The notes beneath the pieces were generated by a model. It was not told the origin of the DNA, did no database searches, and saw only the letters and a program-made list of their open reading frames with translations. From Caecitellus pseudoparvulus (taxonomy: Eukaryota > Protista > Bigyra: Bicosoecida), in NCBI GenBank assembly GCA_965644315.1, contig CBFFRQ010000069.1, positions 310,001-374,000 on the forward strand: a DNA stretch of 64,000 nt. The letters are read 5' to 3'. Positions 1-64,000 of this stretch are shown piece after piece (positions within the stretch are counted from its first letter, which is position 1; every line of letters starts with the position of its first letter). The translations under genes and the position numbers were made by a program.

Positions 1-1864
1 CTGCGCACGGCATCCACATACTCCGGCATGAGCCAGTGCACGGGGTGGTCGGCGTCCCCCCGCACATCGGGCGGCAGCGCCTCCAGGGAGGGCGGGTAGT
101 GGCACGCCACCAGCACATCCAGCACGATTTGCTTCATGCTGGGCAGCACCACATCGAAGAGCACGTTGGGCGGCGGCGCCGGCGACATCTGGTATGCCAG
201 GATCTGCTGCAGCTCTGCCAGGGTGAGTGTGTTGCCCTCCTCGTACCGCCCGTAGTACTTGGACAGCACCTGTGCCACTGGCGACGTGTTGTGCACCGCC
301 GCGTTCGTAAGGCCGCGGGGCTTCTTGATGTCCAGAGTGAACTTTCGACTGGCAGTGCGCACGAGGGCGTCGTCGAACACGAACACTTCTGTTCCGGATG
401 CGCTCTGCACCAGGGCCGTGTACACGCGCAGGTCTAGCTTACGCTCCCGCATGAGCAGCAGGGGTCGCTCCACGTACTTCTGCAGCAAGTACCGGCCGTG
501 CAGCTCTGTGCCGAGAGCCTCGTGCACCCGGCGTGAAGCGCGGAACAACGCCAAGTCGTGACCACCCACGCCACACCACCCGTCTGCCTCCCGCAGCGCA
601 GTGCTGACTGTGCCATGGTGCAGCACCCGGCCGCCATCCGGACCGGCCTTTCGCCCACGAGGGCGCAGTGCCGGCCAGCTGGCCTCCACCGGCGTGTCTC
701 CGGACCCACCCCCCACTGACGCGCTGCCACCATCCGAAGACTCGGGGATGGAGCTGATGCTGGTGCTGGCACCCGACCGCCGCCTGGCTTTGCGTGGAAG
801 ACCAGGGGTCAGGATGGGAAGGCCGCGATCTGAGGTCGTGTCCTGTGCCTCCGGCGCCACTGCCGTGCACCAGCCCGCCGGCCCCACCTCCTTCAGCACC
901 CACACATTCTCCAGGCAGTGCGATGCAGGCATGGAGGAGGGTGGGTACCGCCGCGCTTTCAGCTGTGCAAAGTGCCTGCCGAAGCCCCACTCAAACACCG
1001 CCTCGCGCCGCGCCTGCTCGTCCGGCGCAAGCTCTGGCGCCGGCACTCTGGGCATGTCCTCCTCGGCAGCTGCGCCCGTGGAGGGCCCACCACTGGCCCA
1101 GCCCTCAACCACGAAGGTGGTCGGCACAAAGTGGAAGATGTCCTTGCCTCTTTGGGCGCAGTACACCGCCAGGCGCCGCAGCATCTCCAGAGTATCGTAC
1201 ACGGCAGCCAGTGGGCCGTGGATGGGGCCCCCAAACACCAGTGGCAGGGGGTGGCTCGGCCTGAGCAGTGGCAAGGCAAGGGTCGTGGTGCAGGTGTGTG
1301 GGCAGCGCAGCGGGGCGAGGTGGTGCGGGCCCGGCCTGGGGAGCCCCCATCCCCGCCTGCAACGCCAAGTTGCCGTGGCAGTTGCAGCGCCGATTTCCGC
1401 AGGGGCACTCACGTCTCTGGCGTCGTCCGCCGCAGCAGCTCAGGGAGTCTGCGCAGCAGCGTGGCAAAGTCCACAACGTTGGGAGACATCCCAATGGCAC
1501 CTCGTGGCACTGTTGTCAGCGCCTTGGGCACCGGGTTGTACAGTGGGAACATCTTCACGGGCTTGACATCCTCCTGCCCGGCGTTTAGCAGCTGGATGAA
1601 CTGCTTGCCCTCCACGAAGCCCTGCAGGTCCCCACCAGCTGCCGCAACACTCTGCACGACCCACCAAGGGCGTTCAGCCAGGGCTGCCCGTATGAGGGCT
1701 GCGCCATGCTTGCTGCGTTTGCGCGAGCTCCACTTGGCGCAGAGGTCACCCGTCGCCGCGAAGGCTGCTGTGTAGCTGGGGGGGCGCTTGGCCGAAGGCA
1801 CCGAGCTGGGACGGCGTCTGGGCGAGCCCCCTGCCCTGCCAGCCTTGGGAGAAGAAGCTGACAT
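1..1864 (-). CDS. Tubulin-tyrosine-ligase-like (TTLL) protein, spliced, 3' end runs off the window
   Basis: Minus-strand translation gives LIRAALAERPWW (first exon, ATG 1864), DIFHFVPTTFVV, NVWVLK, YLLQKYVERPLLMRERKLDLRVY, GLTN and YGRYEEGNTLTL, all TTL-family motifs. A GTGAG donor lies near 1411; the exact acceptor was not resolved. Confidence 0.85.
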
Positions 1865-2308
1865 TCAGACCAGGGGCGGCCGGGGCGCTCCACGGGACGC
1901 GCGGGCTGCCCCGGACTGCAGCGCGGCTGCGGGTCGCTGCGACGCGCTGCTCTCGGCGCGAAGGACTTGCGGGCGTGGCTGCTTCCCTCATGCAGCTGCA
2001 TGCAGGCGCAGTGCGTTCTTGGCACTGCTGCAGTGCTGTTTCAGCGGGGCGCTCGCCTCGCGGGTGTGTGGTTTTGGGAACAGGTGGCAGTGGGCGAGGC
2101 GGTATTTGCGTCGGCCCTCGGGACTTTCCACACCCCATGTCGAGCGGCACTTTGCACTTTCCCCGGCTTGCCACACTCCACAGGTTCACAGGGGCAAGGA
2201 AAACCAGTGCTTGTGCACCCGCGGAAGGGGAATCAGCTCCACCTGACGCTGTTTCGCCACCTCGCCAGGGGTTGCTGGCAGCCTAAACTGGCGACAGGCT
2301 AGGCAAGC

Positions 2309-5189
2309 ATGGCAGCAGCTGTGGGCGCTGCCAGCGAGGACCTGCCAGCACCAGACGACTTGCTGGCCGCAGCAGAGGCCGGCCAGGGAGGTCGCATTGC
2401 GTCTCTGCTGGCCAAAGGCGTGTCGGTGAACTACAAGTCCTCTGCTGTCAAGGTATGCCGGCGCTGCGCAGCGTTCGCCCAGCCCCAGCACGCCTGCATG
2501 AGGGCACCTCCACCGTGCACTCGCAGAAAGGCGCCACTGCGCTGTCCATCGCCTGCAGCGCGGGACACACGGGATGCGTGCGCCTGCTCATCGAAGCTGG
2601 CGCACGCATCGACGCGAAGGACGCTGTGCGTGTATGCAGCCAGCCTGGCTGATACTCCGTCGCTGCGACGCACCCTTCCCATGCTCACCACAGGACCGCC
2701 GGACGCCCATCTTTCACGCGGTACTGGCGGGACACACTGCTGTGTTGGAGGCCCTGTTGGGTGCTGGCGCTGACGCGCACAAGGGCATCGGGCGAAGCCG
2801 CACCACCCCGCTGCACCTCGCCATGCGCCGAGGGCATGAAGGTTGCCTGCCTCCCCTGCTCGGGGCAGGCGCTTCGCCAGGCGCCACAGACGCCCGGGGG
2901 CGCACGCCGCTGCACGAAGCTGCCAGCGCAGGCCAGACAGCTGCTCTGGCAGCCTTGGCGGCAGCCGTGCCCCCTGCTGACATGGCTGCCGCTGTGGCGG
3001 TTGCTGACGGGGATGGCAACACTGCCTTGCACGCAGCGTGCAAGCGAGGGCGGCTGGACGTCGTGCAGCGCCTGCTGGACATGGGGGCCGACTCCAGTGC
3101 CCGTGACTTGCAGTGGCACACGCCGGTGCATGTCCTGGCCAGCGCTGGTGACGCCGCCCTGCCGAGTTTGCAGGCTGTCTTGGCCGCTGGGGGAGACGCA
3201 GGTGCGGCCATGCGCAATGGGGTGACGCCACTGCACGAGGCTGCCAAGGCCAACGCGCCCGGTATCGCAGAGGCCCTGCTGGCTGCCGGGGCCCCTGCGT
3301 CCCCCCCTCGGCAGGACACGGCCCAAACGCCCCTGCACACCGCCGCGTTTTTCGGTGCGGGTGCAGTTGCGTCTGCATTGTTGAAAGGCGGCGCGGAGGC
3401 CAATGCCATGGATGCGGAGCACCGCACACCCCTGCACATCGCCATTGAGAGGCAGCACAGCAGTGTCATGCACGTGTTGCTGGAGCACCCTGACACTGAC
3501 GTCGGCATGACGACCAAAGAGGGCACCAACGCAGTGGACCTGGCCTTGCAGCGAGCGGCCGGCCTTGACCCAGCTGCGGTGGCCAAGTGTGCCCGCAAGC
3601 TCAAAATTGCGCGTAAACGCAGGGCAACGATGCGGGGGACGGGGGCAGCAGTCGTCGCGGTGGGGCCCACCTTCACCGGCGCTGACAAGGTGCAGGATAG
3701 CGGCACCTCGCAAGCTTCGCCGCCGCCGCGTTCGCCCGACGGCGACCCCGACGCCGCGGACTGCGCTTGCCCCAGGAGCTGCAGCGAAGCAAGTGCTCTG
3801 GGGAGACGCGTCCTGTGTTCCACTGCGCTCGACATCGACTTGTACGGCCTGCAGGCTTGCCTGCCAGAGCGCCACCACCGCAACTTCGCTGTGCTTGTGG
3901 GCTTGCAGCAGGGTGTGCAGCACTTCGTCGCGTTTGTCGCCTCCGTGCAGCTGCTGGTGGAGTACGCTGCTGCTGGCACGGATTCCTTCAACTTCATCGC
4001 TGCAGTCATCGTGTTCGCCCTGGTCGTGTTGACAGACGTCGGAACCACCATTTCCATTTCTCGGCTCGCGTATGATGGCGCTGAAATCGTGCTGCGGGTG
4101 GTGTTGGCAGCCACGGGCTTCTTCCCACTGGCCCTGGCTCTCGGCATGCAGGCACTGGGCAAGGACGAATCCCGGCTGTTCCAGCAGTTCCTCGCGGTGG
4201 AGGGTTTCGGCGCCGCCCTGCCGCAGCTGCTGCTGGTCGCCGCATTCATCGCGGGGCAAGCCGCCGGCGCAGGCGGCGCGCTGCCCTCTTCCACCGCCCT
4301 CTGGCTCAGCTTGGCTGTGAATGTCCTCGCTGCTGCCAGCGAAATCGTCGGCACGCGCCTGGACGACGTGTCGTCACAAAGTGTGCCCGGCATGCTGGAA
4401 GAGCTCTTCCACCGCGCTGGCAAGGCACAGGGCGTCCTGTACAGCGCGCTGTACCTCATGACCACCATCGAAGTGCTGGCAGCCGTGCTGTTGTACGGAG
4501 TGCTCATCACTGTGTACCCTCTCGCCGCTGCATTGGTGCTGCTGGGGCAGGTCGTGCTCGTGCTGGCATTCGCTGCGTGGCGGCTGCAAGTGCACAAGGA
4601 GGTCAGGGAGGCCAGCGCCTACGCCGAGGGCGTGTCTGTGCCAGTGGCCCTCCTGTACTACGCAGTCATGTGCATGTTTTCCGGGGCTGGCATCGTGCAC
4701 GGCTACGGAACAGCCCGCAGCGATGCGGCACGCATGCAACTGCTGTCCCTGAATAACACCGCCGTCGGCACGGCACGGCACGACGCAGTCTTCGCCTCGG
4801 CAGTGTTCAGAGCGGTCCTGTTCCTGCTGTGCACGAGCAGTGTGTGTGCCGCCCTCCTGCTGCGTTGCCCGTCGGGTCAAGCACTGTGCATCCTGCCCTC
4901 TTGGCGAGCCGCCATCCTGGCCAGCACAGTGCTGCTGTGGGTCATCCAAATCGCCTTCATCACCTGCGTCTTCGTCCAGCGGCGGTTGCTGTGTGCTGAG
5001 GGGCCCCAGTGCCACACCACGTGCACGGCGCTGCGGGAGCAGGGCACCAAGCGCCGGAAACGCCTGGGGCTGGGCAACGCTTCCCGCCTCGTGCGCATCC
5101 GGCACAGCGAGTCCCTGGCCACACCCAAGGACATCAGCACAGACATAGACGACAGTGTCACGTCGCCCTCGCCGGGTGGCAGCGCCTAG
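2309..5189 (+). CDS. Ankyrin-repeat protein with C-terminal multi-pass membrane domain (XK-related-like)
   Basis: About 10 TPLH/TALH ankyrin repeats; introns near 2453-2526 and 2626-2693; then multiple hydrophobic helices including VEGFGAALPQLLL. Confidence 0.85.
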
Positions 5190-5190
5190 T

Positions 5191-6107
5191 TCAGGCCTGC
5201 GCCTCGTCTTCCGCTGCGGCGAAGGCTGTTGCCAGCCAATCCATGCCCTCTTGCAGGCCGTCTCCCGTCATGCCGCAGCAGCCCTGCAGGAACCAGCTCT
5301 GCTCGAGGCTGTCCACTTTCATCTCCCGTGCTACCTCGGCTGGAGGTGCCGCCTGTGGCAGATCTGTGGGTTGTCATTGGGGCAGTGGAGGTGGTGCCAG
5401 CCAGCGATTGGACTCGCGCACCCGGCACAACGCACCCAACTTGTTGGCGAAGATGAGCACAGGTGTCGACACCAAACTTGGCGACGTCATCATGTGGTGG
5501 AGCTCCCTGCGGGCTGTAACACCGTGCGCGGAGCTTGGGTGCGTGCAGGCTTGCTTGCAGTTTCGCCTGCGTTTCGACCTCGCACCTTCCGCAAACCGAT
5601 CCCGGTCGTTCGCATCCACCATGAAGACGATGCCGTCCACGCCATTGAAGTACTGCCGCCAAAGTGGTCGAATCTGGGAGGGGGGGGGGTCAGGGCCATT
5701 GCCGAGCCAGCATGCAAGCAAGCTCCCCTGGCAGCAACGGCCAAGCGCTCTCACAGAGGGCTCTCCGCCTACGTCCCAAACCGCGAGCGTGTCCCCGCCG
5801 CACTTGACCTTCTCAGTATTAAACCCTGCCACAGACCGATGTAAAGGCAGTGTCGCAATGCAAACCCGGGTGCCTGTCGCGCCTGAAGCGCTCACCGATG
5901 GTGGGAATGGTGTCCACAGCCTTGCCCAGCACCAGGTGGTACAGGGCAGTCGTCTTCCCACAGCCGTCCAGGCCAACCTGCGCCAGCAGAGGGTGGTGGG
6001 TGCATAAGGGGTGGCTAGGTCTGCCGGTGCTGGAGCATTCGACGCACCCACAGCACGCGGCGGCGCGCTCCCTTGCGGCCGCACAGCCCGCACAGCGCTG
6101 CGCCCAT
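5191..6107 (-). CDS. ARF/ARL-family small GTPase (spliced)
   Basis: Spliced reading: MGAALCGLCGRKGARRRVLW|VGLDGCGKTT...TIPTIG|FNTEKV...WDVGGEPS|IRPLWRQYFNGVDGIVFMVD...LIFANK...SWFLQGCCGMTGDGLQEGMDWL. Gly2 myristoylation site. Confidence 0.92.
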
Positions 6108-6522
6108 GCTCAGGAGACCAGGGCCAGGCAGAGCGAGGGCACCCAGTGGTCAGATGGGCCCTTGGTGATGGCGTGGCGCGCACTTTCGGGGAGTGCCCAG
6201 GCAGGGCTGCGGGTTTGCAGAGGAGTGGCGATTTTTGGTGCCGCTCATCTACTGCAGAACCGATGACCCCCCCCGAACAGGGCACTTTGCGCGCAGAGTG
6301 AAGTGAAGCATGTACAACACCATGCCATTATCACCTACTTGCGGCGGAACCTTCTCTGAATGTGGTGAGCAGGGTTGGGCACGGCTTCGCACGGACTGCG
6401 CCCAAGGCCAAACCAAGCTGCGCCTGTGCCTGGCCAGTGCAAGTGCCAAGGGATCCGGCCTTCCGCGGCTCCAGCCATTCAGCGGGGGACCTCTGAGTAG
6501 AACCTTGTCTCTGACCTGTGGG

Positions 6523-8427
6523 ATGGCGACAGCAAGAGTTTGCGCAGGGTTGGGGCTGCAAAGTGCCCGCCGGCTGCGGGCACCAATTTCCGCACTGCAC
6601 CCACTTCCAAGTCTGCCGTGTGGGGAGGGTCAGCAGCGACAGTACAGCATCAAGCCACTGTCGTTTGACGTCTTGCGAGACATGAATCGGGCTGTCATTG
6701 CAGGGGCGAGCGAGGGCGGCACGGCACACGTGCCAGCCGCTGCGCTGGAACGCTGCGTGGAGGCTGCCACCCACCACGGCCTGACGTACGAAGGGCTGCT
6801 GACTCTGGACGTGGCGCTGGCACAGCCCGGCATGGTGTTCAGCCCCATGTTCTACGCCTGTGCTGCGAAGCTGCGGCACGCAGTGCACGGGGAAGACTCC
6901 CTGCGCGACCTCATCATCAGCATTGGCGAGGGCGGCTCGCCGGGCCTGGGCAGGGCGGGCAGTGCGCCGGCGGCGGGGGGGGCCGGCCTCACACGGCCCT
7001 TCCTGGACCGCATGCTCCTGCACTGCGTGGAGCTGCGGGCACACTTCGCAGCCGTGGGCATGTTCCGACTCGCCCGCGCCCGGGGTGTTCTGCCCTCACC
7101 CCCCGTGCACCGGGCTGTGGCGGAGGCGGTGGCGGCGTCCCCCGCCGCCGGCGACTGCGATGAGCTGGTGGCGTCCCTGCGCAAGCGAGGCATCGCACCG
7201 CCGACGGCCGTGTACAACGCCCACCTGCGGGATGAGTCCCTGGTGGGCAGTGTGTCGGATGCAGAGGCCGTCCTACGCCGCATGGCCCAGGACGGCGCCG
7301 CCCCAGACGCCGACACAGCAGCTGCCGTCGTGCAGCTGGGCGTGCGGCTGGGCCCTGACGTGGCAGGGGACACCCTGCGCCTGGTGCAAGGCCTCAGTGC
7401 GCGGGATGTCAGCGTGCCGGGGGAGGTGTCGGTGGACCTCATGCGCCTGCTGCTGGCGGGCGGACTGCAGGCGGAGGCGGTGCAGCACGGACAGGCCTGC
7501 CTGGCGTCCGGCGTCGCCCCCGTGCCCATCGTCACCTGCACCATCCTGGCCCTGGCTGCAGCGGGGCGGGGGCAGGAGGTGCCCAGCCTGTGGGCTGGTC
7601 TGCCTGACCACGCAGGTCTCCTGGCCGGCGTGGCGCCCGAGGCGCTGTGGGAGGTGGTGCAGACGACGGCGGAGGCGGGGCACTGGCGCACCGCCATCGA
7701 GGCACACCTGGCCCTGCTCACTCGCCGCTGCAGCTTGCTGCCCGAGGCGGGCCTCCTGGCCGTCGTGCGGGCGTGTGGCGAGAGCAAGGACGCCGCCCAC
7801 CTGCAGCGCATCGTGTACTTCGCCCTGGCTGAGGGGGTGCACCTGCCGCCCACTGTGGCGCATGAAATCCTCGCCACCACTGCCGCCCTGTCCCCCAACC
7901 GCTGCATTCGGTGCCTCTCCCTCCTACGCCGGCAGCGCCCCGCCGCGTGGGACGACGCCGCTGTCGCGCTGCTGGGGCTGCTGTCGGGCAAGAGCCAGCC
8001 CCAGGCGGCGTGGCAAGTGCTGACCTCCCTCTGTGTGCGCCTGACGCAGGCGGGCCACGAGGTGGACCCGGGGGTGGCGGCCTGCACAGTGGCTGCTCTG
8101 CGCCAGGCAGGGCAGGGCAAGGCGCCAGGTCTGCCGGAGGGCGGGGCTGTGCAAGCGGACAGTCTGCTGCGGGGCCTACTGCGGTGGGTGCGGGGGCGCA
8201 AGCGGCCTGGTCTGGCGTATGAAAAGGCCCTGGCTGATACACTGGAGCAGGCCTTGCGGGGGGACATCCAGCCGGTGGAGCCGCAGAGAGACGTGCCGGC
8301 TCCCGCCCCCCCGCAGCAGCCAGCCTCGCTGCCGCGCCGAAGTGGCGAGCGGGGGGAGGCGGGGGGGGACCAGCGCCCCCTCACCATCACCATGAAGGTG
8401 CGCCGGCCGGGTGGGCGTGGCAGGTGA
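6523..8427 (+). CDS. Pentatricopeptide-repeat (PPR)-like helical protein, probable mitochondrial targeting peptide
   Basis: PPR-like unit PTAVYNAHLR...AEAVLRRMAQDGAAPD; Arg/Leu/Ser-rich N-terminus starting MATARVCAGL. Confidence 0.65.
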   Translation: MATARVCAGLGLQSARRLRAPISALHPLPSLPCGEGQQRQYSIKPLSFDVLRDMNRAVIAGASEGGTAHVPAAALERCVEAATHHGLTYEGLLTLDVALAQPGMVFSPMFYACAAKLRHAVHGEDSLRDLIISIGEGGSPGLGRAGSAPAAGGAGLTRPFLDRMLLHCVELRAHFAAVGMFRLARARGVLPSPPVHRAVAEAVAASPAAGDCDELVASLRKRGIAPPTAVYNAHLRDESLVGSVSDAEAVLRRMAQDGAAPDADTAAAVVQLGVRLGPDVAGDTLRLVQGLSARDVSVPGEVSVDLMRLLLAGGLQAEAVQHGQACLASGVAPVPIVTCTILALAAAGRGQEVPSLWAGLPDHAGLLAGVAPEALWEVVQTTAEAGHWRTAIEAHLALLTRRCSLLPEAGLLAVVRACGESKDAAHLQRIVYFALAEGVHLPPTVAHEILATTAALSPNRCIRCLSLLRRQRPAAWDDAAVALLGLLSGKSQPQAAWQVLTSLCVRLTQAGHEVDPGVAACTVAALRQAGQGKAPGLPEGGAVQADSLLRGLLRWVRGRKRPGLAYEKALADTLEQALRGDIQPVEPQRDVPAPAPPQQPASLPRRSGERGEAGGDQRPLTITMKVRRPGGRGR

Positions 8428-8464
8428 AGTGCAGTGCATTGGGGTGCCAGGCAGCTGCGCCCAG

Positions 8465-9873
8465 CTACATGGCAGCCGTAGCTGCCGCCGCTGTGCTGGT
8501 GGTGGCTGCCGTCATGGCGTCTGTGGCAGCCTGCTTGTACAGTTGCATGGCTGTGCGAGGGAGGGGGGTGGGGGTGTGGAGGTGTGGCTGGCGGAGGGTT
8601 CCCTCCCAGGCTCACGCTAGGCGCGCCACGCACCTCGAGCGATGAAGGCTTCCAAGTGGAACACCTCCTTGGTGCCCTGTGTCAGGGTGTGCTGGTAGTG
8701 TGCCGCCCAGTGCGTCACGTCGTGGCGCAGTGCGTCCGAGAGCTTGGGCAGCAAGTGCTCCAGGAGTGTGGTGAAGATTGTCTCGGGGGGGATGCAGTTC
8801 ACCAGCAGCTCGTACAGCTTGCCTCGCACGTGCAGCAGCTTGGAGGGGCTCTGCTCCGCGACGATCTGTGCGGGCCGGGGGGGTGGGGCAACGCGTGGTG
8901 GTGGTGGGCCCACGGTCAGCGAGGCGGGCGTGTCTCACGTCGACGGCAATGCCAGCAATGCACTGCTCCCAGTCCATGACGGCGATCTGCTGGTCTGGCT
9001 TGAAGGGGTAGTTCTGCACCTTGGACGCCTCCAGCATGAGCAGCGCCCGGCGCATGTTCCGACCTGACTTGTTCGCCACCAGCACCGCCATCTGCCGCGG
9101 CAGCGTCAAGCCCTCCTTGCCTGCCACGCCCGTCATGACGTCCATCATGTCCTTCACGCTGGGCGCCGGCACGCGGATGCCCAGGCACCGCGAGCGCACG
9201 GGGTCGATGACCTTGCTGGGGTTGTTGCACAGCAGGATGAGGCGGCAGGTGGCGCTGTGTTTCTCCATGGTGCGGCGCAAGGCGGCCTGCGCGTCCCGGG
9301 TGAGCTGGTCGGCTTCTGTCAGCACCACCACCTTAAAGGCGTGCTTGGAGTCCAGGTTACGGCTGGAGGCGATCTCTTTGATGACTTCCTGCACGATGAA
9401 GCGGTCGTACATGCCTGCGTCCCCAGGGTTCATCTCGATGTGGTACGAGGATGCCACCGTGGTGATTTCCACTGTCCGCCTGGAGGGCGTCTTGACACTG
9501 CGGTGCTCCAGTTTCAGCTGCGCGGGCGGGGGCGCAGGCAGGGGTGACGTGCAAGGGAGCAGCCCCTCCAGCTCAAATGCTCCGCGCGCGCACAGCCTCG
9601 CACCTTTTCCACACCGCTCCCAAACACCGCTCGCAAGAAGCCCATGACGCGGGTCTTCTTCCCAGCCCCACTTGGCCCATAGAACATCATGTGAGGAATG
9701 TCTGTCTTGCTCGCCTGCACACCAGACACAAACGGGGGCACAGTGCAGCTGGCTCCGTCACCCAGCGTTGAGTTGGCGTTTCGCCTCACCAGCTCCAACA
9801 GGCGCTCACACAGCTCTGTGTGGTAGTCGCACTTGTCCAGCGTCGTTGGCCGGTGCTTGTCCACCCAAAGCAT
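8465..9873 (-). CDS. RFC3: Replication factor C subunit 3 (yeast Rfc5 orthologue), spliced
   Basis: MLWVDKHRP, Walker A YGPSGAGKKTR, AQAALRRTMEK, SRC motif, HLEAFIAR. Last exon AMQLYK...TAAM* ends at 8465. Confidence 0.95.
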
Positions 9874-10478
9874 GGCTATCGCTCAAGGTGACCCTTCCTT
9901 CGAAACAACTGGTGCTGGGCAATCGCGCAGAGGGCGAGCAGAGCAGCGGACCAACTGTCCAGCAGGAGCCTGGCGCTCCTTTGAAAGGGCAAGACAGCAG
10001 CACCCCAACGTTGGGAGCAACCCTGGGCAGTCCATGCATTGAGCGGCACAGACCCTGGGCCGTAAGTGTTTGAATTTGGGTGGGTGCAGGGCCTGCAATC
10101 TGCAGTGGCTGTCGGCTGGACACTCTCCTTGCACGTGGGCGGCCACCTGCACTAAGCGCTCTGCATGGCGTCCCCTCAGTGCCCTCTTATCGCACCCACA
10201 TGCCCATGCCTGCCCAGTCTTCTTCTGGCGCTGGCAACCTGCGGGTTCGTGCCAGTTTCGGTTCCACCTGCCTGCTGCGCTGCGCACCGTGGCAGTCGCG
10301 GCACGCCTGCAATTCTTCAGCGATGCATGCTGTCCTGTGTCGCTCTAGTGCAGGTTGCACGCTCAACCTCTCTGTCCCCGGGCAAGTTGGATCGGCACAG
10401 CACCAGCACTTGTTGCTGGGCTTGGCGTCAGGTGCACCCGTCTTGTACACCTGCCGGCACCTACCGCCCGTGCGTGCC

Positions 10479-12392
10479 ATGACTTCAATCCAGACTCATG
10501 AGGCTACTAAGGTATCTGTTTGGCTCATCGCTGCCGTCAGCGCCTTCTCCGGCCTCCTATTCGGTTACGACACTGTGCGTGAAGTGCAGTGCAGCAGGCT
10601 GCCCTCTTGCGGCATGTTTAGCTCACGTTGCACGCGTGTCACACAGGGAGTTATCAGCGGAGCACTCCTGCAAATTACTGATGACCTGGCCCTGGACTCC
10701 TTCGGGCAGGAGATGGTGGTGTCGGCAACTGTCGCTGCTGCGGTGCTCGGCAGTGTGTCGGCCAGCTTGGCTGGGCGGGTGTTTGGGCGCCGTGGGGCGG
10801 TGATGGAGACTGCCATCGTATTCATCGCTGGAGCCATCATCATGGGCTTGTCGCAGAGTCTGTGGGACCTCGTGCTGGGCCGCGCTGTTGTGGGCTTTGC
10901 CATCGGCCAAGCCAGTATGATCGCGCCACTGTACCTGTCCGAGGTCGCCCCTCCCAGCCTGCGCGGGGCCCTGGTGGTGTTGAACGTGCTGTTCCTCACT
11001 GGCGGGCAGTGTTTGGCCGGCATCATTGATGCTTTGCTGCTGCAGGTGCCGCATGGCTGGCGGTGGATGCTGGGCGTGTCAGCGGTCCCTGCTGCGCTGC
11101 AGTTGGTTGGCTGCTTGTTCCTGCCAGAGTCACCCCGCTGGTTGGTCGCAGCGGGGCGTGTGGAGGAAGCACGCCAAGTGCTTCGTGCGGTGTATGCGGG
11201 TGCGCCACCCGCCCACTACGCCCCTCTGGCTGTGCAGGAGGAAGGTCAGTCCCCCCCACCACCCGACGGGCTTGAGGGTGAGCTGCAAAGCATGCTTGCC
11301 GAGGCAGCGGCAGCCAGGGCCGCACAGGGCAACCCTGCGCCTCATTACTCCATCCCCACTCTGTGTGGATGCAGGCAGCCGGGGGAGGGGGCGAAGGCTG
11401 CTCGGGCCAAGGTCGCTGTGGGGCGCTGGGCTCTTTCCGTGGCCTGCGGCATCCAGGCCTTGCAGCAGGTGTGCGGCATCAACATCGGCATGTACTTCGG
11501 CGGCCGAGTCCTGCAGCAGGCAGGTTTCCCCAGCCACACAGCTGTGTGGCTGGCTGCGGCCTTGGCTGGCATGAACTGCCTCTGCACGTTGCTGGCCCTC
11601 AAGTGGGTGGACAGGGTGGGCCGCCGCCCCCTCCTCCTCGCCTCCATGGCCGCCGTGGTGGTGGTTCTGGCTGGACTGGGCGGCCTCTTTGCGTGGAGGG
11701 AGGCCCTGACCCCCCGGACCCTGCGCACTCTCGGCGTCATCCCAACTGGGGGTTGGAACGCCTCCGCCACTACTGGCGGCAACCGGACCGAGGTGCTGCT
11801 GGAGCCCACACAGCTCTGCGCAGCAGACAGCATTGCATCGTGCGCCCAGTGCACACTGCGTCCGCAGTGTGGCTTCTGGGGTGACGCCACACACGGCGTG
11901 TGCCTGGCGGTGTCAGGCGCAAACCGCGTGCCAGTCTCTGGCAGCGGACTCCCCGTGCCTGCCAGCGGCGCTTTTGGCCTGCCCAAGGTACACGGCGCTT
12001 GGCATGACACAGTGTGCCCGGGGGAAGGATTGCACGAGGTGGGGTGGGGTGTGTTTGTGGGCATTCTAGCCCTGCTGGCAGTGTACTCGCCCGGTATGGG
12101 CAGTGTGGCGTGGGTGCTCAGCAGCGAGGTGACACCGGCCCCCTTGCGCTCGGCAGGCCTCTCCGCTGCTGCCACATCCAACTGGCTCACCAACCTACTC
12201 GTGTCTGCCACGTTCTTGCCGCTGCTGCAGAGCCTCTCCCCTGCGGGTACGTTCTGGCTGTATGGAGCTCTAGTCTTGGCGGGCCTGGTGTGGGGGTGGC
12301 TGTGCATTCCAGAGACGAAAGGCGTCCCGCTAGAGGCGACAGAGGCCATGTTGCTCCGTGTTCTGGAGAAGCAGCGCCCCCTGGCGGGTTGA
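10479..12392 (+). CDS. MFS sugar porter, inositol-transporter (INT/HMIT)-like
   Basis: SGLLFGYDT|GVISGA (in-frame intron ~10575-10646), FGRR, YLSEVAP, PESPRWL, QQVCGIN, DRVGRR, PETKG; Cys-rich loop between TM9 and TM10. Confidence 0.92.
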   Translation: MTSIQTHEATKVSVWLIAAVSAFSGLLFGYDTVREVQCSRLPSCGMFSSRCTRVTQGVISGALLQITDDLALDSFGQEMVVSATVAAAVLGSVSASLAGRVFGRRGAVMETAIVFIAGAIIMGLSQSLWDLVLGRAVVGFAIGQASMIAPLYLSEVAPPSLRGALVVLNVLFLTGGQCLAGIIDALLLQVPHGWRWMLGVSAVPAALQLVGCLFLPESPRWLVAAGRVEEARQVLRAVYAGAPPAHYAPLAVQEEGQSPPPPDGLEGELQSMLAEAAAARAAQGNPAPHYSIPTLCGCRQPGEGAKAARAKVAVGRWALSVACGIQALQQVCGINIGMYFGGRVLQQAGFPSHTAVWLAAALAGMNCLCTLLALKWVDRVGRRPLLLASMAAVVVVLAGLGGLFAWREALTPRTLRTLGVIPTGGWNASATTGGNRTEVLLEPTQLCAADSIASCAQCTLRPQCGFWGDATHGVCLAVSGANRVPVSGSGLPVPASGAFGLPKVHGAWHDTVCPGEGLHEVGWGVFVGILALLAVYSPGMGSVAWVLSSEVTPAPLRSAGLSAAATSNWLTNLLVSATFLPLLQSLSPAGTFWLYGALVLAGLVWGWLCIPETKGVPLEATEAMLLRVLEKQRPLAG

Positions 12393-12816
12393 AGTGTCGC
12401 TGCCAGGTTGTGGTGGGTTTGCCCAGGTGCACTGTTCCCTCCGGACACCTGCACGTGAGCGCGCGGTGATGGCTGCCGGCTTTCAGCACCAAGTTTTGCG
12501 GAAAACACGGAAGGACTTGCTCTGTGGGCTTGGGACGGCTCTGTGTCCCTCAGCCGCTTCGGTTGCTCTTTGCCTTGCAGGCTGCCCAGAGCGAAGTGCT
12601 TGTGAGTAAGCAGCCGGATGGCAGGCGTCGTTGCGATACAAAATTCAACGCATCCCCACCACCTCGACACATGGGGGGATCGCGCGCACTTCCCTTTCTG
12701 TATTACAGCTTTGCTGCCAAGCCAGCTGTGGGGGGCAACAAACGTGCGGAGTTTGAGCTGCACCAGTCCGGAGCAGCGCCGTCTCCCGCTGACCCGCTGC
12801 ACACGCCGCTGAAGCC

Positions 12817-15800
12817 ATGGGGAACAAACCGGTGACCCAGAAACGCACAGAGGTGGTGGAGGGGGTCGACGTGCGTGCAGGGGTTGCAGATATGCAGGGT
12901 TGGCGGGACAGCATGGAGGTGAGGCGCCGTGAGCGTTGACTGCAGCAGCGCTGCAGCTGCACAGCTGCCCTGCTGCGTGCACAGGACGCCCACAAGATGT
13001 CTGCTGCGCTACCAGACAAGCCTGGAGTGTCTCTTTTTGCTGTTTTTGACGGGCATGGGGGTGATGCGGTCGCGAAAGCAGCGTGCGTGTTGCGAGGGGC
13101 CTGGCCTGCACCTGGCTGAGGAGAAACGCTGGCGTGGCCGCCTCACTTGCAATGCTGCACGCCCGCACTACCGCGCGCACCAACTGCAATGCCGCACCTG
13201 CACACACCTGTTCCTCACAGAGCAAGCCACCTTGTGCAAATCCTGCGCGGGCAGCCGGGCTACGAATCCTTGGGGGACGAAGACGTTGAGGGCTGGCGTG
13301 CCGCTCTGCGAGGTGCCTTCCTGGCGCTGGATGACTTCCTGTTCAGCACGCTGACAGCTGCTGGCCGTGCCCGCCGGAGCTCCGGGCGCTCCACGGCCAG
13401 CAGTGTCGCGGGCTTTCACCCTGGGCGCGGCGGCAGCAGCGGCAGCGGGCAGGGGTGGGGCTTCTCCATTCCCTCTGGCACCGGCTCCGGCGAGGCGCGT
13501 GCCTTCACGCCCGCCAACGCTGCCAAGCGAGCAGATCGACGTCTGCAACTAGACATGGACGTCGTGGATGCCTCTGTGGAGGGCTCTGCAGACACGTACG
13601 AGGCGGAGGCTAGTGGCGTCAGCGGGGACGTAGACGACGACAGGTCTGGTGCGACGGCTGTGGTGGCCGTCATCACCCCCGCCTTCATCTTCGTCGCCAA
13701 CGCAGGGGACAGTCGGGCGGTGCTGGTGCGGGGCGGGGATGCGCCACCGTTGCCCCTGTCCACGGACCACAAGCCTGGCCTGCCGGGAGAGGAGGCGCGC
13801 GTGGAGGCGGCGGGGGGCGCCGTCATGATGGGCCGCGTGAACGGCGAGCTGGCTGTGTCCCGGGCTCTGGGGGACTTCGGGTACAAAGACCGGCGCGACC
13901 TGCCCCCCGAGAAGCAGAAAGTGTCACCCGAGCCCCAGGTGACGGCGACGCGGCGCACGCCGGCGCCCAGTCTCGCCGCTTCTCTGCAAGCGGGGGAGTT
14001 GCCCACGGGCGATGCAGCGTTGGTGCTGGCCTGCGACGGTGTGTGGGACGTCATGTCGAACGAAGACGTCAGCGCCTTTGTGACGAGCCGCCTGATGAAG
14101 GGCCGCCGCAACCTGGCCACTCTGGCCAGCTCCCTCGTGGATGCCTGCTTGGGCAAGGACAGCAAGGACAACATGACGGCGATGGTGGTGGCCTTCAAGC
14201 CCTTTCTGCGCTGCCTGGATGCGGCAGCGGCCCTCACTGCAGCGGCAGCTCCCACCACGCCAGGGGAAGCTGGGTCATACCCCCCCACCCCTCCCCCGTA
14301 CGACTTTGGGGACAGCTCCGTGGAAGGGGACGACCCAGCCTTCTGTGTGGACGGGTCAGCCGAGTTCACCATTTCCGGGCTGGGTAGGGAGGACGAGGAG
14401 GATGGACGAGGCCTGACGCCGCTGGCGGACACACCCGTCCCCGAGGGTGACAGCGGCGACACGTCCGACCCCCTCGCCCAAACCCACCGCTTCAGCCACA
14501 GGGATGGCACGCTCGCTGCCATGGTCGCGGCCGCTCAAAGCGTCCTGGACCGCCCGCGTTCAAGGGGCCAGCGCGGCGCTGGGAAGCCCACCCGCCTCCC
14601 GGGGGCCGTGCAGCACAGTCACCAGGCGCGCTCCAGGGGCTGGAGCGGGGACTGGGACGTGGAGGACGGCACGCCCCGGAACCTCAACGGGTCCATGGAT
14701 GATAGCGCCTTGTGGCCAGGTGAGACGAAGTCTGGCGCTGCGCCTGTCCTCGAGACGCCCTCCACCAGTGCGCCCTTCGAAGGGTTTCACCCCGCGGCCA
14801 CCGTGGGCCGCCCCCAAGGCGTGCGCACAGGCGGCACAGGGTCTCCTGAGAAAGCAACACGCGGGTGGCACGCCAAGTACCCAGGGCGTCAAATAGTTCC
14901 GCCCAGCGGCTCCCCTTCGCTCCGCGGCGCCCTGGCGCCTCTGTCCAGCATCGGCGGACAGCCCATGCAAGTGGCAGTTCAAGGGGAAGCAGGCGGTGGC
15001 ATCTCCCCTGTCGTCGGTGCGGCAGAGACACCTGTGGACCGCCCCCTCTCGGCTGACATGTCAGACTCCTCCTGTGGCAGCGAGGCGTCAGGCAGGGTCA
15101 GGGTGCAGTCAGGCGGCGGCAGCGGCGAGCCACCTCCCCAGCGCAAACTGCCTCAAGCAGGCGTGCAGGACTCGCTGCCGGCAGCTGCCCCGACGCTGCA
15201 TGTGCAGAGCTGGAGCACGCTGAGTGCCAGCGAGCCGCTGGGCGCCGCATCAGTGGCGTCGTCCCTCCCCAGCGCCGTGCCACCAACCACGAGTGGCGTC
15301 CCTATCTCGGCAGGTGGCAGCCAAGGCAGCAGCACGTCCACTGCAGGGGCCATGTACGGCCGGCGGGGCACGCCGAAGCTGTCCATCCGCAATCCGGCTG
15401 ATAGCCACACTGCTGGCGGGCGGGGGGACCGTGTGCAGACGCGCTCTGCCGCTGGACCCGATGAGCAGCCAGTGTGGGGCAGCCCCACAGGCGGCCCCTC
15501 TGCCATTGACGACGACACTGTGAAGCGGGTGCTCGACAAGTACGGCGTGACTCCCCGTGTGCACGCACGCCGTGCCTCGCTGTCCATGAGCACGGGCGGC
15601 ACCCCCGAGAAGTCCAAGCTGAATCACTCCAACCACTTCACTTTTGCAGAAGAGGGGCAAGGCGGGGGGGGCGGCCTGGACAGCTCCGCGCTGGCAGGCT
15701 CCCTCACTCGGCATGCCTCGTTCTCTGGCGGCACAGTCACGCCTGCGGTTGCTCAGCGACGCAAGCGTGCTGAGGCCGAGTTTGAGAGCACCCGTCGCAG

Positions 15801-16689
15801 CCTGGCTCAGCGCCGCAACCGCAGCGCGAGGTCTGCTAGTGAGGGCAGTGGCGGGGCGCGGTCTCCTTTGCGGGGGTCCCGGCAGGGGCACCGCCGCCAG
15901 CGCAGTGTGTCGGGCGGTGGCTCTGGCGAGCTTGGCTCCGGGCCCCCATCCCCCCTCATCACGCCAGTGCCCACCCCCACCCACAAAGCCCGCGGACAGC
16001 GCAAGGTGAAGGCGCTGGACAAGCCCAACACGCAGGACATCCTGAAACCCCGAGTGAAACCCCGAGTGCAGCCGCGAGTGCAGCCCAGTGCGGGGCCTGT
16101 GCACGGCAGGCGTGCCAAACCCCTGCTGGCAGGCATGCCACGGGCCTCTGTCACCCTTTCAACGGCTGCAGCAAGCTCCTTCACCTCCTTCACACCCGCT
16201 GCAGGCCAGGGGGGCGGCACCCACACCGCTGCTGCACTGCGCAGCCATGAGGCCTCCTCAAAGGCGCAGCTTGCCCCCCTACACCCGATGCCAGCAGCCA
16301 GCGGACAAGGCCGGGCTGTGCAGGCTCCAGTCAGACAGGTTCGACACCTGCCTGCCTCCAAAATTGCCGTGGGCGGGGGCGTGAACGTGCTGCGTGTGGC
16401 GCCCAGGGAGCAAGGGGTGCCCCGCAGCGCCACAGAGGGAAGCGCCTCCAAAGCAGCATCTCTGCCCGTGCGTTCGAAGGGCTCTTCGTCCGCAGTGCCC
16501 CGCCAGTCCCTGGTGCTGCCCGATGCAGCGTGGGCGCCGAAGGACAGGCTGCCGCGCGGCGGCCCAGTGCGCCTGGTGTCGCGCAAGAAAATTGTCAAGG
16601 GCGTCACCCCTGGCGTCAGCCGGGGGCAGCAAAGTGGGGTCAAGCAAGGCAGTGCAGGGCCGGCAGCCATTCATTGGAGCCGCAGGTGA
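12817..16689 (+). CDS. PP2C/PPM protein phosphatase with long low-complexity C-terminal tail, spliced
   Basis: MGNKPV...MQGWRDSME|DAH...FAVFDGHGG, SGATA, ANAGDSR, DHKP, RVNGELAVSRALGD, LACDGVWD, SKDNMT. Confidence 0.93.
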
Positions 16690-16708
16690 GTGGGCACGGT
16701 GCGCCCGC

Positions 16709-18460
16709 TCACCCCAGGAACTCGCCTGGGTGCTTGAAGGAGCCAGGGTGATACACGTGGTCAGCTCGGTCGCGGTACCACTTGAGAGAGGCGAAGCGAT
16801 CAGCGCTGCCTGTGGTTTTGTCAGGGTGATGCACCTTGCTCAGGCGCAGGAAGAGCTTCTTGCGTGCGTTGCGGTCTTCAGGCCACTGGTGCCAGTCGTC
16901 CAGCTTGCTGACCTCCGACCAGCGCTCCAGCATGCTCGAACGAGACTTAAGCTTGGCTTCCAGATCGAAGGGTGCGAACTTCGCAATGGTGCTGTTCGCC
17001 ATGCGCATGCCCACGGCAATGGGCCCGAAGCCCTTGAGTTTTAGTCCCGAACCCCTCGGGATCATGACCGTCGGCAGCATGCGAGCTTCAGCTGGCAGGC
17101 TGTCCACGGCAGCGCTTGGGATGGCCAGCAGGCCAGCCTCGCTGTTCACCGCAATCATGGCTGCGGCCTTGGCTTGGTGCAGCAGAGCCACCTTCTTTGA
17201 GAAGGCGCACTTGCCCCGCTCCACCAGCACGAGGCTGCCTGCGATGGCAGCGGCGTTGGCGAGCTTGTCACCACAAGCATGAGGTGGGTCAGCAACAACC
17301 AAACGCAAGGGTTTGGTTGGGAAGGGCGCGCCGAACTCGGCCTTGACGAACTCTACGACCACGTCCACCGGCTCGTACGGCGCCGTAGCGGGGTCCTCTG
17401 GCATTTCCGGCGCAGCCTTCTCACCCACAACCTTGAGAATGTTGCCTTCTTCATCCACGTCGAAATTCAGCTCCTCCACTTCAATGTCCCCTGCGAGCTC
17501 CGCTTCAGACCTCGCCTTGGCTGCCTTCACAGCAGCAGCGTATGCGGCGTTGGCGTTGGCTTGCGTGGTGGGGAAGCGGATGCGCAGCTCCCCGGCTGGC
17601 GCCGTGCCTTTCTCTTCCTCCTCCACTGGCACGTCGTCCTCCGCTTCCGCGCCACAGAACTCCCCGTTCATCATGATTTGCCCCTCGTACAGAGTGTCTG
17701 ACTTGAGCATGCGCTCAACTACCTTGCCGTCCTTGTCACCAATGGACACCACAGGCAGGGCGACGTCGGGGGGGGACCCAGGGGGCAGCGGCATGCGAAT
17801 GGCTGGCCCCATAGTGTTAATGACGACGACGCCAAGCGCCGACCGCTCCTCCGCCAACAGTGCCTTGTCCGTGAACGAGCAGACACCCCGTGTCACGACG
17901 ACAATGGCGTCCATCGCCAGCTTGGCGTTCTTGTAGGCTTCGCAGCCAGTGCCAGGGTTTGCGATGATGAGGGGGCCCTTTTTACACTTGGTTGGCCCTC
18001 CGAAGGCAGCCTTTACGAAGCTGTACTTCTTCACAGCTTGGCCGTTCTGGAAGACGGTGAGCACGCCCCCCGCGGCCGCAGTGGCACGCTTTTCCTCCTG
18101 CTCCTTCTGAATGACTTGCTCCCTGTCTTCCTTTCCAGCTGCGTCAAAGGTGAGGACCTTTGGCAGGGGGGCGCTTTGAATGCTTCGCGCAGCAGCAGGC
18201 AGCTTCGTGCCCTCCACGGGCTTGCCGTTGACTGCCACGAGGACGTCCCCCTTCTTGATCCAGCCAGATGAAGCAGCCAGGCCATCACCGAAGCCCTGTA
18301 CGCGCAGCCTGTTATCAAACCGGATGCCCAGCGGCTTGTTCTCTTTGAACGAAACTGAGAACTCCTTGCCAAGCGCGCAGCAAGTCAACGCCAGCAGGAG
18401 TATGGCACCGCTGCAAGCTCGCAGGCTTGCACCTGGGCATCGACTGGGAATCCTTGCCAT
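16709..18460 (-). CDS. Secretory-pathway protein: signal peptide, PDZ, two PA (protease-associated) domains, C-terminal J-domain-like segment
   Basis: Hydrophobic leader AILLLALTCCALG; PDZ KPLGIRF...IKKGDVLVAVNG; PA motifs VVTRGVCSFTDKA and LVERGKCAFSKKV; LFLRLSKVHHPDK. Confidence 0.8.
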   Translation of the reverse strand: MARIPSRCPGASLRACSGAILLLALTCCALGKEFSVSFKENKPLGIRFDNRLRVQGFGDGLAASSGWIKKGDVLVAVNGKPVEGTKLPAAARSIQSAPLPKVLTFDAAGKEDREQVIQKEQEEKRATAAAGGVLTVFQNGQAVKKYSFVKAAFGGPTKCKKGPLIIANPGTGCEAYKNAKLAMDAIVVVTRGVCSFTDKALLAEERSALGVVVINTMGPAIRMPLPPGSPPDVALPVVSIGDKDGKVVERMLKSDTLYEGQIMMNGEFCGAEAEDDVPVEEEEKGTAPAGELRIRFPTTQANANAAYAAAVKAAKARSEAELAGDIEVEELNFDVDEEGNILKVVGEKAAPEMPEDPATAPYEPVDVVVEFVKAEFGAPFPTKPLRLVVADPPHACGDKLANAAAIAGSLVLVERGKCAFSKKVALLHQAKAAAMIAVNSEAGLLAIPSAAVDSLPAEARMLPTVMIPRGSGLKLKGFGPIAVGMRMANSTIAKFAPFDLEAKLKSRSSMLERWSEVSKLDDWHQWPEDRNARKKLFLRLSKVHHPDKTTGSADRFASLKWYRDRADHVYHPGSFKHPGEFLG

Positions 18461-18732
18461 CGTTGCCTGAATTGAAGCGTATAATGAAGGGAACTAGCCT
18501 CCGCTCCTTTGCCGGGATCACGTTTCGCAGGAGCTGCGAAGTGCCGGTGCGTTTCAGGCGAAACGACCAGGCGCTGCACCCAGTTTGCGCGGCAGAAACA
18601 GCACATCAACGCAGGAAGACAACAGAGGAACAATCAAGCAAGGCTTTGCTCTATTGTGGTAGGTTTTCTTTGTCGGTGGCCATCCTCTGCTGGCGAAGCG
18701 CAGCGCTCCTTGGGTGTGCTGACTGCTTGCAT

Positions 18733-19638
18733 TTATGTGCCGAAGTAGCGGTCACCAAAGTCCCCCAAGCCAGGCACTATGTACTTGTCGGCGTTGAGTT
18801 TCTCGTCAATGGCGGCAGTGACCACTGCGACCTGTGGCCACTCCTTAGCCAGGCGCTTGAGGCCTTCAGGGCAACACACCACGTTCACAAAGACAATGCG
18901 CTCAGGCTGCACTCCTGCGCGCACCAGCTCTGTGATTGCACGGCACACAGAGCCGCCAGTGGCAAGCATGGGGTCCACCAAGAAGACGGCTTTCTTTTCA
19001 GTGAGCCCCTCCGGCAGCTTTGCGTAGCTCTGGATGGCCTCCTTGTCCGGCGTCGCTTCGTCGCGCTGGATGAGCACCTTGCCAACTGGAATGCCAGGGA
19101 TGACCTTGCGCATGGCGCGCAGGAGGCTGTCCCCTGCCCGCATGATGCTGATGGCAGCAAGTTCTGACGGCTTAGGGGGTTGCAGGCCGTTGTAGACGCC
19201 GCAGGGAGTCTCCACCTGCACCTCCTTGGTCATGGGCAGATGGGCCAGAGCCTCCTCAGCCAGCACACCCATGAGGCGGTTGCTGGTGTACACGAACTCA
19301 GCGCACGGCGTCTCGGTGGCACGCACACGTGTGAAGAGCATGCGCAGTGCCCTGCTTTGCAGGACAATCGCGTTCGGGTGGTGCTCTGTGCCGGCGACGC
19401 CCTCCGTGGACAGTGCGGAAAATGCATGCAGAAGTCCATCACTTGAACGGGCAGCTGTCGTGACGGCGGAAGAGCTGACGGGCACACGGTCAGCACAATC
19501 AGGTGCTTGGGTGCAAGAGACACCCACTGGCACCGCGAACGCCTGCGTGAAAAAGGCTGGTGTGGGTGAAGCCTTGAGATGCGGTGGGGTGCCGAGTGCC
19601 TCACGCACAGCTGCCGCTGACATTGCAAGGCCTGCCAT
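18733..19638 (-). CDS. UPRT: Uracil phosphoribosyltransferase
   Basis: SIMRAG, GKVLIQRDE, LVDPMLATGGS, YIVPGLGDFGDRYFGT. Start codon uncertain. Confidence 0.95.
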   Translation of the reverse strand: MAGLAMSAAAVREALGTPPHLKASPTPAFFTQAFAVPVGVSCTQAPDCADRVPVSSSAVTTAARSSDGLLHAFSALSTEGVAGTEHHPNAIVLQSRALRMLFTRVRATETPCAEFVYTSNRLMGVLAEEALAHLPMTKEVQVETPCGVYNGLQPPKPSELAAISIMRAGDSLLRAMRKVIPGIPVGKVLIQRDEATPDKEAIQSYAKLPEGLTEKKAVFLVDPMLATGGSVCRAITELVRAGVQPERIVFVNVVCCPEGLKRLAKEWPQVAVVTAAIDEKLNADKYIVPGLGDFGDRYFGT

Positions 19639-20361
19639 CCGACCAGATGCACCTGTGCGAGGGGGGTGTGGGAAGGAGTGACATGGGTCCTTCACAGGTC
19701 TGTGCACGCACACGACTAACGGGCGAAGGAGGAGAAAGCCATGCTTGTTAACCGACGATGCTGCTGATCGCAGCTGCAAGGAGTGCGTTCTGCTGAACGC
19801 CGCGAGCGCTGCTGAAGTGTCGGCACTGCTGTGTGCGACGGCAGAGAAAGCAGCTCGAGGCACAGGGACGCATGTTAGGTTGGATTTTTGTTTTGAGTTG
19901 CGTCTGGGCGGGTGCGTGATCCTGCCATTCACGGGGGAGCGGAGGGCATGGTCGCTGGCGCACGACCATCGCGTTGGCGGAGGCCTTCATGCCTGGCACA
20001 CGCCACCACCCAAGAGCACGAGATGGAATCATGCAGAACCTCTGTGCAAGGTAAGGCACAGCAGCGAAGGTTCGCACGCGAGGCATGACCATGTTTGCCT
20101 GGTTCGTCCTCCCCTGCCCTCTACACAGGTATCTCAGCATCCCGTGAACGGGGAGCTGCGTGTGCAAATTCAAAACTTCCACGAGGCCCCTCCTTAGCCA
20201 TACATGCCTCCCTCCATGGGCTAGGTTTGTCCTTTCGAGACCTAGTTAAGGCTCTTCAAGACCGTGAGCCATTGCTGGGTTGCGAAGCCAGGAGCACGGC
20301 ACGCTGTCTCGCTGTTGGGGTTGGATAAGCAGCGCTTTTCAGGAGAATCTCAGTGGGAAAC

Positions 20362-21122
20362 ATGCCTACAGTCACGTTTGACGAGCGGACGGTGTCGGAT
20401 CTGGCGCTGCTGCAAAGCCTGCCCGTGGAGGGTGCGTGGTGCAGTGCACTTGGCGCTCGGCAGTCACCCAGCGCAGGCTGCCTGCCACCCTTACCGCGCT
20501 GCACAGCGGTTGGGGAGTTCGCCAGGATTGCGTCAGATTTCACGCTAAAGGGTGCTCGCCCGAAACAGTTTGAGCGCGCTGCAGGTGCGTTTCCACGCCT
20601 CGCCATGTTGGCTGGCGCTGCACGGCGCCGCTTGTCTCGCTCTGTGCAGGAGCGCTGGGGGTGGACGCCGATGCTGTGCAGCACTGCGTGGCTGCCATTG
20701 CACGCATTTTCATGGACTGTTCCAAGGATCAGCTGAACTCCAAGGACTTCAAGACCAGCGTGGGTGTGGCGGAGCTGCCAGCAGAGGCGGTGGACGTCCT
20801 TGCGGCACACTACAAAGCCAGCAGCGGCCAGCTCCGCGAGCGGGCGAGGGAAGGCTCCACCCAGCTTCCCAGCCTTGTGGCACTGGACTGGCGGCTGGAT
20901 GTCGAACTGAGCCGGCGGGGTGCCCACCACACCATGGCCCCCTCCTACCTGCTGCGTGTGGACAGCAAGGCAGCTGCCGCTGCAGGCTCCGCTGCCGCCC
21001 CCTCCTCTGTGTACCTGCAAGCTGACTACGCCAGCATGAAGCACCTGCAGAGTGCTCTGTCAAGCGCTCTGCAGGAGAGCACCACAACGCATGCTGACCG
21101 GGTGAGTCGGTACATCCGGTGA
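20362..21122 (+). CDS. COMMD2: COMM domain protein 2, spliced
   Basis: LPSLVALDWRLDVELSRR...YLLRV...LQADYASMKHLQSALSSALQE...HADRVSRYIR resembles the COMMD2 C-terminus; two short introns in the 5' part. Confidence 0.82.
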
Positions 21123-21174
21123 CCTTGGAGCGAAGCACGCCTGCATGCATTTGGCACGAGGCACGGGCGACGCG

Positions 21175-22224
21175 TCACGCGTCCGTCCAATCCAGGCTAT
21201 CTAGGCTATTGCAGCGATGCGCTGCGTCGGGTGTCGCCTCCAGGAGGCTTTCGTCCACGGTGGGCAGGCAGAAGGCGCGCTGGTGGCGCGGTGACGTGGC
21301 AGCCGATGAGGTGGGCGTGCTGGAAGGGGACGGGTACACCATGTCGGCCGCAGACGGGGGCTGGAATGCAAGCGCTTCAGCCCACACTGCCATGGTGAGG
21401 CAGGCCACGCTCGGCACAGAAGCACGCACGCCGCACAGGGACAGGTGCATGCTTGTGAGGGTTGCGACGTCACTCGGGGTGTGGCTTGGGCGAGTGCGGG
21501 CCGGGGCAGATTTTGCGGGGGTCGGGAAAGGCAGCGTATGCGGCGGGGTGGTGATGAGCCTTGGAGCGGTGGTGGCTGTTGCTGGAGAGGGGAACAGGGC
21601 GGGTGGCAACGGGTCAAACGTGGCAGCGCTTGGCGGCGTGAACGGCCTGTGAAAGTCGTCAGCACCGTCTGAGTCCAAAGACCCACGCTCTCCACGGAGA
21701 TCACAGGTAGCAGGACTGCTGTGTTGTCCTTGGGGCCCCTCACACGTGGAGACGAGGCGTGGGACGGAGGCAGCAGTGCTGTTGGAATGGCGGCGCTGCG
21801 GAAATTGAGGACTGTCGCCCGAAGTCAAATGCCCGTCAAGGGCGCTGGCAGCGCTGGAATGCACCCTGGGAGCAGCAGTACTGGTGGAATCCTGAGGTAT
21901 AACCAGGGGCACGGCCTTGGCATGGGTGGGTGTGACCTCTGAGCCGGCGTTCTGGACAGGCTTGGTCGGGGTGAGAAAAGAACCGGCCGTTGTGCCTTGA
22001 CAGTGCTGTGTTCTGTCGGAGCGCCGTTGAGAGGCGCTGTGCACCTGCTCAACACACGCGCTGCCTCCAACGGCACGCTCTTTCTCAGCGTGAGGTGTCC
22101 TCGCAGCACCGCTGGGCGCAAGGGAGTGCGCAGGCTTGGCACCTCGCCCTCGTTCGGCGCGGGGGTGATGGGCCATGGCAGCCGCAAGCGCTGGCATGGC
22201 GGCAGTGCGGGCGCACGGATGCAC
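21175..22224 (-). CDS. Hypothetical Ser/Pro/Thr-rich protein (5' end uncertain)
   Basis: 349-aa low-complexity ORF filling an otherwise empty gap in a gene-dense region; no recognisable motif. Confidence 0.4.
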   Translation of the reverse strand: MHPCARTAAMPALAAAMAHHPRAERGRGAKPAHSLAPSGAARTPHAEKERAVGGSACVEQVHSASQRRSDRTQHCQGTTAGSFLTPTKPVQNAGSEVTPTHAKAVPLVIPQDSTSTAAPRVHSSAASALDGHLTSGDSPQFPQRRHSNSTAASVPRLVSTCEGPQGQHSSPATCDLRGERGSLDSDGADDFHRPFTPPSAATFDPLPPALFPSPATATTAPRLITTPPHTLPFPTPAKSAPARTRPSHTPSDVATLTSMHLSLCGVRASVPSVACLTMAVWAEALAFQPPSAADMVYPSPSSTPTSSAATSPRHQRAFCLPTVDESLLEATPDAAHRCNSLDSLDWTDA

Positions 22225-22546
22225 GAGGACCAGCTGCAGGGTGTGCAGGGAAGCCTTTGCATGTGTGCGGTGTGAGGGAGGGTGTGTTTCGGGAGCGGCG
22301 AGTTTGTGAGCGCCGGCAGACTGCTGCGCGGTGTGCTGTGCGTCACGTCAGCAGTCGCGAGAAGTCTGAGCACAGGAAGGCTCCGTCGTGCGGGGTGCCA
22401 GCCCAGAGCCCCGCTCAGGTCAAGTGTCACGACTGCGCACGACGCTGGGCAGAGCGCCGCGCACCCGAGGCCTCCATCCATCAGGTCCGTTGCTGCAGCA
22501 GTTCTTTTCCGCCGTGCAAGTTTGCATTGCTGTGCCAAGGGGTGCG

Positions 22547-24476
22547 CTACGCCTGCGGCGGTAATTCATCCTCCATGAAGCTGAACTCGAACTTGAAGCC
22601 CTGCTTGACCTTGGACTTCCAGGACTTCTCATAGTCGAAGAAAGTAAAGGTGCCCTTCTCGTAGTGCTCACTCCTGACCATCCCCTCACTGTGCCGTTTC
22701 AACCAGGTGCGGTACGCCTTGTGGAATCGCCAGGACCGTTTCTTGAGTTGGGCAGCTGCCATGTACTGTGCCTGCGTGCCTTGCTGGTAGTAGAAAATGA
22801 AGAAGAGGGTGTCCAAGTCAAACTTTTCGAAGGCGCTGGCCTTGCCAAGCTGAGGCGCTGGGTTCAACGGAAAGGATGGGTGACCCCGTGCCGGAGAAGC
22901 TGGTGTGTACAGCGGCGGGCGCAGCAGGTCGTCCCCCTCCGGCACGGTGCTCAGACTGTGCGTCAGCAGCTTCAACTGCAGTGCCAAGGCGGACGCATCG
23001 TGCTGCATGCGTGGGTTGTCCAGGATCATGCCGCTCGCCGCGCCGCCGGTGCTTGCCGCACCAGACGCTGGTGTGTCTGCAGGGGCTTGCGTGGGGCGGG
23101 GTTCAGGGGCAGCTGAAGCTCTGCTGGGGCTGCCCGTGACGGAGGAGGGTGCACCTGCTGCCCACTTGTTCTTGGTGACCCCGGCTCGGCTGGAGCTGCC
23201 GCCGTCGCCACGGGCTGGGCGGCTTGAGCTGGAGCCGGTCGACCCCCCGCTGCCACCTGCAGCGGCGGCTGGCACACCCCCACTGCGGGACGCAGGTGCT
23301 GGAGTGGGCGCTGCACCTGCAGCAGCTGCGGCGGGGGTGTCCTCCTCCTCCTCCGTCGGCGTGTCAGGGGTGGGGGTGGTGTCGGTGCCGCCCACCTTCT
23401 CCAGCGCCTTCTCCATCTCCCGCTCTGCCGCATCCGTGTCACCCACGCCCATCTCCACAAAGTCTTCGTACATGTACAGGTCCGCCATGGCAGCCTCCTG
23501 CTCTCGCCACATGTCCATGTAGCACTCCAGGTCGTCGTGCAGCGTGCTGAGTTCGTCAGGCTCCAACACCTCGTTGGCCAGCAGGCGGATGAGTTTGTTC
23601 AGGTTCTCAATGTGGAAGCGGTGGTTACCGAGCTTTGCGGCCAATTCCCTGTGCGACCAGGCGGCGCGGCGTGTGTGCAGGGCGGCGCAGGGCTGTTGGC
23701 AGCGCACGACGTACACTGCCTCCGAGCTCTCCCGCCTCCGGGAGTCAACCAGGATTTCCATCTCCGCCTCCAGCTCCTCTGCTTCCTGCTCCAAAGTGCG
23801 GATGCGGTCCTGCAGCCACTCGCTCTCCTCGCGACGCTCGCGCTGCAGGGTGGCAGAAAGGCCCTGTGAGGCGGCGCCACAGTCAGCCTGCACCAGTGCC
23901 TGTACGTACCTCCTCCGGGGTTTCGGCTTCGCCTCTGGCCAGGCCTGCTTTGCTGAACGCCTTGGTCTTGCTCTCCCGCTCCAACTCCTTGAATGCCTCC
24001 ATGCGGCGCTCGATTCGCTGCGGAGGGCTCAGAGTCGGTGTCGGGAGGGCGGTGGGGCAGTGCACTTGCCGGCACCTCTCACAGCTCTTGCATCCAGCAG
24101 AGGCTCCTTGTCCCGGACCTCCCCCTTGGCGGCCCATGACTTGACTTTCTCCCGCTCCCTTTGCAGCTTCTTCAGCTCCTTTTTCAACGTCTCTTCTAAC
24201 CGGTCGCGCTGGGAGGCGTCAGCCTCCAGGGTCTGCAGCAGCACAGGTGGGCGGGTGTTTCATGTAGGAAACGCCGGGCTGACAGTGGCTCCCGCAAACC
24301 AGCTGGTGCCATGCTCACCTCTTCCCACAAAGCATCATACGCAGTCAGCCCCTCGTCAATCTTTTTCATCGTCTTGTCGATCTCGGCTGCGCAGCAAGGC
24401 CAGTGTAGGTGTGCGTGCGGGGCGCAGGCCTCCTGCGCCTGGTCCACACACCTGCCAACTTCCGGGCTGCAGACAT
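22547..24476 (-). CDS. CNOT3: CCR4-NOT subunit NOT3/5, spliced
   Basis: MSAARKLA|EIDKTMKKIDEG, LKKELKKLQRERE, IERRMEAFKELERESKTKAFSK; NOT-box DTLFFIFYYQQGTQAQYMAAAQLKKRSWRFH. Confidence 0.95.
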
Positions 24477-25038
24477 GGTGGAAGTTGTGAATGGCGGGGT
24501 GCTCCAGGCTCACAGCCGCCGAACAGAATACACTGGATGTGCGCAGCTGGCAGTCCTGGCTGGTGCACACAGGGGGGGCGCCGGCTGCAACTCTGCGCCA
24601 CGTGCGTGCTGGAGAGAAGTGTGTGTGCAGGCACCGCGTTGACGGAGCCTGGTGCTGGGCGAGTCACGTGTCGTGCGCTTAGTACACGTGCAGGCACTGC
24701 CATCGTTTCGGGTGTTCACAAATGTGGCGCGCCTAGACAACTGCATGGATTGCTGGCCGTGCACGCCTTCCACGGCGCTTCGTCAAAGCAGCTGATGTGC
24801 TCCAGGTCCAGTGATGCCCATGTGAGGTGCGAAGGTGCGCCCAAAACATCAAACGTGATCCAAGCTGCGCGTCTAGTCACCCCCCGCTCGCCTGCTTGTT
24901 GTGTGTGTTGTTGCTGCTAGTGTGCCTGCTGTTTGCCTGCCGCTCGGCCTGCGTGCCCGTGCGGAAATAGAAGCCACGTACTGCTGTGAGGCGGAGCGTG
25001 CTCGATAGTACCCTTTGCCCAGCCTGCCAGCTCCTGCC

Positions 25039-26942
25039 ATGGAAGCCAAGAGTGTCTGGGTGTCTGTCCAACCCCACTGGACGGAGCAGTTTCTTGCCTC
25101 CATCTTTAACCGCTTCCGTACGTGCGGCAGTGTGCAGACGTGTTCGGCAGGGCTTGCCAGCACAGCACCGTGGCTGCAGCGCACGCCCTCGGCACCGGCC
25201 TTGCACGCGCTGCTGCCTCTCTCCACAGCTGGTTTCTTGAAGGCCGCGGTGATTGGGAACAAAGGGTATGGTTTCATCGACTTTGACAGCCACCACAATG
25301 CCGGGGTGGCTCTGCAAGCCATGCAAGACCAGCCAGTGCCAGGTGGGTAGCTGGCGCACTGGCCACAGCAGGCAGCCCTTTCCCAGGCAGCCCACCACGG
25401 CACCTTCCACCCGCACCCCTCTTCGCCATCTCTGCAGGCGATCCGACTGGCCAGAGATTTCGACTGAAGTGGGGCAACGCTGGCGCAGGGACGGGCTCCA
25501 GCTCGGGTGGTGGGCACGGCGGAGGTGGCGCGCGGCAAGCTCCCGCGCCTGTGGGGGCCACGGCACCCTCAGGTGCTCGCGAGTTCAGCATTTTTGTGGG
25601 GGACCTGCCGTATGAGGCGACAGACGCAGAGGTCGTGGAGTTCTTCCGGGCGGCCTACCCCTCCTGTGTCGGCGCCCACGTTGTCACGGACAGCGCCACG
25701 GGCAAGAGCCGCGGCTATGGCTTCGTGCGATTCACCGACGCCGCCGAGCAGGCCCGCGCCCTGGCTGAGATGGGCGGCAAGCAGTTCGGCTCCCGCGTCC
25801 TGCGTGTGGGCCCCGCCACGCCCAAGCCCGACCAGCGCCGCCCAGTCCCCGCCTCCACCCCCTCCGTACCCCTGCCATCCGGTGCACCGCAAGGTGGGGC
25901 GGACATGGGCCAGGGCGGACTGCCCTCCGCCCATGCAAGCATGCAGGCTGGAGCGTGGGGCCCTGGGCCCGCCGCATCAGGCACGGCCCTGCCGCCGTAC
26001 TCCGGCGCGCCCACAGGGTACGGTGGCGGGGCAGGGTACACGGCCCCCGGCGGCCCAGGCCCTGCAGCTGGCGCCACACCCACGGCAGGCCCTGCCGCCG
26101 CCGACCCAGCCCGTGCAGCGCTGGTGGCTGCGGTGGCCAGTACGCCCTTTGCCCCGGCTCCTGCGGTGAGTGAGGGGAACACGACGGTGTTCGTGGGGGG
26201 CCTGGACAAGCACTGCTCAGAGGCGGAGCTGCGTTTCCACTTTCACCGCTGTGGCCCTGTTTCCTCTGTGAAGGTGCTCACAGATAAGGGCTGCGGCTTC
26301 GTGCAGTTCCAGTTCCGTGCCCATGCTGAGGCAGCCATCGCGTCCCTGAACGGCTCTGTGCTGGGCATCGGCCCCCTCCGCTTGCAGTGGGGCAAGAACG
26401 CTGCCCGGAACGCCATGGCGGCACAGGCGACGCTGCCAGGTGGCCAGTCCCCTTCCAGCCTGCCCCACTCAAGCATGATGGGGCACCAGCATGTGGGGTA
26501 CGGCAACACCGCATACGTGGGGGGCTTGCCCCTGGCCGGCATGGGCGGAGCAGGCGCAGTCCCGCCCTTTGGGGCAGTTGGCGGCATGCCCATGGCCGGC
26601 CTGGCCAGCCACGGCTCAGGGGGCCTGCCTGGCATGTTTGCGCCCTTGTCCATGGGGGTGCCGCTGGCAGCGCCAGGCGTGCCCGGCGGCGTACCCCCTG
26701 CAGCTTCACTGGGCCTGGGCATGCCTGGCCTGCCCGGTGCGGGGCCTGACGTGGCAGGCGTGAACACAGCCACCGCCTCTGCCCATGCCCTCCCCCTGGT
26801 GAGCACCGTGCACAACCCGTGGAGCTTCGGCAACCCCGAGTCCAAGGGTGTCGGCGGGCTGTGGGGAGGGCCTGGAACCCTGCCAGGCGAGCTTGGGTTG
26901 GCGGTCAGCGAGGGAGGTGGCGTGCCCACCAGCTCCTCATGA
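25039..26942 (+). CDS. Triple-RRM RNA-binding protein (Nam8/RBP45-47/SECp43-like), spliced
   Basis: RRM1 KGYGFIDF; RRM2 SIFVGDL...[10 protein letters not shown]; RRM3 NTTVFVGGL...KGCGFVQF...LRLQWGK. Confidence 0.88.
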
Positions 26943-27220
26943 CGCTTGCCCCGTCACGCGTGCCTGCAGTCTGTTGATGTTTGTAGCTGATCGAAGGTGA
27001 TGTAGTGGGTGGTGTGGGGGTGCATGTTTGGTGGTTGGTCGGACTTGTAGTTCCGGCGCCCCGCCGTTGGCACTGCCTGGGCTTTTGCGGGCTCGGGGGT
27101 GGCAGCGGCGAGGCCTGCCGATGCGGGGGCTGGGTGGCGCCTTGCCGTGCTGCCTGCCCTCCTGCAATGTACCAGTCGCGTGCAAGAGTGAGACATACAT
27201 GCATTGATGGCCGTGACCGC

Positions 27221-27864
27221 CTAGTCCGCCTTGCTGCTGCGCACAGCCTGCAGCACGAGGGATCAGAGCGCGGGGAGGGGGCGATGGTGTCAGCGAGAGA
27301 CACAGCTGCATCACTACCAGCTGACTCACCTCTCTGTATCGCTGCAGGTACAGCTTCAAGGGCTCCACGTAGTCGTCAAAGCCGAGGGTGGTCATGGCAA
27401 AGAGCAGGTCATCGCCGTTGATGGTCTTGCGTCGCTCAGCCCGGCACTTGTCACTTGCTGCGGCACAGCGGCAGGGTGCCCTTGCCGCACACACGCCACA
27501 GACTCAGCACGCCGTACGCACCTTCGCTGGTGATGAAGGAAATAAACTCCGAAACGCACTCCTGCAGTGTGTCTTTGGCATCTTTGGCGATCTTTGCTTG
27601 TCCTGGCTGCAGGGGGGTGCACAGAGGCGGCTGGGACGGTGCAACGCAGGCAATCGATTTCCGCAAGCTGCCTTCCGTACCAGAGCCCGCTTCACCACCC
27701 TGGAGATGTTGGCGACTGCAGAGCGGGGGGAGAGGGGGGTGCTACAGTACATGCAGTTCTTGCACAGCGGGCCCTGTGACCCGGGCGCTTGCCTGGCACG
27801 AACCTGGCAGGAACCTGTCAGCGTGCTGGTTGCTGTCCCCTGCTGGGGTGTCTGAGCTGGCCAT
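27221..27864 (-). CDS. NFYB: Nuclear transcription factor Y subunit B (histone fold), spliced
   Basis: DRFLP|[12 protein letters not shown]|[25 protein letters not shown]|[43 protein letters not shown]. Confidence 0.95.
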
Positions 27865-27982
27865 GACGGCAGTAGAACGAACGGGGCGCGGTGCAAGGAT
27901 GCTGCAACGTGCAGTGCGATTCATTGGTGAAGTGGTGGGAACTGTGAACTGTGCATTTGGCAGCGCCGGGAAGCAGGGCACT

Positions 27983-28576
27983 CTACTCCTCCTTGGGGGC
28001 CTTCTTCTTCAGCTCAGCGCGCAGGGACTTGAGGGTGGCGTGGGCTTCGAAGCTCTTCTGGTCGGCGGTGAGGGTCACCAGGGGGTGGGCAGGGGCAGTC
28101 TGCTTGATGGGGATGATGGCACCCTTCAGCTGAGGCACGGCAGAGGCCACGTCAACGGCGGTGTCGCCAGCCTTGACACCCTTGGTGGGGTGGCGGGGGA
28201 AGACCACCAGGCGGTCCATGTACTCCTTGAGGCGGGCCACGTTGGCGTCCAGGGACTCCTGGCTCTTGTTGAAGCGGCGCTTGTCCACGGCAATGCCCAC
28301 GGTGGGGGCGACCTTGGCGTTGATGCCAGCGGCCTTCAGCTCAGCGAGGGAGAAGCCACGGCCAGCCTTGACCTTGGTGTTGTACTTGGCGGTCTGGCCA
28401 GCAACGACGGGGCGCAGAGGGCCAGCAAGAGGGCGGGGGGCGATCTTGGCAGCCTTGGCAGCGCGGGCGGCACGGCGGGCCTTCTTCTTGCCGGCCTGGT
28501 TGAACCAGGTGCGGACACGGACGTCCCAGTCCTTCTTGAACTTGCTCTGTGCGATGATGTTGTTGTGCTTCACCAT
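27983..28576 (-). CDS. RPL13: 60S ribosomal protein eL13
   Basis: MVKHNNII...VRTWFNQ...KYNTKVKAGRGFSLAELKAAG...IAVDKRRFNKS. Confidence 0.97.
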   Translation of the reverse strand: MVKHNNIIAQSKFKKDWDVRVRTWFNQAGKKKARRAARAAKAAKIAPRPLAGPLRPVVAGQTAKYNTKVKAGRGFSLAELKAAGINAKVAPTVGIAVDKRRFNKSQESLDANVARLKEYMDRLVVFPRHPTKGVKAGDTAVDVASAVPQLKGAIIPIKQTAPAHPLVTLTADQKSFEAHATLKSLRAELKKKAPKEE

Positions 28577-29335
28577 GGCTGGCACTGTAGGGGTAGATCT
28601 AGCGGAACGACGCCGGACTCTGTGGGGCAAAGAGGTGGGCATCGACACCAGTGAGGTGGCAGCCGGGGGCAGAGCACTGCGCCACAAGCACAAACACGCA
28701 GCAACAAGGGCACGCAGACAGCACTGGAGCATGAGGCACCGAGGCAGTGAGTGCGCTCATGCCCGATAAGGGGCTGCCTTTCCCGTTGCTGTGCCGGGCA
28801 GCTAATTCCGCAACTGGCCGCCACCCAGACAGGTCCCAGAGGCTGGCTAACAGCTCCACGCGCCCGATCGGGGCCGACCACCACACACTGCAACTCGACA
28901 CGGGCAGTGGCTTCACCCTGCGGCACCTCTGCTGCCTCTTGGCTTGCCAGCCATGCCCAGCAGCGGAGCTGCTAGTGTAGGCAGCAGCCAGCTTCGGTAC
29001 TGCTCCAAGCAACGCAAACAGGAATGAGAGCTGACAGAGGAAAACACGTACCTAATCCCGGTGATGCTTGTTCAGTGTTCGGATGTGTGTAAAAAGTGCT
29101 GATCAGCGCTTGAGACTCGTTTCCTAGTCTGTTTCGGGCAGGGAAGATCATGTTGAGTTACGCGAATGATGCACACTTCCGTCATGGGCCGCGGCAAGCA
29201 CTCTGTCGCTACAATTGGCCCCTGCGCGCACCAGTGAACTGCTTGGATGAAGCCAGGGCAATGCATGGTGCTTGGGCCCTGATTTTTCGTGCATTGCATG
29301 GAGAGCACGCCGCGGGCATGTCTTGCGAGCTTGAC

Positions 29336-29934
29336 TCAGGCTGCGTTGGACGCCTCTGGAGCGCCGACCTGGAACGCCCAGAAGACGACTGAGGCGCCCA
29401 GAACCCGCAGTGCATCATAGCCGAGGTGAATGCCGGCGACAGACAGGCCCTGCCCATCAAAGAGGGGGTGAGGGATGTAGATGGCCGCGTGGTACAGCCC
29501 GAGAAAGGCACCCAGCACAGCGATGTCGAAGAAAGACGTGGCTCCCCAGAACACCAGCAGGCGCCAGAACACCAGTGTGGAAACGACGTTTCCAGCCATG
29601 GCAAGGCCGTACACTTGCCCCATGTTCGCGCTGCAAGGAGCAGAGGGGGGTGCGGAGGTGGGCATTTTTGCCACGCCACGCGGTGCGCCGCGACGCACGA
29701 CTTCGGCGGCTCTGTGCGGCCACCTTGCACCAGCCGCATGTACAGTGTACCTACGGCACTGCCATACCTGTGCTTGCAAGGGCGAGGTTGGTCATGCAGG
29801 TTCGGTTGGGAGTGGCACGCTCTGTGCGACCCTTGCCAGGAATTTGCCGGGGCCTGGACAACGCACCATGCAGCACCAAGGGCCATGTTCAGCACACTGG
29901 CAATGGCAATAGCAAGGATTGTGTTCACATCCAT
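29336..29934 (-). CDS. Small 4-TM membrane protein, DUF1761-like, spliced
   Basis: MDVNTILAIAIASVLNMALGAAW|YGSAVGTLYM...LFDGQGLSVAGIHLGY resembles the DUF1761 GxxWY...FG...I..GY pattern. Confidence 0.65.
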
Positions 29935-30318
29935 GTTTCGTTCCTGAGCAAGCGCGAGCGATGTGCGGTGCCGAGACAGGCATCGGTCGGCGTGGTGAGG
30001 ACCGCTCGCCCGGTCCTGGCCGCACGCCAAGAGGGCCGCTTGGCAGGCAGGGCCGGGGCAAGCCACACTCGCATCGCACCGCAGAGAAGTGGGACTACAT
30101 GATGCTGCCATCAAGGGCTGCATCTCATCCATTGAACATGAAAAAGGTACGCACAGTGGTGCTGGATTCTTTTAAGTTCCGCAGTGAAAACGCTGTGGCA
30201 CGTTGGTCAAGGCGCTCTGCCCCACACAACATTTAAACCCAGAAAGTGCTAACGGAGAGCCGAAGAATAGTTCATTGAGATTTCCCTCGCACGTGTCTTT
30301 GTCCACTGCTGAGGCTTC

Positions 30319-31712
30319 ATGGCAGCTCAGGGCAGCCAGGCTGGTGCCGTGGCTGGCACTGCCAGCACAGCAGACACGACAGACGCTCCGCAGATCGTGG
30401 AGCACGTGAGCATGGGCGCCAACTGCACGCCATACGACGTCAAGTGGATCCCTTCCTCAGCACGGTTTGTGGTGGCAGGTCTGAAGCCTCGTGGCACCGG
30501 CTGCCTGCAGGTGTACGAGTTGGACGTGGGCAAAGCTACGTTGTCAGCCGAAGTAGGTTTCTACCGTTGGCAGCTGGTGCGGGCTTTCCACCACGTCGGC
30601 GCGCGCCCCCACTCCCCAGACTGAGAAGAAGCACGGTTTCAAGTGCATGACTTTCGGAGCGGCGTCCCTGGAGGAGCGCCACCTTGCTACAGGCGACTAC
30701 GGCGGGCAGATGTCCATTTGGTGCGCTGCCGCCCCCAGGTCTGGCTCTCAGCTGGCGCCTGCACAGTCCCGCCTGATTGCGCCGTGCACAGGGACTTGGA
30801 ACGAACGAGCGCGCCAGTATTCAACGTTCAAGCGCACACTTCGTTGGTGAATGCCATTGACGGCGTTGCAGGGCTTGGCATCGGCGCAGGCGCACCTGAA
30901 ATCGTCACAGCTGGCCGAGACGGTGCGTTGGCAACCACACCTGGGCTGTGCTGCAGGCGCTTGCTGCGCACTGCGATGGCCCCACCCATGTGCAGGGTGT
31001 GTGCGCTTGTGGGACCCTCGCGTGCAAGAGCCACAGCTGAGTTTGGAGCCAGAGGAGGGCAAGGCGCGTGACTGCTGGGCTGTCGCGTTCGGCAACGCGT
31101 ACAGTGACGACGAGCGAGTGATTGCCGCTGGCTACGACAATGGCGACGTCAAGGTGTTCGACCTGCGCACAAGCAAGCTGCTGTGGGAAGACAACGTGGG
31201 CAATGGCGTGGTGGACTTGCAGTTCGACCGCAAGGACATTGACATGAACAAGCTGCTGGTGACAACGCTGGAAAGCAAGTTCCGCGTCTACGACATGCGG
31301 ACGCAGCACCCCACTGAGGGGTTCGCCCACTTGACGCAAAAGGCACACAAGTCCACTGTCTGGCTGGGCAGGCACCTGCCGCAGAACCGCGACGTGTTCG
31401 CCACGACCGGCGGCAATGGCGGCTTGAACCTGTACAAGTAGTGAGTGCCGTTGCCGCGTTGAGTCAAGGCGCGCCGCAGCACACGTGCCCCCCCTCTCCC
31501 TCAGCACGTACCCACTCTCACGCACCCGTAAGGACGAAGAGGGCCGACTGGCTGGCGTCATGGGCAGCGTGGAGCTGCTGAACAGCCGCATCCTTACTCC
31601 CCAACCTCTGGTGGGCTGGGACTGGTCCCCAGACAAGGAAGGCCTTGCTGCAGCGGTGGCACTGGACCAGACCGTGCGTGTGTACATCGTCACCAAGTTG
31701 AACAAGCTCTGA
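30319..31712 (+). CDS. WDR92: WD-repeat protein 92 (dynein axonemal assembly factor 10), spliced
   Basis: [79 protein letters not shown]. Confidence 0.95.
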
Positions 31713-31848
31713 AAGCGAAGGCTGGAGGGATGGCTATGCATTGGACAGAGAGAAGGCCGCCGTGGTGACCGCTGCGCTGATCCACAGCTGCGCCACAGAG
31801 GCCGCCCACCTCCACCACCCAATGCACTTCCCGACGACACAACAGCGC

Positions 31849-32450
31849 TCATCGGTAGGACTTCTGGTAGCGGGCACGGGCAGAGGGACCGCCGAACTTC
31901 TTGGGCTCGCAGCGACGAGGGTCAGCGACCAGCAGGGAGCGGTCGTAGGCAGTCAGGATGGCCTTGATCTCGTTCTTGGCAGACTCGTTCACGACTGCGG
32001 AAGGGGGGAGCAGGAGGCACTCGTCGTGCAAAGATCTGCCAAGCAGTGTGCAGAGGGGGAACCTCGCCGGCAACCCTCAACATGATGTTGTCACGCATGT
32101 GGCGTGTTCTCAAACTTTAGGTAATCATGGGGCAGGCACGGGCTGGGAAGCTGGCACTCACACTTCTGGTAGTACGCCACGATGGCCTTGGAGATGGCCT
32201 GGCGGATGGCGAAGATCTGAGCAGTGGAACCACCACCCTTGACGCGCACGCGGATGTCCAGGTTGGCGAACTTGTCAGCGCCCAGCAGCAGCACGGGCTC
32301 CAGGACCTTCACGCGCATCTGCTCGGGGGTCACGAGGTGCACGGGGTAGCCGTTCACCTTCAGGACGCCCTTGCCCTCCTTGCAGTGGGCCACGGCGGTG
32401 GCAGAGCGCTTGCGGCCGAAGCACTGCACAGAGGGAGCCTGAGCAGCCAT
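31849..32450 (-). CDS. RPS16: 40S ribosomal protein uS9/S16, one coding intron (31995-32161)
   Basis: [64 protein letters not shown]. Confidence 0.97.
32074..32132 (-). ncRNA. Candidate intronic box C/D snoRNA
   Basis: AT-richer island in the RPS16 intron: CCCC-ATGATTA (C-like) ... TTGA-GGG (D-like, terminal stem), containing TAAAGTTTGAGAA, antisense to the conserved LSU rRNA sequence UUCUCAAACUUUA. The boxes are non-canonical. Confidence 0.4.
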
Positions 32451-32988
32451 GTTGAGGAGCCTGAGCAGGGAGTGCGGGGAAGGGGTGAAGCTCGGCGTGA
32501 GTCGTGGAGAGTAGGCAGAAACACAGCTCCCACGAGCAGTCCCCCCATCAGCTGCCGCCCCGCGCCGCAAGCAGTCAGCGTGCAGCCCACTCGTTTGCGG
32601 AGGTTGGGGAAGGGTCTATTTCCGCATGCAGCCATGAGCACCAGGTATGCTCGGGACCCCCAGGCCGCAGGACCGTCCCCCCCGGCACGCCTTTGCACAC
32701 CAAACACAATTGACACAGCCCTGGCAGCTGCTTTCCGGGGACAGGCCGGCCAGGGCCGTGCTGAAGTGCCACGCCCTGAGAGGCGACGAAAACACCACCA
32801 CCAACACTTACTGTGTGAGTTGCGATTCCACGAAGGCAGCAAGCAGCTGCAGTGCAGAAATTCACGAAAGATTAATACGTGGGGAAGACACAGCCATGGG
32901 AAAGTGCAGCTCTCGTGACGTGTGGGCAGGCAGAAGCACCGTGGGCGTCATAAATGCATTGCGCGAATGATGCACAATTCCGCCAAAA

Positions 32989-35900
32989 CTACATGATGCT
33001 GCAACGGAAGCCGCCCTGCTGCCCCGCCTTGCGAATGCGATCCACATCCACAGGGCGCACACCAGGAACAGGTGGGAAAACATGTGCAAGGTGCTTGCCT
33101 GCCATGTCCCGGCGGCAGTAGAACAGCAAGTACGCGGCGGGGGAGACGACATCCTGCACATTCAGAGCTGCGACGTGGCTGTCATTGAACACCCTCCACG
33201 TGCCCGAGGCGTCCTTGGCATAGGCAATGTAGTGCCCCGCACCAAGAGCTCCTAGGTGGTTCACCACTGCGTACAAGTCGTACACTGCCCCTTCGTTGCG
33301 TGTCAAGCTGAGGGGGATGCCCTGAAACACCTCCTCTGCTGAGATGCAGCCAGGGCCCGTGGTGGGACCCCCATCCGCCGCACGGGAGGAGTCTTGCGAC
33401 GCCGAGCCGGCACCTGCAGCAGACCGGGCAGTTGCTGGCTCCACGCTCGCACTTGTCGTCGCTGACGTCGTCGTGGGGTCGCGCTCGCCGTCGTCGGCCA
33501 GGCGCCCCCCCAGGAACTGCCACATCGACACATCAGCAGGCGGCTGCGGCGCGACCTCCCGCGCCATGAAGTCCCCCACTCGCAGTCCATTCAAGGGGAA
33601 CTGCACCAAGTTCGCCAGCTTGCGGCTTAGCACAGCTGTGTGCTGGAAGCGCTTGAGCTGCATGACCAGCACAGGTGGCGCGCGCCAAATCTCCAGCTGC
33701 TTGACGAAGGGGCGCATGGCGATGTCATCCCCCACCCGGGAACACTTGGAGCAGAAACGGGAGTCGTCCAGCTTCTCTGGCCTGGCGAACACGTCCAGGC
33801 ACTGGCTGAGACTGAGGGGCCGATCTCGCTCCCTCTCGGCGGCCTGCACGGATGGGTGCGTGTCCGTGGCCGTGACTTCCTCGCGATCCAGGGCATCCTC
33901 CAGCAGGGCTGGGTCCCAATCAATCACCAGTGTCGTCCCTGGGCCCATGCCCTCCCCTCCAGTCGCCAAGTACTTGAAAGACTGGGCAAGGGGGTGCGGC
34001 CTGTCGCTGTCATCGCCTGCGCTCGCCACACGCGCAGTGATCTGGGAGGGGCTCGCCGGCCCAGCCGCCGCCGAGGGGGCATCAACACGCCCAGCAGCCG
34101 TCGCAAACGCCGCGGCGGCGGCCTTTGCCCCTCCACGCAGCATGTACCTGCAGGACTTCCGGCCCATCGTGCGTTGCCATGAAGGCAAGACGACATTGCC
34201 GTCCTGCACGTCACGCCAGTTCACCCGTTCAGCGATGTACCCCGAGCGATCCACACGCTTGATGACGAAGCCCCACGTGGTCATAATGCTGCGCTGCGTT
34301 GCTTGACCGAGGCCTGCCGCACTGTCAGGCGCCCACTCCGTCGGGGGGCCACTGCTGGCCGGGTCTTCAGGAGCACTCTCTGCCGCCGCGCGGGCTGCAT
34401 CCGCACACTGCTGCAGCCAGGCCTGGATGGGATCCCGCCGCCGGCGAATGGCGCGCTTGACGGCATGCCACACCATGCAGTACAGCTCCCACGTGGGGGT
34501 CTCGTCAGGCGACACCCTCAGCATGCCAGGCAGCCCGAACGTCTCGAAGGTCATGGAGTCCACAAAGTAGTACCGCTGCGTGCGCCAACGGCGGTGCAAA
34601 AGGACCACATCCAGAATGGGCTGCATAGGGAAGGATATGTCTGCCAGGGGCACGGCGGGGTCCTTGTCTCCGTCCTCGAAGTGGATGCTGCAGGTGCCGC
34701 CTGACACGCTCACGCCCTTCACTATGCCAGGGAAGCGACGCCCACCCTTCCACCGCGCATTCACTCGCGCGCCAATGCAGGGCTGTACCGTGCGGGCAGG
34801 GCTACACAGCAGTGCGCCTGGCGGGCTGGGGCGCCACCCCCCCCCTTCGGACACAGCCTGCTTGCCTTCCTCTCTCGCACCCTCACCCACGCTCGCCTGC
34901 TTGTCCTTGGGCGTGCTGGCATGTGCCGGCGCGGCGCCCGCCAGGTCTGCCTCCGCCTGCCGCTGCAGCGCCGATGCCACTTGCATGATGGAGGGCTTGT
35001 CGGCGCCCAAACCGGGGCCACAGCCCAGCAAAGAGGCAACTGACACCTCCCCAGCCGCAGAGGTGCGGGGCGCTGCCTGGGGCGGCAGGGTGCCGGCTTC
35101 CTCTGGGTCATACCGGCAGTACCAGGGGTGCTGCACCGGCCCCCGCCGTTCATGCACGTCTGAGGATGGCAGAATGGGGGCCAGGACCGAGGCGGTGTGG
35201 GGCCGCACGAACTGCCCTGGCTGCACCCGCTGCACCGCATGCTTCAAGCGAATGGCATCCGACACCTGATGCGGGGAGGGCAGCTGGTACACCAGGAGCG
35301 TATCCTGCGGTCGCACCTTGGAGATGGGCACACCGTCTCCGAGGCTCCGCGCGGCCAAGGATGTCCCAGCCATGCGCGTGACGATGAGCTGCTCGTACGC
35401 CAGCTTTAACCGTTGCACCGTCCGGTCCGGCCCACCCACGTGCAGCATGCCGTGCTGCCCTTCCACCAGAGCCAGCTTGATGTCCCTGACAAGAGCCGCG
35501 TGTGGCAAGGGCAGCATGACATCCAGCGGGCGCCGCACATTGCCAGCGAAGAAGACAAGCAGGCGCAAGAAGCGCTGGGGGGGCTCGGGCAGGGGCAGGG
35601 GAAGGAGGGAGAAGGGCTCGTACCTGCAGCTCGTGAAGCCGCAGTTGATGCAGGTGAGGGTGGAGCGGAACTGCCCCGAGAAGAGGGTGGTGATGACGGA
35701 CCGCTCGCGCCGCAGGTGTGCCAGCCACCACTCCGCCGCCACCTCGCCATCAGGGCGCCCATCAGAATCTGGCAGGGAGAAGTATGGCTTCTTGCCCTGC
35801 ACCCTGTTCAAGTCCTCGTTCAAGGTGCCCAACACGGCGTCCACCAGCTCCTGTGCGTCATGCTGGTCGTTGCCCTCGAACTGGGAGTGCGTGCTGGCTA

Positions 35901-38619
35901 TGACTTGCTTCAGGCGGCGCGGCGCCAGCGTGGCGCTGCCTTGGTTGCTCCACATCTCCTGCAGCAGGTCGGCCAGCGTGACGGCCAGCTGCCCACCCGT
36001 CCCATGGGGGTTCTCCTCGTTGATGTCCAAGGCATAGCTGCGCAGGATGAAGTACTCCCGCAGCAGGCGGGTCGCCGACAGAGCCTGCAGCGCACTGGCC
36101 ATGTAGCAGGTGTTGCCAAGGTTGGACAGGCCCACGAGGCCAGGCGGCCTCACAGCCCGCCGGCTCTGATGGGATGGCACCAGAGCCTCGTCTCCAGCCA
36201 CAGCGTACCCCTCCAGCTGCCAGTAACCCTCCGCCGACTGTACTTCCAGGAGCACTTCACCCCCCGACACCAACTCAGCGACATCCAGGTACGTCGTCAG
36301 CTGCGGCAGGGGTTGGAAGTCTTCCTTCTCCTCAGCCCGGTACCACAGGCGGCACAGCGCAGCGTCCCGGAAGATGGCCTTGGCCATGGTCGCCCGCACA
36401 TCTTGCACTGTGTCGTACTTGGAGAAAATGAAGGGGCGGCGTGAGGGCGTCACCCCCTTGGATGTGCGGTCCACCTGGCGCATGATGAGGGCGAGCGGAT
36501 ACAGCTCCAACTCCACGCCCCCCCCTGCCACGGAACCAGCACGCTGCAGACGGGCAGCAGCCAGGGTCTCGTCTGTGACGCTGGTCTTTGTGCTGAGGTC
36601 AGCTGTCGCCGAGAGGGGGATGGACACCACCCGGCGCCGGATGGCAGGTCCCGCCCCGTACCAGGCCGCCAGCGCCTTCCACACTCGGGGGGACACCAGG
36701 GCAAAGTCCTGTGTGCGGGTCAGGCTGTGTTTAAGCAGCAGCAGCTTCTCGTCTGCCAGCAGGGACTGGGTGGGGATGGGGGGCAGGGAGCCGGCACTGG
36801 CGAAGCCTCGGGCAGACTCGGCTGCCATGAGCGCGGCTGTGTTGCGTGACCCAGAACGGGCAGTGGGAGGCCGTGCATCAGAGCAGGCTGCCCCAGTCGC
36901 GGCCACCCACGAGTCCCACCAAGCCTGGGGGATGACGCACCACTCCTGGCCAGGCGCGCCAGGGGAAGAGGGGTGGAACGGCACGTGGCAAGCCATGATG
37001 AGCCTGGCTTCCTCGTCCTTGTCTTGAGGAGGGATGCCGACATCCACGCGGAACACATGCCCCAGCGTGTTCAAAAATGACAACGCGTCAGGGTGCTGCC
37101 GGATCCACGCTGTGAAGTGCTCTTGGCTGACAGGCCGCCCCACCTCCAGCTCCATCTCGCCGTACGCCAGGCGCACCAAGTCCTCCGCAGGAGTGTGGGC
37201 GGCCACCGCATCCAGCGCATCCGAGGACACCTTGGGCGACGCCGGCACCTCACTGGCACTCTCCGCTGCCGCGCCCCCACTGCCCCGCAGCCAGGACATG
37301 GCTGAGGCTGCCAGGCCGCCCGTCCTGCTGGAGGTGAGGAAGGAGGCCAAGTCCCCCTTGTGCATGTCTAGCCGAGCAGCGAGGGCGTAGTGCTCTTGCT
37401 CGATGCGCTGCAGGGCCGTGGTGTCCACCACCCCCGTCGCGACGTTCACGACGCCCCCCGACATGCACCGTGCCACCACCCGCAGCAACGACGCCATCAG
37501 CAGTACGTCTGATGCCGCGAGGCTGGACGGCGGCAGGGCAGCACTGCGGTGCGACCGGAACATGCGAAAGGCAAAGGCTGCCCGGTGGTCCCCATCCGCG
37601 TTTAGACAGGCTCCCACCCCTGCCACAAGGGCGGGCAGGGATACTGTCCCATCCCTGGACGGGTCCAGTGCCTGGAACAGCGCGTCGGCCAGTGGGCGCG
37701 GGACGAGGCCTGACAGTAGCAGGCCAAGCGCGGCCCGGTTCAGAACACCCGCCTTGGTGCTGCTGCGCCCCCGTTTGTACGCGGCTTGCAGGGCCGCAAC
37801 CTCCCGATCTGCCAACCCGGTGCCTGACGCCAGCTGCCGGGCTGTACCGGCAGCATGCGCGCCGCTGCCCTCCTCGAAGCGCATGTGTAGCCAGGAAATG
37901 TGCTCGTCTGGACGCAAAGCGCTGGCCACCACAGCCATCCAGGACAGCAGGGGGTGCTGTGCCAGCCGGTCGCCCTGCACAGCCCAGGCTGTGAACTGGT
38001 CCATGGTCAGGTAGTCACTGCGGCTGCCTGCGTCATCCAGCACTGCATCCACGGAGGCCTGCACTGCGCCAGCAGCCGACCCTGCCCTGGGAGGGTCCAT
38101 TTCAGACAGCACCCGGTGCATCCATGCAGATGACACGCGGCCGTTGTTGTCGCAGTCCAGCGTGTAGAAGGCCAGCTTGGCTCGATGCTGTCCCGAGCCA
38201 GCCAGCAACACTGCCACACCACACAGCAGCTCAGAGAGGGACAGGCGCTTGTCACCGTCAGTGTCCAGCGCAGCGAATAGACGATCTGTCAAGGTCAGGG
38301 GCAGCTGATACCGCAGCCGAGCCAGGACATCTCGCTTGAACACGGTGGCAGTCATGCTCTGCAGTCCCTGCGGCAGCTCACACAATCTGCGGAATGCTGT
38401 CTCATACCTGCCAGCCACAAGGAAAGGCGGAGCGTGCGGGACTGAGCACCAGGGTAGATCTTCGGCACTACTCACAAATTCCTCTGCTCCTTCAGCAGCT
38501 CCTGGGCCTCGTGCAGGCTGTGCGGAGAAGCAACGCACGCGGCGTGGTGGCGATGCTGCAGTCAAGCATGCGGGAGCAAGCTCCACGTACGAGATGATCT
38601 TGGTGCTGCGAGCCCCCAT
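32989..38619 (-). CDS. USP32: USP32-like ubiquitin-specific protease (EF-hands, DUSP, UBL, USP catalytic domain)
   Basis: MGARSTKIISY start; EF loops DTDGDKRLSLSE and DCDNNGRVS; DUSP; Cys box GLSNLGNTCYM; QHDAQE; His box YDLYAVVNHLG...GHYIAY...FNDS; C-terminal CaaX CSIM. Confidence 0.9.
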   Translation of the reverse strand: MGARSTKIISYVELAPACLTAASPPRRVRCFSAQPARGPGAAEGAEEFVSSAEDLPWCSVPHAPPFLVAGRYETAFRRLCELPQGLQSMTATVFKRDVLARLRYQLPLTLTDRLFAALDTDGDKRLSLSELLCGVAVLLAGSGQHRAKLAFYTLDCDNNGRVSSAWMHRVLSEMDPPRAGSAAGAVQASVDAVLDDAGSRSDYLTMDQFTAWAVQGDRLAQHPLLSWMAVVASALRPDEHISWLHMRFEEGSGAHAAGTARQLASGTGLADREVAALQAAYKRGRSSTKAGVLNRAALGLLLSGLVPRPLADALFQALDPSRDGTVSLPALVAGVGACLNADGDHRAAFAFRMFRSHRSAALPPSSLAASDVLLMASLLRVVARCMSGGVVNVATGVVDTTALQRIEQEHYALAARLDMHKGDLASFLTSSRTGGLAASAMSWLRGSGGAAAESASEVPASPKVSSDALDAVAAHTPAEDLVRLAYGEMELEVGRPVSQEHFTAWIRQHPDALSFLNTLGHVFRVDVGIPPQDKDEEARLIMACHVPFHPSSPGAPGQEWCVIPQAWWDSWVAATGAACSDARPPTARSGSRNTAALMAAESARGFASAGSLPPIPTQSLLADEKLLLLKHSLTRTQDFALVSPRVWKALAAWYGAGPAIRRRVVSIPLSATADLSTKTSVTDETLAAARLQRAGSVAGGGVELELYPLALIMRQVDRTSKGVTPSRRPFIFSKYDTVQDVRATMAKAIFRDAALCRLWYRAEEKEDFQPLPQLTTYLDVAELVSGGEVLLEVQSAEGYWQLEGYAVAGDEALVPSHQSRRAVRPPGLVGLSNLGNTCYMASALQALSATRLLREYFILRSYALDINEENPHGTGGQLAVTLADLLQEMWSNQGSATLAPRRLKQVIASTHSQFEGNDQHDAQELVDAVLGTLNEDLNRVQGKKPYFSLPDSDGRPDGEVAAEWWLAHLRRERSVITTLFSGQFRSTLTCINCGFTSCRYEPFSLLPLPLPEPPQRFLRLLVFFAGNVRRPLDVMLPLPHAALVRDIKLALVEGQHGMLHVGGPDRTVQRLKLAYEQLIVTRMAGTSLAARSLGDGVPISKVRPQDTLLVYQLPSPHQVSDAIRLKHAVQRVQPGQFVRPHTASVLAPILPSSDVHERRGPVQHPWYCRYDPEEAGTLPPQAAPRTSAAGEVSVASLLGCGPGLGADKPSIMQVASALQRQAEADLAGAAPAHASTPKDKQASVGEGAREEGKQAVSEGGGWRPSPPGALLCSPARTVQPCIGARVNARWKGGRRFPGIVKGVSVSGGTCSIHFEDGDKDPAVPLADISFPMQPILDVVLLHRRWRTQRYYFVDSMTFETFGLPGMLRVSPDETPTWELYCMVWHAVKRAIRRRRDPIQAWLQQCADAARAAAESAPEDPASSGPPTEWAPDSAAGLGQATQRSIMTTWGFVIKRVDRSGYIAERVNWRDVQDGNVVLPSWQRTMGRKSCRYMLRGGAKAAAAAFATAAGRVDAPSAAAGPASPSQITARVASAGDDSDRPHPLAQSFKYLATGGEGMGPGTTLVIDWDPALLEDALDREEVTATDTHPSVQAAERERDRPLSLSQCLDVFARPEKLDDSRFCSKCSRVGDDIAMRPFVKQLEIWRAPPVLVMQLKRFQHTAVLSRKLANLVQFPLNGLRVGDFMAREVAPQPPADVSMWQFLGGRLADDGERDPTTTSATTSASVEPATARSAAGAGSASQDSSRAADGGPTTGPGCISAEEVFQGIPLSLTRNEGAVYDLYAVVNHLGALGAGHYIAYAKDASGTWRVFNDSHVAALNVQDVVSPAAYLLFYCRRDMAGKHLAHVFPPVPGVRPVDVDRIRKAGQQGGFRCSIM

Positions 38620-39108
38620 GGCGTTGCAAGCAGTGCTTATGCTAACGTTTTCAGGACGTTTGCGTGGCCTCCCGCTCTTCAAGTGGCTTGACAACTGGCT
38701 GCACAGTCCCGCCCCGCTGTGCACACAGCTCGGGCGAAGAGTCCGGGGCTATATGGCGTGTCCTGCTGGGGCACTGTTCAAGGGTTTCGACAGAGTGGCA
38801 CCAGTGCCAGTGGTGGGTATCGTTACCCCGTTTTTAGTGCACTGCGAAGTTTGCCCGCCACCTTTGAGTGGCGCGTGGCCCGAGCCCTCCTGCAGGCTCT
38901 TTGCGGTGCTGTGGTGCGCGCTGGGGCACTCCACGCAGTTTGACAAAACAATACTCCTCAGCCGAATATTACACCATGTGAACTTGCTTGGTAGCGAGAG
39001 CCCACCTCCCATTGGTGCAGTGCTGCCAGTGTGGCCAAGGTGCGAGTGGTGGAGGTGCGGTAATTGCATCAAACACCACCCCTCGCCCGTGTGCTGCGAC
39101 TCTCAAAC

Positions 39109-39652
39109 ATGGAAGGAAGGCAGCTACAAACGCTGCGAAAGCGCATGAATGTGTTGCAGGCATGCCTGGGCCGAGTGAGGCTCCATCCCGAGACGAAGGG
39201 AACCGAGGCCAGGCGGCGCATGCGCGCCGTCGGTGTGGCACTGCACGAGGCTGAGTCTGCATTGGACGAGCGCTTCCGCCACACAGTCATCAAGCCTGTC
39301 TCTGCCCCCCAGCGAGAACAGTGGGACGATGGTGCGCAGATCTGCGCCTTTCCTGAGCTGATGCCCAAACCTGCACGAACATGCGGGGTGCCCACGGCTC
39401 GTCCCCTCTCCCCACACAGTGCCTGCGTACTTGGAGACCAGCCAGGACCCACAAGTCCGCAGCAAAGACAAGGCCTTGCGTCAGCTGGTTCAGCGGGAGG
39501 CAGCTGGGGAGGCGGAGCTGTCGAGATCTGTCGCTGCCGTGGTGCAGCACAACTTGGCGGTGCAGCAAGCGGTGCAAGGCTGCAAGGCCGCCTTCGCAGA
39601 CCTGCTCGATTCCTCAGCAGTGCACGACAAGACAGCAGCACTGGCATCGTGA
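39109..39652 (+). CDS. Small helical protein, two exons (weak Mediator Med8-like resemblance)
   Basis: ATG 39109; a GT..AG intron at 39332-39419 joins in frame to VPAYLETSQDP...; stop at 39652. Confidence 0.5.
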
Positions 39653-40475
39653 CAGAGCCATTGCTGCCCGAGGCAGGTGCCAGGCATGTCAAGATACCGG
39701 ATGCAGCTGCTCGGGGCACAGCAGCCTGCCACGTCAGGGTTCTTGTGCGGCATCACCTCCCCCCACTTTATCGAGCTTCCACTGTGAGTCTGCTGCCAAG
39801 GCCTGGCACCGCAAGTCATGTGTCAAGCAACTGACCTGTTTCGCAGCCTCCACCTGCACGCCAGTATCGTGGGCCAGCCGTGCACTTCCCCATTGCGAGC
39901 CTTCGCGCGAGCCTCACCGACCAATGAAACTTGTGCTGCTTTCATGTCTAGAAGAGCGCTTTCATGCTCGTGGGGGTCCTCTTGGACCTGAAGGAAGCAC
40001 AGGGGTGGGCATGTGAAACGCAACGAAAACGCTGTCTCTGGTGTCGGCACTGACTGTAGCTGCTTCAATGAGCGCTGTGTAGGCTCTGAAGAGCTGCTGC
40101 ACAACAACATCTACCTGTTCATGGGAAGCCATCGTGGCTCACCCCTCTCCGTCAAAGCCTATCTCGAGCACGCAGGCTGACAACCCAGTTGCGATGGAAT
40201 TGAGGCCGTGTGCACCCGCAGAAACACACTGCAGCAAGGGTGGTATCGACGCAAAACACTCAGCACACCCGTAGGCTTTCCACGGAGTTGAGGCAGGGAG
40301 GTTTGGGTTGTGTCACCTCATGGGCGTTTGTGAGCTGCGCTGAGAGGTAGTGGCCGTCCCACGCCAGGCTGGCACGTCCCCTCTCACTGTGAGTCCTGCT
40401 GAGGAGGACCAGCCTCCAAAGCCAAGCATAGCAAGCATTGATTAGACACCGTCGATTGCCCCCAAGGGGCCCGCC

Positions 40476-40970
40476 ATGTCTCTGCCTTCCGCCCGTCAGG
40501 CCACGGCTCGAAGCCTAGCCGAAGCATTCAAATTCCGCGCGACGGCCACCTCGCTGAGCATGCCGTCACACCCTGACCTGCGGTGCATGAACTTAATGTG
40601 CGAAAAAATGGGGGGGGCGTGTGCCTGTCGCCTCGCTCTGTCTCTGGAACGCATGGCAGCCCTGGAATGTGTGGACATTTCCGGCAACAACTTTACTGTG
40701 TTGCCAGATTCGCTTGCCACGTTGCCCAAGCTGAAGCGCCTAAACGTCTCTGGGAATGCCTTACAAGCGCTTCCAGTCGACCTCACGAAGGTGGCGACTC
40801 TTGAGCACCTGGACGCCTCCGACAACCCCCTCAGGGAGTTCCCTGCTGCCTGGATTGCCAGCTGGCCACGCTTGGTGACCCTGGACCTGCGCAACACCCG
40901 ACTGGACGCCGCTGCCGTGCAGGGGCTGCGCCAAGCCACTGCAGGGCGAGGAACCGAGCTTCGCGTGTGA
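40476..40970 (+). CDS. Small leucine-rich-repeat protein
   Basis: LECVDISGNNFTVLP, LKRLNVSGNALQALP, LEHLDASDNPL, LVTLDLRNTRL. Confidence 0.9.
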   Translation: MSLPSARQATARSLAEAFKFRATATSLSMPSHPDLRCMNLMCEKMGGACACRLALSLERMAALECVDISGNNFTVLPDSLATLPKLKRLNVSGNALQALPVDLTKVATLEHLDASDNPLREFPAAWIASWPRLVTLDLRNTRLDAAAVQGLRQATAGRGTELRV

Positions 40971-41004
40971 TCATGCATTCGCCTTTGGGCCCCGTGCGCA
41001 GCCG

Positions 41005-44000
41005 TCAGGCCATGTGGTGCTGTGCGGTGCGCCGGGCGGAAGCCAGCACGCTCCGCAGCCGGACAATGTCCTTTCGCGCAGCCTGGCCGTCCACAGCACC
41101 AGCAGTCTCGTAGCTTTCTGTGGAGGCCATGATTGAGTCAATGTGCCGGACCAGCTCGGCGGGAGTCAGCGCTGGGGTGGCTGCCCTGCCTCCCTCCGAG
41201 CTGGCCAGTGGGGAGGTGCCTGAGCCGGAAGAGGCTGTGCCTGCAGAAACCGGGCGGCTGCCCTTGAACAGCACGCGCTCCAAGTCTTTGATGCGCTTGT
41301 CGCGCTCAGTGTTCACGTCGAAGACCTTCATGAGCACCTGCCCGGACAGCGACCCCACCACGGCGCCATCCTTCACAACTGGCAGGCAAAAGGGTGCGCC
41401 GTTGCCCAGGTCGCGGCGAATGCGGTCTTGGGACTTCATGGTGCCCTCGAAGCGACTCAGGGTGTCCTTTTGCATGAGCTTGAAGATCTCTTCTCGTGCC
41501 TCGTCGAACAGCCGCACGTGCTGCAGCAAGCCGCCGGAGTGGCGCATGTGCATCTTGGGCAGCGGCGCAGAGCCAGATGTGCTGCTGCCCTTGCTGTCCT
41601 TGGAGCTGGACTGCATGAAAGGGGCCAGCAGGGACACGGTGGACGTGATGTGGTCCCCCATGTCCACCTCTCCGTCCGCTGACACCGTGACAGCCGTCTC
41701 CTCCTTCTTGCTCACCACCGCGAACATGTGCGCCCACACATCCTCTGCCGACAGCTTGCGGAAGGCAGCCATGCTCTTTTTCAGGCGCGAAAAGTACTTG
41801 CTGGGCAAATTCACCATGCGCTCTGCAGAGTCATCCACGAACTCCGCGTACAGCGCCTCTGCACCCTTCTGGATGCGCGCCACCTCGGCGCGCACGTTGG
41901 ACTGCGCCGCCATCTCGTCCAGTCGCCCCGCAGCCACCGCCTCCACGTCCGTGGCGAGGCGGCTGTTTGTCTTCAGCATATCCTCCAGCCACTCACCTGC
42001 TTGCAGGTAGAAGTCCACGTTCTCGCGACTGCGCTCGCGGTCACAGAACGCCTGGAACGCCTTGCGCATGACCGGGTTGTTCAGCACACCATGCAGGGAC
42101 ACGTCTTCGTAGCCCTTGTCAGGGAACACTGCGATGTGGTACGCATCTCGAAGGGAGAGCTCTGAGTGCCCAACCAGCGCGCCAGATTTCTTGCGCACAG
42201 TCAGGAGGATGTGCTCACTGGCCACGTGGCCGGGGTCAGAGATGACTGGGGACACGTCCGGCACCATGCCTGTGCGCCACTCTGCCACTGTGTAGTTTGT
42301 CCCAGCCAACACGCCAGGTGTGTCTCCTCGAGGTGCATCTTTCAGCAGCCTTCGCGAGCTTCCCTGCTGCAGGGTGAGCCCCGCCGTGCGGTCTCCTTGG
42401 GCTGCTGCTTCAGCCACGGCGGCAGCGTGCTTCACAGTGCCCGTGGACGCAGCACTCTGCAGCATGTGGGAGGAGAGGCTCACGATGAACTCGTCGGACT
42501 TCGAAAACTCCCCCGTCTCACGGCCCACCTGCGATGCCAAAGTGTCCAGGCCGTCCGTGGCCACCAAGAGACTCTTCCGCTTGCCACCCTTGCCGCCTGA
42601 CGAGGCAGCAGCTGCCGCGGCACCAGCATCAGCACTCTTCACTGACCAAGAAGGCACATCCAGCCCCGCGTCGCCCGCTGCAAACTCTGCTGGTGGCAGG
42701 GGCAAGCAGTCAAACCGAAGGTACGGGATGACGATTTTGCAGGACCCGTGGTTGCGCAGCCGGGATGCCGAGTGCAAGTTCAAGAAACCAATTTCCGGTT
42801 GAAGTTCAAACAGAGCCACCACTGGGCGGTGGTCGCACAGCTTGAACTTGAAGTCACATCGATACCGCTTGCACTGCAGCGCGTCGGCACAACCGGGCTT
42901 GGAAGCCCACAGCACGCGATCAGTGTACGATGGGTTCTGATTGCGCTTGTTGATGTACTCGGTGCCACCCTTCTCAAGGCGGTACGACGGTGCAAACGTG
43001 ATGGGGTGCTCGGAGAACGTGCTGTACGCCGCCCCCGTCTCCCGGGCAATGCGCAGTTGGTCCCCCCGGATGACCGGCTCAAGCATGCCACCAGAGACAT
43101 ACTTGACCACCTTGGCGTACTCTTCCTCGCATTCGGCCTTGCCGAGATCCACGCGATAGTTCAAGTTTCCAAGCCAGATAACGTGGTGCCAGTTGTGCAG
43201 GAATTGCGGAGGCGGGGCGCGGGAGCCGGGCACTTGCATGGAGGGGTAGTCGTGGCTGCGCAGCTTCAACTGCTGACAGATCTCGGAGAAGTTGCTGTTG
43301 CGCACAGCCACCTTGTCTGTGCCCGAAGCCAGGTGGCAGTTCACAATGGCGATGTGGGTGTTGTCAGCCCATGTGAGGGCGACCGCGGCGGCACCTTTAT
43401 TGCCCCAAATGCCGCCGACGCCCGTGGCTTCAGTGTCAGTGGCGACGTTCGTGAGGAACTTAGTGATGCTCGCTCGCGCAAACACCAACGTGTGGATCTC
43501 TTGCAGAGTTACAGAGGCGACGACGACGTACTCCTCCGGAGCATATGCGATGGGCCCAGGAAGGGCCAAAGCCGCTGAGATGACACTTCGCCAGGAGTCC
43601 AACTTGGAGCACTCTTGCAACCCGATGACGTAAATGTCACACTCCTGAGGTGGCAGCCAAGTGTGCAGCTGGCTGCTTTCAGCCTCGGACAGCGCCCGCT
43701 CGTGAGAGCAGTTCAGGGTGGCGGTGCAAATGCGCAGCCTGTCTGGAACGTACCCTGCAGCTTCCAGGCCCAGCACCCGCACTGCAGAGAGCTCCACATC
43801 GGCCAGCACCAGGCGAATGAGGCCGGAAAAGCGCTCCCGCAGCGCATGTGTTGCAAACGTCACCTCCACCTCCTCTAGCATGGTGGCTGTGGGTGGGATG
43901 AAGGCTCGTGTGCGCCTGCTCGCGGACTGCCCCGCCCCAGACCCTGCTGCGGCATCCCCCGCGTCATCATATGCAACAATGAAGAGCTTTGTTGGATCGT

Positions 44001-47000
44001 GCAGAGACGACTCCAGGCGCAGGCGGGACCATTCAATGGGGTGCACCACGGCGCCCGTTGCATCGTCAAAAGCTGGTTGCCGGGTCAAAGTACGTGCCTT
44101 GCGGTCCACGATCAGCACCCGGTTGGTTGAGCCCCTGTCCAGCGTAATGGCAAAAGATGCCCGCCCAGACACAGGTTCGTACTTCTCTGCGTCGTCTGAA
44201 AACGGCAAGTCAGGCTCCAGCAAGTGCAGCAACAGGCAAAACTGCTCCCTGGTTTCAGCCGTCGCAAACTTCAACGCGTAGTCTTTGGTTTCTTTGTCAT
44301 GAAAGAGGATGTTTAGTGCCGTGGGCTCAGCTGACACGCGCTCCACTCGGGAGAGGTCCACGACGGGATATGAGTGAGTGTGCGCACCTTTGTCGTCGTA
44401 CACATTCATCTGCTGCCGGTCCATGTCCACTGCCACTGCACGGGGCTGCCACTGCCCGTAGCGATTCAGCTTCTCAACGGGAATGCGGGGTGTACAACCT
44501 GAGGGGAGCTGGGGACCCTTGGAGGTAGGGCTGCCACCGCTCGGCTGGCTGTCCTTCGCTGGAGCCCGCAGGTCGTCCAGCACTGCCCTGAACGCAGGGC
44601 TTGCCTTGAACCGCGCGTACAAGGCAGGTAGCTCCAGGACCGTCATGACCACTGCAACAGCTGCATCCAAGCAGAAGGGGGACAGTTTCATGGTGTCTGG
44701 CGAGGAGGAAGCCAGCCCAGTGAGTCGTGACACTTCCGTCGGGGGCAACAGCAAGCCAATGGCTGTGCCAGGGGACTCGGCAGACCCACAAAACTTGGCC
44801 ACAGTGACGGCAAGCTGCTGTGACAGGCCTCGGGGAACATTGGTGATGACACCACCGTCAGTGGAGACAGAAAACGCCAGCCCCGCAAACTCGTCGGCAG
44901 CTTGCAGAAACTCGCCCACAATCTTGGTGGACACGCTGACGGGCAGCTTCTGCAAGTACTTTCGCTTGTCAGCCTGTTGGATCTTCTTTGCAGAGGCGAA
45001 TGTGGGGTCCCCCGCGCCGGCTTGGCTGGGCAGCAGCTGCCCGCCTGTCGCCTGTGCAACTGCTTGGGGCAGCGGCAGGAACCCCAAGCCGTCTGCCAGG
45101 GCCGAGGCTAGCTGGCGCTTGACGCGAATGGCAGCCCCAACGTGCTGCTCAAACGCATCGCAACCCGCCTCCAGCTTGAGAAGGGCAGCGAGGGGTGGGG
45201 CAGTGCCGTGTGCAAACACTTCAAAGCGCGACAGGCCGAGGGAGTCCCCCGCGAAGGCGTACTCGATGTCTCCCCGAGTGAGCTTCACGATCACTGCAGC
45301 AGTGTCAGTAGTGAACAGCTTGAAAGGTTCGGTGCGCGAAACGGCGCTTGCTCGGGGCAGCAGCGCGTCCACGCCCACTGCCGCGCCCGATGATTTCAAT
45401 TCAACAACTTCGCTGCTGCCGGACTTGGTGGCGCAGGACACGGTGCCTTGCGCAACGACGTAGGCAACCAGTTCGCCGTCCTCAAAGTCTGAAATCACGG
45501 TTCCGCCCCCCACTGACGTGTACTTGATCCGCTTTGTCAGCCGGTTCAGCTGCCCTTCCGTCATGGTGCTGAACAAAGGACTCTTGAGTTTCTGCACCGA
45601 AGACGCTTGCCGGGAGGCAACGTGCGCTTGGATGTTGTCACGCAACACAGGGATGGCTTCCAGCATGGCGTGGAACGCTGAGCGGTGCTGCACCATGACC
45701 AGCGAGTCCCGGCGAGCGACTACAGAAGCGGTGGCTGGCACGTCCTGCAGCAGTCCGATTTCACCGAAGAACCCCCCCGTGGAATCTTGGAACACCTGCC
45801 GCCCACGCACCGTGACGGCATACTCGCCATGAATCATGACGTAGAACGCATCACCGCGTGAGCCCTCAGACACGATGGTGGTCCCGGCCGTGTATGCCAG
45901 CACAGTGAACCTTCGTGCGGCTGACGCAATGTCCTTCTTCGGGATCTCCCGAAAGAAAGGCACCCGTTGGAGGAACAGGGGAAGCAGCTCCTCTGTGTAC
46001 CTTGTGAGCAGCCGGCGCTTCTTTGACACCATCCAAGAATCCCCCAGCTCCCGCACCATGTCTGCCGCGTCCAGCACCAGGGCATGGCAGCCGCCGATGG
46101 AGGCGATGACAGAGCGGGTCACGCTGGTCTCCTCTGTCGGCTCCACTGCAGGCGAGAAGGAAGCAAAAAGTGCAGGCAGGCGACAAAGCAGTGCCAGAAC
46201 GTGCAGCTGGCCAGGACGCTGCGACTCACAAGGTGCGTCTTCGAAGGTTGGGTCGTCATACGCGACGCCAGTTGTGGGGACAATGTAACACCCCGGAGCA
46301 AGCAGAGCATCTACACAGTGAGTTGTCCCAGGCTGCGGGGTTTTGGCGAGGAAGGGCCAACGTGAGCGCGAGGCATGCAGTGCCGTGCGGTGCTTGCGCT
46401 CAGTAGGCGTGGGGTGCCGCGCCTCCATCTCACCTCACAGTGCTGCACACAGATCTCCTCATCGGCCCCTGGATCAACCTTAAACAATGCTGTCACGCCA
46501 GCACACAAGATGAACATGCACTGCTCATAGTTTCCCTGCAAGCGCGAGGGCGTGACACAGTGGGGAGAGGGGGTGTCGCGGCGACCGCGTTGCAGTGTGG
46601 TCAACTGCAAACCTTCGCCAGGGGCAGGCGTGCCCACCGCACAGTAAAGGTCTGTAGGCCACAGCACGCACCTCTTCGAACATTTTTGACTCCGGTGTCA
46701 GCGTCTTCAGCTTGAAGTGCTTTGCAAGCGCGGTGGCTTCATCAGGCGTCATGTCGGCCAGCAAAGGCACGGCGCTCCGCAGGAACTTGTGAGTGAGGTA
46801 TTGCTTTGCATACTTGCTGCGCAGTTCTTCTTTTGCCCGACTTAGCAAGTCATCGCTTGGTGCTTCGTACACGGACCCACTGCGCCCAGCTTGTGCGACA
46901 CCAGGTGCCAGGCCGAGAGCAGCCAGCTCATCTTCGTCCACGCCAGCTGGTGTCTCCCACGACGATGCCTGCGTCAGCCCATGAAACCAGTACCAATTGC

Positions 47001-47121
47001 CGGACTCATCGTCGAATGCTTGCTGCCAATTGGGGTCGCTCCAAGAAGCCTGACCCGACTGCTCATTGAACCAGTAGGTCTTGCCTGACTCTGGGTCCAC
47101 GCCTTCGCTCCAGTCTGCCAT
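41005..47121 (-). CDS. Multidomain signalling protein: WW-WW, cNMP-binding domains, PH-like, inositol polyphosphate 5-phosphatase, C2-like, RGS; spliced at the 5' end
   Basis: WW: WSEGVDPESGKTYWFN...SW, twice. cNMP: IVSEGSRGDAFYV...FFGEIGLL...ATASV. 5-phosphatase: IGLQE, GNKGA, VNCHL, WLGNLNYR, PSYTDRVLW, DHRPV. RGS: FQAFCDRERSRENVDFY...VNLP...FDEAREEIFKLMQKDTLSRF. Confidence 0.88.
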
Positions 47122-47296
47122 GGCGGGGCTGATGTCGCAGCGACCCCGTGCACCAAGCGCCAGCAAGTGGACGCTGAGCGGGCCTTCCTTCAGCTGCACT
47201 GCGAATTGCAGAGTACTAGGAGTTCGGGCAGCTCTGCGGCAGTGAATGCGATGGCTGCATTGTGTGGCACACGCTCAAATGCTCGGCGCAGGCAGT

Positions 47297-49069
47297 TTAC
47301 GCAGCCTCCTCTGTTGGGATGGAGTACTTGATGTTCGTGTTCACCGCCAGCACGTGCTCATCAATCACGATGGCCGGGTCAATGAAGCTCAATCCACCCA
47401 GAGACGGCAGTGGGAAGCCCAGCCCACCCAGCCCGTTCAACAGGCTCTTCGCTGTGGGCAGCACCAGGTCCACCAGTGTCTGGATGAAGCCAACACTCAG
47501 CTCGCCAATGGAGCTGCGCAGCACCTTCAAGTTCAAGTCCAACGCCGTCACGTGGAACTTCAACACGGGCGCCACCTGCCCAGTCGCGTTGGAGTGCTGC
47601 ATGGACAGGCTGACACTGAGGCCCGCCACCATGTCAGCGCCCAGCGTGAAGACAGGCAAGCTGCCGCCATACGAGGACACACCACGCAGGGAGCCACTGG
47701 CGCCGGCCAGCACACCAAAGTCAAGCGCCACAGGCAGGTGTGCCTGCAGGCCGCTGGCCTTGCTGGCCGTGATGCTGGGCGTCGTGGACTTGTCGAAGGT
47801 GACGTTCAGGCTCATGGCACGGTTGGGGTACTTGGCGGGCAGCTGGGGCAGGCCCAAGTCTGCCCACTTGCTCGTGTTCAGAGGCAGGGGGAACAGGCGC
47901 GGCTTGTTGGCGGGCGTGTAGAAGCTGTCCAATGCACCGTTGGTGTAGGCAGTCCACAGGGCACAGGACAGTGTAGCGGGGGACAGCTGCGCCTGCAGCA
48001 TGTAGTGCTCGGGTGCCACGATGGGGGGCATGGGCAGGGTGGCGATGGGGCACTTGGCATGGCGCAGGGCGTCAGTGGCGGCGAGGTCGAAGGCCAGGAC
48101 GGCGGTGGCAGCGGAGCCGGCACCCTGCACGCCCAGGACATCGGTGGCCAGGGAGAAATCCGTGACGGACAATCCACCGCCAAGGTGCATGTATGAGGGC
48201 AGCTTCGACAGCACTTTTGCAGCTGCATCGTTCACAGCGGTCTGCACTTTGCCTCGGACGGCCTTCTCGATGGCGTCCTTCAAAATGCCCTTGAGCAGGT
48301 CAACCAAGATGTTGTACAGCCAAGAAGCGTCGCCGTGGAACTTGATATCGAAGTGGCCGAAAGACAAGTTGGCGCCTGTACAGTCAACATGAGGCTTGGC
48401 AGCATCGACGCTGATTTCCACGGTAACGCTAGCAGTAGTGTCACCCGGGCTGATATCAATAGATCCAGTGGATGAGATGTGCGGCCAGTGGTTCTTGCGC
48501 CAGTGGTAGTCCATCGTAATCTCTGCGACGTGCGGGATGTGCCGTGGGGTTGATGCTCCCGAGCCCCACACCTGAGGACTCACTCGCCGAGTCCAGTCCG
48601 TTAATGCCACCAGCAACGGTTGACGGCGCAGCCAGGGTCAGGTCAATGTCATTGATAACAAGGCCAGAAGCCTGCGGCAAAGAAAACAACCAGCGATCGA
48701 TGAGCGGCTCGCGTCTCAGAAGGTGTGACTGCACTCACGCGGATGTTGGTCAGCTCCAGAGTCACATGGCCAATAGGAGTGTCCAGGTCGGGCTGGGTGA
48801 TGGATGGGATAGTCTGTGGCAGCGCAAGACGGCTTGAAGTGAAACATTCTGGGTCCTGGGGTACAGTGTGTTGGTCAGGTGCACTGCACTTGGCAGCAAC
48901 GCACGCTGAACTGGGCGAGGATCGCGTTCAGCTCAGGCAGCACAGCGTTCTTAAACTCCACAAGCCCCCCCTCCGACACACCCGTCGCGAAGCCGTACGC
49001 CGCCCTCCCCGATTGCAAGCAGCATGCAGCTGCAGCTGCAGCCAGCAGCACTGCACTTGCCCCTCGCAT
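47297..49069 (-). CDS. BPI/LBP (TULIP)-family secreted lipid-binding protein, copy A (4 exons)
   Basis: Signal peptide MRGASAVLLAAAAA; VSEGGLVEFK; TIPSI...TPIGHVTLELTNIR; DIKFHGDASWLYNILVDLLKGILK; C-terminal GFPLP. Confidence 0.85.
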
Positions 49070-50322
49070 GGTGAGCGCGGTGCAAAGTGCGCGGGCACGT
49101 GTGGTTCAAAAACCACGCCACGAATGGACTGCCGGTTCAAGTGGTTGTTCAATGTTGAGGAAGCGAGTGTGTGAGACGGTGCGTGTTTGAGCACGGCAGC
49201 GAAGTGCGCCAGAGCAGCATGTCGCAGCGTGGCCTGGCTGGGGCGTCATCGTGGGAGAGCCGGGAGGCACGGTGGATGCAGCGGCGTCGGGCGCAGTTGG
49301 GTCTGGGTGAGTGCAGCATTGGTGAGTGGTGGTGTAGTGGCATGCATGGCTCACGAGCCTCTCCTTGCTGCGCGGTTCAGGGGGTGGAGATCAGGCCAGG
49401 CAAAGCAGGTGAGTGCGGTTGGGCGTTGTTTTCCGCACCACGCCGTGATTGGCGTGTGGCCCGGCCAGGCGCAGCATTGCCTTGGGGCTGGAGCACAAGC
49501 TTCCACCGTGTCTATGTGCAGGTCTGGGATGACTGGCACGGGTGTGTCTCGCGGGTCTCCGATGAAGACGTCCCGTGCTGTGAGTGGTTTGGTGCCCGGT
49601 GCCGTTGGAGGTGAGCCAGCGATGGCCAGCTCACCTGGCGGGAGCACGGTGATGTCTGCGTCTGAGCTGCGCGGCATGCGGCGTCGTGCGGGGGGGAGGA
49701 GCAGTGGCCGGGGCAAGTACCGCATGGAGCTGGAGGGTGGTGGTGTGGGTGGCGGTGGTGCGCGGGGCCCCAGTCAGGGACATGTGCGGAGTGCCACGGC
49801 ACCGAGTGCGGGCAGGTGGGAGCAGGGCGGTGAGCGGGGCTTCTTCGACTACTTCTTCAACCCCCGCCCAGGCGGCGGGACGCCCATGCGTGACGGGCGT
49901 GGGAACGTCGTGGCAGACTTGCGTGGGGCACTGTCTGTGCAAGGCGGTGTGGAGCGTGAGGGTGAGCAGCCGCAAGGAGTGAGCGTTCACGAGCTGGAAG
50001 GCGCTGCCGCTGCCAGTGTTGCAGGCGGTGGTGGTGGTGCTGAGGCTGGTGGGGGGCTGGGGGTTGGTGTGGGCGGGGCGGCCCGTGTGGCTGATGGGAG
50101 TGTGGGTGCCATGCCAGGTGGTGCAGGGCAGTCCATGGGTGACATGGTGCATGCCCGCACGATTGAGCGACTGCAGCGGGAGGCCGATGATGCAGATCGG
50201 GGGCGGCGAGAGGCTGAGGAGGAGTTGCGGAGTGTGCGTGCTCAGTTGTCAACTGCGATCAGTTTGTTGGAGGAGTACCGCGCCGAGTACGGCCCACTGC
50301 CGGCGAAGTAGGGCGGCGGGGA
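48907..50322. repeat. ~1.4-kb duplicated block, copy 1 (BPI exon 1, divergent intergenic region, neighbour gene)
   Basis: Near-identical to 56110-57525 at a constant offset of 7203 bp. Confidence 0.95.
49622..50311 (+). CDS. Hypothetical Gly-rich protein with C-terminal coiled coil, copy 1
   Basis: MASSPGG...FFDYFFNPRPGGGTPMRDGRGNVV...IERLQREADD...LEEYRAEYGPLPAK; ORF intact in both copies. Confidence 0.7.
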   Translation: MASSPGGSTVMSASELRGMRRRAGGRSSGRGKYRMELEGGGVGGGGARGPSQGHVRSATAPSAGRWEQGGERGFFDYFFNPRPGGGTPMRDGRGNVVADLRGALSVQGGVEREGEQPQGVSVHELEGAAAASVAGGGGGAEAGGGLGVGVGGAARVADGSVGAMPGGAGQSMGDMVHARTIERLQREADDADRGRREAEEELRSVRAQLSTAISLLEEYRAEYGPLPAK

Positions 50323-50392
50323 TAGTGGGGAATGGAAGTTCCCTTTTATGTCAAGCACTGTAATAGATGGGGCCGCATGAATTTTCAAATCC

Positions 50393-52276
50393 TTAGAAAG
50401 AGATGGTGATGTTCGTGTTCACCGCCAGCACGTGCTCGTTTATCACGATAGCCGGATTCTGGAAAGCCATGCCCCCCAGAGACGGCAGTGGGAAGCCCAG
50501 CCCACCCAGCCCGTTCAACAGGCTCTTCGCTGTGGGCAGCACCAGGTCCACCAGTGTCTGGATGAAGCCAACACTCAGCTCGCCAATGGAGCTGCGCAGC
50601 ACCTTCAAGTTCAAGTCCAACGCCGTCACGTGGAACTTCAACACGGGCGCCACCTGCCCAGTCGCGTTGGAGTGCTGCATGGACAGGCTGACACTGAGGC
50701 CCGCCACCATGTCAGCGCCCAGCGTGAAGACAGGCAAGCTGCCGCCATACGAGGACACACCACGCAGGGAGCCACTGGCGCCGGCCAGCACACCAAAGTC
50801 AAGCGCCACAGGCAGGTGTGCCTGCAGGCCGCTGGCCTTGCTGGCCGTGATGCTGGGCGTCGTGGACTTGTCGAAGGTGACGTTCAGGCTCATGGCACGG
50901 TTGGGGTACTTGGCGGGCAGCTGGGGCAGGCCCAAGTCTGCCCACTTGCTCGTGTTCAGAGGCAGGGGGAACAGGCGCGGCTTGTTGGCGGGCGTGTAGA
51001 AGCTGTCCAATGCACCGTTGGTGTAGGCAGTCCACAGGGCACAGGACAGTGTGGCGGGGGACAGCTGCGCCTGCAGCATGTAGTGCTCGGGTGCCACGAT
51101 GGGGGGCATGGGCAGGGTGGCGATGGGGCACTTGGCATGGCGCAGGGCGTCAGTGGCGGCGAGGTCGAAGGCCAGGACGGCGGTGGCAGCGGAGCCGGCA
51201 CCCTGCACACCCAGGACATCGGTGGCCAGGGAGAAGTCAGTGCGTGATGCCCCACCGCCAAGGTGCATGTGCGAGGGCAGCTTTGCGAAGACCTTCGCTG
51301 TGGCGGCGTTCACAGCGGTTTGCACTTTGCCTCGGACAGCCTTCTCGATGGACTTGCGCAGGGTGCCCTTGAGCAGGCCAGTGACGATGTTGAGCAGCCA
51401 CGACAGGGAGCCGTGGAACTTGATCTTGAACTTGTCAAATGACACGTTCACCCCTGAGCACGAGGCGTGTGGCTTGCCACCCGACGCGCTGATGGCGACG
51501 GTGACGCCAGCGGTGGTTGTGCCGGGGGTGATGTCGATGGAACCGTGCATCTTGATATGGGGCCAGTGGCTCTTTCGAGCATGGTAGTCCATCGAAATCT
51601 CTGCGGAGTAGGCGTTGGCATGAGCTTGACTGCCGTTGACTGCAGCCTGGACGCCTCCCCTCCTGGACACCAGAGCCGGTGGCGAAGTACGAAGCAGCGC
51701 ACGTACTGGCATTGTGCAAGCCTGCGATAGACCCCCCCACAGTGCCAGGGGCAGTCATGACGAGGTTCGCATTGTCGATGTGCAGCCCGCTAGCCTGTGG
51801 ACATGGGCACCAGTGGACCGCGTGGGGTAGGCAGGGGGGACGGGCACTGTTGCTGGCTGGGTGGTGTCAGGTCAAGTGCAGTGCGGCAGTTCACTTGCAC
51901 GCACCCTGATGTTTGAAAGCGTGAGGTCGACGTGTCCAATGGGTGTCTTGACATGCTCTTTGATGTCAGGGATGGTCTGCACGCCGAGTGGGCCGTGTCA
52001 GTGCGAGAGTGCGCCCGGAAGCAAGGATCAATGCGGGCGGGAGCGGGGTGCCCCGGCGCACGCCCCAGCGCGGTGCCGGAGTGTGCCGGCACGTTGGCGA
52101 CGTACGGCAAACTGGGCCAGCGCTGCGTTCAGCTCTGGTAGCACTGCATTCTTAAAGGAGTCAAGGCCTGCCTTGGACACGCCGGTGGCGAAGCCGTAGT
52201 TGGCAGCAGCGACGGGCTGAAGCAGGAGAGCAGCAGCAGCTGCGGTGGCCACGAGGGCCAATGAGACAACTCGCAT
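50393..52276 (-). CDS. BPI/LBP-family protein, copy B (4 exons)
   Basis: MRVVSLALV leader; exons TIPDIKEHVKTPIGHVDLTLSNIR, ASGLHIDNANLV and KISMDYHARKSHWPHIKMHG; same intron positions as copy A. Confidence 0.85.
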
Positions 52277-52485
52277 TGTGGTGCTGAGTATGATATTGAG
52301 ATGAAGAGAAACCGTTTGTGATCCGTTGTGTGTTTTCTCGTTTCGGTGAGATTGAACTGTGTCCTGAGGTCTCAGCACGGAACAGCTCGGAACCTTGATC
52401 GGTGATATGTTCAATAATGAGAGTCGGGACAAACCATACCTAAGTAAGCCATGCATTCTACCTACGTATACCACATCAATGAGCA

Positions 52486-54369
52486 TCACAGGGTGATGGT
52501 GATGTTCGTGTTCACCGCCAGCACGTGCTCGTTTATCACGATGGCTGGGTTCTGGAAAGCCATGCCCCCCAGAGACGGCAGTGGGAAGCCCAGCCCACCC
52601 AGCCCGTTCAACAGGCTCTTCGCTGTGGGCAGCACCAGGTCCACCAGTGTCTGGATGAAGCCAACACTCAGCTCGCCAATGGAGCTGCGCAGCACCTTCA
52701 AGTTCAAGTCCAACGCCGTCACGTGGAACTTCAACACGGGCGCCACCTGCCCAGTCGCGTTGGAGTGCTGCATGGACAGGCTGACACTGAGGCCCGCCAC
52801 CATGTCAGCGCCCAGCGTGAAGACAGGCAAGCTGCCGCCATACGAGGACACACCACGCAGGGAGCCACTGGCGCCGGCCAGCACACCAAAGTCAAGCGCC
52901 ACAGGCAGGTGTGCCTGCAGGCCGCTGGCCTTGCTGGCCGTGATGCTGGGCGTCGTGGACTTGTCGAAGGTGACGTTCAGGCTCATGGCGCGGTTGGGGT
53001 ACTTGGCGGGCAGCTGGGGCAGGCCCAAGTCTGCCCACTTGCTCGTGTTCAGGGGCAGGGGGAACAGGCGCGGCTTGTTGGCGGGCGTGTAGAAGCTGTC
53101 CAATGCACCGTTGGTGTAGGCAGTCCACAGGGCACAGGACAGTGTGGCGGGGGACAGCTGCGCCTGCAGCATGTAGTGCTCGGGTGCCACGATGGGGGGC
53201 ATGGGCAGGGTGGCGATGGGGCACTTGGCATGGCGCAGGGCGTCAGTGGCGGCGAGGTCGAAGGCCAGGACGGCGGTGGCAGCGGAGCCGGCACCCTGCA
53301 CGCCCAGGACATCGGTGGCCAGGGAATAGTCGGTACCAGACAGACCATTACCAAGGTGCATGTGCGAGGGCAGCTTTGCGAAGACCTTCGCTGTGGCGGC
53401 GTTCACAGCGGTTTGCACTTTGCCTTGGACAGCCTTCTCGATGGACTTGCGCAGGGTGCCCTTGAGCAGGCCAGTGACGATGTTGAGCAGCCACGACAGG
53501 GAGCCGTGGAACTTGATCTTGAACTTGTCAAATGACACGTTCACCCCTGAGCACGAGGCGTGTGGCTTGCCGCCCGACGCGCTGATGGTGACGGTGACGC
53601 CAGCGGTGGTTGTGCCGGGGGTGATGTCGATGGAACCATGAAGCTTCGTGTGAGGCCAGTGACTGCGTCTGACATGGTAGTCCATCGAAATCTCTGCGGA
53701 GGAGGCGTTGGCATGAGCTTGACTGCCGTTGACTGCAGCCTGGGCGCCTCCCCTCCTGGACACCAGAGCCGGTGGCGAAGTACGAAGCAGCGCACGTACT
53801 GGCATTGTGCAAGCCTGCGATGGACCCCCCCACAGTGCCAGGGGCAGTCATGACGAGGTTCGCATTGTCGATGTGCAGCCCGCTAGCCTGTGGACATGGG
53901 CACCAGTGGACCGCGTGAGGTGAGCAGGGGGGACGGGCACTGTTGCTGGCTGGGTGGTGTCAGGTCAAGTGCAGTGCGGCAGTTCACTTGCACGCACCCT
54001 GATGTTTGAAAGCGTGAGGTCGACGTGTCCAATGGGTGTCTTGACATGCTCTTTGATGTCAGGGATGGTCTGCGCGCCGAGTGGGCCGTGTCAGTGCGAG
54101 AGTGCGCCCGGAAGCAAGGATCAATGCGGGCGGGAGCGGGGTGCCCCGGCGCACGCCCCAGCGCGGTGCCGGAGTGTGCCGGCACGTTGGCGACGTACGG
54201 CAAACTGGGCCAGCGCTGCGTTCAGCTCTGGTAGCACTGCATTCTTGAAGGAGTCAAGGCCTGCCTTGGACACGCCGGTGGCGAAGCCGTAGTTGGCAGC
54301 AGCGACGGGCTGAAGCAGGAGAGCAGCAGCAGCTGCGGTGGCCACGAAGGCCAAGGAGACAACTCGCAT
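52486..54369 (-). CDS. BPI/LBP-family protein, copy C (4 exons)
   Basis: Tandem duplicate of copy B at offset 2093, introns included; MRVVSLAFV leader. Confidence 0.85.
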
Positions 54370-54512
54370 GTCTGACAGCAAGGTACACAAAGCAGTGGTA
54401 TGGTTTAAATGCAGTATGCAATCGCAAGGAAGTGAGGCACATGCAGAATTAATGATTTGTAAAATCGAGTGCATTGGTCTGGCAAGCCACGTGTGTACAA
54501 TGGCTTTCACCA

Positions 54513-56272
54513 CTACAGGGTGATGGTGATGTTCGTGTTCACCGCCAGCACGTGCTCATCAATCACGATGGCCGGGTTCTGGAATGCCATGCCCCCCAGA
54601 GACGGCAGTGGGAAGCCCAGCCCACCCAGCCCGTTCAACAGGCTCTTCGCAGTGGGCAGCACCAGGTCCACCAGTGTCTGGATGAAGCCAACACTCAGCT
54701 CGCCAATGGAGCTGCGCAGCACCTTCAAGTTCAAGTCCAACGCCGTCACGTGGAACTTCAACACGGGCGCCACCTGCCCAGTCGCGTTGGAGTGCTGCAT
54801 GGACAGGCTGACACTGAGGCCCGCCACCATGTCAGCGCCCAGCGTGAAGACAGGCAAGCTGCCGCCATACGAGGACACACCACGCAGGGAGCCACTGGCG
54901 CCGGCCAGCACACCAAAGTCAAGCGCCACAGGCAGGTGTGCCTGCAGGCCGCTGGCCTTGCTGGCCGTGATGCTGGGCGTCGTGGACTTGTCGAAGGTGA
55001 CGTTCAGGCTCATGGCACGGTTGGGGTACTTGGCGGGCAGCTGGGGCAGGCCCAAGTCTGCCCACTTGCTCGTGTTCAGAGGCAGGGGGAACAGGCGCGG
55101 CTTGTTGGCGGGCGTGTAGAAGCTGTCCAATGCACCGTTGGTGTAGGCAGTCCACAGGGCACAGGACAGTGTGGCGGGGGACAGCTGCGCCTGCAGCATG
55201 TAGTGCTCGGGTGCCACGATGGGGGGCATGGGCAGGGTGGCGATGGGGCACTTGGCATGGCGCAGGGCGTCAGTGGCGGCGAGGTCGAAGGCCAGGACGG
55301 CGGTGGCAGCGGAGCCGGCACCCTGCACACCCAGGACATCGGTGGCCAGGGAGAAGTCGGTGCGCAGACAGCCCCACCGCCAAGGTGCATGTGCGAGGGC
55401 AGCTTTGCGAAGACCTTCGCTGTGGCGGCGTTCACAGCGGTTTGCACTTTGCCTCGGACAGCCTTCTCGATGGACTTGCGCAGGGTGCCCTTGAGCAGGC
55501 CAGTGACGATGTTGAGCAGCCACGACAGGGAGCCGTGGAACTTGATCTTGAACTTGTCAAATGACACGTTCACCCCTGAGCACGAGGCGTGTGGCTTGCC
55601 ACCCGACGCGCTGATGGCGACGGTGACGCCAGCGGTGGTTGTGCCGGGGGTGATGTCGATGGAACCGTGCAGTGAGGTGTGGGGCCAGTGGCGACGTCGG
55701 ACATGGTAGTCCAAGCTTACAGCTGCGAGCGGTGAAGCTTGACTGCCTGAGAAAGATCCGCGGTCCAAGGAGTGGGGACATTTACTCACTGGTATGCTCC
55801 AGTCCGTGGATCCCACCACCGACTGTGCTGGGCGCCGTCATGACGAGGTCCGCTCCACTGATGACGAGGCCAGTTGCCTGCGGAGAAGGGAACAGAGTGC
55901 AGATTCCTTCATGCGCAGGCCAGGAGGGAGCCACAATGCAGGCATCAGCAGCTCAGCACACCTTGATGTTGGTAAGACTGATATCGACATGCCCGATTGG
56001 CGTCCCGACATCGTTAATAGTCATGTCCGGAATACTCTGCGAGGTGTGCAAGCGTGAAACGTAGGCATAACGACGGCGCATGTTCGCGAAGTGAGCTGGG
56101 CGCTTACAGTGAACTGGGCGAGGATCGCGTTCAGCTCAGGCAGCACAGCGTTCTTAAACTCCACAAGCCCCCCCTCCGATACACCCGTCGCGAAGCCGTA
56201 CGCCGCCCTCCCCGATTGCAAGCAGCATGCAGCTGCAGCTGCAGCCAGCAGCACTGCACTTGCCCCTCGCAT
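54513..56272 (-). CDS. BPI/LBP-family protein, copy D; apparent +2 frameshift near 55359-55375 (assembly error or pseudogene)
   Basis: Exon 1 as in copy A; unique exons 2-3; exon 4 like copy B. The frame breaks at HLGGG|...TDFS (17 nt where the paralogs have 15). Confidence 0.75.
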
Positions 56273-57525
56273 GGTGAGCGCGGTGCAAAGTGCGCGGGCA
56301 CGTGTGGTTCAAAAACCACGCCACGAATGGACTGCCGGTTCAAGCAGCTGTTCAATGTTGAGGAAGCGAGTGTGTGAGACGGTGCGTGTTTGAGCACGGC
56401 AACGAAGTGCGCCAGAGCAGCATGTCGCAGCGTGGCCTGGCTGGAGCGTCATCGTGGGAGAGCCGGGAGGCACGGTGGATGCAGCGGCGTCGGGCGCAGT
56501 TGGGCCTGGGTGAGTGCAGCATTGGTGAGTGGTGGTGTAGTGGCATGCATGGCTCATGGGCCTCTCCTTGCTGCGCGGTTCAGGGGGTGGAGATCAGGCC
56601 AGGCAAAGCAGGTGAGTGCGGTTGGGCGTTGTTTTCCGCACCACGCCGTGATTGGCGTGTGGCCCGGCCAGGCGCAGCATTGCCTTGGGGCTGGAGCACA
56701 AGCTTCCACCGTGTCTGTGTGCAGGTCTGGGATGACTGGCACGGGTGTGTCTCGCGGGTCTCCGATGAAGACGTCCCGTGCTGTGAGTGGTTTGGTGCCC
56801 GGTGCCGTTGGAGGTGAGCCAGCGATGGCCAGCTCACCTGGTGGGAGCACGGTGATGTCTGCGTCTGAGCTGCGCGGCATGCGGCATCGTGCGGGGGGGA
56901 GGAGCAGTGGCCGGGGCAAGTACCGCATGGAGCTGGAGGGTGGTGGTGTGGGTGGCAGTGGTGCGCGGGGCCCCAGTCAGGTACATGTGCGGAGTGCCAC
57001 GGCACCAAGTGCGGGCAGGTGGGAGCAGGGCGGTGAGCGGGGCTTCTTCGACTACTTCTTCAACCCCCGCCCAGGCGGCGGGACGCCCATGCGTGACGGG
57101 CGTGGGAACGTCGTGGCAGACTTGCGTGGGGCACTGTCTGTGCAAGGCGGTGTGGAGCGTGAGGATGAGCAGCCGCAAGGAGTGAGCGTTCACGAGCTGG
57201 AAGGCGCTGCCGCTGCCAGTGTTGCAGGCGGTGGTGGTGGTGCTGAGGCTGGTGGGGGGCTGGGGGTTGGTGTGGGCGGGGCGGCCCGTGTGGCTGATGG
57301 GAGTGTGGGTGCCATGCCAGGTGGTGCAGGGCAGTCCATGGGTGACATGGTGCATGCCCGCACGATTGAGCGACTGCAGCGGGAGGCCGACGATGCAGAT
57401 CGGGGGCGGCGTGAGGCTGAGGAGGAGTTGCGGAGTGTGCGTGCTCAGTTGTCAACTGCGATCAGTTTGTTGGAGGAGTATCGCGCCGAGTACGGCCCTC
57501 TGCCGGCGAAGTAGGGCGGCGGGGA
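56110..57525. repeat. ~1.4-kb duplicated block, copy 2
   Basis: Near-identical to 48907-50322. Confidence 0.95.
56825..57514 (+). CDS. Hypothetical Gly-rich/coiled-coil protein, copy 2
   Basis: Differs from copy 1 by only a few substitutions. Confidence 0.7.
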   Translation: MASSPGGSTVMSASELRGMRHRAGGRSSGRGKYRMELEGGGVGGSGARGPSQVHVRSATAPSAGRWEQGGERGFFDYFFNPRPGGGTPMRDGRGNVVADLRGALSVQGGVEREDEQPQGVSVHELEGAAAASVAGGGGGAEAGGGLGVGVGGAARVADGSVGAMPGGAGQSMGDMVHARTIERLQREADDADRGRREAEEELRSVRAQLSTAISLLEEYRAEYGPLPAK

Positions 57526-57532
57526 CACTTTC

Positions 57533-58524
57533 CTACAAGTCAAGCCTCTCAACTGTTACAGTGTGCTGGCCACCTTTTGGACTGGTTGTCCTTCCCTGCT
57601 GGTTGTTGTCCCTTGCTTCTCTTTGCCGCTTTCGACGTGGCGGAGGGCTTGGTTGCTCTGGGCGGGAAGGGCTTTGGCAGGCCACGACTGACGCTAGCAA
57701 GCTGGTGGCTGGAGTTGTGCCTGATTTCGCTTCCTGCTGCTCCCATTTTGTGGTGTCCCTTATTGCGTGTGTGTTTGCCGCTTTTTGCTGAGCGCGGAGC
57801 TTGGCTCTTGCCTCCCGAAGGCGCTGCTTGAGTGCCAGCTTTTTCTCTTCATACTCTGTGATTTGGACATCCAGGGCCCTCCGCTGGGTCTGATGAGTTT
57901 GCACAGCTGCCAGTGCAAGCTTCAAGCGTGAGACGTGGCTAGCTGCTGATGCCTGAGTTTTTTTCAATCTGTTGTGCAGGCTCTCTGCGCTGCTAGCCAT
58001 GGTTTGAAGCTTCAAGCTCAGATTTTCCTTGGCACACTCGAGCTTTTGTGCCATGGCTTGCTTTTTCTGAGCAGAGCTCAATGCTTGCTCAATGCACTGC
58101 CACACCTCGACTGGGCCGCGCTGGTTGCGTTGGCCTGCCCGCGCTGGTGACGCCGATGGCTGCTCCTTGTACTGACTGGCTTTCGTGCCACGCCGCAGGC
58201 ACTTTTCTATCCAGGTCAACACAGCAAGAGTTTGGCTTCTGATTTTGCGGCTCCCATCTTTCTCTGCGTTGCAGGCGCCGTTGCCGGTTGGCATGGCACG
58301 CTGCGTTTCGTTGCAAGCGTAGACATACGGTCTGCTGCACGGGAGCGCCACAGCAGAAGCTGCTTCATGTGCAAGTTGGTACTTTGGTGCAATCGGTGGC
58401 TTTCAGCCTGAATGCTGTGTGTCTCTTGGATGACCTGCTCCACCCGGCGCGTTGTCTCCGTGATGCGCCTGTCAAGCTGCTCCACCTGCTGCTGCGCAAG
58501 CACCACCGCTTCAAGCAAACTCAT
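57533..58524 (-). CDS. Hypothetical coiled-coil protein, probably spliced
   Basis: MSLLEAVVLAQQQVEQLDRRITE... and IEQALSSAQKKQAMAQKLE...LKQRLREARAKL, heptad-like segments in two frames. Confidence 0.6.
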
Positions 58525-58630
58525 GGCAAACAACGCAAGAAAGCAAGACCTTTGATCAAGGAAGGTGAGTTTCAACAGAGATCACTGGCACTGGTTTTCG
58601 CGATCGAATGTGTCAGGTCGAATGCATTGC

Positions 58631-61600
58631 CTACCCTGGCTGGAGGAGGGAGCCTCGCCGACCAGTCGTAGCTTGCCGAAGCAGCCTAGAAAATGATGCC
58701 ATGCCTTCAGCTGGTGTTGTTGATGGCTGGTGAGGAAGAGGTGTCGTGTGGGTGCTCATGGGGCGCGTGCAAGTGCCGGGAAACCTGCCGTCTACGGCAG
58801 AGTGCATGTTCCGCCCCTCCCACCAGCCCGAGCTGTCTTTGTCCCAAACCCACACGACATCGCCGACATCCAGGTCAACTTCATCGTCTCTGGAAGCACT
58901 GAAGTGTGTCACTGCACGCACGTATTCCCCGAGTGCCTTGCTTTGCACTCCGTGCTGAGCCGGGGTGTCATCAGAGCTGCCGGAGCGTGTGAGAGCCAGG
59001 TTCCACGCAGACTCTCCGAGGGCTAAGAGAGCAGACCGCATGCTGTCTGTCGTTTGTAACGAATACGAGTAGCTCGGTGCTGCGCCTGGGGTTCGAGCTG
59101 CGATATCGTTCAAAACCCCCCTTGCCTCAGTGGACAAGGAGGCAGGCTCGAGTGCTCCATGCTCCACGCTGAAGCTGCGGGGGCTGTCCCCACTTGTGGC
59201 TGTCGACGTTGTGGGGTGAGCTGACATTTGCTCAAAGGGATCGGAGCTGCACTGTGTCTTTCCATTGACCAGCCTCTGCCACTGGCCCGCAGGTGGCACC
59301 CATGACCAGCATTCTCCAAGGGCTCCGGTGAGCCCTGGAGCTGCGATGTGGAATCCAGGGTGCGACAGCACCGCTGATGGAACCCACCCAACCTTGTCGA
59401 CCGCATGTGTGCGATCAAGTACCAAAGTCCATGTTAAGTGAAGAGGTCGCTGTGTCCAGTCACCCTTGGTGACCGGCTTTCCGCAAGGGGCGTCAAAAGC
59501 AACAAGAATTCTATCACGCACATGCAGGGGAAGGTCGGAAAGCTTGCTCCAACGTGCAGGCAGTCCGGTTTGGCTCTGGTCAAGCGAAGGCAGCAAGCCC
59601 ACAAGCTCTGACATGGGGATGGTCGCCGGCTGATGGAGGCGCACCATGCTCCACCCTACGCCATCCTGGCGAAGGACTGAAACGATGTCCCCTGGGACAA
59701 CGTGCAGCTCTGTTGGCGATCGCGCAAAGTACGGCCGTTGCACACTGACACTCTCACAACCAGGGGCACTCCAAATGGTTGTGCTTGCAGCTGAAGCAGG
59801 GGTAAACAAGCCCGCCTCACCCAGAGGCACGCCGTCGGAGGATGTGGGGGACGCCACGGTAGTGTCCCTCGCTCCAGGGTATGCCAGGCGCTCGGGAGAC
59901 TGAAGGCGGCTTGGAGGCGAGATGCTTAGGTCTGGGTTGCCCGCTTCCAGAATGGGAGTCGGCTGAGCAGACGAGAGCGAGGACAATGTGCTGCAAGCGG
60001 CGCTGTGAGTCACGAGGTGCCCCTCTGTCAACAAGCGGCCATCCAAGGCGTTTGTGGCAAGGTTGTGGGCGCTGGACCCGAAGGCGAGTTGGACTGCGCC
60101 ATCGACAGGGTTTGAAGTGGACACTGTCAGCGCAAAGAACTGCGGGGGTCTCTTGAAGGTGGGCACGCGTGGTTGGGGAGGAGCGTACGATGGCCCGCCG
60201 ATGACTTTGCTAGCTTGTCGTGCAGCTTGGATGATGGCTGTGGAACGAAGAACGTCTTTGACACCTCGTCTGTGTAGTGTTGACAGGTCGTACCAGGGGT
60301 CCAGCAATGCGCGAGAGGAAGGGGAGAGCAAGTTCTTCGTGCTGTGTGGCTTGCCGACCGCCACGGTACGCCGACGAACGCGTGTGGTTATGGAAGGCCA
60401 GGGTCTTCCTGAAACAAACGGTTTGGACTCGTCGCTCAGCAAAGATGATCTCTTGTTGGGCCCTGATGAGAGTTTGGAGTGAGAAAAAGTCACCATTGAG
60501 TGCTTTCTGCGAGAGTGACGTGGCGAACCAGCGACAGGTAGGGCTATATCGCTGCTTGAGTCACGAATGTTGGGGAAGAGGTGCCCCACCTGGAGGGCCT
60601 GCGAAGGAGGAGAGGGGGAGGGGGGGGCAGTGGGCAACTGTGGTGCGTTTGAGGGGTGTGTGGCGTGTACTCGGCGGTGCCCCTGAAAGCAGGCTGTGAA
60701 TCGGCGCCACCAAGAAGTGGGCTGAGACGCACCTCTTGGCTGGGTCCCCGTCCCTGAGCGCCGTGCTTTCAGTGGTGTCAGTTTTGCTGCTGAGGGTCGA
60801 GTAGCTTGCTGCAAGCCTGTCGCTAGCATGGGGCTCGTGGAAGCGGGCTCAGTGCCAGGTCGTGCATGAGACTGGAGGGTATCACGGCCGGGCGGTCCAA
60901 CAAATCCTCGAGAGCCGGTGGAATAGTCAGAATCATCACTGTCTTCTTCGGCCAACGTGGTGACATCGCTGCTTGGTGCACGGCCTCCCTTCGAAGGCGG
61001 CGCATCTGGCACTGCACGGGTTGCCAGGCGCTGCATGAATGCCCGCTGCTCTCGCGTCCTGCCTTGGTCATCCTTGGCACTGGCTCGCAAGATGGCTTGC
61101 TGTTCTTCAAATTCTTTGTTCCAAGCCTTGTTTCGGTCAAGCTGGGGGTCAAAGGCATCCCACCCGCCACGCTTAGCCGCCAAAGCGACACGGTAGGCAC
61201 CCTCCTCCGTTTCATATTCAGTTCCTTGTGCAGCCGAAACCATTGTGTGCATGGCTTCCTGCATGCCATCACCGTCAACCACTTCTTCATCTACAGAGTC
61301 CAAGAGGGCCGACAGGCCGGCCATGTCGAGGGAGATGCTCAAGCCAGTTCCCTGCAGGGCAGCCCAGTCCTCTTTTGACAAGGAACCCTCCGCAAGGTCC
61401 ACGTGCGACCCATGCGTCGTGCTTGTTGGCGGCGACTCCATGTGCACACTCGCAGTGGGCGACTTTTGCAGGCCATTCTTCGTGTCAAACGCAGAGGCGC
61501 CCGAGTGGGCGGAGACAGGAGCCCGGGGTGGGCTGTCCCCTTGCCCGCCAAGAATTGTCACGGCCCGCAAGAAGGCACGCGCCTTGGATGTCCCTGCAGA

Positions 61601-63898
61601 GGAGGCTGTGCGCAGGGGCCGTGCCGACATGTCTGTTCCAGATGCGATGGACAAGGGGCTGAGATGGTCGGCAGTGGATGCTTGGCGGACCCAGATGGTC
61701 GCATTCTGCAGCATCATTCGAGCGTGGCCGATGGGCACTTCTCCTGGCCAGCCCTCTCGTACCATGAGTTCAAAGGCAAATGCCAGAAGTGCCCCTCGGT
61801 GGCGAGAATCGACCAAGAAGTTGTCTGCAAGATGAAAGTCCCCCTGGGCAGCGTGGCTGATGGCGGTGCGGGCTTGACCTAGGCGGTCCATCCACTCAAA
61901 CCACTGCTGCCTGGCCCAAACGATGGGGTTGTACTCCTCTCCAGGCTCTTCGTATGCATCTACAGCAGTGGTGGCTCCGGCATCTGTAATGTCGGCAGGG
62001 GTCAGCACTGTGTCCACAGGCAACAAGAAGGACGAGCCATTCGCGTTGGTGAGGCGCACAGTCTGAGCTGCCCGGCGCTGCACAGCAACTGGGCTGCGCA
62101 GGGCTGTGGGTGTGCCAGCGACTGACACAGAAAGTGAGGCAAAAATGCCCGACGCGCCCGCAGTCGGCAACTGAGACCCGAAGCCAGACGGCTGCGACAG
62201 CGCAGAGATGCCTGAAATGCGCTGCCCTGACACACTCCCGAGCGGTCCCCGGGAGCCAGCAGTTGTGACCGGACTGGGCACCAGACTCCCTGGTACTTCT
62301 CGCAGTGCTGCAAGGGTTCGACGAGTCTCTTGGTCCCAAGAAGCCCTCTCGGCCGCTGCGCTCGTGCTGAGTGCAGCCCTCCACTCGGCTTCGATGGTCT
62401 CCTGGGGAATGCTGCCCAGGTCGCTGGCTGCCGCGGGCACTGGCATGCACTCTGCATCCACAGCGCTTAAATCAGCGTCCTCTTGACCAGGGTCCTCCAG
62501 CTCTCGAGGCGTGGCTTGGACGCGGTAAGAGGTCAGGCTCAGCTCCCTCGCCCAGGGGGAGCCCGTGCCGAGAGAGAACCGCGTCTGGGCTCCGCTCACA
62601 AAGAGGGGGGTGGCCCCACCGCCACCAACGCTCCGCCGGCGCCCACGGCCATTTTGAGGCAGGTCGGCACTGGACACAACAGGCACCTCCCTGCCCATGG
62701 CCAGCACGTCAGCTCTCGGCAGCCTGCCGCGCCTGATGAAGGGGTGGCTCAGCAGCTCCGACACCGGCGCCCGCACTCGTGGAACAGGGGTCAGGCACCT
62801 ACTCAAAAAGTGCTGCAGCTCCGGGGATGTCATCGGTGGCAGGCGCTTGGACAGGTCAATTAAGACTGCCGAGCGCTCGGAGTCAGGCGTGGAAGCTGTG
62901 CTGGCATCTTGAGGTGGAAGGCTGGCAATTCGGCGGAGGTCCGGCAAATTCACAGGGCCCAGTGGTGCTGGCCCTGGAAACATGCTCAGACTCCGCACTT
63001 TCGCCATGCCCTTGGGGGGCAGTGACGCGCGAGGTGTCCTGTGGCTGCGGGGGGGCAGCCCACCCGTCGTGGCGGAGCGCCCCGGAGCATCCGCGACTGG
63101 CGTGCTTGCACGCTGAGGCGGGTCTTGATCCACGGATGACTCACGGGCCAAGGTGTGAGACGCCCCTTCCTCTGACTGGGGGGCGCGAATGGCTGGGAGC
63201 GGGGATGGCATGCTGCCGCCAGCGCCAGCCGCTTCTTGCGGCGGCCCGCCCAGGCGAAGGGTGCTCCCTGACTGTGATGACTGCTGATCCCGAGGACTGC
63301 CAGAGGACGTGCTGCCCGTATCTTCCGCCTGTGCACTTTGTGTGGCTTCGTCGGGGCATGGGATGGAGAGGGCGGGGTTTCCCAGCAACATCTGCAGCGC
63401 CATGGCACCCACTGCCCACGTGTCCACTTTCCTGCTCAGCTTGACCTTGCCACTGGCCGTTGTCAGGCGCAAGCGAGCTGCTGAGCCAAACCCGGTGATT
63501 TTCACAGTACCTGACCCGGACAGGAGGGCGCTGTCGCAGGACAAGGAACCATGCACGACGGAGCAGCTGTGCAGGTGGGCCAGGCCGCTGAGGATGTGCC
63601 GGGTGTACCGAGCAACGACGTCTTCTGACAGCCGGCCGAAGCGCGTGAGCAGAGATCGCAGAGTGCCACCAGGCGCATACTCAGTGAACATGCGGAACAC
63701 TTTCGGCTGCTGCTCCACACCAAGGTATGAGATAACGTGCCGATGCCTCGACTCTCGCAGGATGCGGCGCTCCATCTGGGTGGCCCTGATGGCATCCGAC
63801 ATGCTGACACGGGGGACGCTTGGTGATGACACCCCGCCACTGGATGCATCCTGCGAAGGAGGTGGCTGCAAGCCAAGGTGATCACTGCCGAGAGGCAC
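58631..63898 (-). CDS. STE/MEKK-like (pseudo)kinase domain with two C-terminal SH3 domains; 5' end probably incomplete
   Basis: HRHVISYLG, MFTEYAPGGTL, YTRHILSGLAHLH, DTWAVG, FLSRCL...LLSHPF. SH3 motifs: FSASRDDEVDLDVGDVV...SGWWEG...GRFP and YFARSPTELHVVPGDIV. Confidence 0.85.
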   Translation of the reverse strand: MPLGSDHLGLQPPPSQDASSGGVSSPSVPRVSMSDAIRATQMERRILRESRHRHVISYLGVEQQPKVFRMFTEYAPGGTLRSLLTRFGRLSEDVVARYTRHILSGLAHLHSCSVVHGSLSCDSALLSGSGTVKITGFGSAARLRLTTASGKVKLSRKVDTWAVGAMALQMLLGNPALSIPCPDEATQSAQAEDTGSTSSGSPRDQQSSQSGSTLRLGGPPQEAAGAGGSMPSPLPAIRAPQSEEGASHTLARESSVDQDPPQRASTPVADAPGRSATTGGLPPRSHRTPRASLPPKGMAKVRSLSMFPGPAPLGPVNLPDLRRIASLPPQDASTASTPDSERSAVLIDLSKRLPPMTSPELQHFLSRCLTPVPRVRAPVSELLSHPFIRRGRLPRADVLAMGREVPVVSSADLPQNGRGRRRSVGGGGATPLFVSGAQTRFSLGTGSPWARELSLTSYRVQATPRELEDPGQEDADLSAVDAECMPVPAAASDLGSIPQETIEAEWRAALSTSAAAERASWDQETRRTLAALREVPGSLVPSPVTTAGSRGPLGSVSGQRISGISALSQPSGFGSQLPTAGASGIFASLSVSVAGTPTALRSPVAVQRRAAQTVRLTNANGSSFLLPVDTVLTPADITDAGATTAVDAYEEPGEEYNPIVWARQQWFEWMDRLGQARTAISHAAQGDFHLADNFLVDSRHRGALLAFAFELMVREGWPGEVPIGHARMMLQNATIWVRQASTADHLSPLSIASGTDMSARPLRTASSAGTSKARAFLRAVTILGGQGDSPPRAPVSAHSGASAFDTKNGLQKSPTASVHMESPPTSTTHGSHVDLAEGSLSKEDWAALQGTGLSISLDMAGLSALLDSVDEEVVDGDGMQEAMHTMVSAAQGTEYETEEGAYRVALAAKRGGWDAFDPQLDRNKAWNKEFEEQQAILRASAKDDQGRTREQRAFMQRLATRAVPDAPPSKGGRAPSSDVTTLAEEDSDDSDYSTGSRGFVGPPGRDTLQSHARPGTEPASTSPMLATGLQQATRPSAAKLTPLKARRSGTGTQPRGASQPTSWWRRFTACFQGHRRVHATHPSNAPQLPTAPPSPSPPSQALQVGHLFPNIRDSSSDIALPVAGSPRHSRRKHSMVTFSHSKLSSGPNKRSSLLSDESKPFVSGRPWPSITTRVRRRTVAVGKPHSTKNLLSPSSRALLDPWYDLSTLHRRGVKDVLRSTAIIQAARQASKVIGGPSYAPPQPRVPTFKRPPQFFALTVSTSNPVDGAVQLAFGSSAHNLATNALDGRLLTEGHLVTHSAACSTLSSLSSAQPTPILEAGNPDLSISPPSRLQSPERLAYPGARDTTVASPTSSDGVPLGEAGLFTPASAASTTIWSAPGCESVSVQRPYFARSPTELHVVPGDIVSVLRQDGVGWSMVRLHQPATIPMSELVGLLPSLDQSQTGLPARWSKLSDLPLHVRDRILVAFDAPCGKPVTKGDWTQRPLHLTWTLVLDRTHAVDKVGWVPSAVLSHPGFHIAAPGLTGALGECWSWVPPAGQWQRLVNGKTQCSSDPFEQMSAHPTTSTATSGDSPRSFSVEHGALEPASLSTEARGVLNDIAARTPGAAPSYSYSLQTTDSMRSALLALGESAWNLALTRSGSSDDTPAQHGVQSKALGEYVRAVTHFSASRDDEVDLDVGDVVWVWDKDSSGWWEGRNMHSAVDGRFPGTCTRPMSTHTTPLPHQPSTTPAEGMASFSRLLRQATTGRRGSLLQPG

Positions 63899-64000
63899 AA
63901 ACTTTGGTGAGGCGGCGTTTCACCCCGACCGCCGGGAGAAGGCCAAGCTCTGCTCAGGGGTAAGGGCCAGGGAGACGTCACGCACATCAGTGTACTGTCC

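Follow-up and report, generated by a model that had tools for sequence, protein, structure and literature searches.

How can four neighbouring genes be almost nucleotide-identical over a large part of their coding sequence and carry the divergence of old paralogs elsewhere? This question is raised by a tandem array in Caecitellus pseudoparvulus, which lies in the 64,000-nt stretch of contig CBFFRQ010000069.1 (GCA_965644315.1) that was analysed here (the window). The four genes, A to D, are neighbours on the minus strand, and each of them consists of four exons and three GT..AG introns. Gene A (47297..49069; exons 49069-48905, 48813-48739, 48671-48584 and 48522-47297, stop included) is predicted to encode 517 aa, and gene B (50393..52276; exons 52276-52106, 51976-51905, 51794-51707 and 51600-50393) 512 aa. 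They are followed by gene C (52486..54369; exons 54369-54199, 54069-53998, 53887-53800 and 53693-52486) and gene D (54513..56272; exons 56272-56108, 56036-55962, 55877-55790 and 55722-54513). Alignment and splice motifs place the introns at homologous sites with phases 0, 0 and 1 in all four genes, confirming the shared intron positions proposed in a preliminary description of this locus. The same description regarded exons 2-3 and the introns as strongly diverged among A, B/C and D, and the introns are indeed unalignable among these types, with lengths of 61-129 nt.

In all four genes, exon 1 encodes Met-Arg followed by 15-18 residues rich in Ala, Leu and Val and by small residues ahead of YGF, and this N-terminal hydrophobic leader is a putative signal peptide. 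No hydrophobic tail was found at the C-terminus of the array proteins. Exon 4 of gene D has two additional nucleotides compared to B and C at 55353-55379, causing a frameshift. In a marine metatranscriptome contig (run X16), introns 1 and 2 of gene D are spliced exactly as modelled, with RNA joints 56036>56108 and 55876>55961. Among the four copies, spliced RNA is seen only for D, at low depth. Either gene D was disrupted recently and continues to be transcribed, or its sequence contains an assembly error.

The array proteins belong to the BPI/LBP family. All four copies match PF02886 (LBP_BPI_CETP_C) with 49.9-52.6 bits (A 52.6 bits, B 49.9 bits) against a cut-off of 23, and a whole-genome profile scan gave the same result. 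Exon 4 alone, which covers profile positions ~88-157 of PF01273, scores 21-28.5 bits against a cut-off of 28.8; exons 1-3 alone are too short to score, and they align colinearly with the N-termini of full-length homologues that pass PF01273. A representative library contains 522 homologues, and the full-length ones examined carry both PF01273 and PF02886. In phmmer searches, LBP (4M4D) was matched at 2e-09 and BPI at 2e-04. An AlphaFold2 model of exon 4 of B only (401 aa; the first ~110 residues, encoded by exons 1-3, lie outside the model) has a pLDDT of 86.5 and a pTM of 0.78 and includes the two-barrel boomerang fold with long helices and a central sheet. With Foldseek, this model matched BPI (1EWF) at E 8e-21 with a TMq of 0.72, LBP (4M4D) at 3.6e-18 and, as the fifth-best structural match, CETP (2OBD) at 1.6e-12. 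The Pfam search, phmmer and the AlphaFold match to BPI thus bear out the BPI/LBP family and the TULIP fold that had been suggested for these genes. Human BPI (1EWF, 1BP1) and mouse LBP (4M4D) share with the array the Pfam C-terminal domain, the two-barrel fold, the hydrophobic leader and a basic hairpin, at 19-20% identity in the structural alignment. Unlike in BPI and LBP, the array hairpin is His-rich with a conserved WPH motif. The Cys135-Cys175 disulfide of the N-domain is not conserved: in the phmmer alignment, Cys135 is replaced by Val and Cys175 by Arg in B, and the sole cysteine in the N part of B aligns to BPI Cys132.

We found that the near-identity is concentrated in a 758-nt core within exon 4 (alignment columns 370-1127; A 47397-48154, B 50475-51232, C 52568-53325 and D 54595-55352, minus strand). 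Only five of the 758 columns vary across the four copies, and pairs differ at 2-4 sites (A vs B at 2), corresponding to 99.5-99.9% nucleotide identity. The preliminary description had reported a near-identical C-terminal stretch of ~830 bp, whose near-identity and position agree with the core; the size does not, as the coordinates given there span ~770 bp. The core has a pS of 0.01-0.02 and a pN of 0.00, whereas the pS of the flanking coding sequence is 0.53-0.87. If the pS of the core were 0.53, the probability of finding four or fewer synonymous differences would be 7e-60. In gene A, divergence reaches 30% on the 5' side of the core and 40% on its 3' side, and the last ~100 nt of the coding sequence (~30 codons) are ~40% diverged. 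According to the phmmer alignment, the core corresponds to about BPI residues 208-431, which comprise part of the central sheet and the entire C-terminal barrel. GC3 is 0.85-0.87 in the core and 0.68 in the unconverted N part of A, and a high GC3 in the core is the pattern expected from GC-biased conversion.

The core is not the only shared tract. Genes B and C are ~99% identical from ATG to stop, introns included, except for two islands; their introns are 97-100% identical, yet their 5' spacers are unalignable. B, C and D also agree completely over the 5' third of exon 4. Self-BLAST also revealed a block shared by A and D (48907..50322 and 56110-57525, minus strand; 98.6% identical), which consists of exon 1 and ~1.25 kb of upstream sequence and exists in just two copies genome-wide. 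This upstream block has no Pfam, Rfam or tRNA match, no recognisable gene and no coding-like GC3 pattern. Outside these tracts lie the larger part of the A-type N barrel, exons 2-3 of D, the final ~30 codons and the two short islands, all of which have stayed unconverted. Identity along the copies shows a sharply bounded core, and permutation tests for long concordant runs gave p <= 1e-4 for the four pairs A-D, B-C, B-D and C-D. The array is therefore a multi-tract mosaic and not a clean variable-N/constant-C design. The idea of a variable N-terminus joined to a constant C-terminus holds for the shared core and the diverged exons 2-3, and it fails where B and C are nearly identical over the whole unit, where B, C and D share exon 4 and where A and D share exon 1. 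Homogenisation of the C-terminal block by gene conversion, as had been proposed, is supported because the identical tract is flanked on both sides by old, synonymously saturated sequence. Two hallmarks of gene conversion are found here, namely a bounded tract that is identical at silent sites and homogenised non-coding DNA (the B/C introns and the A/D upstream sequence). Unlike in BPI and LBP, the C-terminal halves of the paralogs are here held nucleotide-identical by conversion.

Could the identity be produced by the assembly, or be simply young? Consensus collapse or cross-polishing of paralogs might be suspected, as repeats ~800 nt long are difficult for short reads, and a collapsed consensus was the objection that the preliminary description had raised against itself. 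We used Logan contigs of public runs as read evidence, and word depth in three DNA runs argues against it. In run X1, the core forms one 802-nt contig at ~4x the word depth of the flanks: the core contig has a depth of 300, the parts shared by B/C and by A/D ~151 and the unique parts 50-73. This ~4:2:2:1 ratio (core, B/C-shared, A/D-shared, unique) fits the assembled copy numbers, and the ratios in X8, a run labelled as another organism, are similar. The core is a single 826-nt contig in the marine metagenome X5 and lies on one long contig in X8, and the core contig continues into the A-type 3' flank in X1, X5 and X8. Moreover, ~30% divergence cannot be polished into identity. An artefact of assembly or polishing is thus very improbable. 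Still less credible is a history in which the genes were duplicated in tandem only recently and their N halves then diverged fast by adaptation, so that the core identity would reflect a truly young age. The tandem arrangement and the 99.5-99.9% core identity are what such a history would leave, but synonymous sites are saturated in exons 1-3 and in the 5' part of exon 4 (pS 0.53-0.87), the 61-129-nt introns cannot be aligned and the final 100 coding nucleotides of A are ~40% diverged. This scenario is contradicted, as positive selection cannot yield divergence at silent sites and in introns.

We therefore favour, with a probability of about 0.75, anciently diverged tandem paralogs of the BPI/LBP/CETP (TULIP) family that were overwritten piecewise by gene conversion, and from which we infer selection on the N barrel and an antibacterial role. 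Each paralog would have a putative signal peptide and two lipid-binding barrels, and non-reciprocal recombination would have overwritten the copies piece by piece. One 758-nt tract, covering part of the central sheet and the whole C barrel, would have homogenised all four copies, and further tracts would have affected exon 4 in B, C and D, the full transcribed unit in B and C, and exon 1 with its upstream sequence in A and D. Selection against the loss of functional differences may keep the N barrels apart, with A anionic and B, C and D cationic, and may maintain diversity in the hairpin that corresponds to the LPS-binding tip of BPI/LBP. The C barrel may do a common job, so that its homogenisation would be tolerated. 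Like Dictyostelium BpiC, the proteins would target outer-membrane lipids of bacteria, within the secretory or food-vacuole lumen of a marine protist that feeds on bacteria.

We then investigated the two islands that interrupt the shared sequence. Island 1 (B 51541..51582, A 48463-48504, C 53634-53675 and D 55663-55704, minus strand) differs in all four copies, with a pS of 0.43-0.80, and encodes a His/Arg/Lys-rich β-hairpin, which in B is HARKSHWPHIKMH. In the AlphaFold model, the loop residues 9-15 lie here between strands 2-8 and 16-25. Residues 6-18 of exon 4 contain two or three Arg/Lys and three or four His, and they align to about BPI residues 88-100 in alignments to 1EWF and 4M4D. Region 86-102 of BPI has been named as most implicated in LPS binding (PMC4620459). 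Island 1 probably corresponds, as judged by this alignment, to the polycationic LPS-binding hairpin of BPI/LBP. Island 2 (B 51233..51257, A 48155-48179, C 53326-53350 and D 55353-55379, minus strand) is likewise diverged in all copies. It adjoins the 5' edge of the core and encodes a loop right after the long N-barrel helix (model residues 114-119), and its D version contains the +2 frameshift. Between B and C, 14 of 35 nt and 13 of 25 nt differ in the islands versus ~1% elsewhere (P ~1e-18). The islands of B and C have a pS of 0.43-0.77, and because this synonymous divergence is saturated, they represent old sequence spared from conversion and not new mutations.

The net charge of the N half is -9 in A, +10 in B, +8 in C and +5 in D. 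This strong contrast among paralogs resembles that between cationic BPI and near-neutral LBP (PMC4620459). The charge gap and the conversion-resistant islands, read from the predicted sequences, would favour functional differentiation of the N barrel, although the islands could persist without selection. The earlier notion of a diversified repertoire agrees with the differing N-half charges and the diverged islands, but there are just three N types (A, B/C and D), D is frameshifted and a related species lacks the constant C half.

Two readings accept much of the above and differ in what it means. The same array and the same conversion may be a neutral historical accident, in which a few ordinary-length events fell by chance on the C barrel and the rest is not yet overwritten. 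The tracts vary in extent and are not confined to the C barrel, since introns, N-terminal parts and 1.25 kb of non-coding upstream DNA are covered as well, the related species has no constant C half, and the variable parts have pN/pS < 1, so that positive selection is not signalled. On the other hand, the islands of B, C and D (25-42 nt, 30-50% diverged) sit between blocks that are 99-100% identical, which demands that tract ends coincide in several independent events; one island falls on the homologue of the LPS-binding hairpin, and the N halves are up to 19 charge units apart. We consider this neutral reading possible, though clearly not the more probable one. It is rather unlikely that A-D transfer or bind lipids in the lumen as general TULIP proteins (serving, for example, the handling of membrane or storage lipids) and lack a specific antibacterial role. 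The fold carries many lipids and CETP is among the structural matches, the N-domain disulfide of mammalian LBP/BPI is missing and the N barrel of A is anionic. However, the top matches in both structure and sequence are BPI and LBP, not CETP, B, C and D combine cationic N halves with a basic hairpin that is rich in His and lies where the LPS-binding tip would be, and BpiC provides a precedent in a protist.

The organism is compatible with an antibacterial reading. Sequence of the window occurs in marine metagenome and seawater runs, and a search of the genome for LHC and PsbO gave no match, suggesting that the host is a marine non-photosynthetic eukaryote. A role in prey killing or defence is thus plausible for A-D by analogy. 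In animals, BPI/LBP proteins have a central part in sensing and killing Gram-negative bacteria. The closest functional precedent, to which the array is likened from its published description, is BpiC of Dictyostelium discoideum, a BPI-family protein that this bacterivorous protist requires to kill Gram-negative bacteria rapidly after ingestion (PMC8545105). When BpiC is knocked out, ingested K. pneumoniae and E. coli are killed more slowly (PMC8545105; PMC10107278). Unlike for A-D, no conversion-homogenised array is described for BpiC in these two papers. A more speculative and doubtful proposal is a "variable recognition, constant effector" system of a unicellular predator, in which the conversion-shared C barrel would dock a common partner or membrane, the selected N charges and islands would set the bacterial lipid bound and the acidity of the food vacuole would activate the His-rich hairpins.

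The array is a compact natural experiment in a marine, bacterivore-like protist, with a constant C barrel, N barrels of opposite charge and two islands that resist homogenisation. With an island at the hairpin, it thereby points to specific candidate residues for ligand specificity. It is also a clear example of a small gene family in which the interplay of selection and gene conversion can be studied. Tandem duplicates that evolve partly in concert and retain selected "islands of divergence" are known from classical cases such as RHD/RHCE and the red/green opsins and from population-genetic models. The array shares with such cases near-identical tracts that include silent sites and introns, sharp edges and short peaks of old divergence; selection on its islands is only inferred. 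Unlike in RHD/RHCE-type cases, four copies are involved here, there are several nested tracts, and one of the tracts coincides with a structural domain (the C barrel). Partial gene conversion at this locus is a clean example and not an unprecedented one, and since both the protein family and the evolutionary process are already known, its value is that of a well-defined case and not of a new principle.

A BPI-like cluster of three paralogs (g1-g3) is also found in a related marine eukaryote, on contigs L003 and L001 from JGI and ENA metagenomes. At the amino-acid level these paralogs are ~46-50% identical to A-D, and their introns 1 and 2 lie at matching exon boundaries. A-D are nearer to one another than to any of g1-g3, and orthology between the two sets is not assignable. 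The amino-acid identity among the L003 paralogs is 58-84% in the core versus 56-69% in the N part, and because their cores are only this similar, a constant C half is not a conserved design. In contrast to the all-minus array of A-D, one gene of the related cluster is head-to-head with the other two, and the region equivalent to exon 4 is broken at additional points, likely by further introns. Two of its paralogs share a 102-nt patch with 95% identity, which indicates some conversion there too.

Self-comparison of the interval 44-60 kb revealed four directly repeated units, each carrying a minus-strand BPI/LBP-like gene (A-D; 47297-56272). Read on the minus strand, all four genes have one common architecture of four exons, located at 49069-48905, 48813-48739, 48671-48584 and 48522-47297 in gene A; 52276-52106, 51976-51905, 51794-51707 and 51600-50393 in gene B; 54369-54199, 54069-53998, 53887-53800 and 53693-52486 in gene C; and 56272-56108, 56036-55962, 55877-55790 and 55722-54513 in gene D. 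The introns are GT..AG in 12 of 12 cases, 61-129 nt long, and occupy homologous positions, with phases 0, 0 and 1. Introns 1 and 2 of D (56037-56107 and 55878-55961) are skipped exactly by a contig of the marine metatranscriptome run X16. Exon 1 of each gene encodes Met-Arg and then 15-18 residues rich in Ala, Leu and Val, a putative signal peptide. GC skew is strongly positive (0.12-0.20) throughout the array (48000-58000) and close to 0 over most of the window.

The four genes are old paralogs of the BPI/LBP family that carry several nested gene conversion tracts. When exon 4 of the four copies is aligned, columns 370-1127 form a 758-nt core with five variable columns (A, 47397-48154; B, 50475-51232; C, 52568-53325; D, 54595-55352; minus strand). 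The preliminary description had placed an almost identical C-terminal block correctly at these coordinates, including the identity at synonymous sites, and had given its length as about 830 bp, for which we measured about 760 nt. Genes A and B differ at 2 positions in the core, at 110 in the 370 nt 5' of it and at 41 in the last 100 nt. Nei-Gojobori estimates for the core are pS 0.01-0.02 and pN 0.00, whereas pS outside the core reaches 0.53-0.80 in the 5' part of exon 4 and 0.55-0.87 in exons 1-3. Given a pS of 0.53 at about 205 silent sites, the binomial probability of four or fewer silent differences is 7e-60, which supports the gene conversion proposed earlier. GC3 is 0.85-0.87 in the core versus 0.68 in the N part of A that escaped conversion, a contrast that is compatible with, and weakly suggestive of, long-running GC-biased conversion.

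Rather than a simple division into variable N-terminus and constant C-terminus, the array has a mosaic layout. Between B and C, identity is about 99% over the whole span from ATG to stop, introns included; their 5' spacers are unalignable. D equals B and C across exon 4 from column 60 on, equals A at 98.6% across exon 1 and 1.25 kb upstream (48907-50322 and 56110-57525), and matches none of A, B and C in exons 2-3 and the introns. A is diverged throughout, the exceptions being the core and exon 1 with its upstream block. A Sawyer-type permutation of variable sites detected long concordant runs for A-D, B-C, B-D and C-D (p <= 1e-4). The A-B pair gave p = 0.14, a value that is blind to the A-B core tract because the core is almost without variable sites, all four copies being converted; the binomial test on silent sites was therefore used instead. 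Recent duplication followed by adaptive divergence, as a different origin of the array, was rejected on account of the silent-site and intron divergence.

Two short islands in exon 4 have resisted conversion. Differences between B and C cluster at 51579-51545 (island 1, 14 of 35 nt) and 51257-51233 (island 2, 13 of 25 nt), with P about 1e-18 for each island and about 1.2% difference elsewhere, and both islands are distinct in all four copies. Their silent sites are saturated (pS 0.43-0.86), in contrast to a pS of 0.00-0.01 among B, C and D in the stretch between them. Thus, the islands are old sequence spared by homogenisation, not recent mutations. No further donor for them exists in the genome, whose only BPI-family genes are A-D and a fifth on contig 32 (G000:C32:153738-154910, or L002:2738-3910, a match inside a 505-aa open frame). 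This fifth gene, on a separate contig and with only 26% identity to A-D, cannot be a donor.

The array and its near-identical cores are very unlikely to be an assembly artefact. In sequencing run X1 a single 802-nt contig with a word depth of 300 carries the core, contigs shared by B and C or by A and D have about 151-153, and the copy-specific pieces listed have about 49-73, giving roughly 4:2:2:1, where all runs are represented by Logan contigs and word depth is not equal to copy number. Ratios in run X8 are similar. In the marine metagenome X5 the core falls within a single 826-nt contig, and in X1, X5 and X8 the core contig extends into the A-type 3' flank.

Copy D is frameshifted as assembled. 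Its exon 4 (1210 nt) exceeds that of B and C (1208 nt) by two bases, which lie inside island 2 (55353-55379), and the N-terminal frame continues past the island to a stop at 55076. D is transcribed and spliced all the same, as seen in the X16 contig. Among the contigs listed there is no indel at island 2 of D, and those contigs end at, or close to, the two edges of the island; D has either lost its frame recently or been misassembled. A mini-intron restoring the frame was also considered. The only GT..AG candidate of fitting length, 47 nt by hand count, was rejected because it has a poor donor, falls below the length of all introns in the array and would remove some 15 conserved codons. In X8, whose organism label differs from that of X1, no contig fits the D-specific stretch 55550-55949 (introns 2 and 3, exon 3 between them and the first part of exon 4) at 99% likeness, and the flanking parts fit; this part may differ or be absent in the X8 strain.

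Membership in the BPI/LBP family, as initially suggested, is supported. The C-terminal Pfam domain PF02886 (LBP_BPI_CETP_C) scores 50-53 bits in exon 4 of all four copies (cut-off 23), and the last third of the N-terminal domain PF01273 scores 21-28.5 bits there (cut-off 28.8). Searches were run on single exons, so the N domain was scored in pieces and the model lacks the first ~110 residues; exons 1-3 alone, whose peptides are too short, gave no Pfam match. These peptides align colinearly with the N-termini of full-length homologues. A phmmer search against solved structures retrieved mouse LBP (2e-09) and human BPI (2e-04). A first, narrower homologue search returned only 3 relatives at about 50% identity, and an exhaustive protein search returned 522, mostly of 470-510 aa and 25-35% identical; both Pfam domains are present in all six relatives checked. 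The AlphaFold2 model of exon 4 of B (pLDDT 86.5, pTM 0.78) has BPI 1EWF as its top match (E 8e-21, TMq 0.72), followed by LBP and CETP.

The phmmer alignment anchors exon-4 residue 13 to BPI 96 and residue 386 to BPI 442; the mammalian Cys135-Cys175 disulfide is not conserved. Island 1 (residues 6-18, HARKSHWPHIKMH in B) forms a loop between strands 2-8 and 16-25 of the model and aligns to BPI ~88-100, inside the region 86-102, which has been linked most strongly to LPS binding (PMC4620459). In the N barrel, the loop that follows the long helix is island 2 (residues 113-122). Codons 124-376 make up the core (roughly BPI 208-431), which covers part of the central sheet and the entire C barrel; one conversion tract coincides with this barrel. 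Counted exon by exon without the leader, the N half of A has a net charge of -9, against +10, +8 and +5 for B, C and D, respectively, and each N half contains 8-12 His. This recalls the contrast between cationic BPI and near-neutral LBP (PMC4620459).

Selection may hold the N barrels and the hairpin of island 1 apart, leaving the C barrel free for homogenisation. By analogy with Dictyostelium BpiC (PMC8545105), the proteins would bind bacterial outer-membrane lipids in the secretory or food-vacuole lumen. The His-rich basic hairpin could conceivably gain charge at acid pH. Both the protein family and the evolutionary process are known; the array provides a new member and an unusually clean case.

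The 1.4-kb block shared by A and D (48907-50322 and 56110-57525; 98.6% identical) comprises exon 1 of either gene and about 1.25 kb upstream, and was examined as a possible hidden gene or mobile element. The genome contains no copy beyond these two. The ~1.25 kb upstream part showed no Pfam, Rfam or tRNA match and no coding-like GC3 pattern. The upstream spacers of B and C are unrelated and merely ~209 and 143 bp long.

The source genome has 30.6 Mb in 215 contigs, and the GC content of the window is about 63%, its introns being short and GC-rich. The stretch is found in marine metagenome, seawater and metatranscriptome runs, and searches of the genome for LHC and PsbO gave no match, which together point to a marine non-photosynthetic eukaryote. 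Among the papers listed by a literature search on marine heterotrophic flagellates, none mentioned BPI. A related marine eukaryote (contigs L001 and L003; GC 55%; L003:1-7745 overlaps L001:1-2385 at 99.96%) has three clustered paralogs with ~46-50% amino-acid identity to A-D, whose cores are 58-84% and N parts 56-69% identical among themselves. Clustering is thus old, and the constant C half is lineage-specific. Comparisons of A-D with the three paralogs all give 45-65% identity, with hints of orthology only from the tails and the hairpin. The term 'repertoire' in the preliminary description overstates the case: the array has three N types, of which one carries a frameshift, in a mosaic layout that is not common to relatives. 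On L003, two paralogs are in tandem on the same strand and the third is head-to-head with the pair; their exon-4 equivalent is broken at additional points, likely introns, and two of them are linked by a 102-nt patch of 95% identity.

The neighbouring genes are also on the minus strand. Directly 3' of gene A is a small ORF with two WW domains (46525-47199), and just beyond it an uninterrupted 1807-aa ORF (41005-46428) has cyclic-nucleotide-binding, PH-like, Exo_endo_phos2 (PF22669) phosphatase and RGS domains, an unusual signalling architecture. Two further ORFs are intron-free: a 1755-aa protein kinase with a C-terminal SH3 domain (58631-63898) and a 1911-aa ubiquitin hydrolase with EF-hand and DUSP domains (32989-38724). 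Apart from the BPI genes, introns seem to be scarce in this genome.

Follow-up and report, generated by a model that had tools for sequence, protein, structure and literature searches.

Two narrow islands of divergence at predicted hairpin loops in a tandem LBP/BPI gene array

The LBP/BPI array and its neighbourhood

The window (the whole stretch of DNA analysed, 64,000 nucleotides) is part of contig C69 of a eukaryotic assembly of 30.6 Mb in 215 contigs. Its minus strand carries four LBP/BPI gene copies in tandem (A, B, C, and D); in every copy, four exons are separated by GT-AG introns (Table 1). The exon lengths of copy A, the positional ortholog of a gene in a related species, sum to 517 amino acids; copy B has a signal-peptide-like start. 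Exon 1 of copy D is nearly identical to that of A, its exons 2 and 3 are its own, and its last exon resembles that of B and C. The assignment to the LBP/BPI family, made in an earlier note on this DNA, was upheld by Pfam, by sequence search against the PDB, and by Foldseek. Both the N- and the C-terminal LBP_BPI_CETP domains are present, PF02886 with E=3e-13 and PF01273 with E=1e-5 on the last exon alone; the latter value lies just below the cut-off, with exons 1-3 not joined (protein searches were conducted exon by exon, not on joined spliced models).

Table 1. Positions of the gene copies, islands, and repeated blocks (window coordinates unless another locus is given)
Feature	Position	Strand	Remarks
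LBP/BPI copy A	47297..49069	-	exons 49069-48905, 48813-48739, 48671-48584, 48522-47297
LBP/BPI copy B	50393..52276	-	exons 52276-52106, 51976-51905, 51794-51707, 51600-50393; 512 aa
LBP/BPI copy C	52486..54369	-	4 exons (B + 2093); 512 aa
LBP/BPI copy D	54513..56272	-	frameshifted in island 2 as assembled
Island 1, copy A	48467..48502	-	WRKNHWPHISST; core as in the related species' genes
Island 1, copy B	51545..51580	-	last-exon codons 7-18; ARKSHWPHIKMH
Island 1, copy C	53638..53673	-	VRRSHWPHTKLH
Island 1, copy D	55667..55702	-	VRRRHWPHTSLH; codons 9 and 15 C-like, codon 16 A-like
Island 2, copy A	48155..48181	-	GGGLSVTDF; 5' edge of four-copy tract
Island 2, copy B	51233..51257	-	codons 114-122, GGGASRTDF
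Island 2, copy C	53326..53350	-	GNGLSGTDY
Island 2, copy D	55353..55381	-	B-type and C-type letters mixed; two additional bases shift the frame in the assembly
Constant block, codons 123-375 of last exon	50474..51232 (B coordinates)	-	253 codons
1416-nt block	48907..50322	no strand	repeated at 56110-57525, 98.6% identical
Fifth LBP/BPI gene	L006 (G000:C32:153764-154909)		tip WAYQLHIWPHVPYGSG; adjoins a 1-Cys peroxiredoxin gene

The constant block of the last exon shows no amino acid difference among the four copies, with identical runs of up to 704 nt. The 1416-nt block, whose second copy lies at D, contains exon 1 of A, the region upstream of it, and a plus-strand ORF; this unit of A and ORF may be the original duplication unit. 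The ORF itself is in divergent orientation and has 374 codons, its two copies are 98% identical, and Pfam returned no match for it. Other long ORFs lie nearby. One of 1807 codons (41005-46428) combines cyclic-nucleotide-binding, PH-like, inositol-5-phosphatase-type (Exo_endo_phos2), and RGS domains in an unusual architecture, a WW-domain ORF (46525-47199) follows copy A immediately, and a third (58631-63898) encodes a protein kinase at its N terminus and an SH3 domain at its C terminus.

A search of the whole assembly yielded five LBP/BPI loci and no more. The fifth is a distant, single-copy paralog on another contig (31% identity). Public metagenomes hold a locus 98% identical to it (L019, L020, and L021); neither an array copy of that strain nor B, C, or D sequence from any other strain was found in the searches made for them. 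The related species (loci L015 and L018; ∼50% identity), which has the same gene order towards an RFC gene, contains at least three LBP/BPI paralogs, one inverted and two in tandem (L018 1-7745; L015 1-2400). These are interrupted within the tip by an intron that follows HWPH, carry one or two further introns missing from the last exon in the window, and lack the third intron of the window's genes; intron loss in the window's lineage is possible.

Two islands and a patchwork of probable gene conversion

Copies B and C are colinear without a gap over 1,875 nt (50402-52276 and the same positions +2093) and differ at 46 positions. Of these differences, 14 fall into the 36 nt of island 1 and 13 into the 25 nt of island 2, leaving 19 (1.0%) outside both. 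When the B/C differences were placed at random (20,000 trials), the fullest 36-nt window held no more than eight. The hand count of 14 differences in an otherwise near-identical pair, given in the earlier note, was thus confirmed, and its four peptide strings proved correct. Its expectation of non-uniform divergence was likewise borne out by the full alignment, but not its picture of a single island: the first stands, and a second, equally dense one had been missed. Neither island contains a stop codon or an indel in B or C, and third positions account for 15 of the 27 differences (p=0.014). As had also been noted, island 1 carries both kinds of change, replacements in four codons (A/V, K/R, I/T, and M/L) and silent changes in five of the seven codons that encode the same residue. 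Each of the two peaks holds four replacements, so that these two loops contain eight of the roughly twelve residues at which the two proteins differ. The islands are also the only places where all four copies differ: D departs from both B and C in the tip codons and, to the extent that its shifted string is readable, at island 2 as well.

Synonymous change between B and C is saturated in the islands (pS 0.79-1.05, pN 0.20-0.28); dN/dS above 1 was considered and rejected, as pN is below pS. Identity amounts to 61% and 48% of nucleotides in islands 1 and 2, respectively (8 of 12 and 5 of 9 amino acids), which equals the level found in exons 2 and 3 between unconverted paralogs (49-69% of nucleotides). 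Homology between B and C begins at the ATG and stops three codons before the stop codon, and their spacers resemble each other no more than shuffled sequences do. Such unrelated flanks fit old duplicates that were homogenised later, not a recent duplication. Together with the saturated silent sites, the divergence at the level of unconverted sequence, and the conserved tip (see below), this points to the islands being old remnants spared by conversion, in line with what the earlier note had proposed. GC content at third codon positions, considered as a possible footprint of biased conversion, is 59% in the islands and 84% in the converted last exon; that of exons 1-3 of B and C is 67%, although these too are converted, and that of the single-copy paralog is 89%.

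The sharing of sequence among the copies changes along the gene. Codons 19-113 of the last exon are common to B, C, and D, and A differs there at a third of the residues; exon 1 and 1.4 kb upstream of it are common to A and D; the introns of B and C are homogenised. Island 1 forms the 5' edge of the tract that D shares, and island 2 that of A. This patchwork would be the trace of interlocus gene conversion, judging from the distribution of shared sequence. Recent leakage from A or D was rejected as the source of the islands, as no identical stretch was found.

The two extra bases of copy D lie inside island 2, in a string that blends B-type and C-type letters, and reflect either a pseudogene or a consensus error, possibly an error of assembly. 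If B, C, and D were haplotypes or mis-polished repeats, the contrast between islands and flanks could partly stem from consensus calling. The blended string of D would fit this explanation, as would a 1-nt loss in a G run in one copy of the rDNA repeat. However, each copy has its own unrelated spacer, the islands of B and C are frame-clean and biased to third positions, copies with saturated silent sites could not have been made alike by polishing, and the related species likewise possesses a multi-copy cluster with homogenised patches. Assembly error is therefore plausible for the frameshift of D but not for the B/C islands, and as an account of the islands it is very unlikely. The rDNA array (G000:C81:462535-506238) has a unit of ∼8.45 kb with a short 18S of 1697 nt, whose short V4 would fit a stramenopile flagellate; that the array was resolved copy by copy suggests that long reads were used.

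Placement and conservation of the tip

The AlphaFold model of the last exon of B (pLDDT 87.9) adopts the two-barrel boomerang fold (Foldseek against 1EWF/1BP1, E=6e-20, TM 0.74), and a full-length homolog (P0007) matches 1BP1 with Z=32.9. In the models, both islands fall in hairpin loops. Island 1 covers the end of one strand (residues 2-8 in the B model), a seven-residue loop (9-15), and the start of the next strand (16-25); in the model of the full-length homolog, this loop tops a long hairpin (116-136/143-166). A profile of 96 sequences, with mouse LBP and human BPI as references for the tip, aligns island 1 to about BPI residues 91-102 and the matching stretch of mouse LBP; relative to both, the protist tip has a 3-residue insertion. 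The earlier placement of the island at the LPS-binding hairpin tip therefore agrees with alignment and models, which put it at the N-terminal tip of BPI/LBP. Region 86-102, which includes R94, K95, and K99 of LBP, is the one most implicated in LPS binding (PMC4620459). At the three equivalent positions, copy A has R/K/S, B has R/K/K, C has R/R/K, and D has R/R/S. Island 2 corresponds to the loop of a short hairpin beyond the long helix of the N domain and aligns to about BPI 199-207. By alignment, the C135-C175 disulfide of BPI is absent from B, where a cysteine aligns to C132 and an arginine occupies the position of C175, and it is also absent from the protist profile; it marks an animal-type feature rather than the whole LBP/BPI/CETP family.

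Among 98 homologs of 20-36% identity, the tip window ranks 22nd of 388 in conservation, with the motif W-x-aromatic-R/K-x3-W-P-H-x4-G. WPH is strongly conserved at the tip and defines a large protist LBP/BPI group (choanoflagellate, euglenid, and metagenomic sequences; P0005-P0156); the motif is missing from mammalian LBP/BPI. All three paralogs of the related species retain the core HWRK[ND]HWPH, their tips reading HWRKNHWPH, HWRKNHWPH, and HWRKDHWPH, which is the condition found in copy A; at the K99 position they have K, R, or E. Copy A is thus the conserved copy with the ancestral tip, and B, C, and D are derived. The term hypervariable, which the earlier note had chosen for the island, does not hold if it is taken to mean rapid evolution of the protein: pN is below pS, the tip is among the most conserved motifs of the family, and its core is kept in the related species. 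In the comparison of copy A with that species, orthologous tips are closer to each other than paralogous ones. The two tandem copies of the related species share identical C-terminal runs of 79-99 nt.

The derived residues sit at positions 7 and 17, the two ends of island 1, which should face each other across the hairpin to judge from the strand limits of the model. Position 7 is aromatic in 84 of the 98 homologs, but A in B and V in C and D; position 17 is D, G, or S in 90 of them, but M in B and L in C and D. The pair A/M is that of human BPI (A93 and M100), and V/L is that of mouse LBP. V/L occurs in one of the 98 homologs, A/M in none. Between B and C, the tip replacements are conservative and the charge is +3 in both; the overall charge of LBP region 86-102 has been argued to outweigh particular residues (PMC4620459).

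A recent duplication followed by local hypermutation, or by a short episode of positive selection on the tip, would fit the concentration of replacements in two loops and the loss of the conserved aromatic residue in B, C, and D. Against it stand a pS about fourfold higher than pN, the lack of a targeted mutator signature, and the unalignable flanks of B and C, which make the duplication old; this scenario is extremely unlikely. An early adaptive change in the ancestor of B, C, and D is possible but would not explain the shape of the islands.

Selection, exchange, and barriers to conversion

The explanation that we consider probable, although far from certain, is that the islands are old divergence protected by selection in a gene-converted array. 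According to this scenario, A, B, C, and D would descend by old tandem duplication from an LBP/BPI gene whose start resembles a signal peptide, and interlocus gene conversion would copy sequence among them in patches: the C-terminal domain in all four, most of the N-terminal barrel in B, C, and D, the entire gene body in B and C, and exon 1 with upstream DNA in A and D. Selection would act against those conversions that erase replacement differences in the two loop-coding stretches, and the silent differences between the selected sites would hitchhike with them. The outcome would be a C-terminal domain that is the same in all copies, combined with surface loops particular to each, chiefly the cationic tip, the part of LBP/BPI that meets LPS. 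By analogy with BpiC of Dictyostelium, which permeabilises bacteria inside phagosomes (PMC10107278), the proteins probably bind or permeabilise engulfed Gram-negative bacteria, and binding may differ somewhat in each copy.

A toy conversion model was run at steady state, calibrated to the 1% background but with invented tract parameters. Under neutrality, the island was erased in 216 of 216 runs, which covered nine combinations of tract length and sensitivity to mismatches. When conversion was barred at replacement codons 7 and 17, at least 10 differences were kept in 62-80% of the runs. Crude as it is, the model shows how difficult it is, without selection, for a stretch of 36 nt free of gaps to stay divergent when its flanks are long and identical, and by this simulation selection, which the earlier note had named as a protector from conversion, is the likeliest cause. 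The island edges were not significantly tied to the replacement codons (p=0.28).

Without any selection on the loops, dense mismatches might have stopped strand exchange, or the islands might be the fringe where the tracts of A and D end. Their position at the edges of these tracts fits such a neutral barrier, small clusters of divergence can lower conversion rates (PMC3728101), and an intron like that in the tip of the related species might in the past have been an obstacle to exchange. Tracts would, however, also halt at those edges if the island were protected, and in the neutral model, the island still eroded when each mismatch stopped conversion with a probability of 80%. The introns of B and C, where neutral islands would be expected, are homogenised. 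At island 2, the letters of A have not been carried over: codons encoding the same residue differ silently in six of six cases between A and C and in four of seven between A and B. The tip intron was rejected as the cause: it occurs only in the related species and only at island 1, with none at island 2. A neutral barrier is therefore an unlikely explanation.

Alternatively, short conversions may mix loop pieces among copies or divergent alleles, as in MHC genes, generating a polymorphic repertoire rather than fixed differences. Incompatible splits do occur inside the 36 nt, as codons 9 and 15 group A and B against C and D, and all three bases of codon 16 group A and D against B and C; moreover, island 2 of D is a letter-level patchwork of B and C. 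However, recurrence among four saturated sequences can yield such splits, and the patchwork of D may come from polishing. No copy is identical to another across an island, which indicates that no recent donor is present, and no donor of the 36-mers was found elsewhere in the assembly with its five LBP/BPI loci, contrary to the micro-cassette exchange that the earlier note had offered. Such shuffling is improbable as the source of the islands, but it can coexist with selection-protected divergence. The DNA pattern for H-x4-HWPH also has a chance match in a non-LBP repeat on at least 11 contigs (G000 C2, C28, C43, C109, C114, C116, C134, C136, C138, C163, and C206).

A peak of divergence under gene conversion is a known signature, modelled by Teshima and Innan and found in exon 5 of the human red/green opsin genes and in RHD/RHCE (PMC3924837). 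As here, those paralogs are near-identical, introns included, and show a narrow peak in coding sequence, at residues plausibly tied to function, that is read as selection against conversion; in contrast, the present peaks measure no more than 36 and 25 nt, have saturated silent sites, and are common to four copies. Tigriopus GOT1p1 and GOT1p2 are likewise tightly linked paralogs with indel-free exonic islands, for which selection has been suggested but not proved, and one of their haplotypes is frameshifted, as is copy D; they encode an enzyme and come with population data, whereas the window holds pattern-binding proteins from a single assembly (PMC3728101). With micro-conversion in MHC and plant R genes, the array shares clustered recognition genes, short mosaics in ligand-contact loops, and possibly a broken copy, but unlike those systems, it comprises only four copies and offers neither a series of alleles nor a match between donor and recipient (PMC3924837). 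The boomerang fold and both Pfam domains are common to the window copies and human BPI (1BP1/1EWF), mouse LBP (4M4D), squid EsLBP1, and Dictyostelium BpiC. The cationic tip is also LBP/BPI-like, with equivalents of R94 and K95 in all copies and of K99 in B and C; the inserted three tip residues, which contain WPH, set the copies apart from the mammalian proteins. The population-genetic pattern is thus already well described, and LBP/BPI is a gene family in which it is newly seen, as a limited literature search found no published report of it in LBP/BPI genes.

Most of the few differences between B and C lie in loops, which makes the pair a natural loop-swap experiment and one that points to residues tuning an LBP/BPI protein in a non-animal lineage. 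Should the two bind differently, a few residues would be linked to how a microbial grazer chooses or digests its prey, and the copies would have converged on the mammalian tip. With narrow islands, a constant C-terminal domain, and BPI/LBP-like residue pairs, the array is a good test case. It is doubtful, but conceivable, that the array forms a constant/variable repertoire of LPS receptors, in which a conversion-uniform C-terminal domain is combined with tips shuffled by micro-conversion and convergent on the BPI type (A93/M100, K99) and the LBP type (V93/L100), for binding specific to prey or lipid A. The BPI-type hairpin residues of B and the LBP-type residues of C and D are almost absent from other protist homologs.
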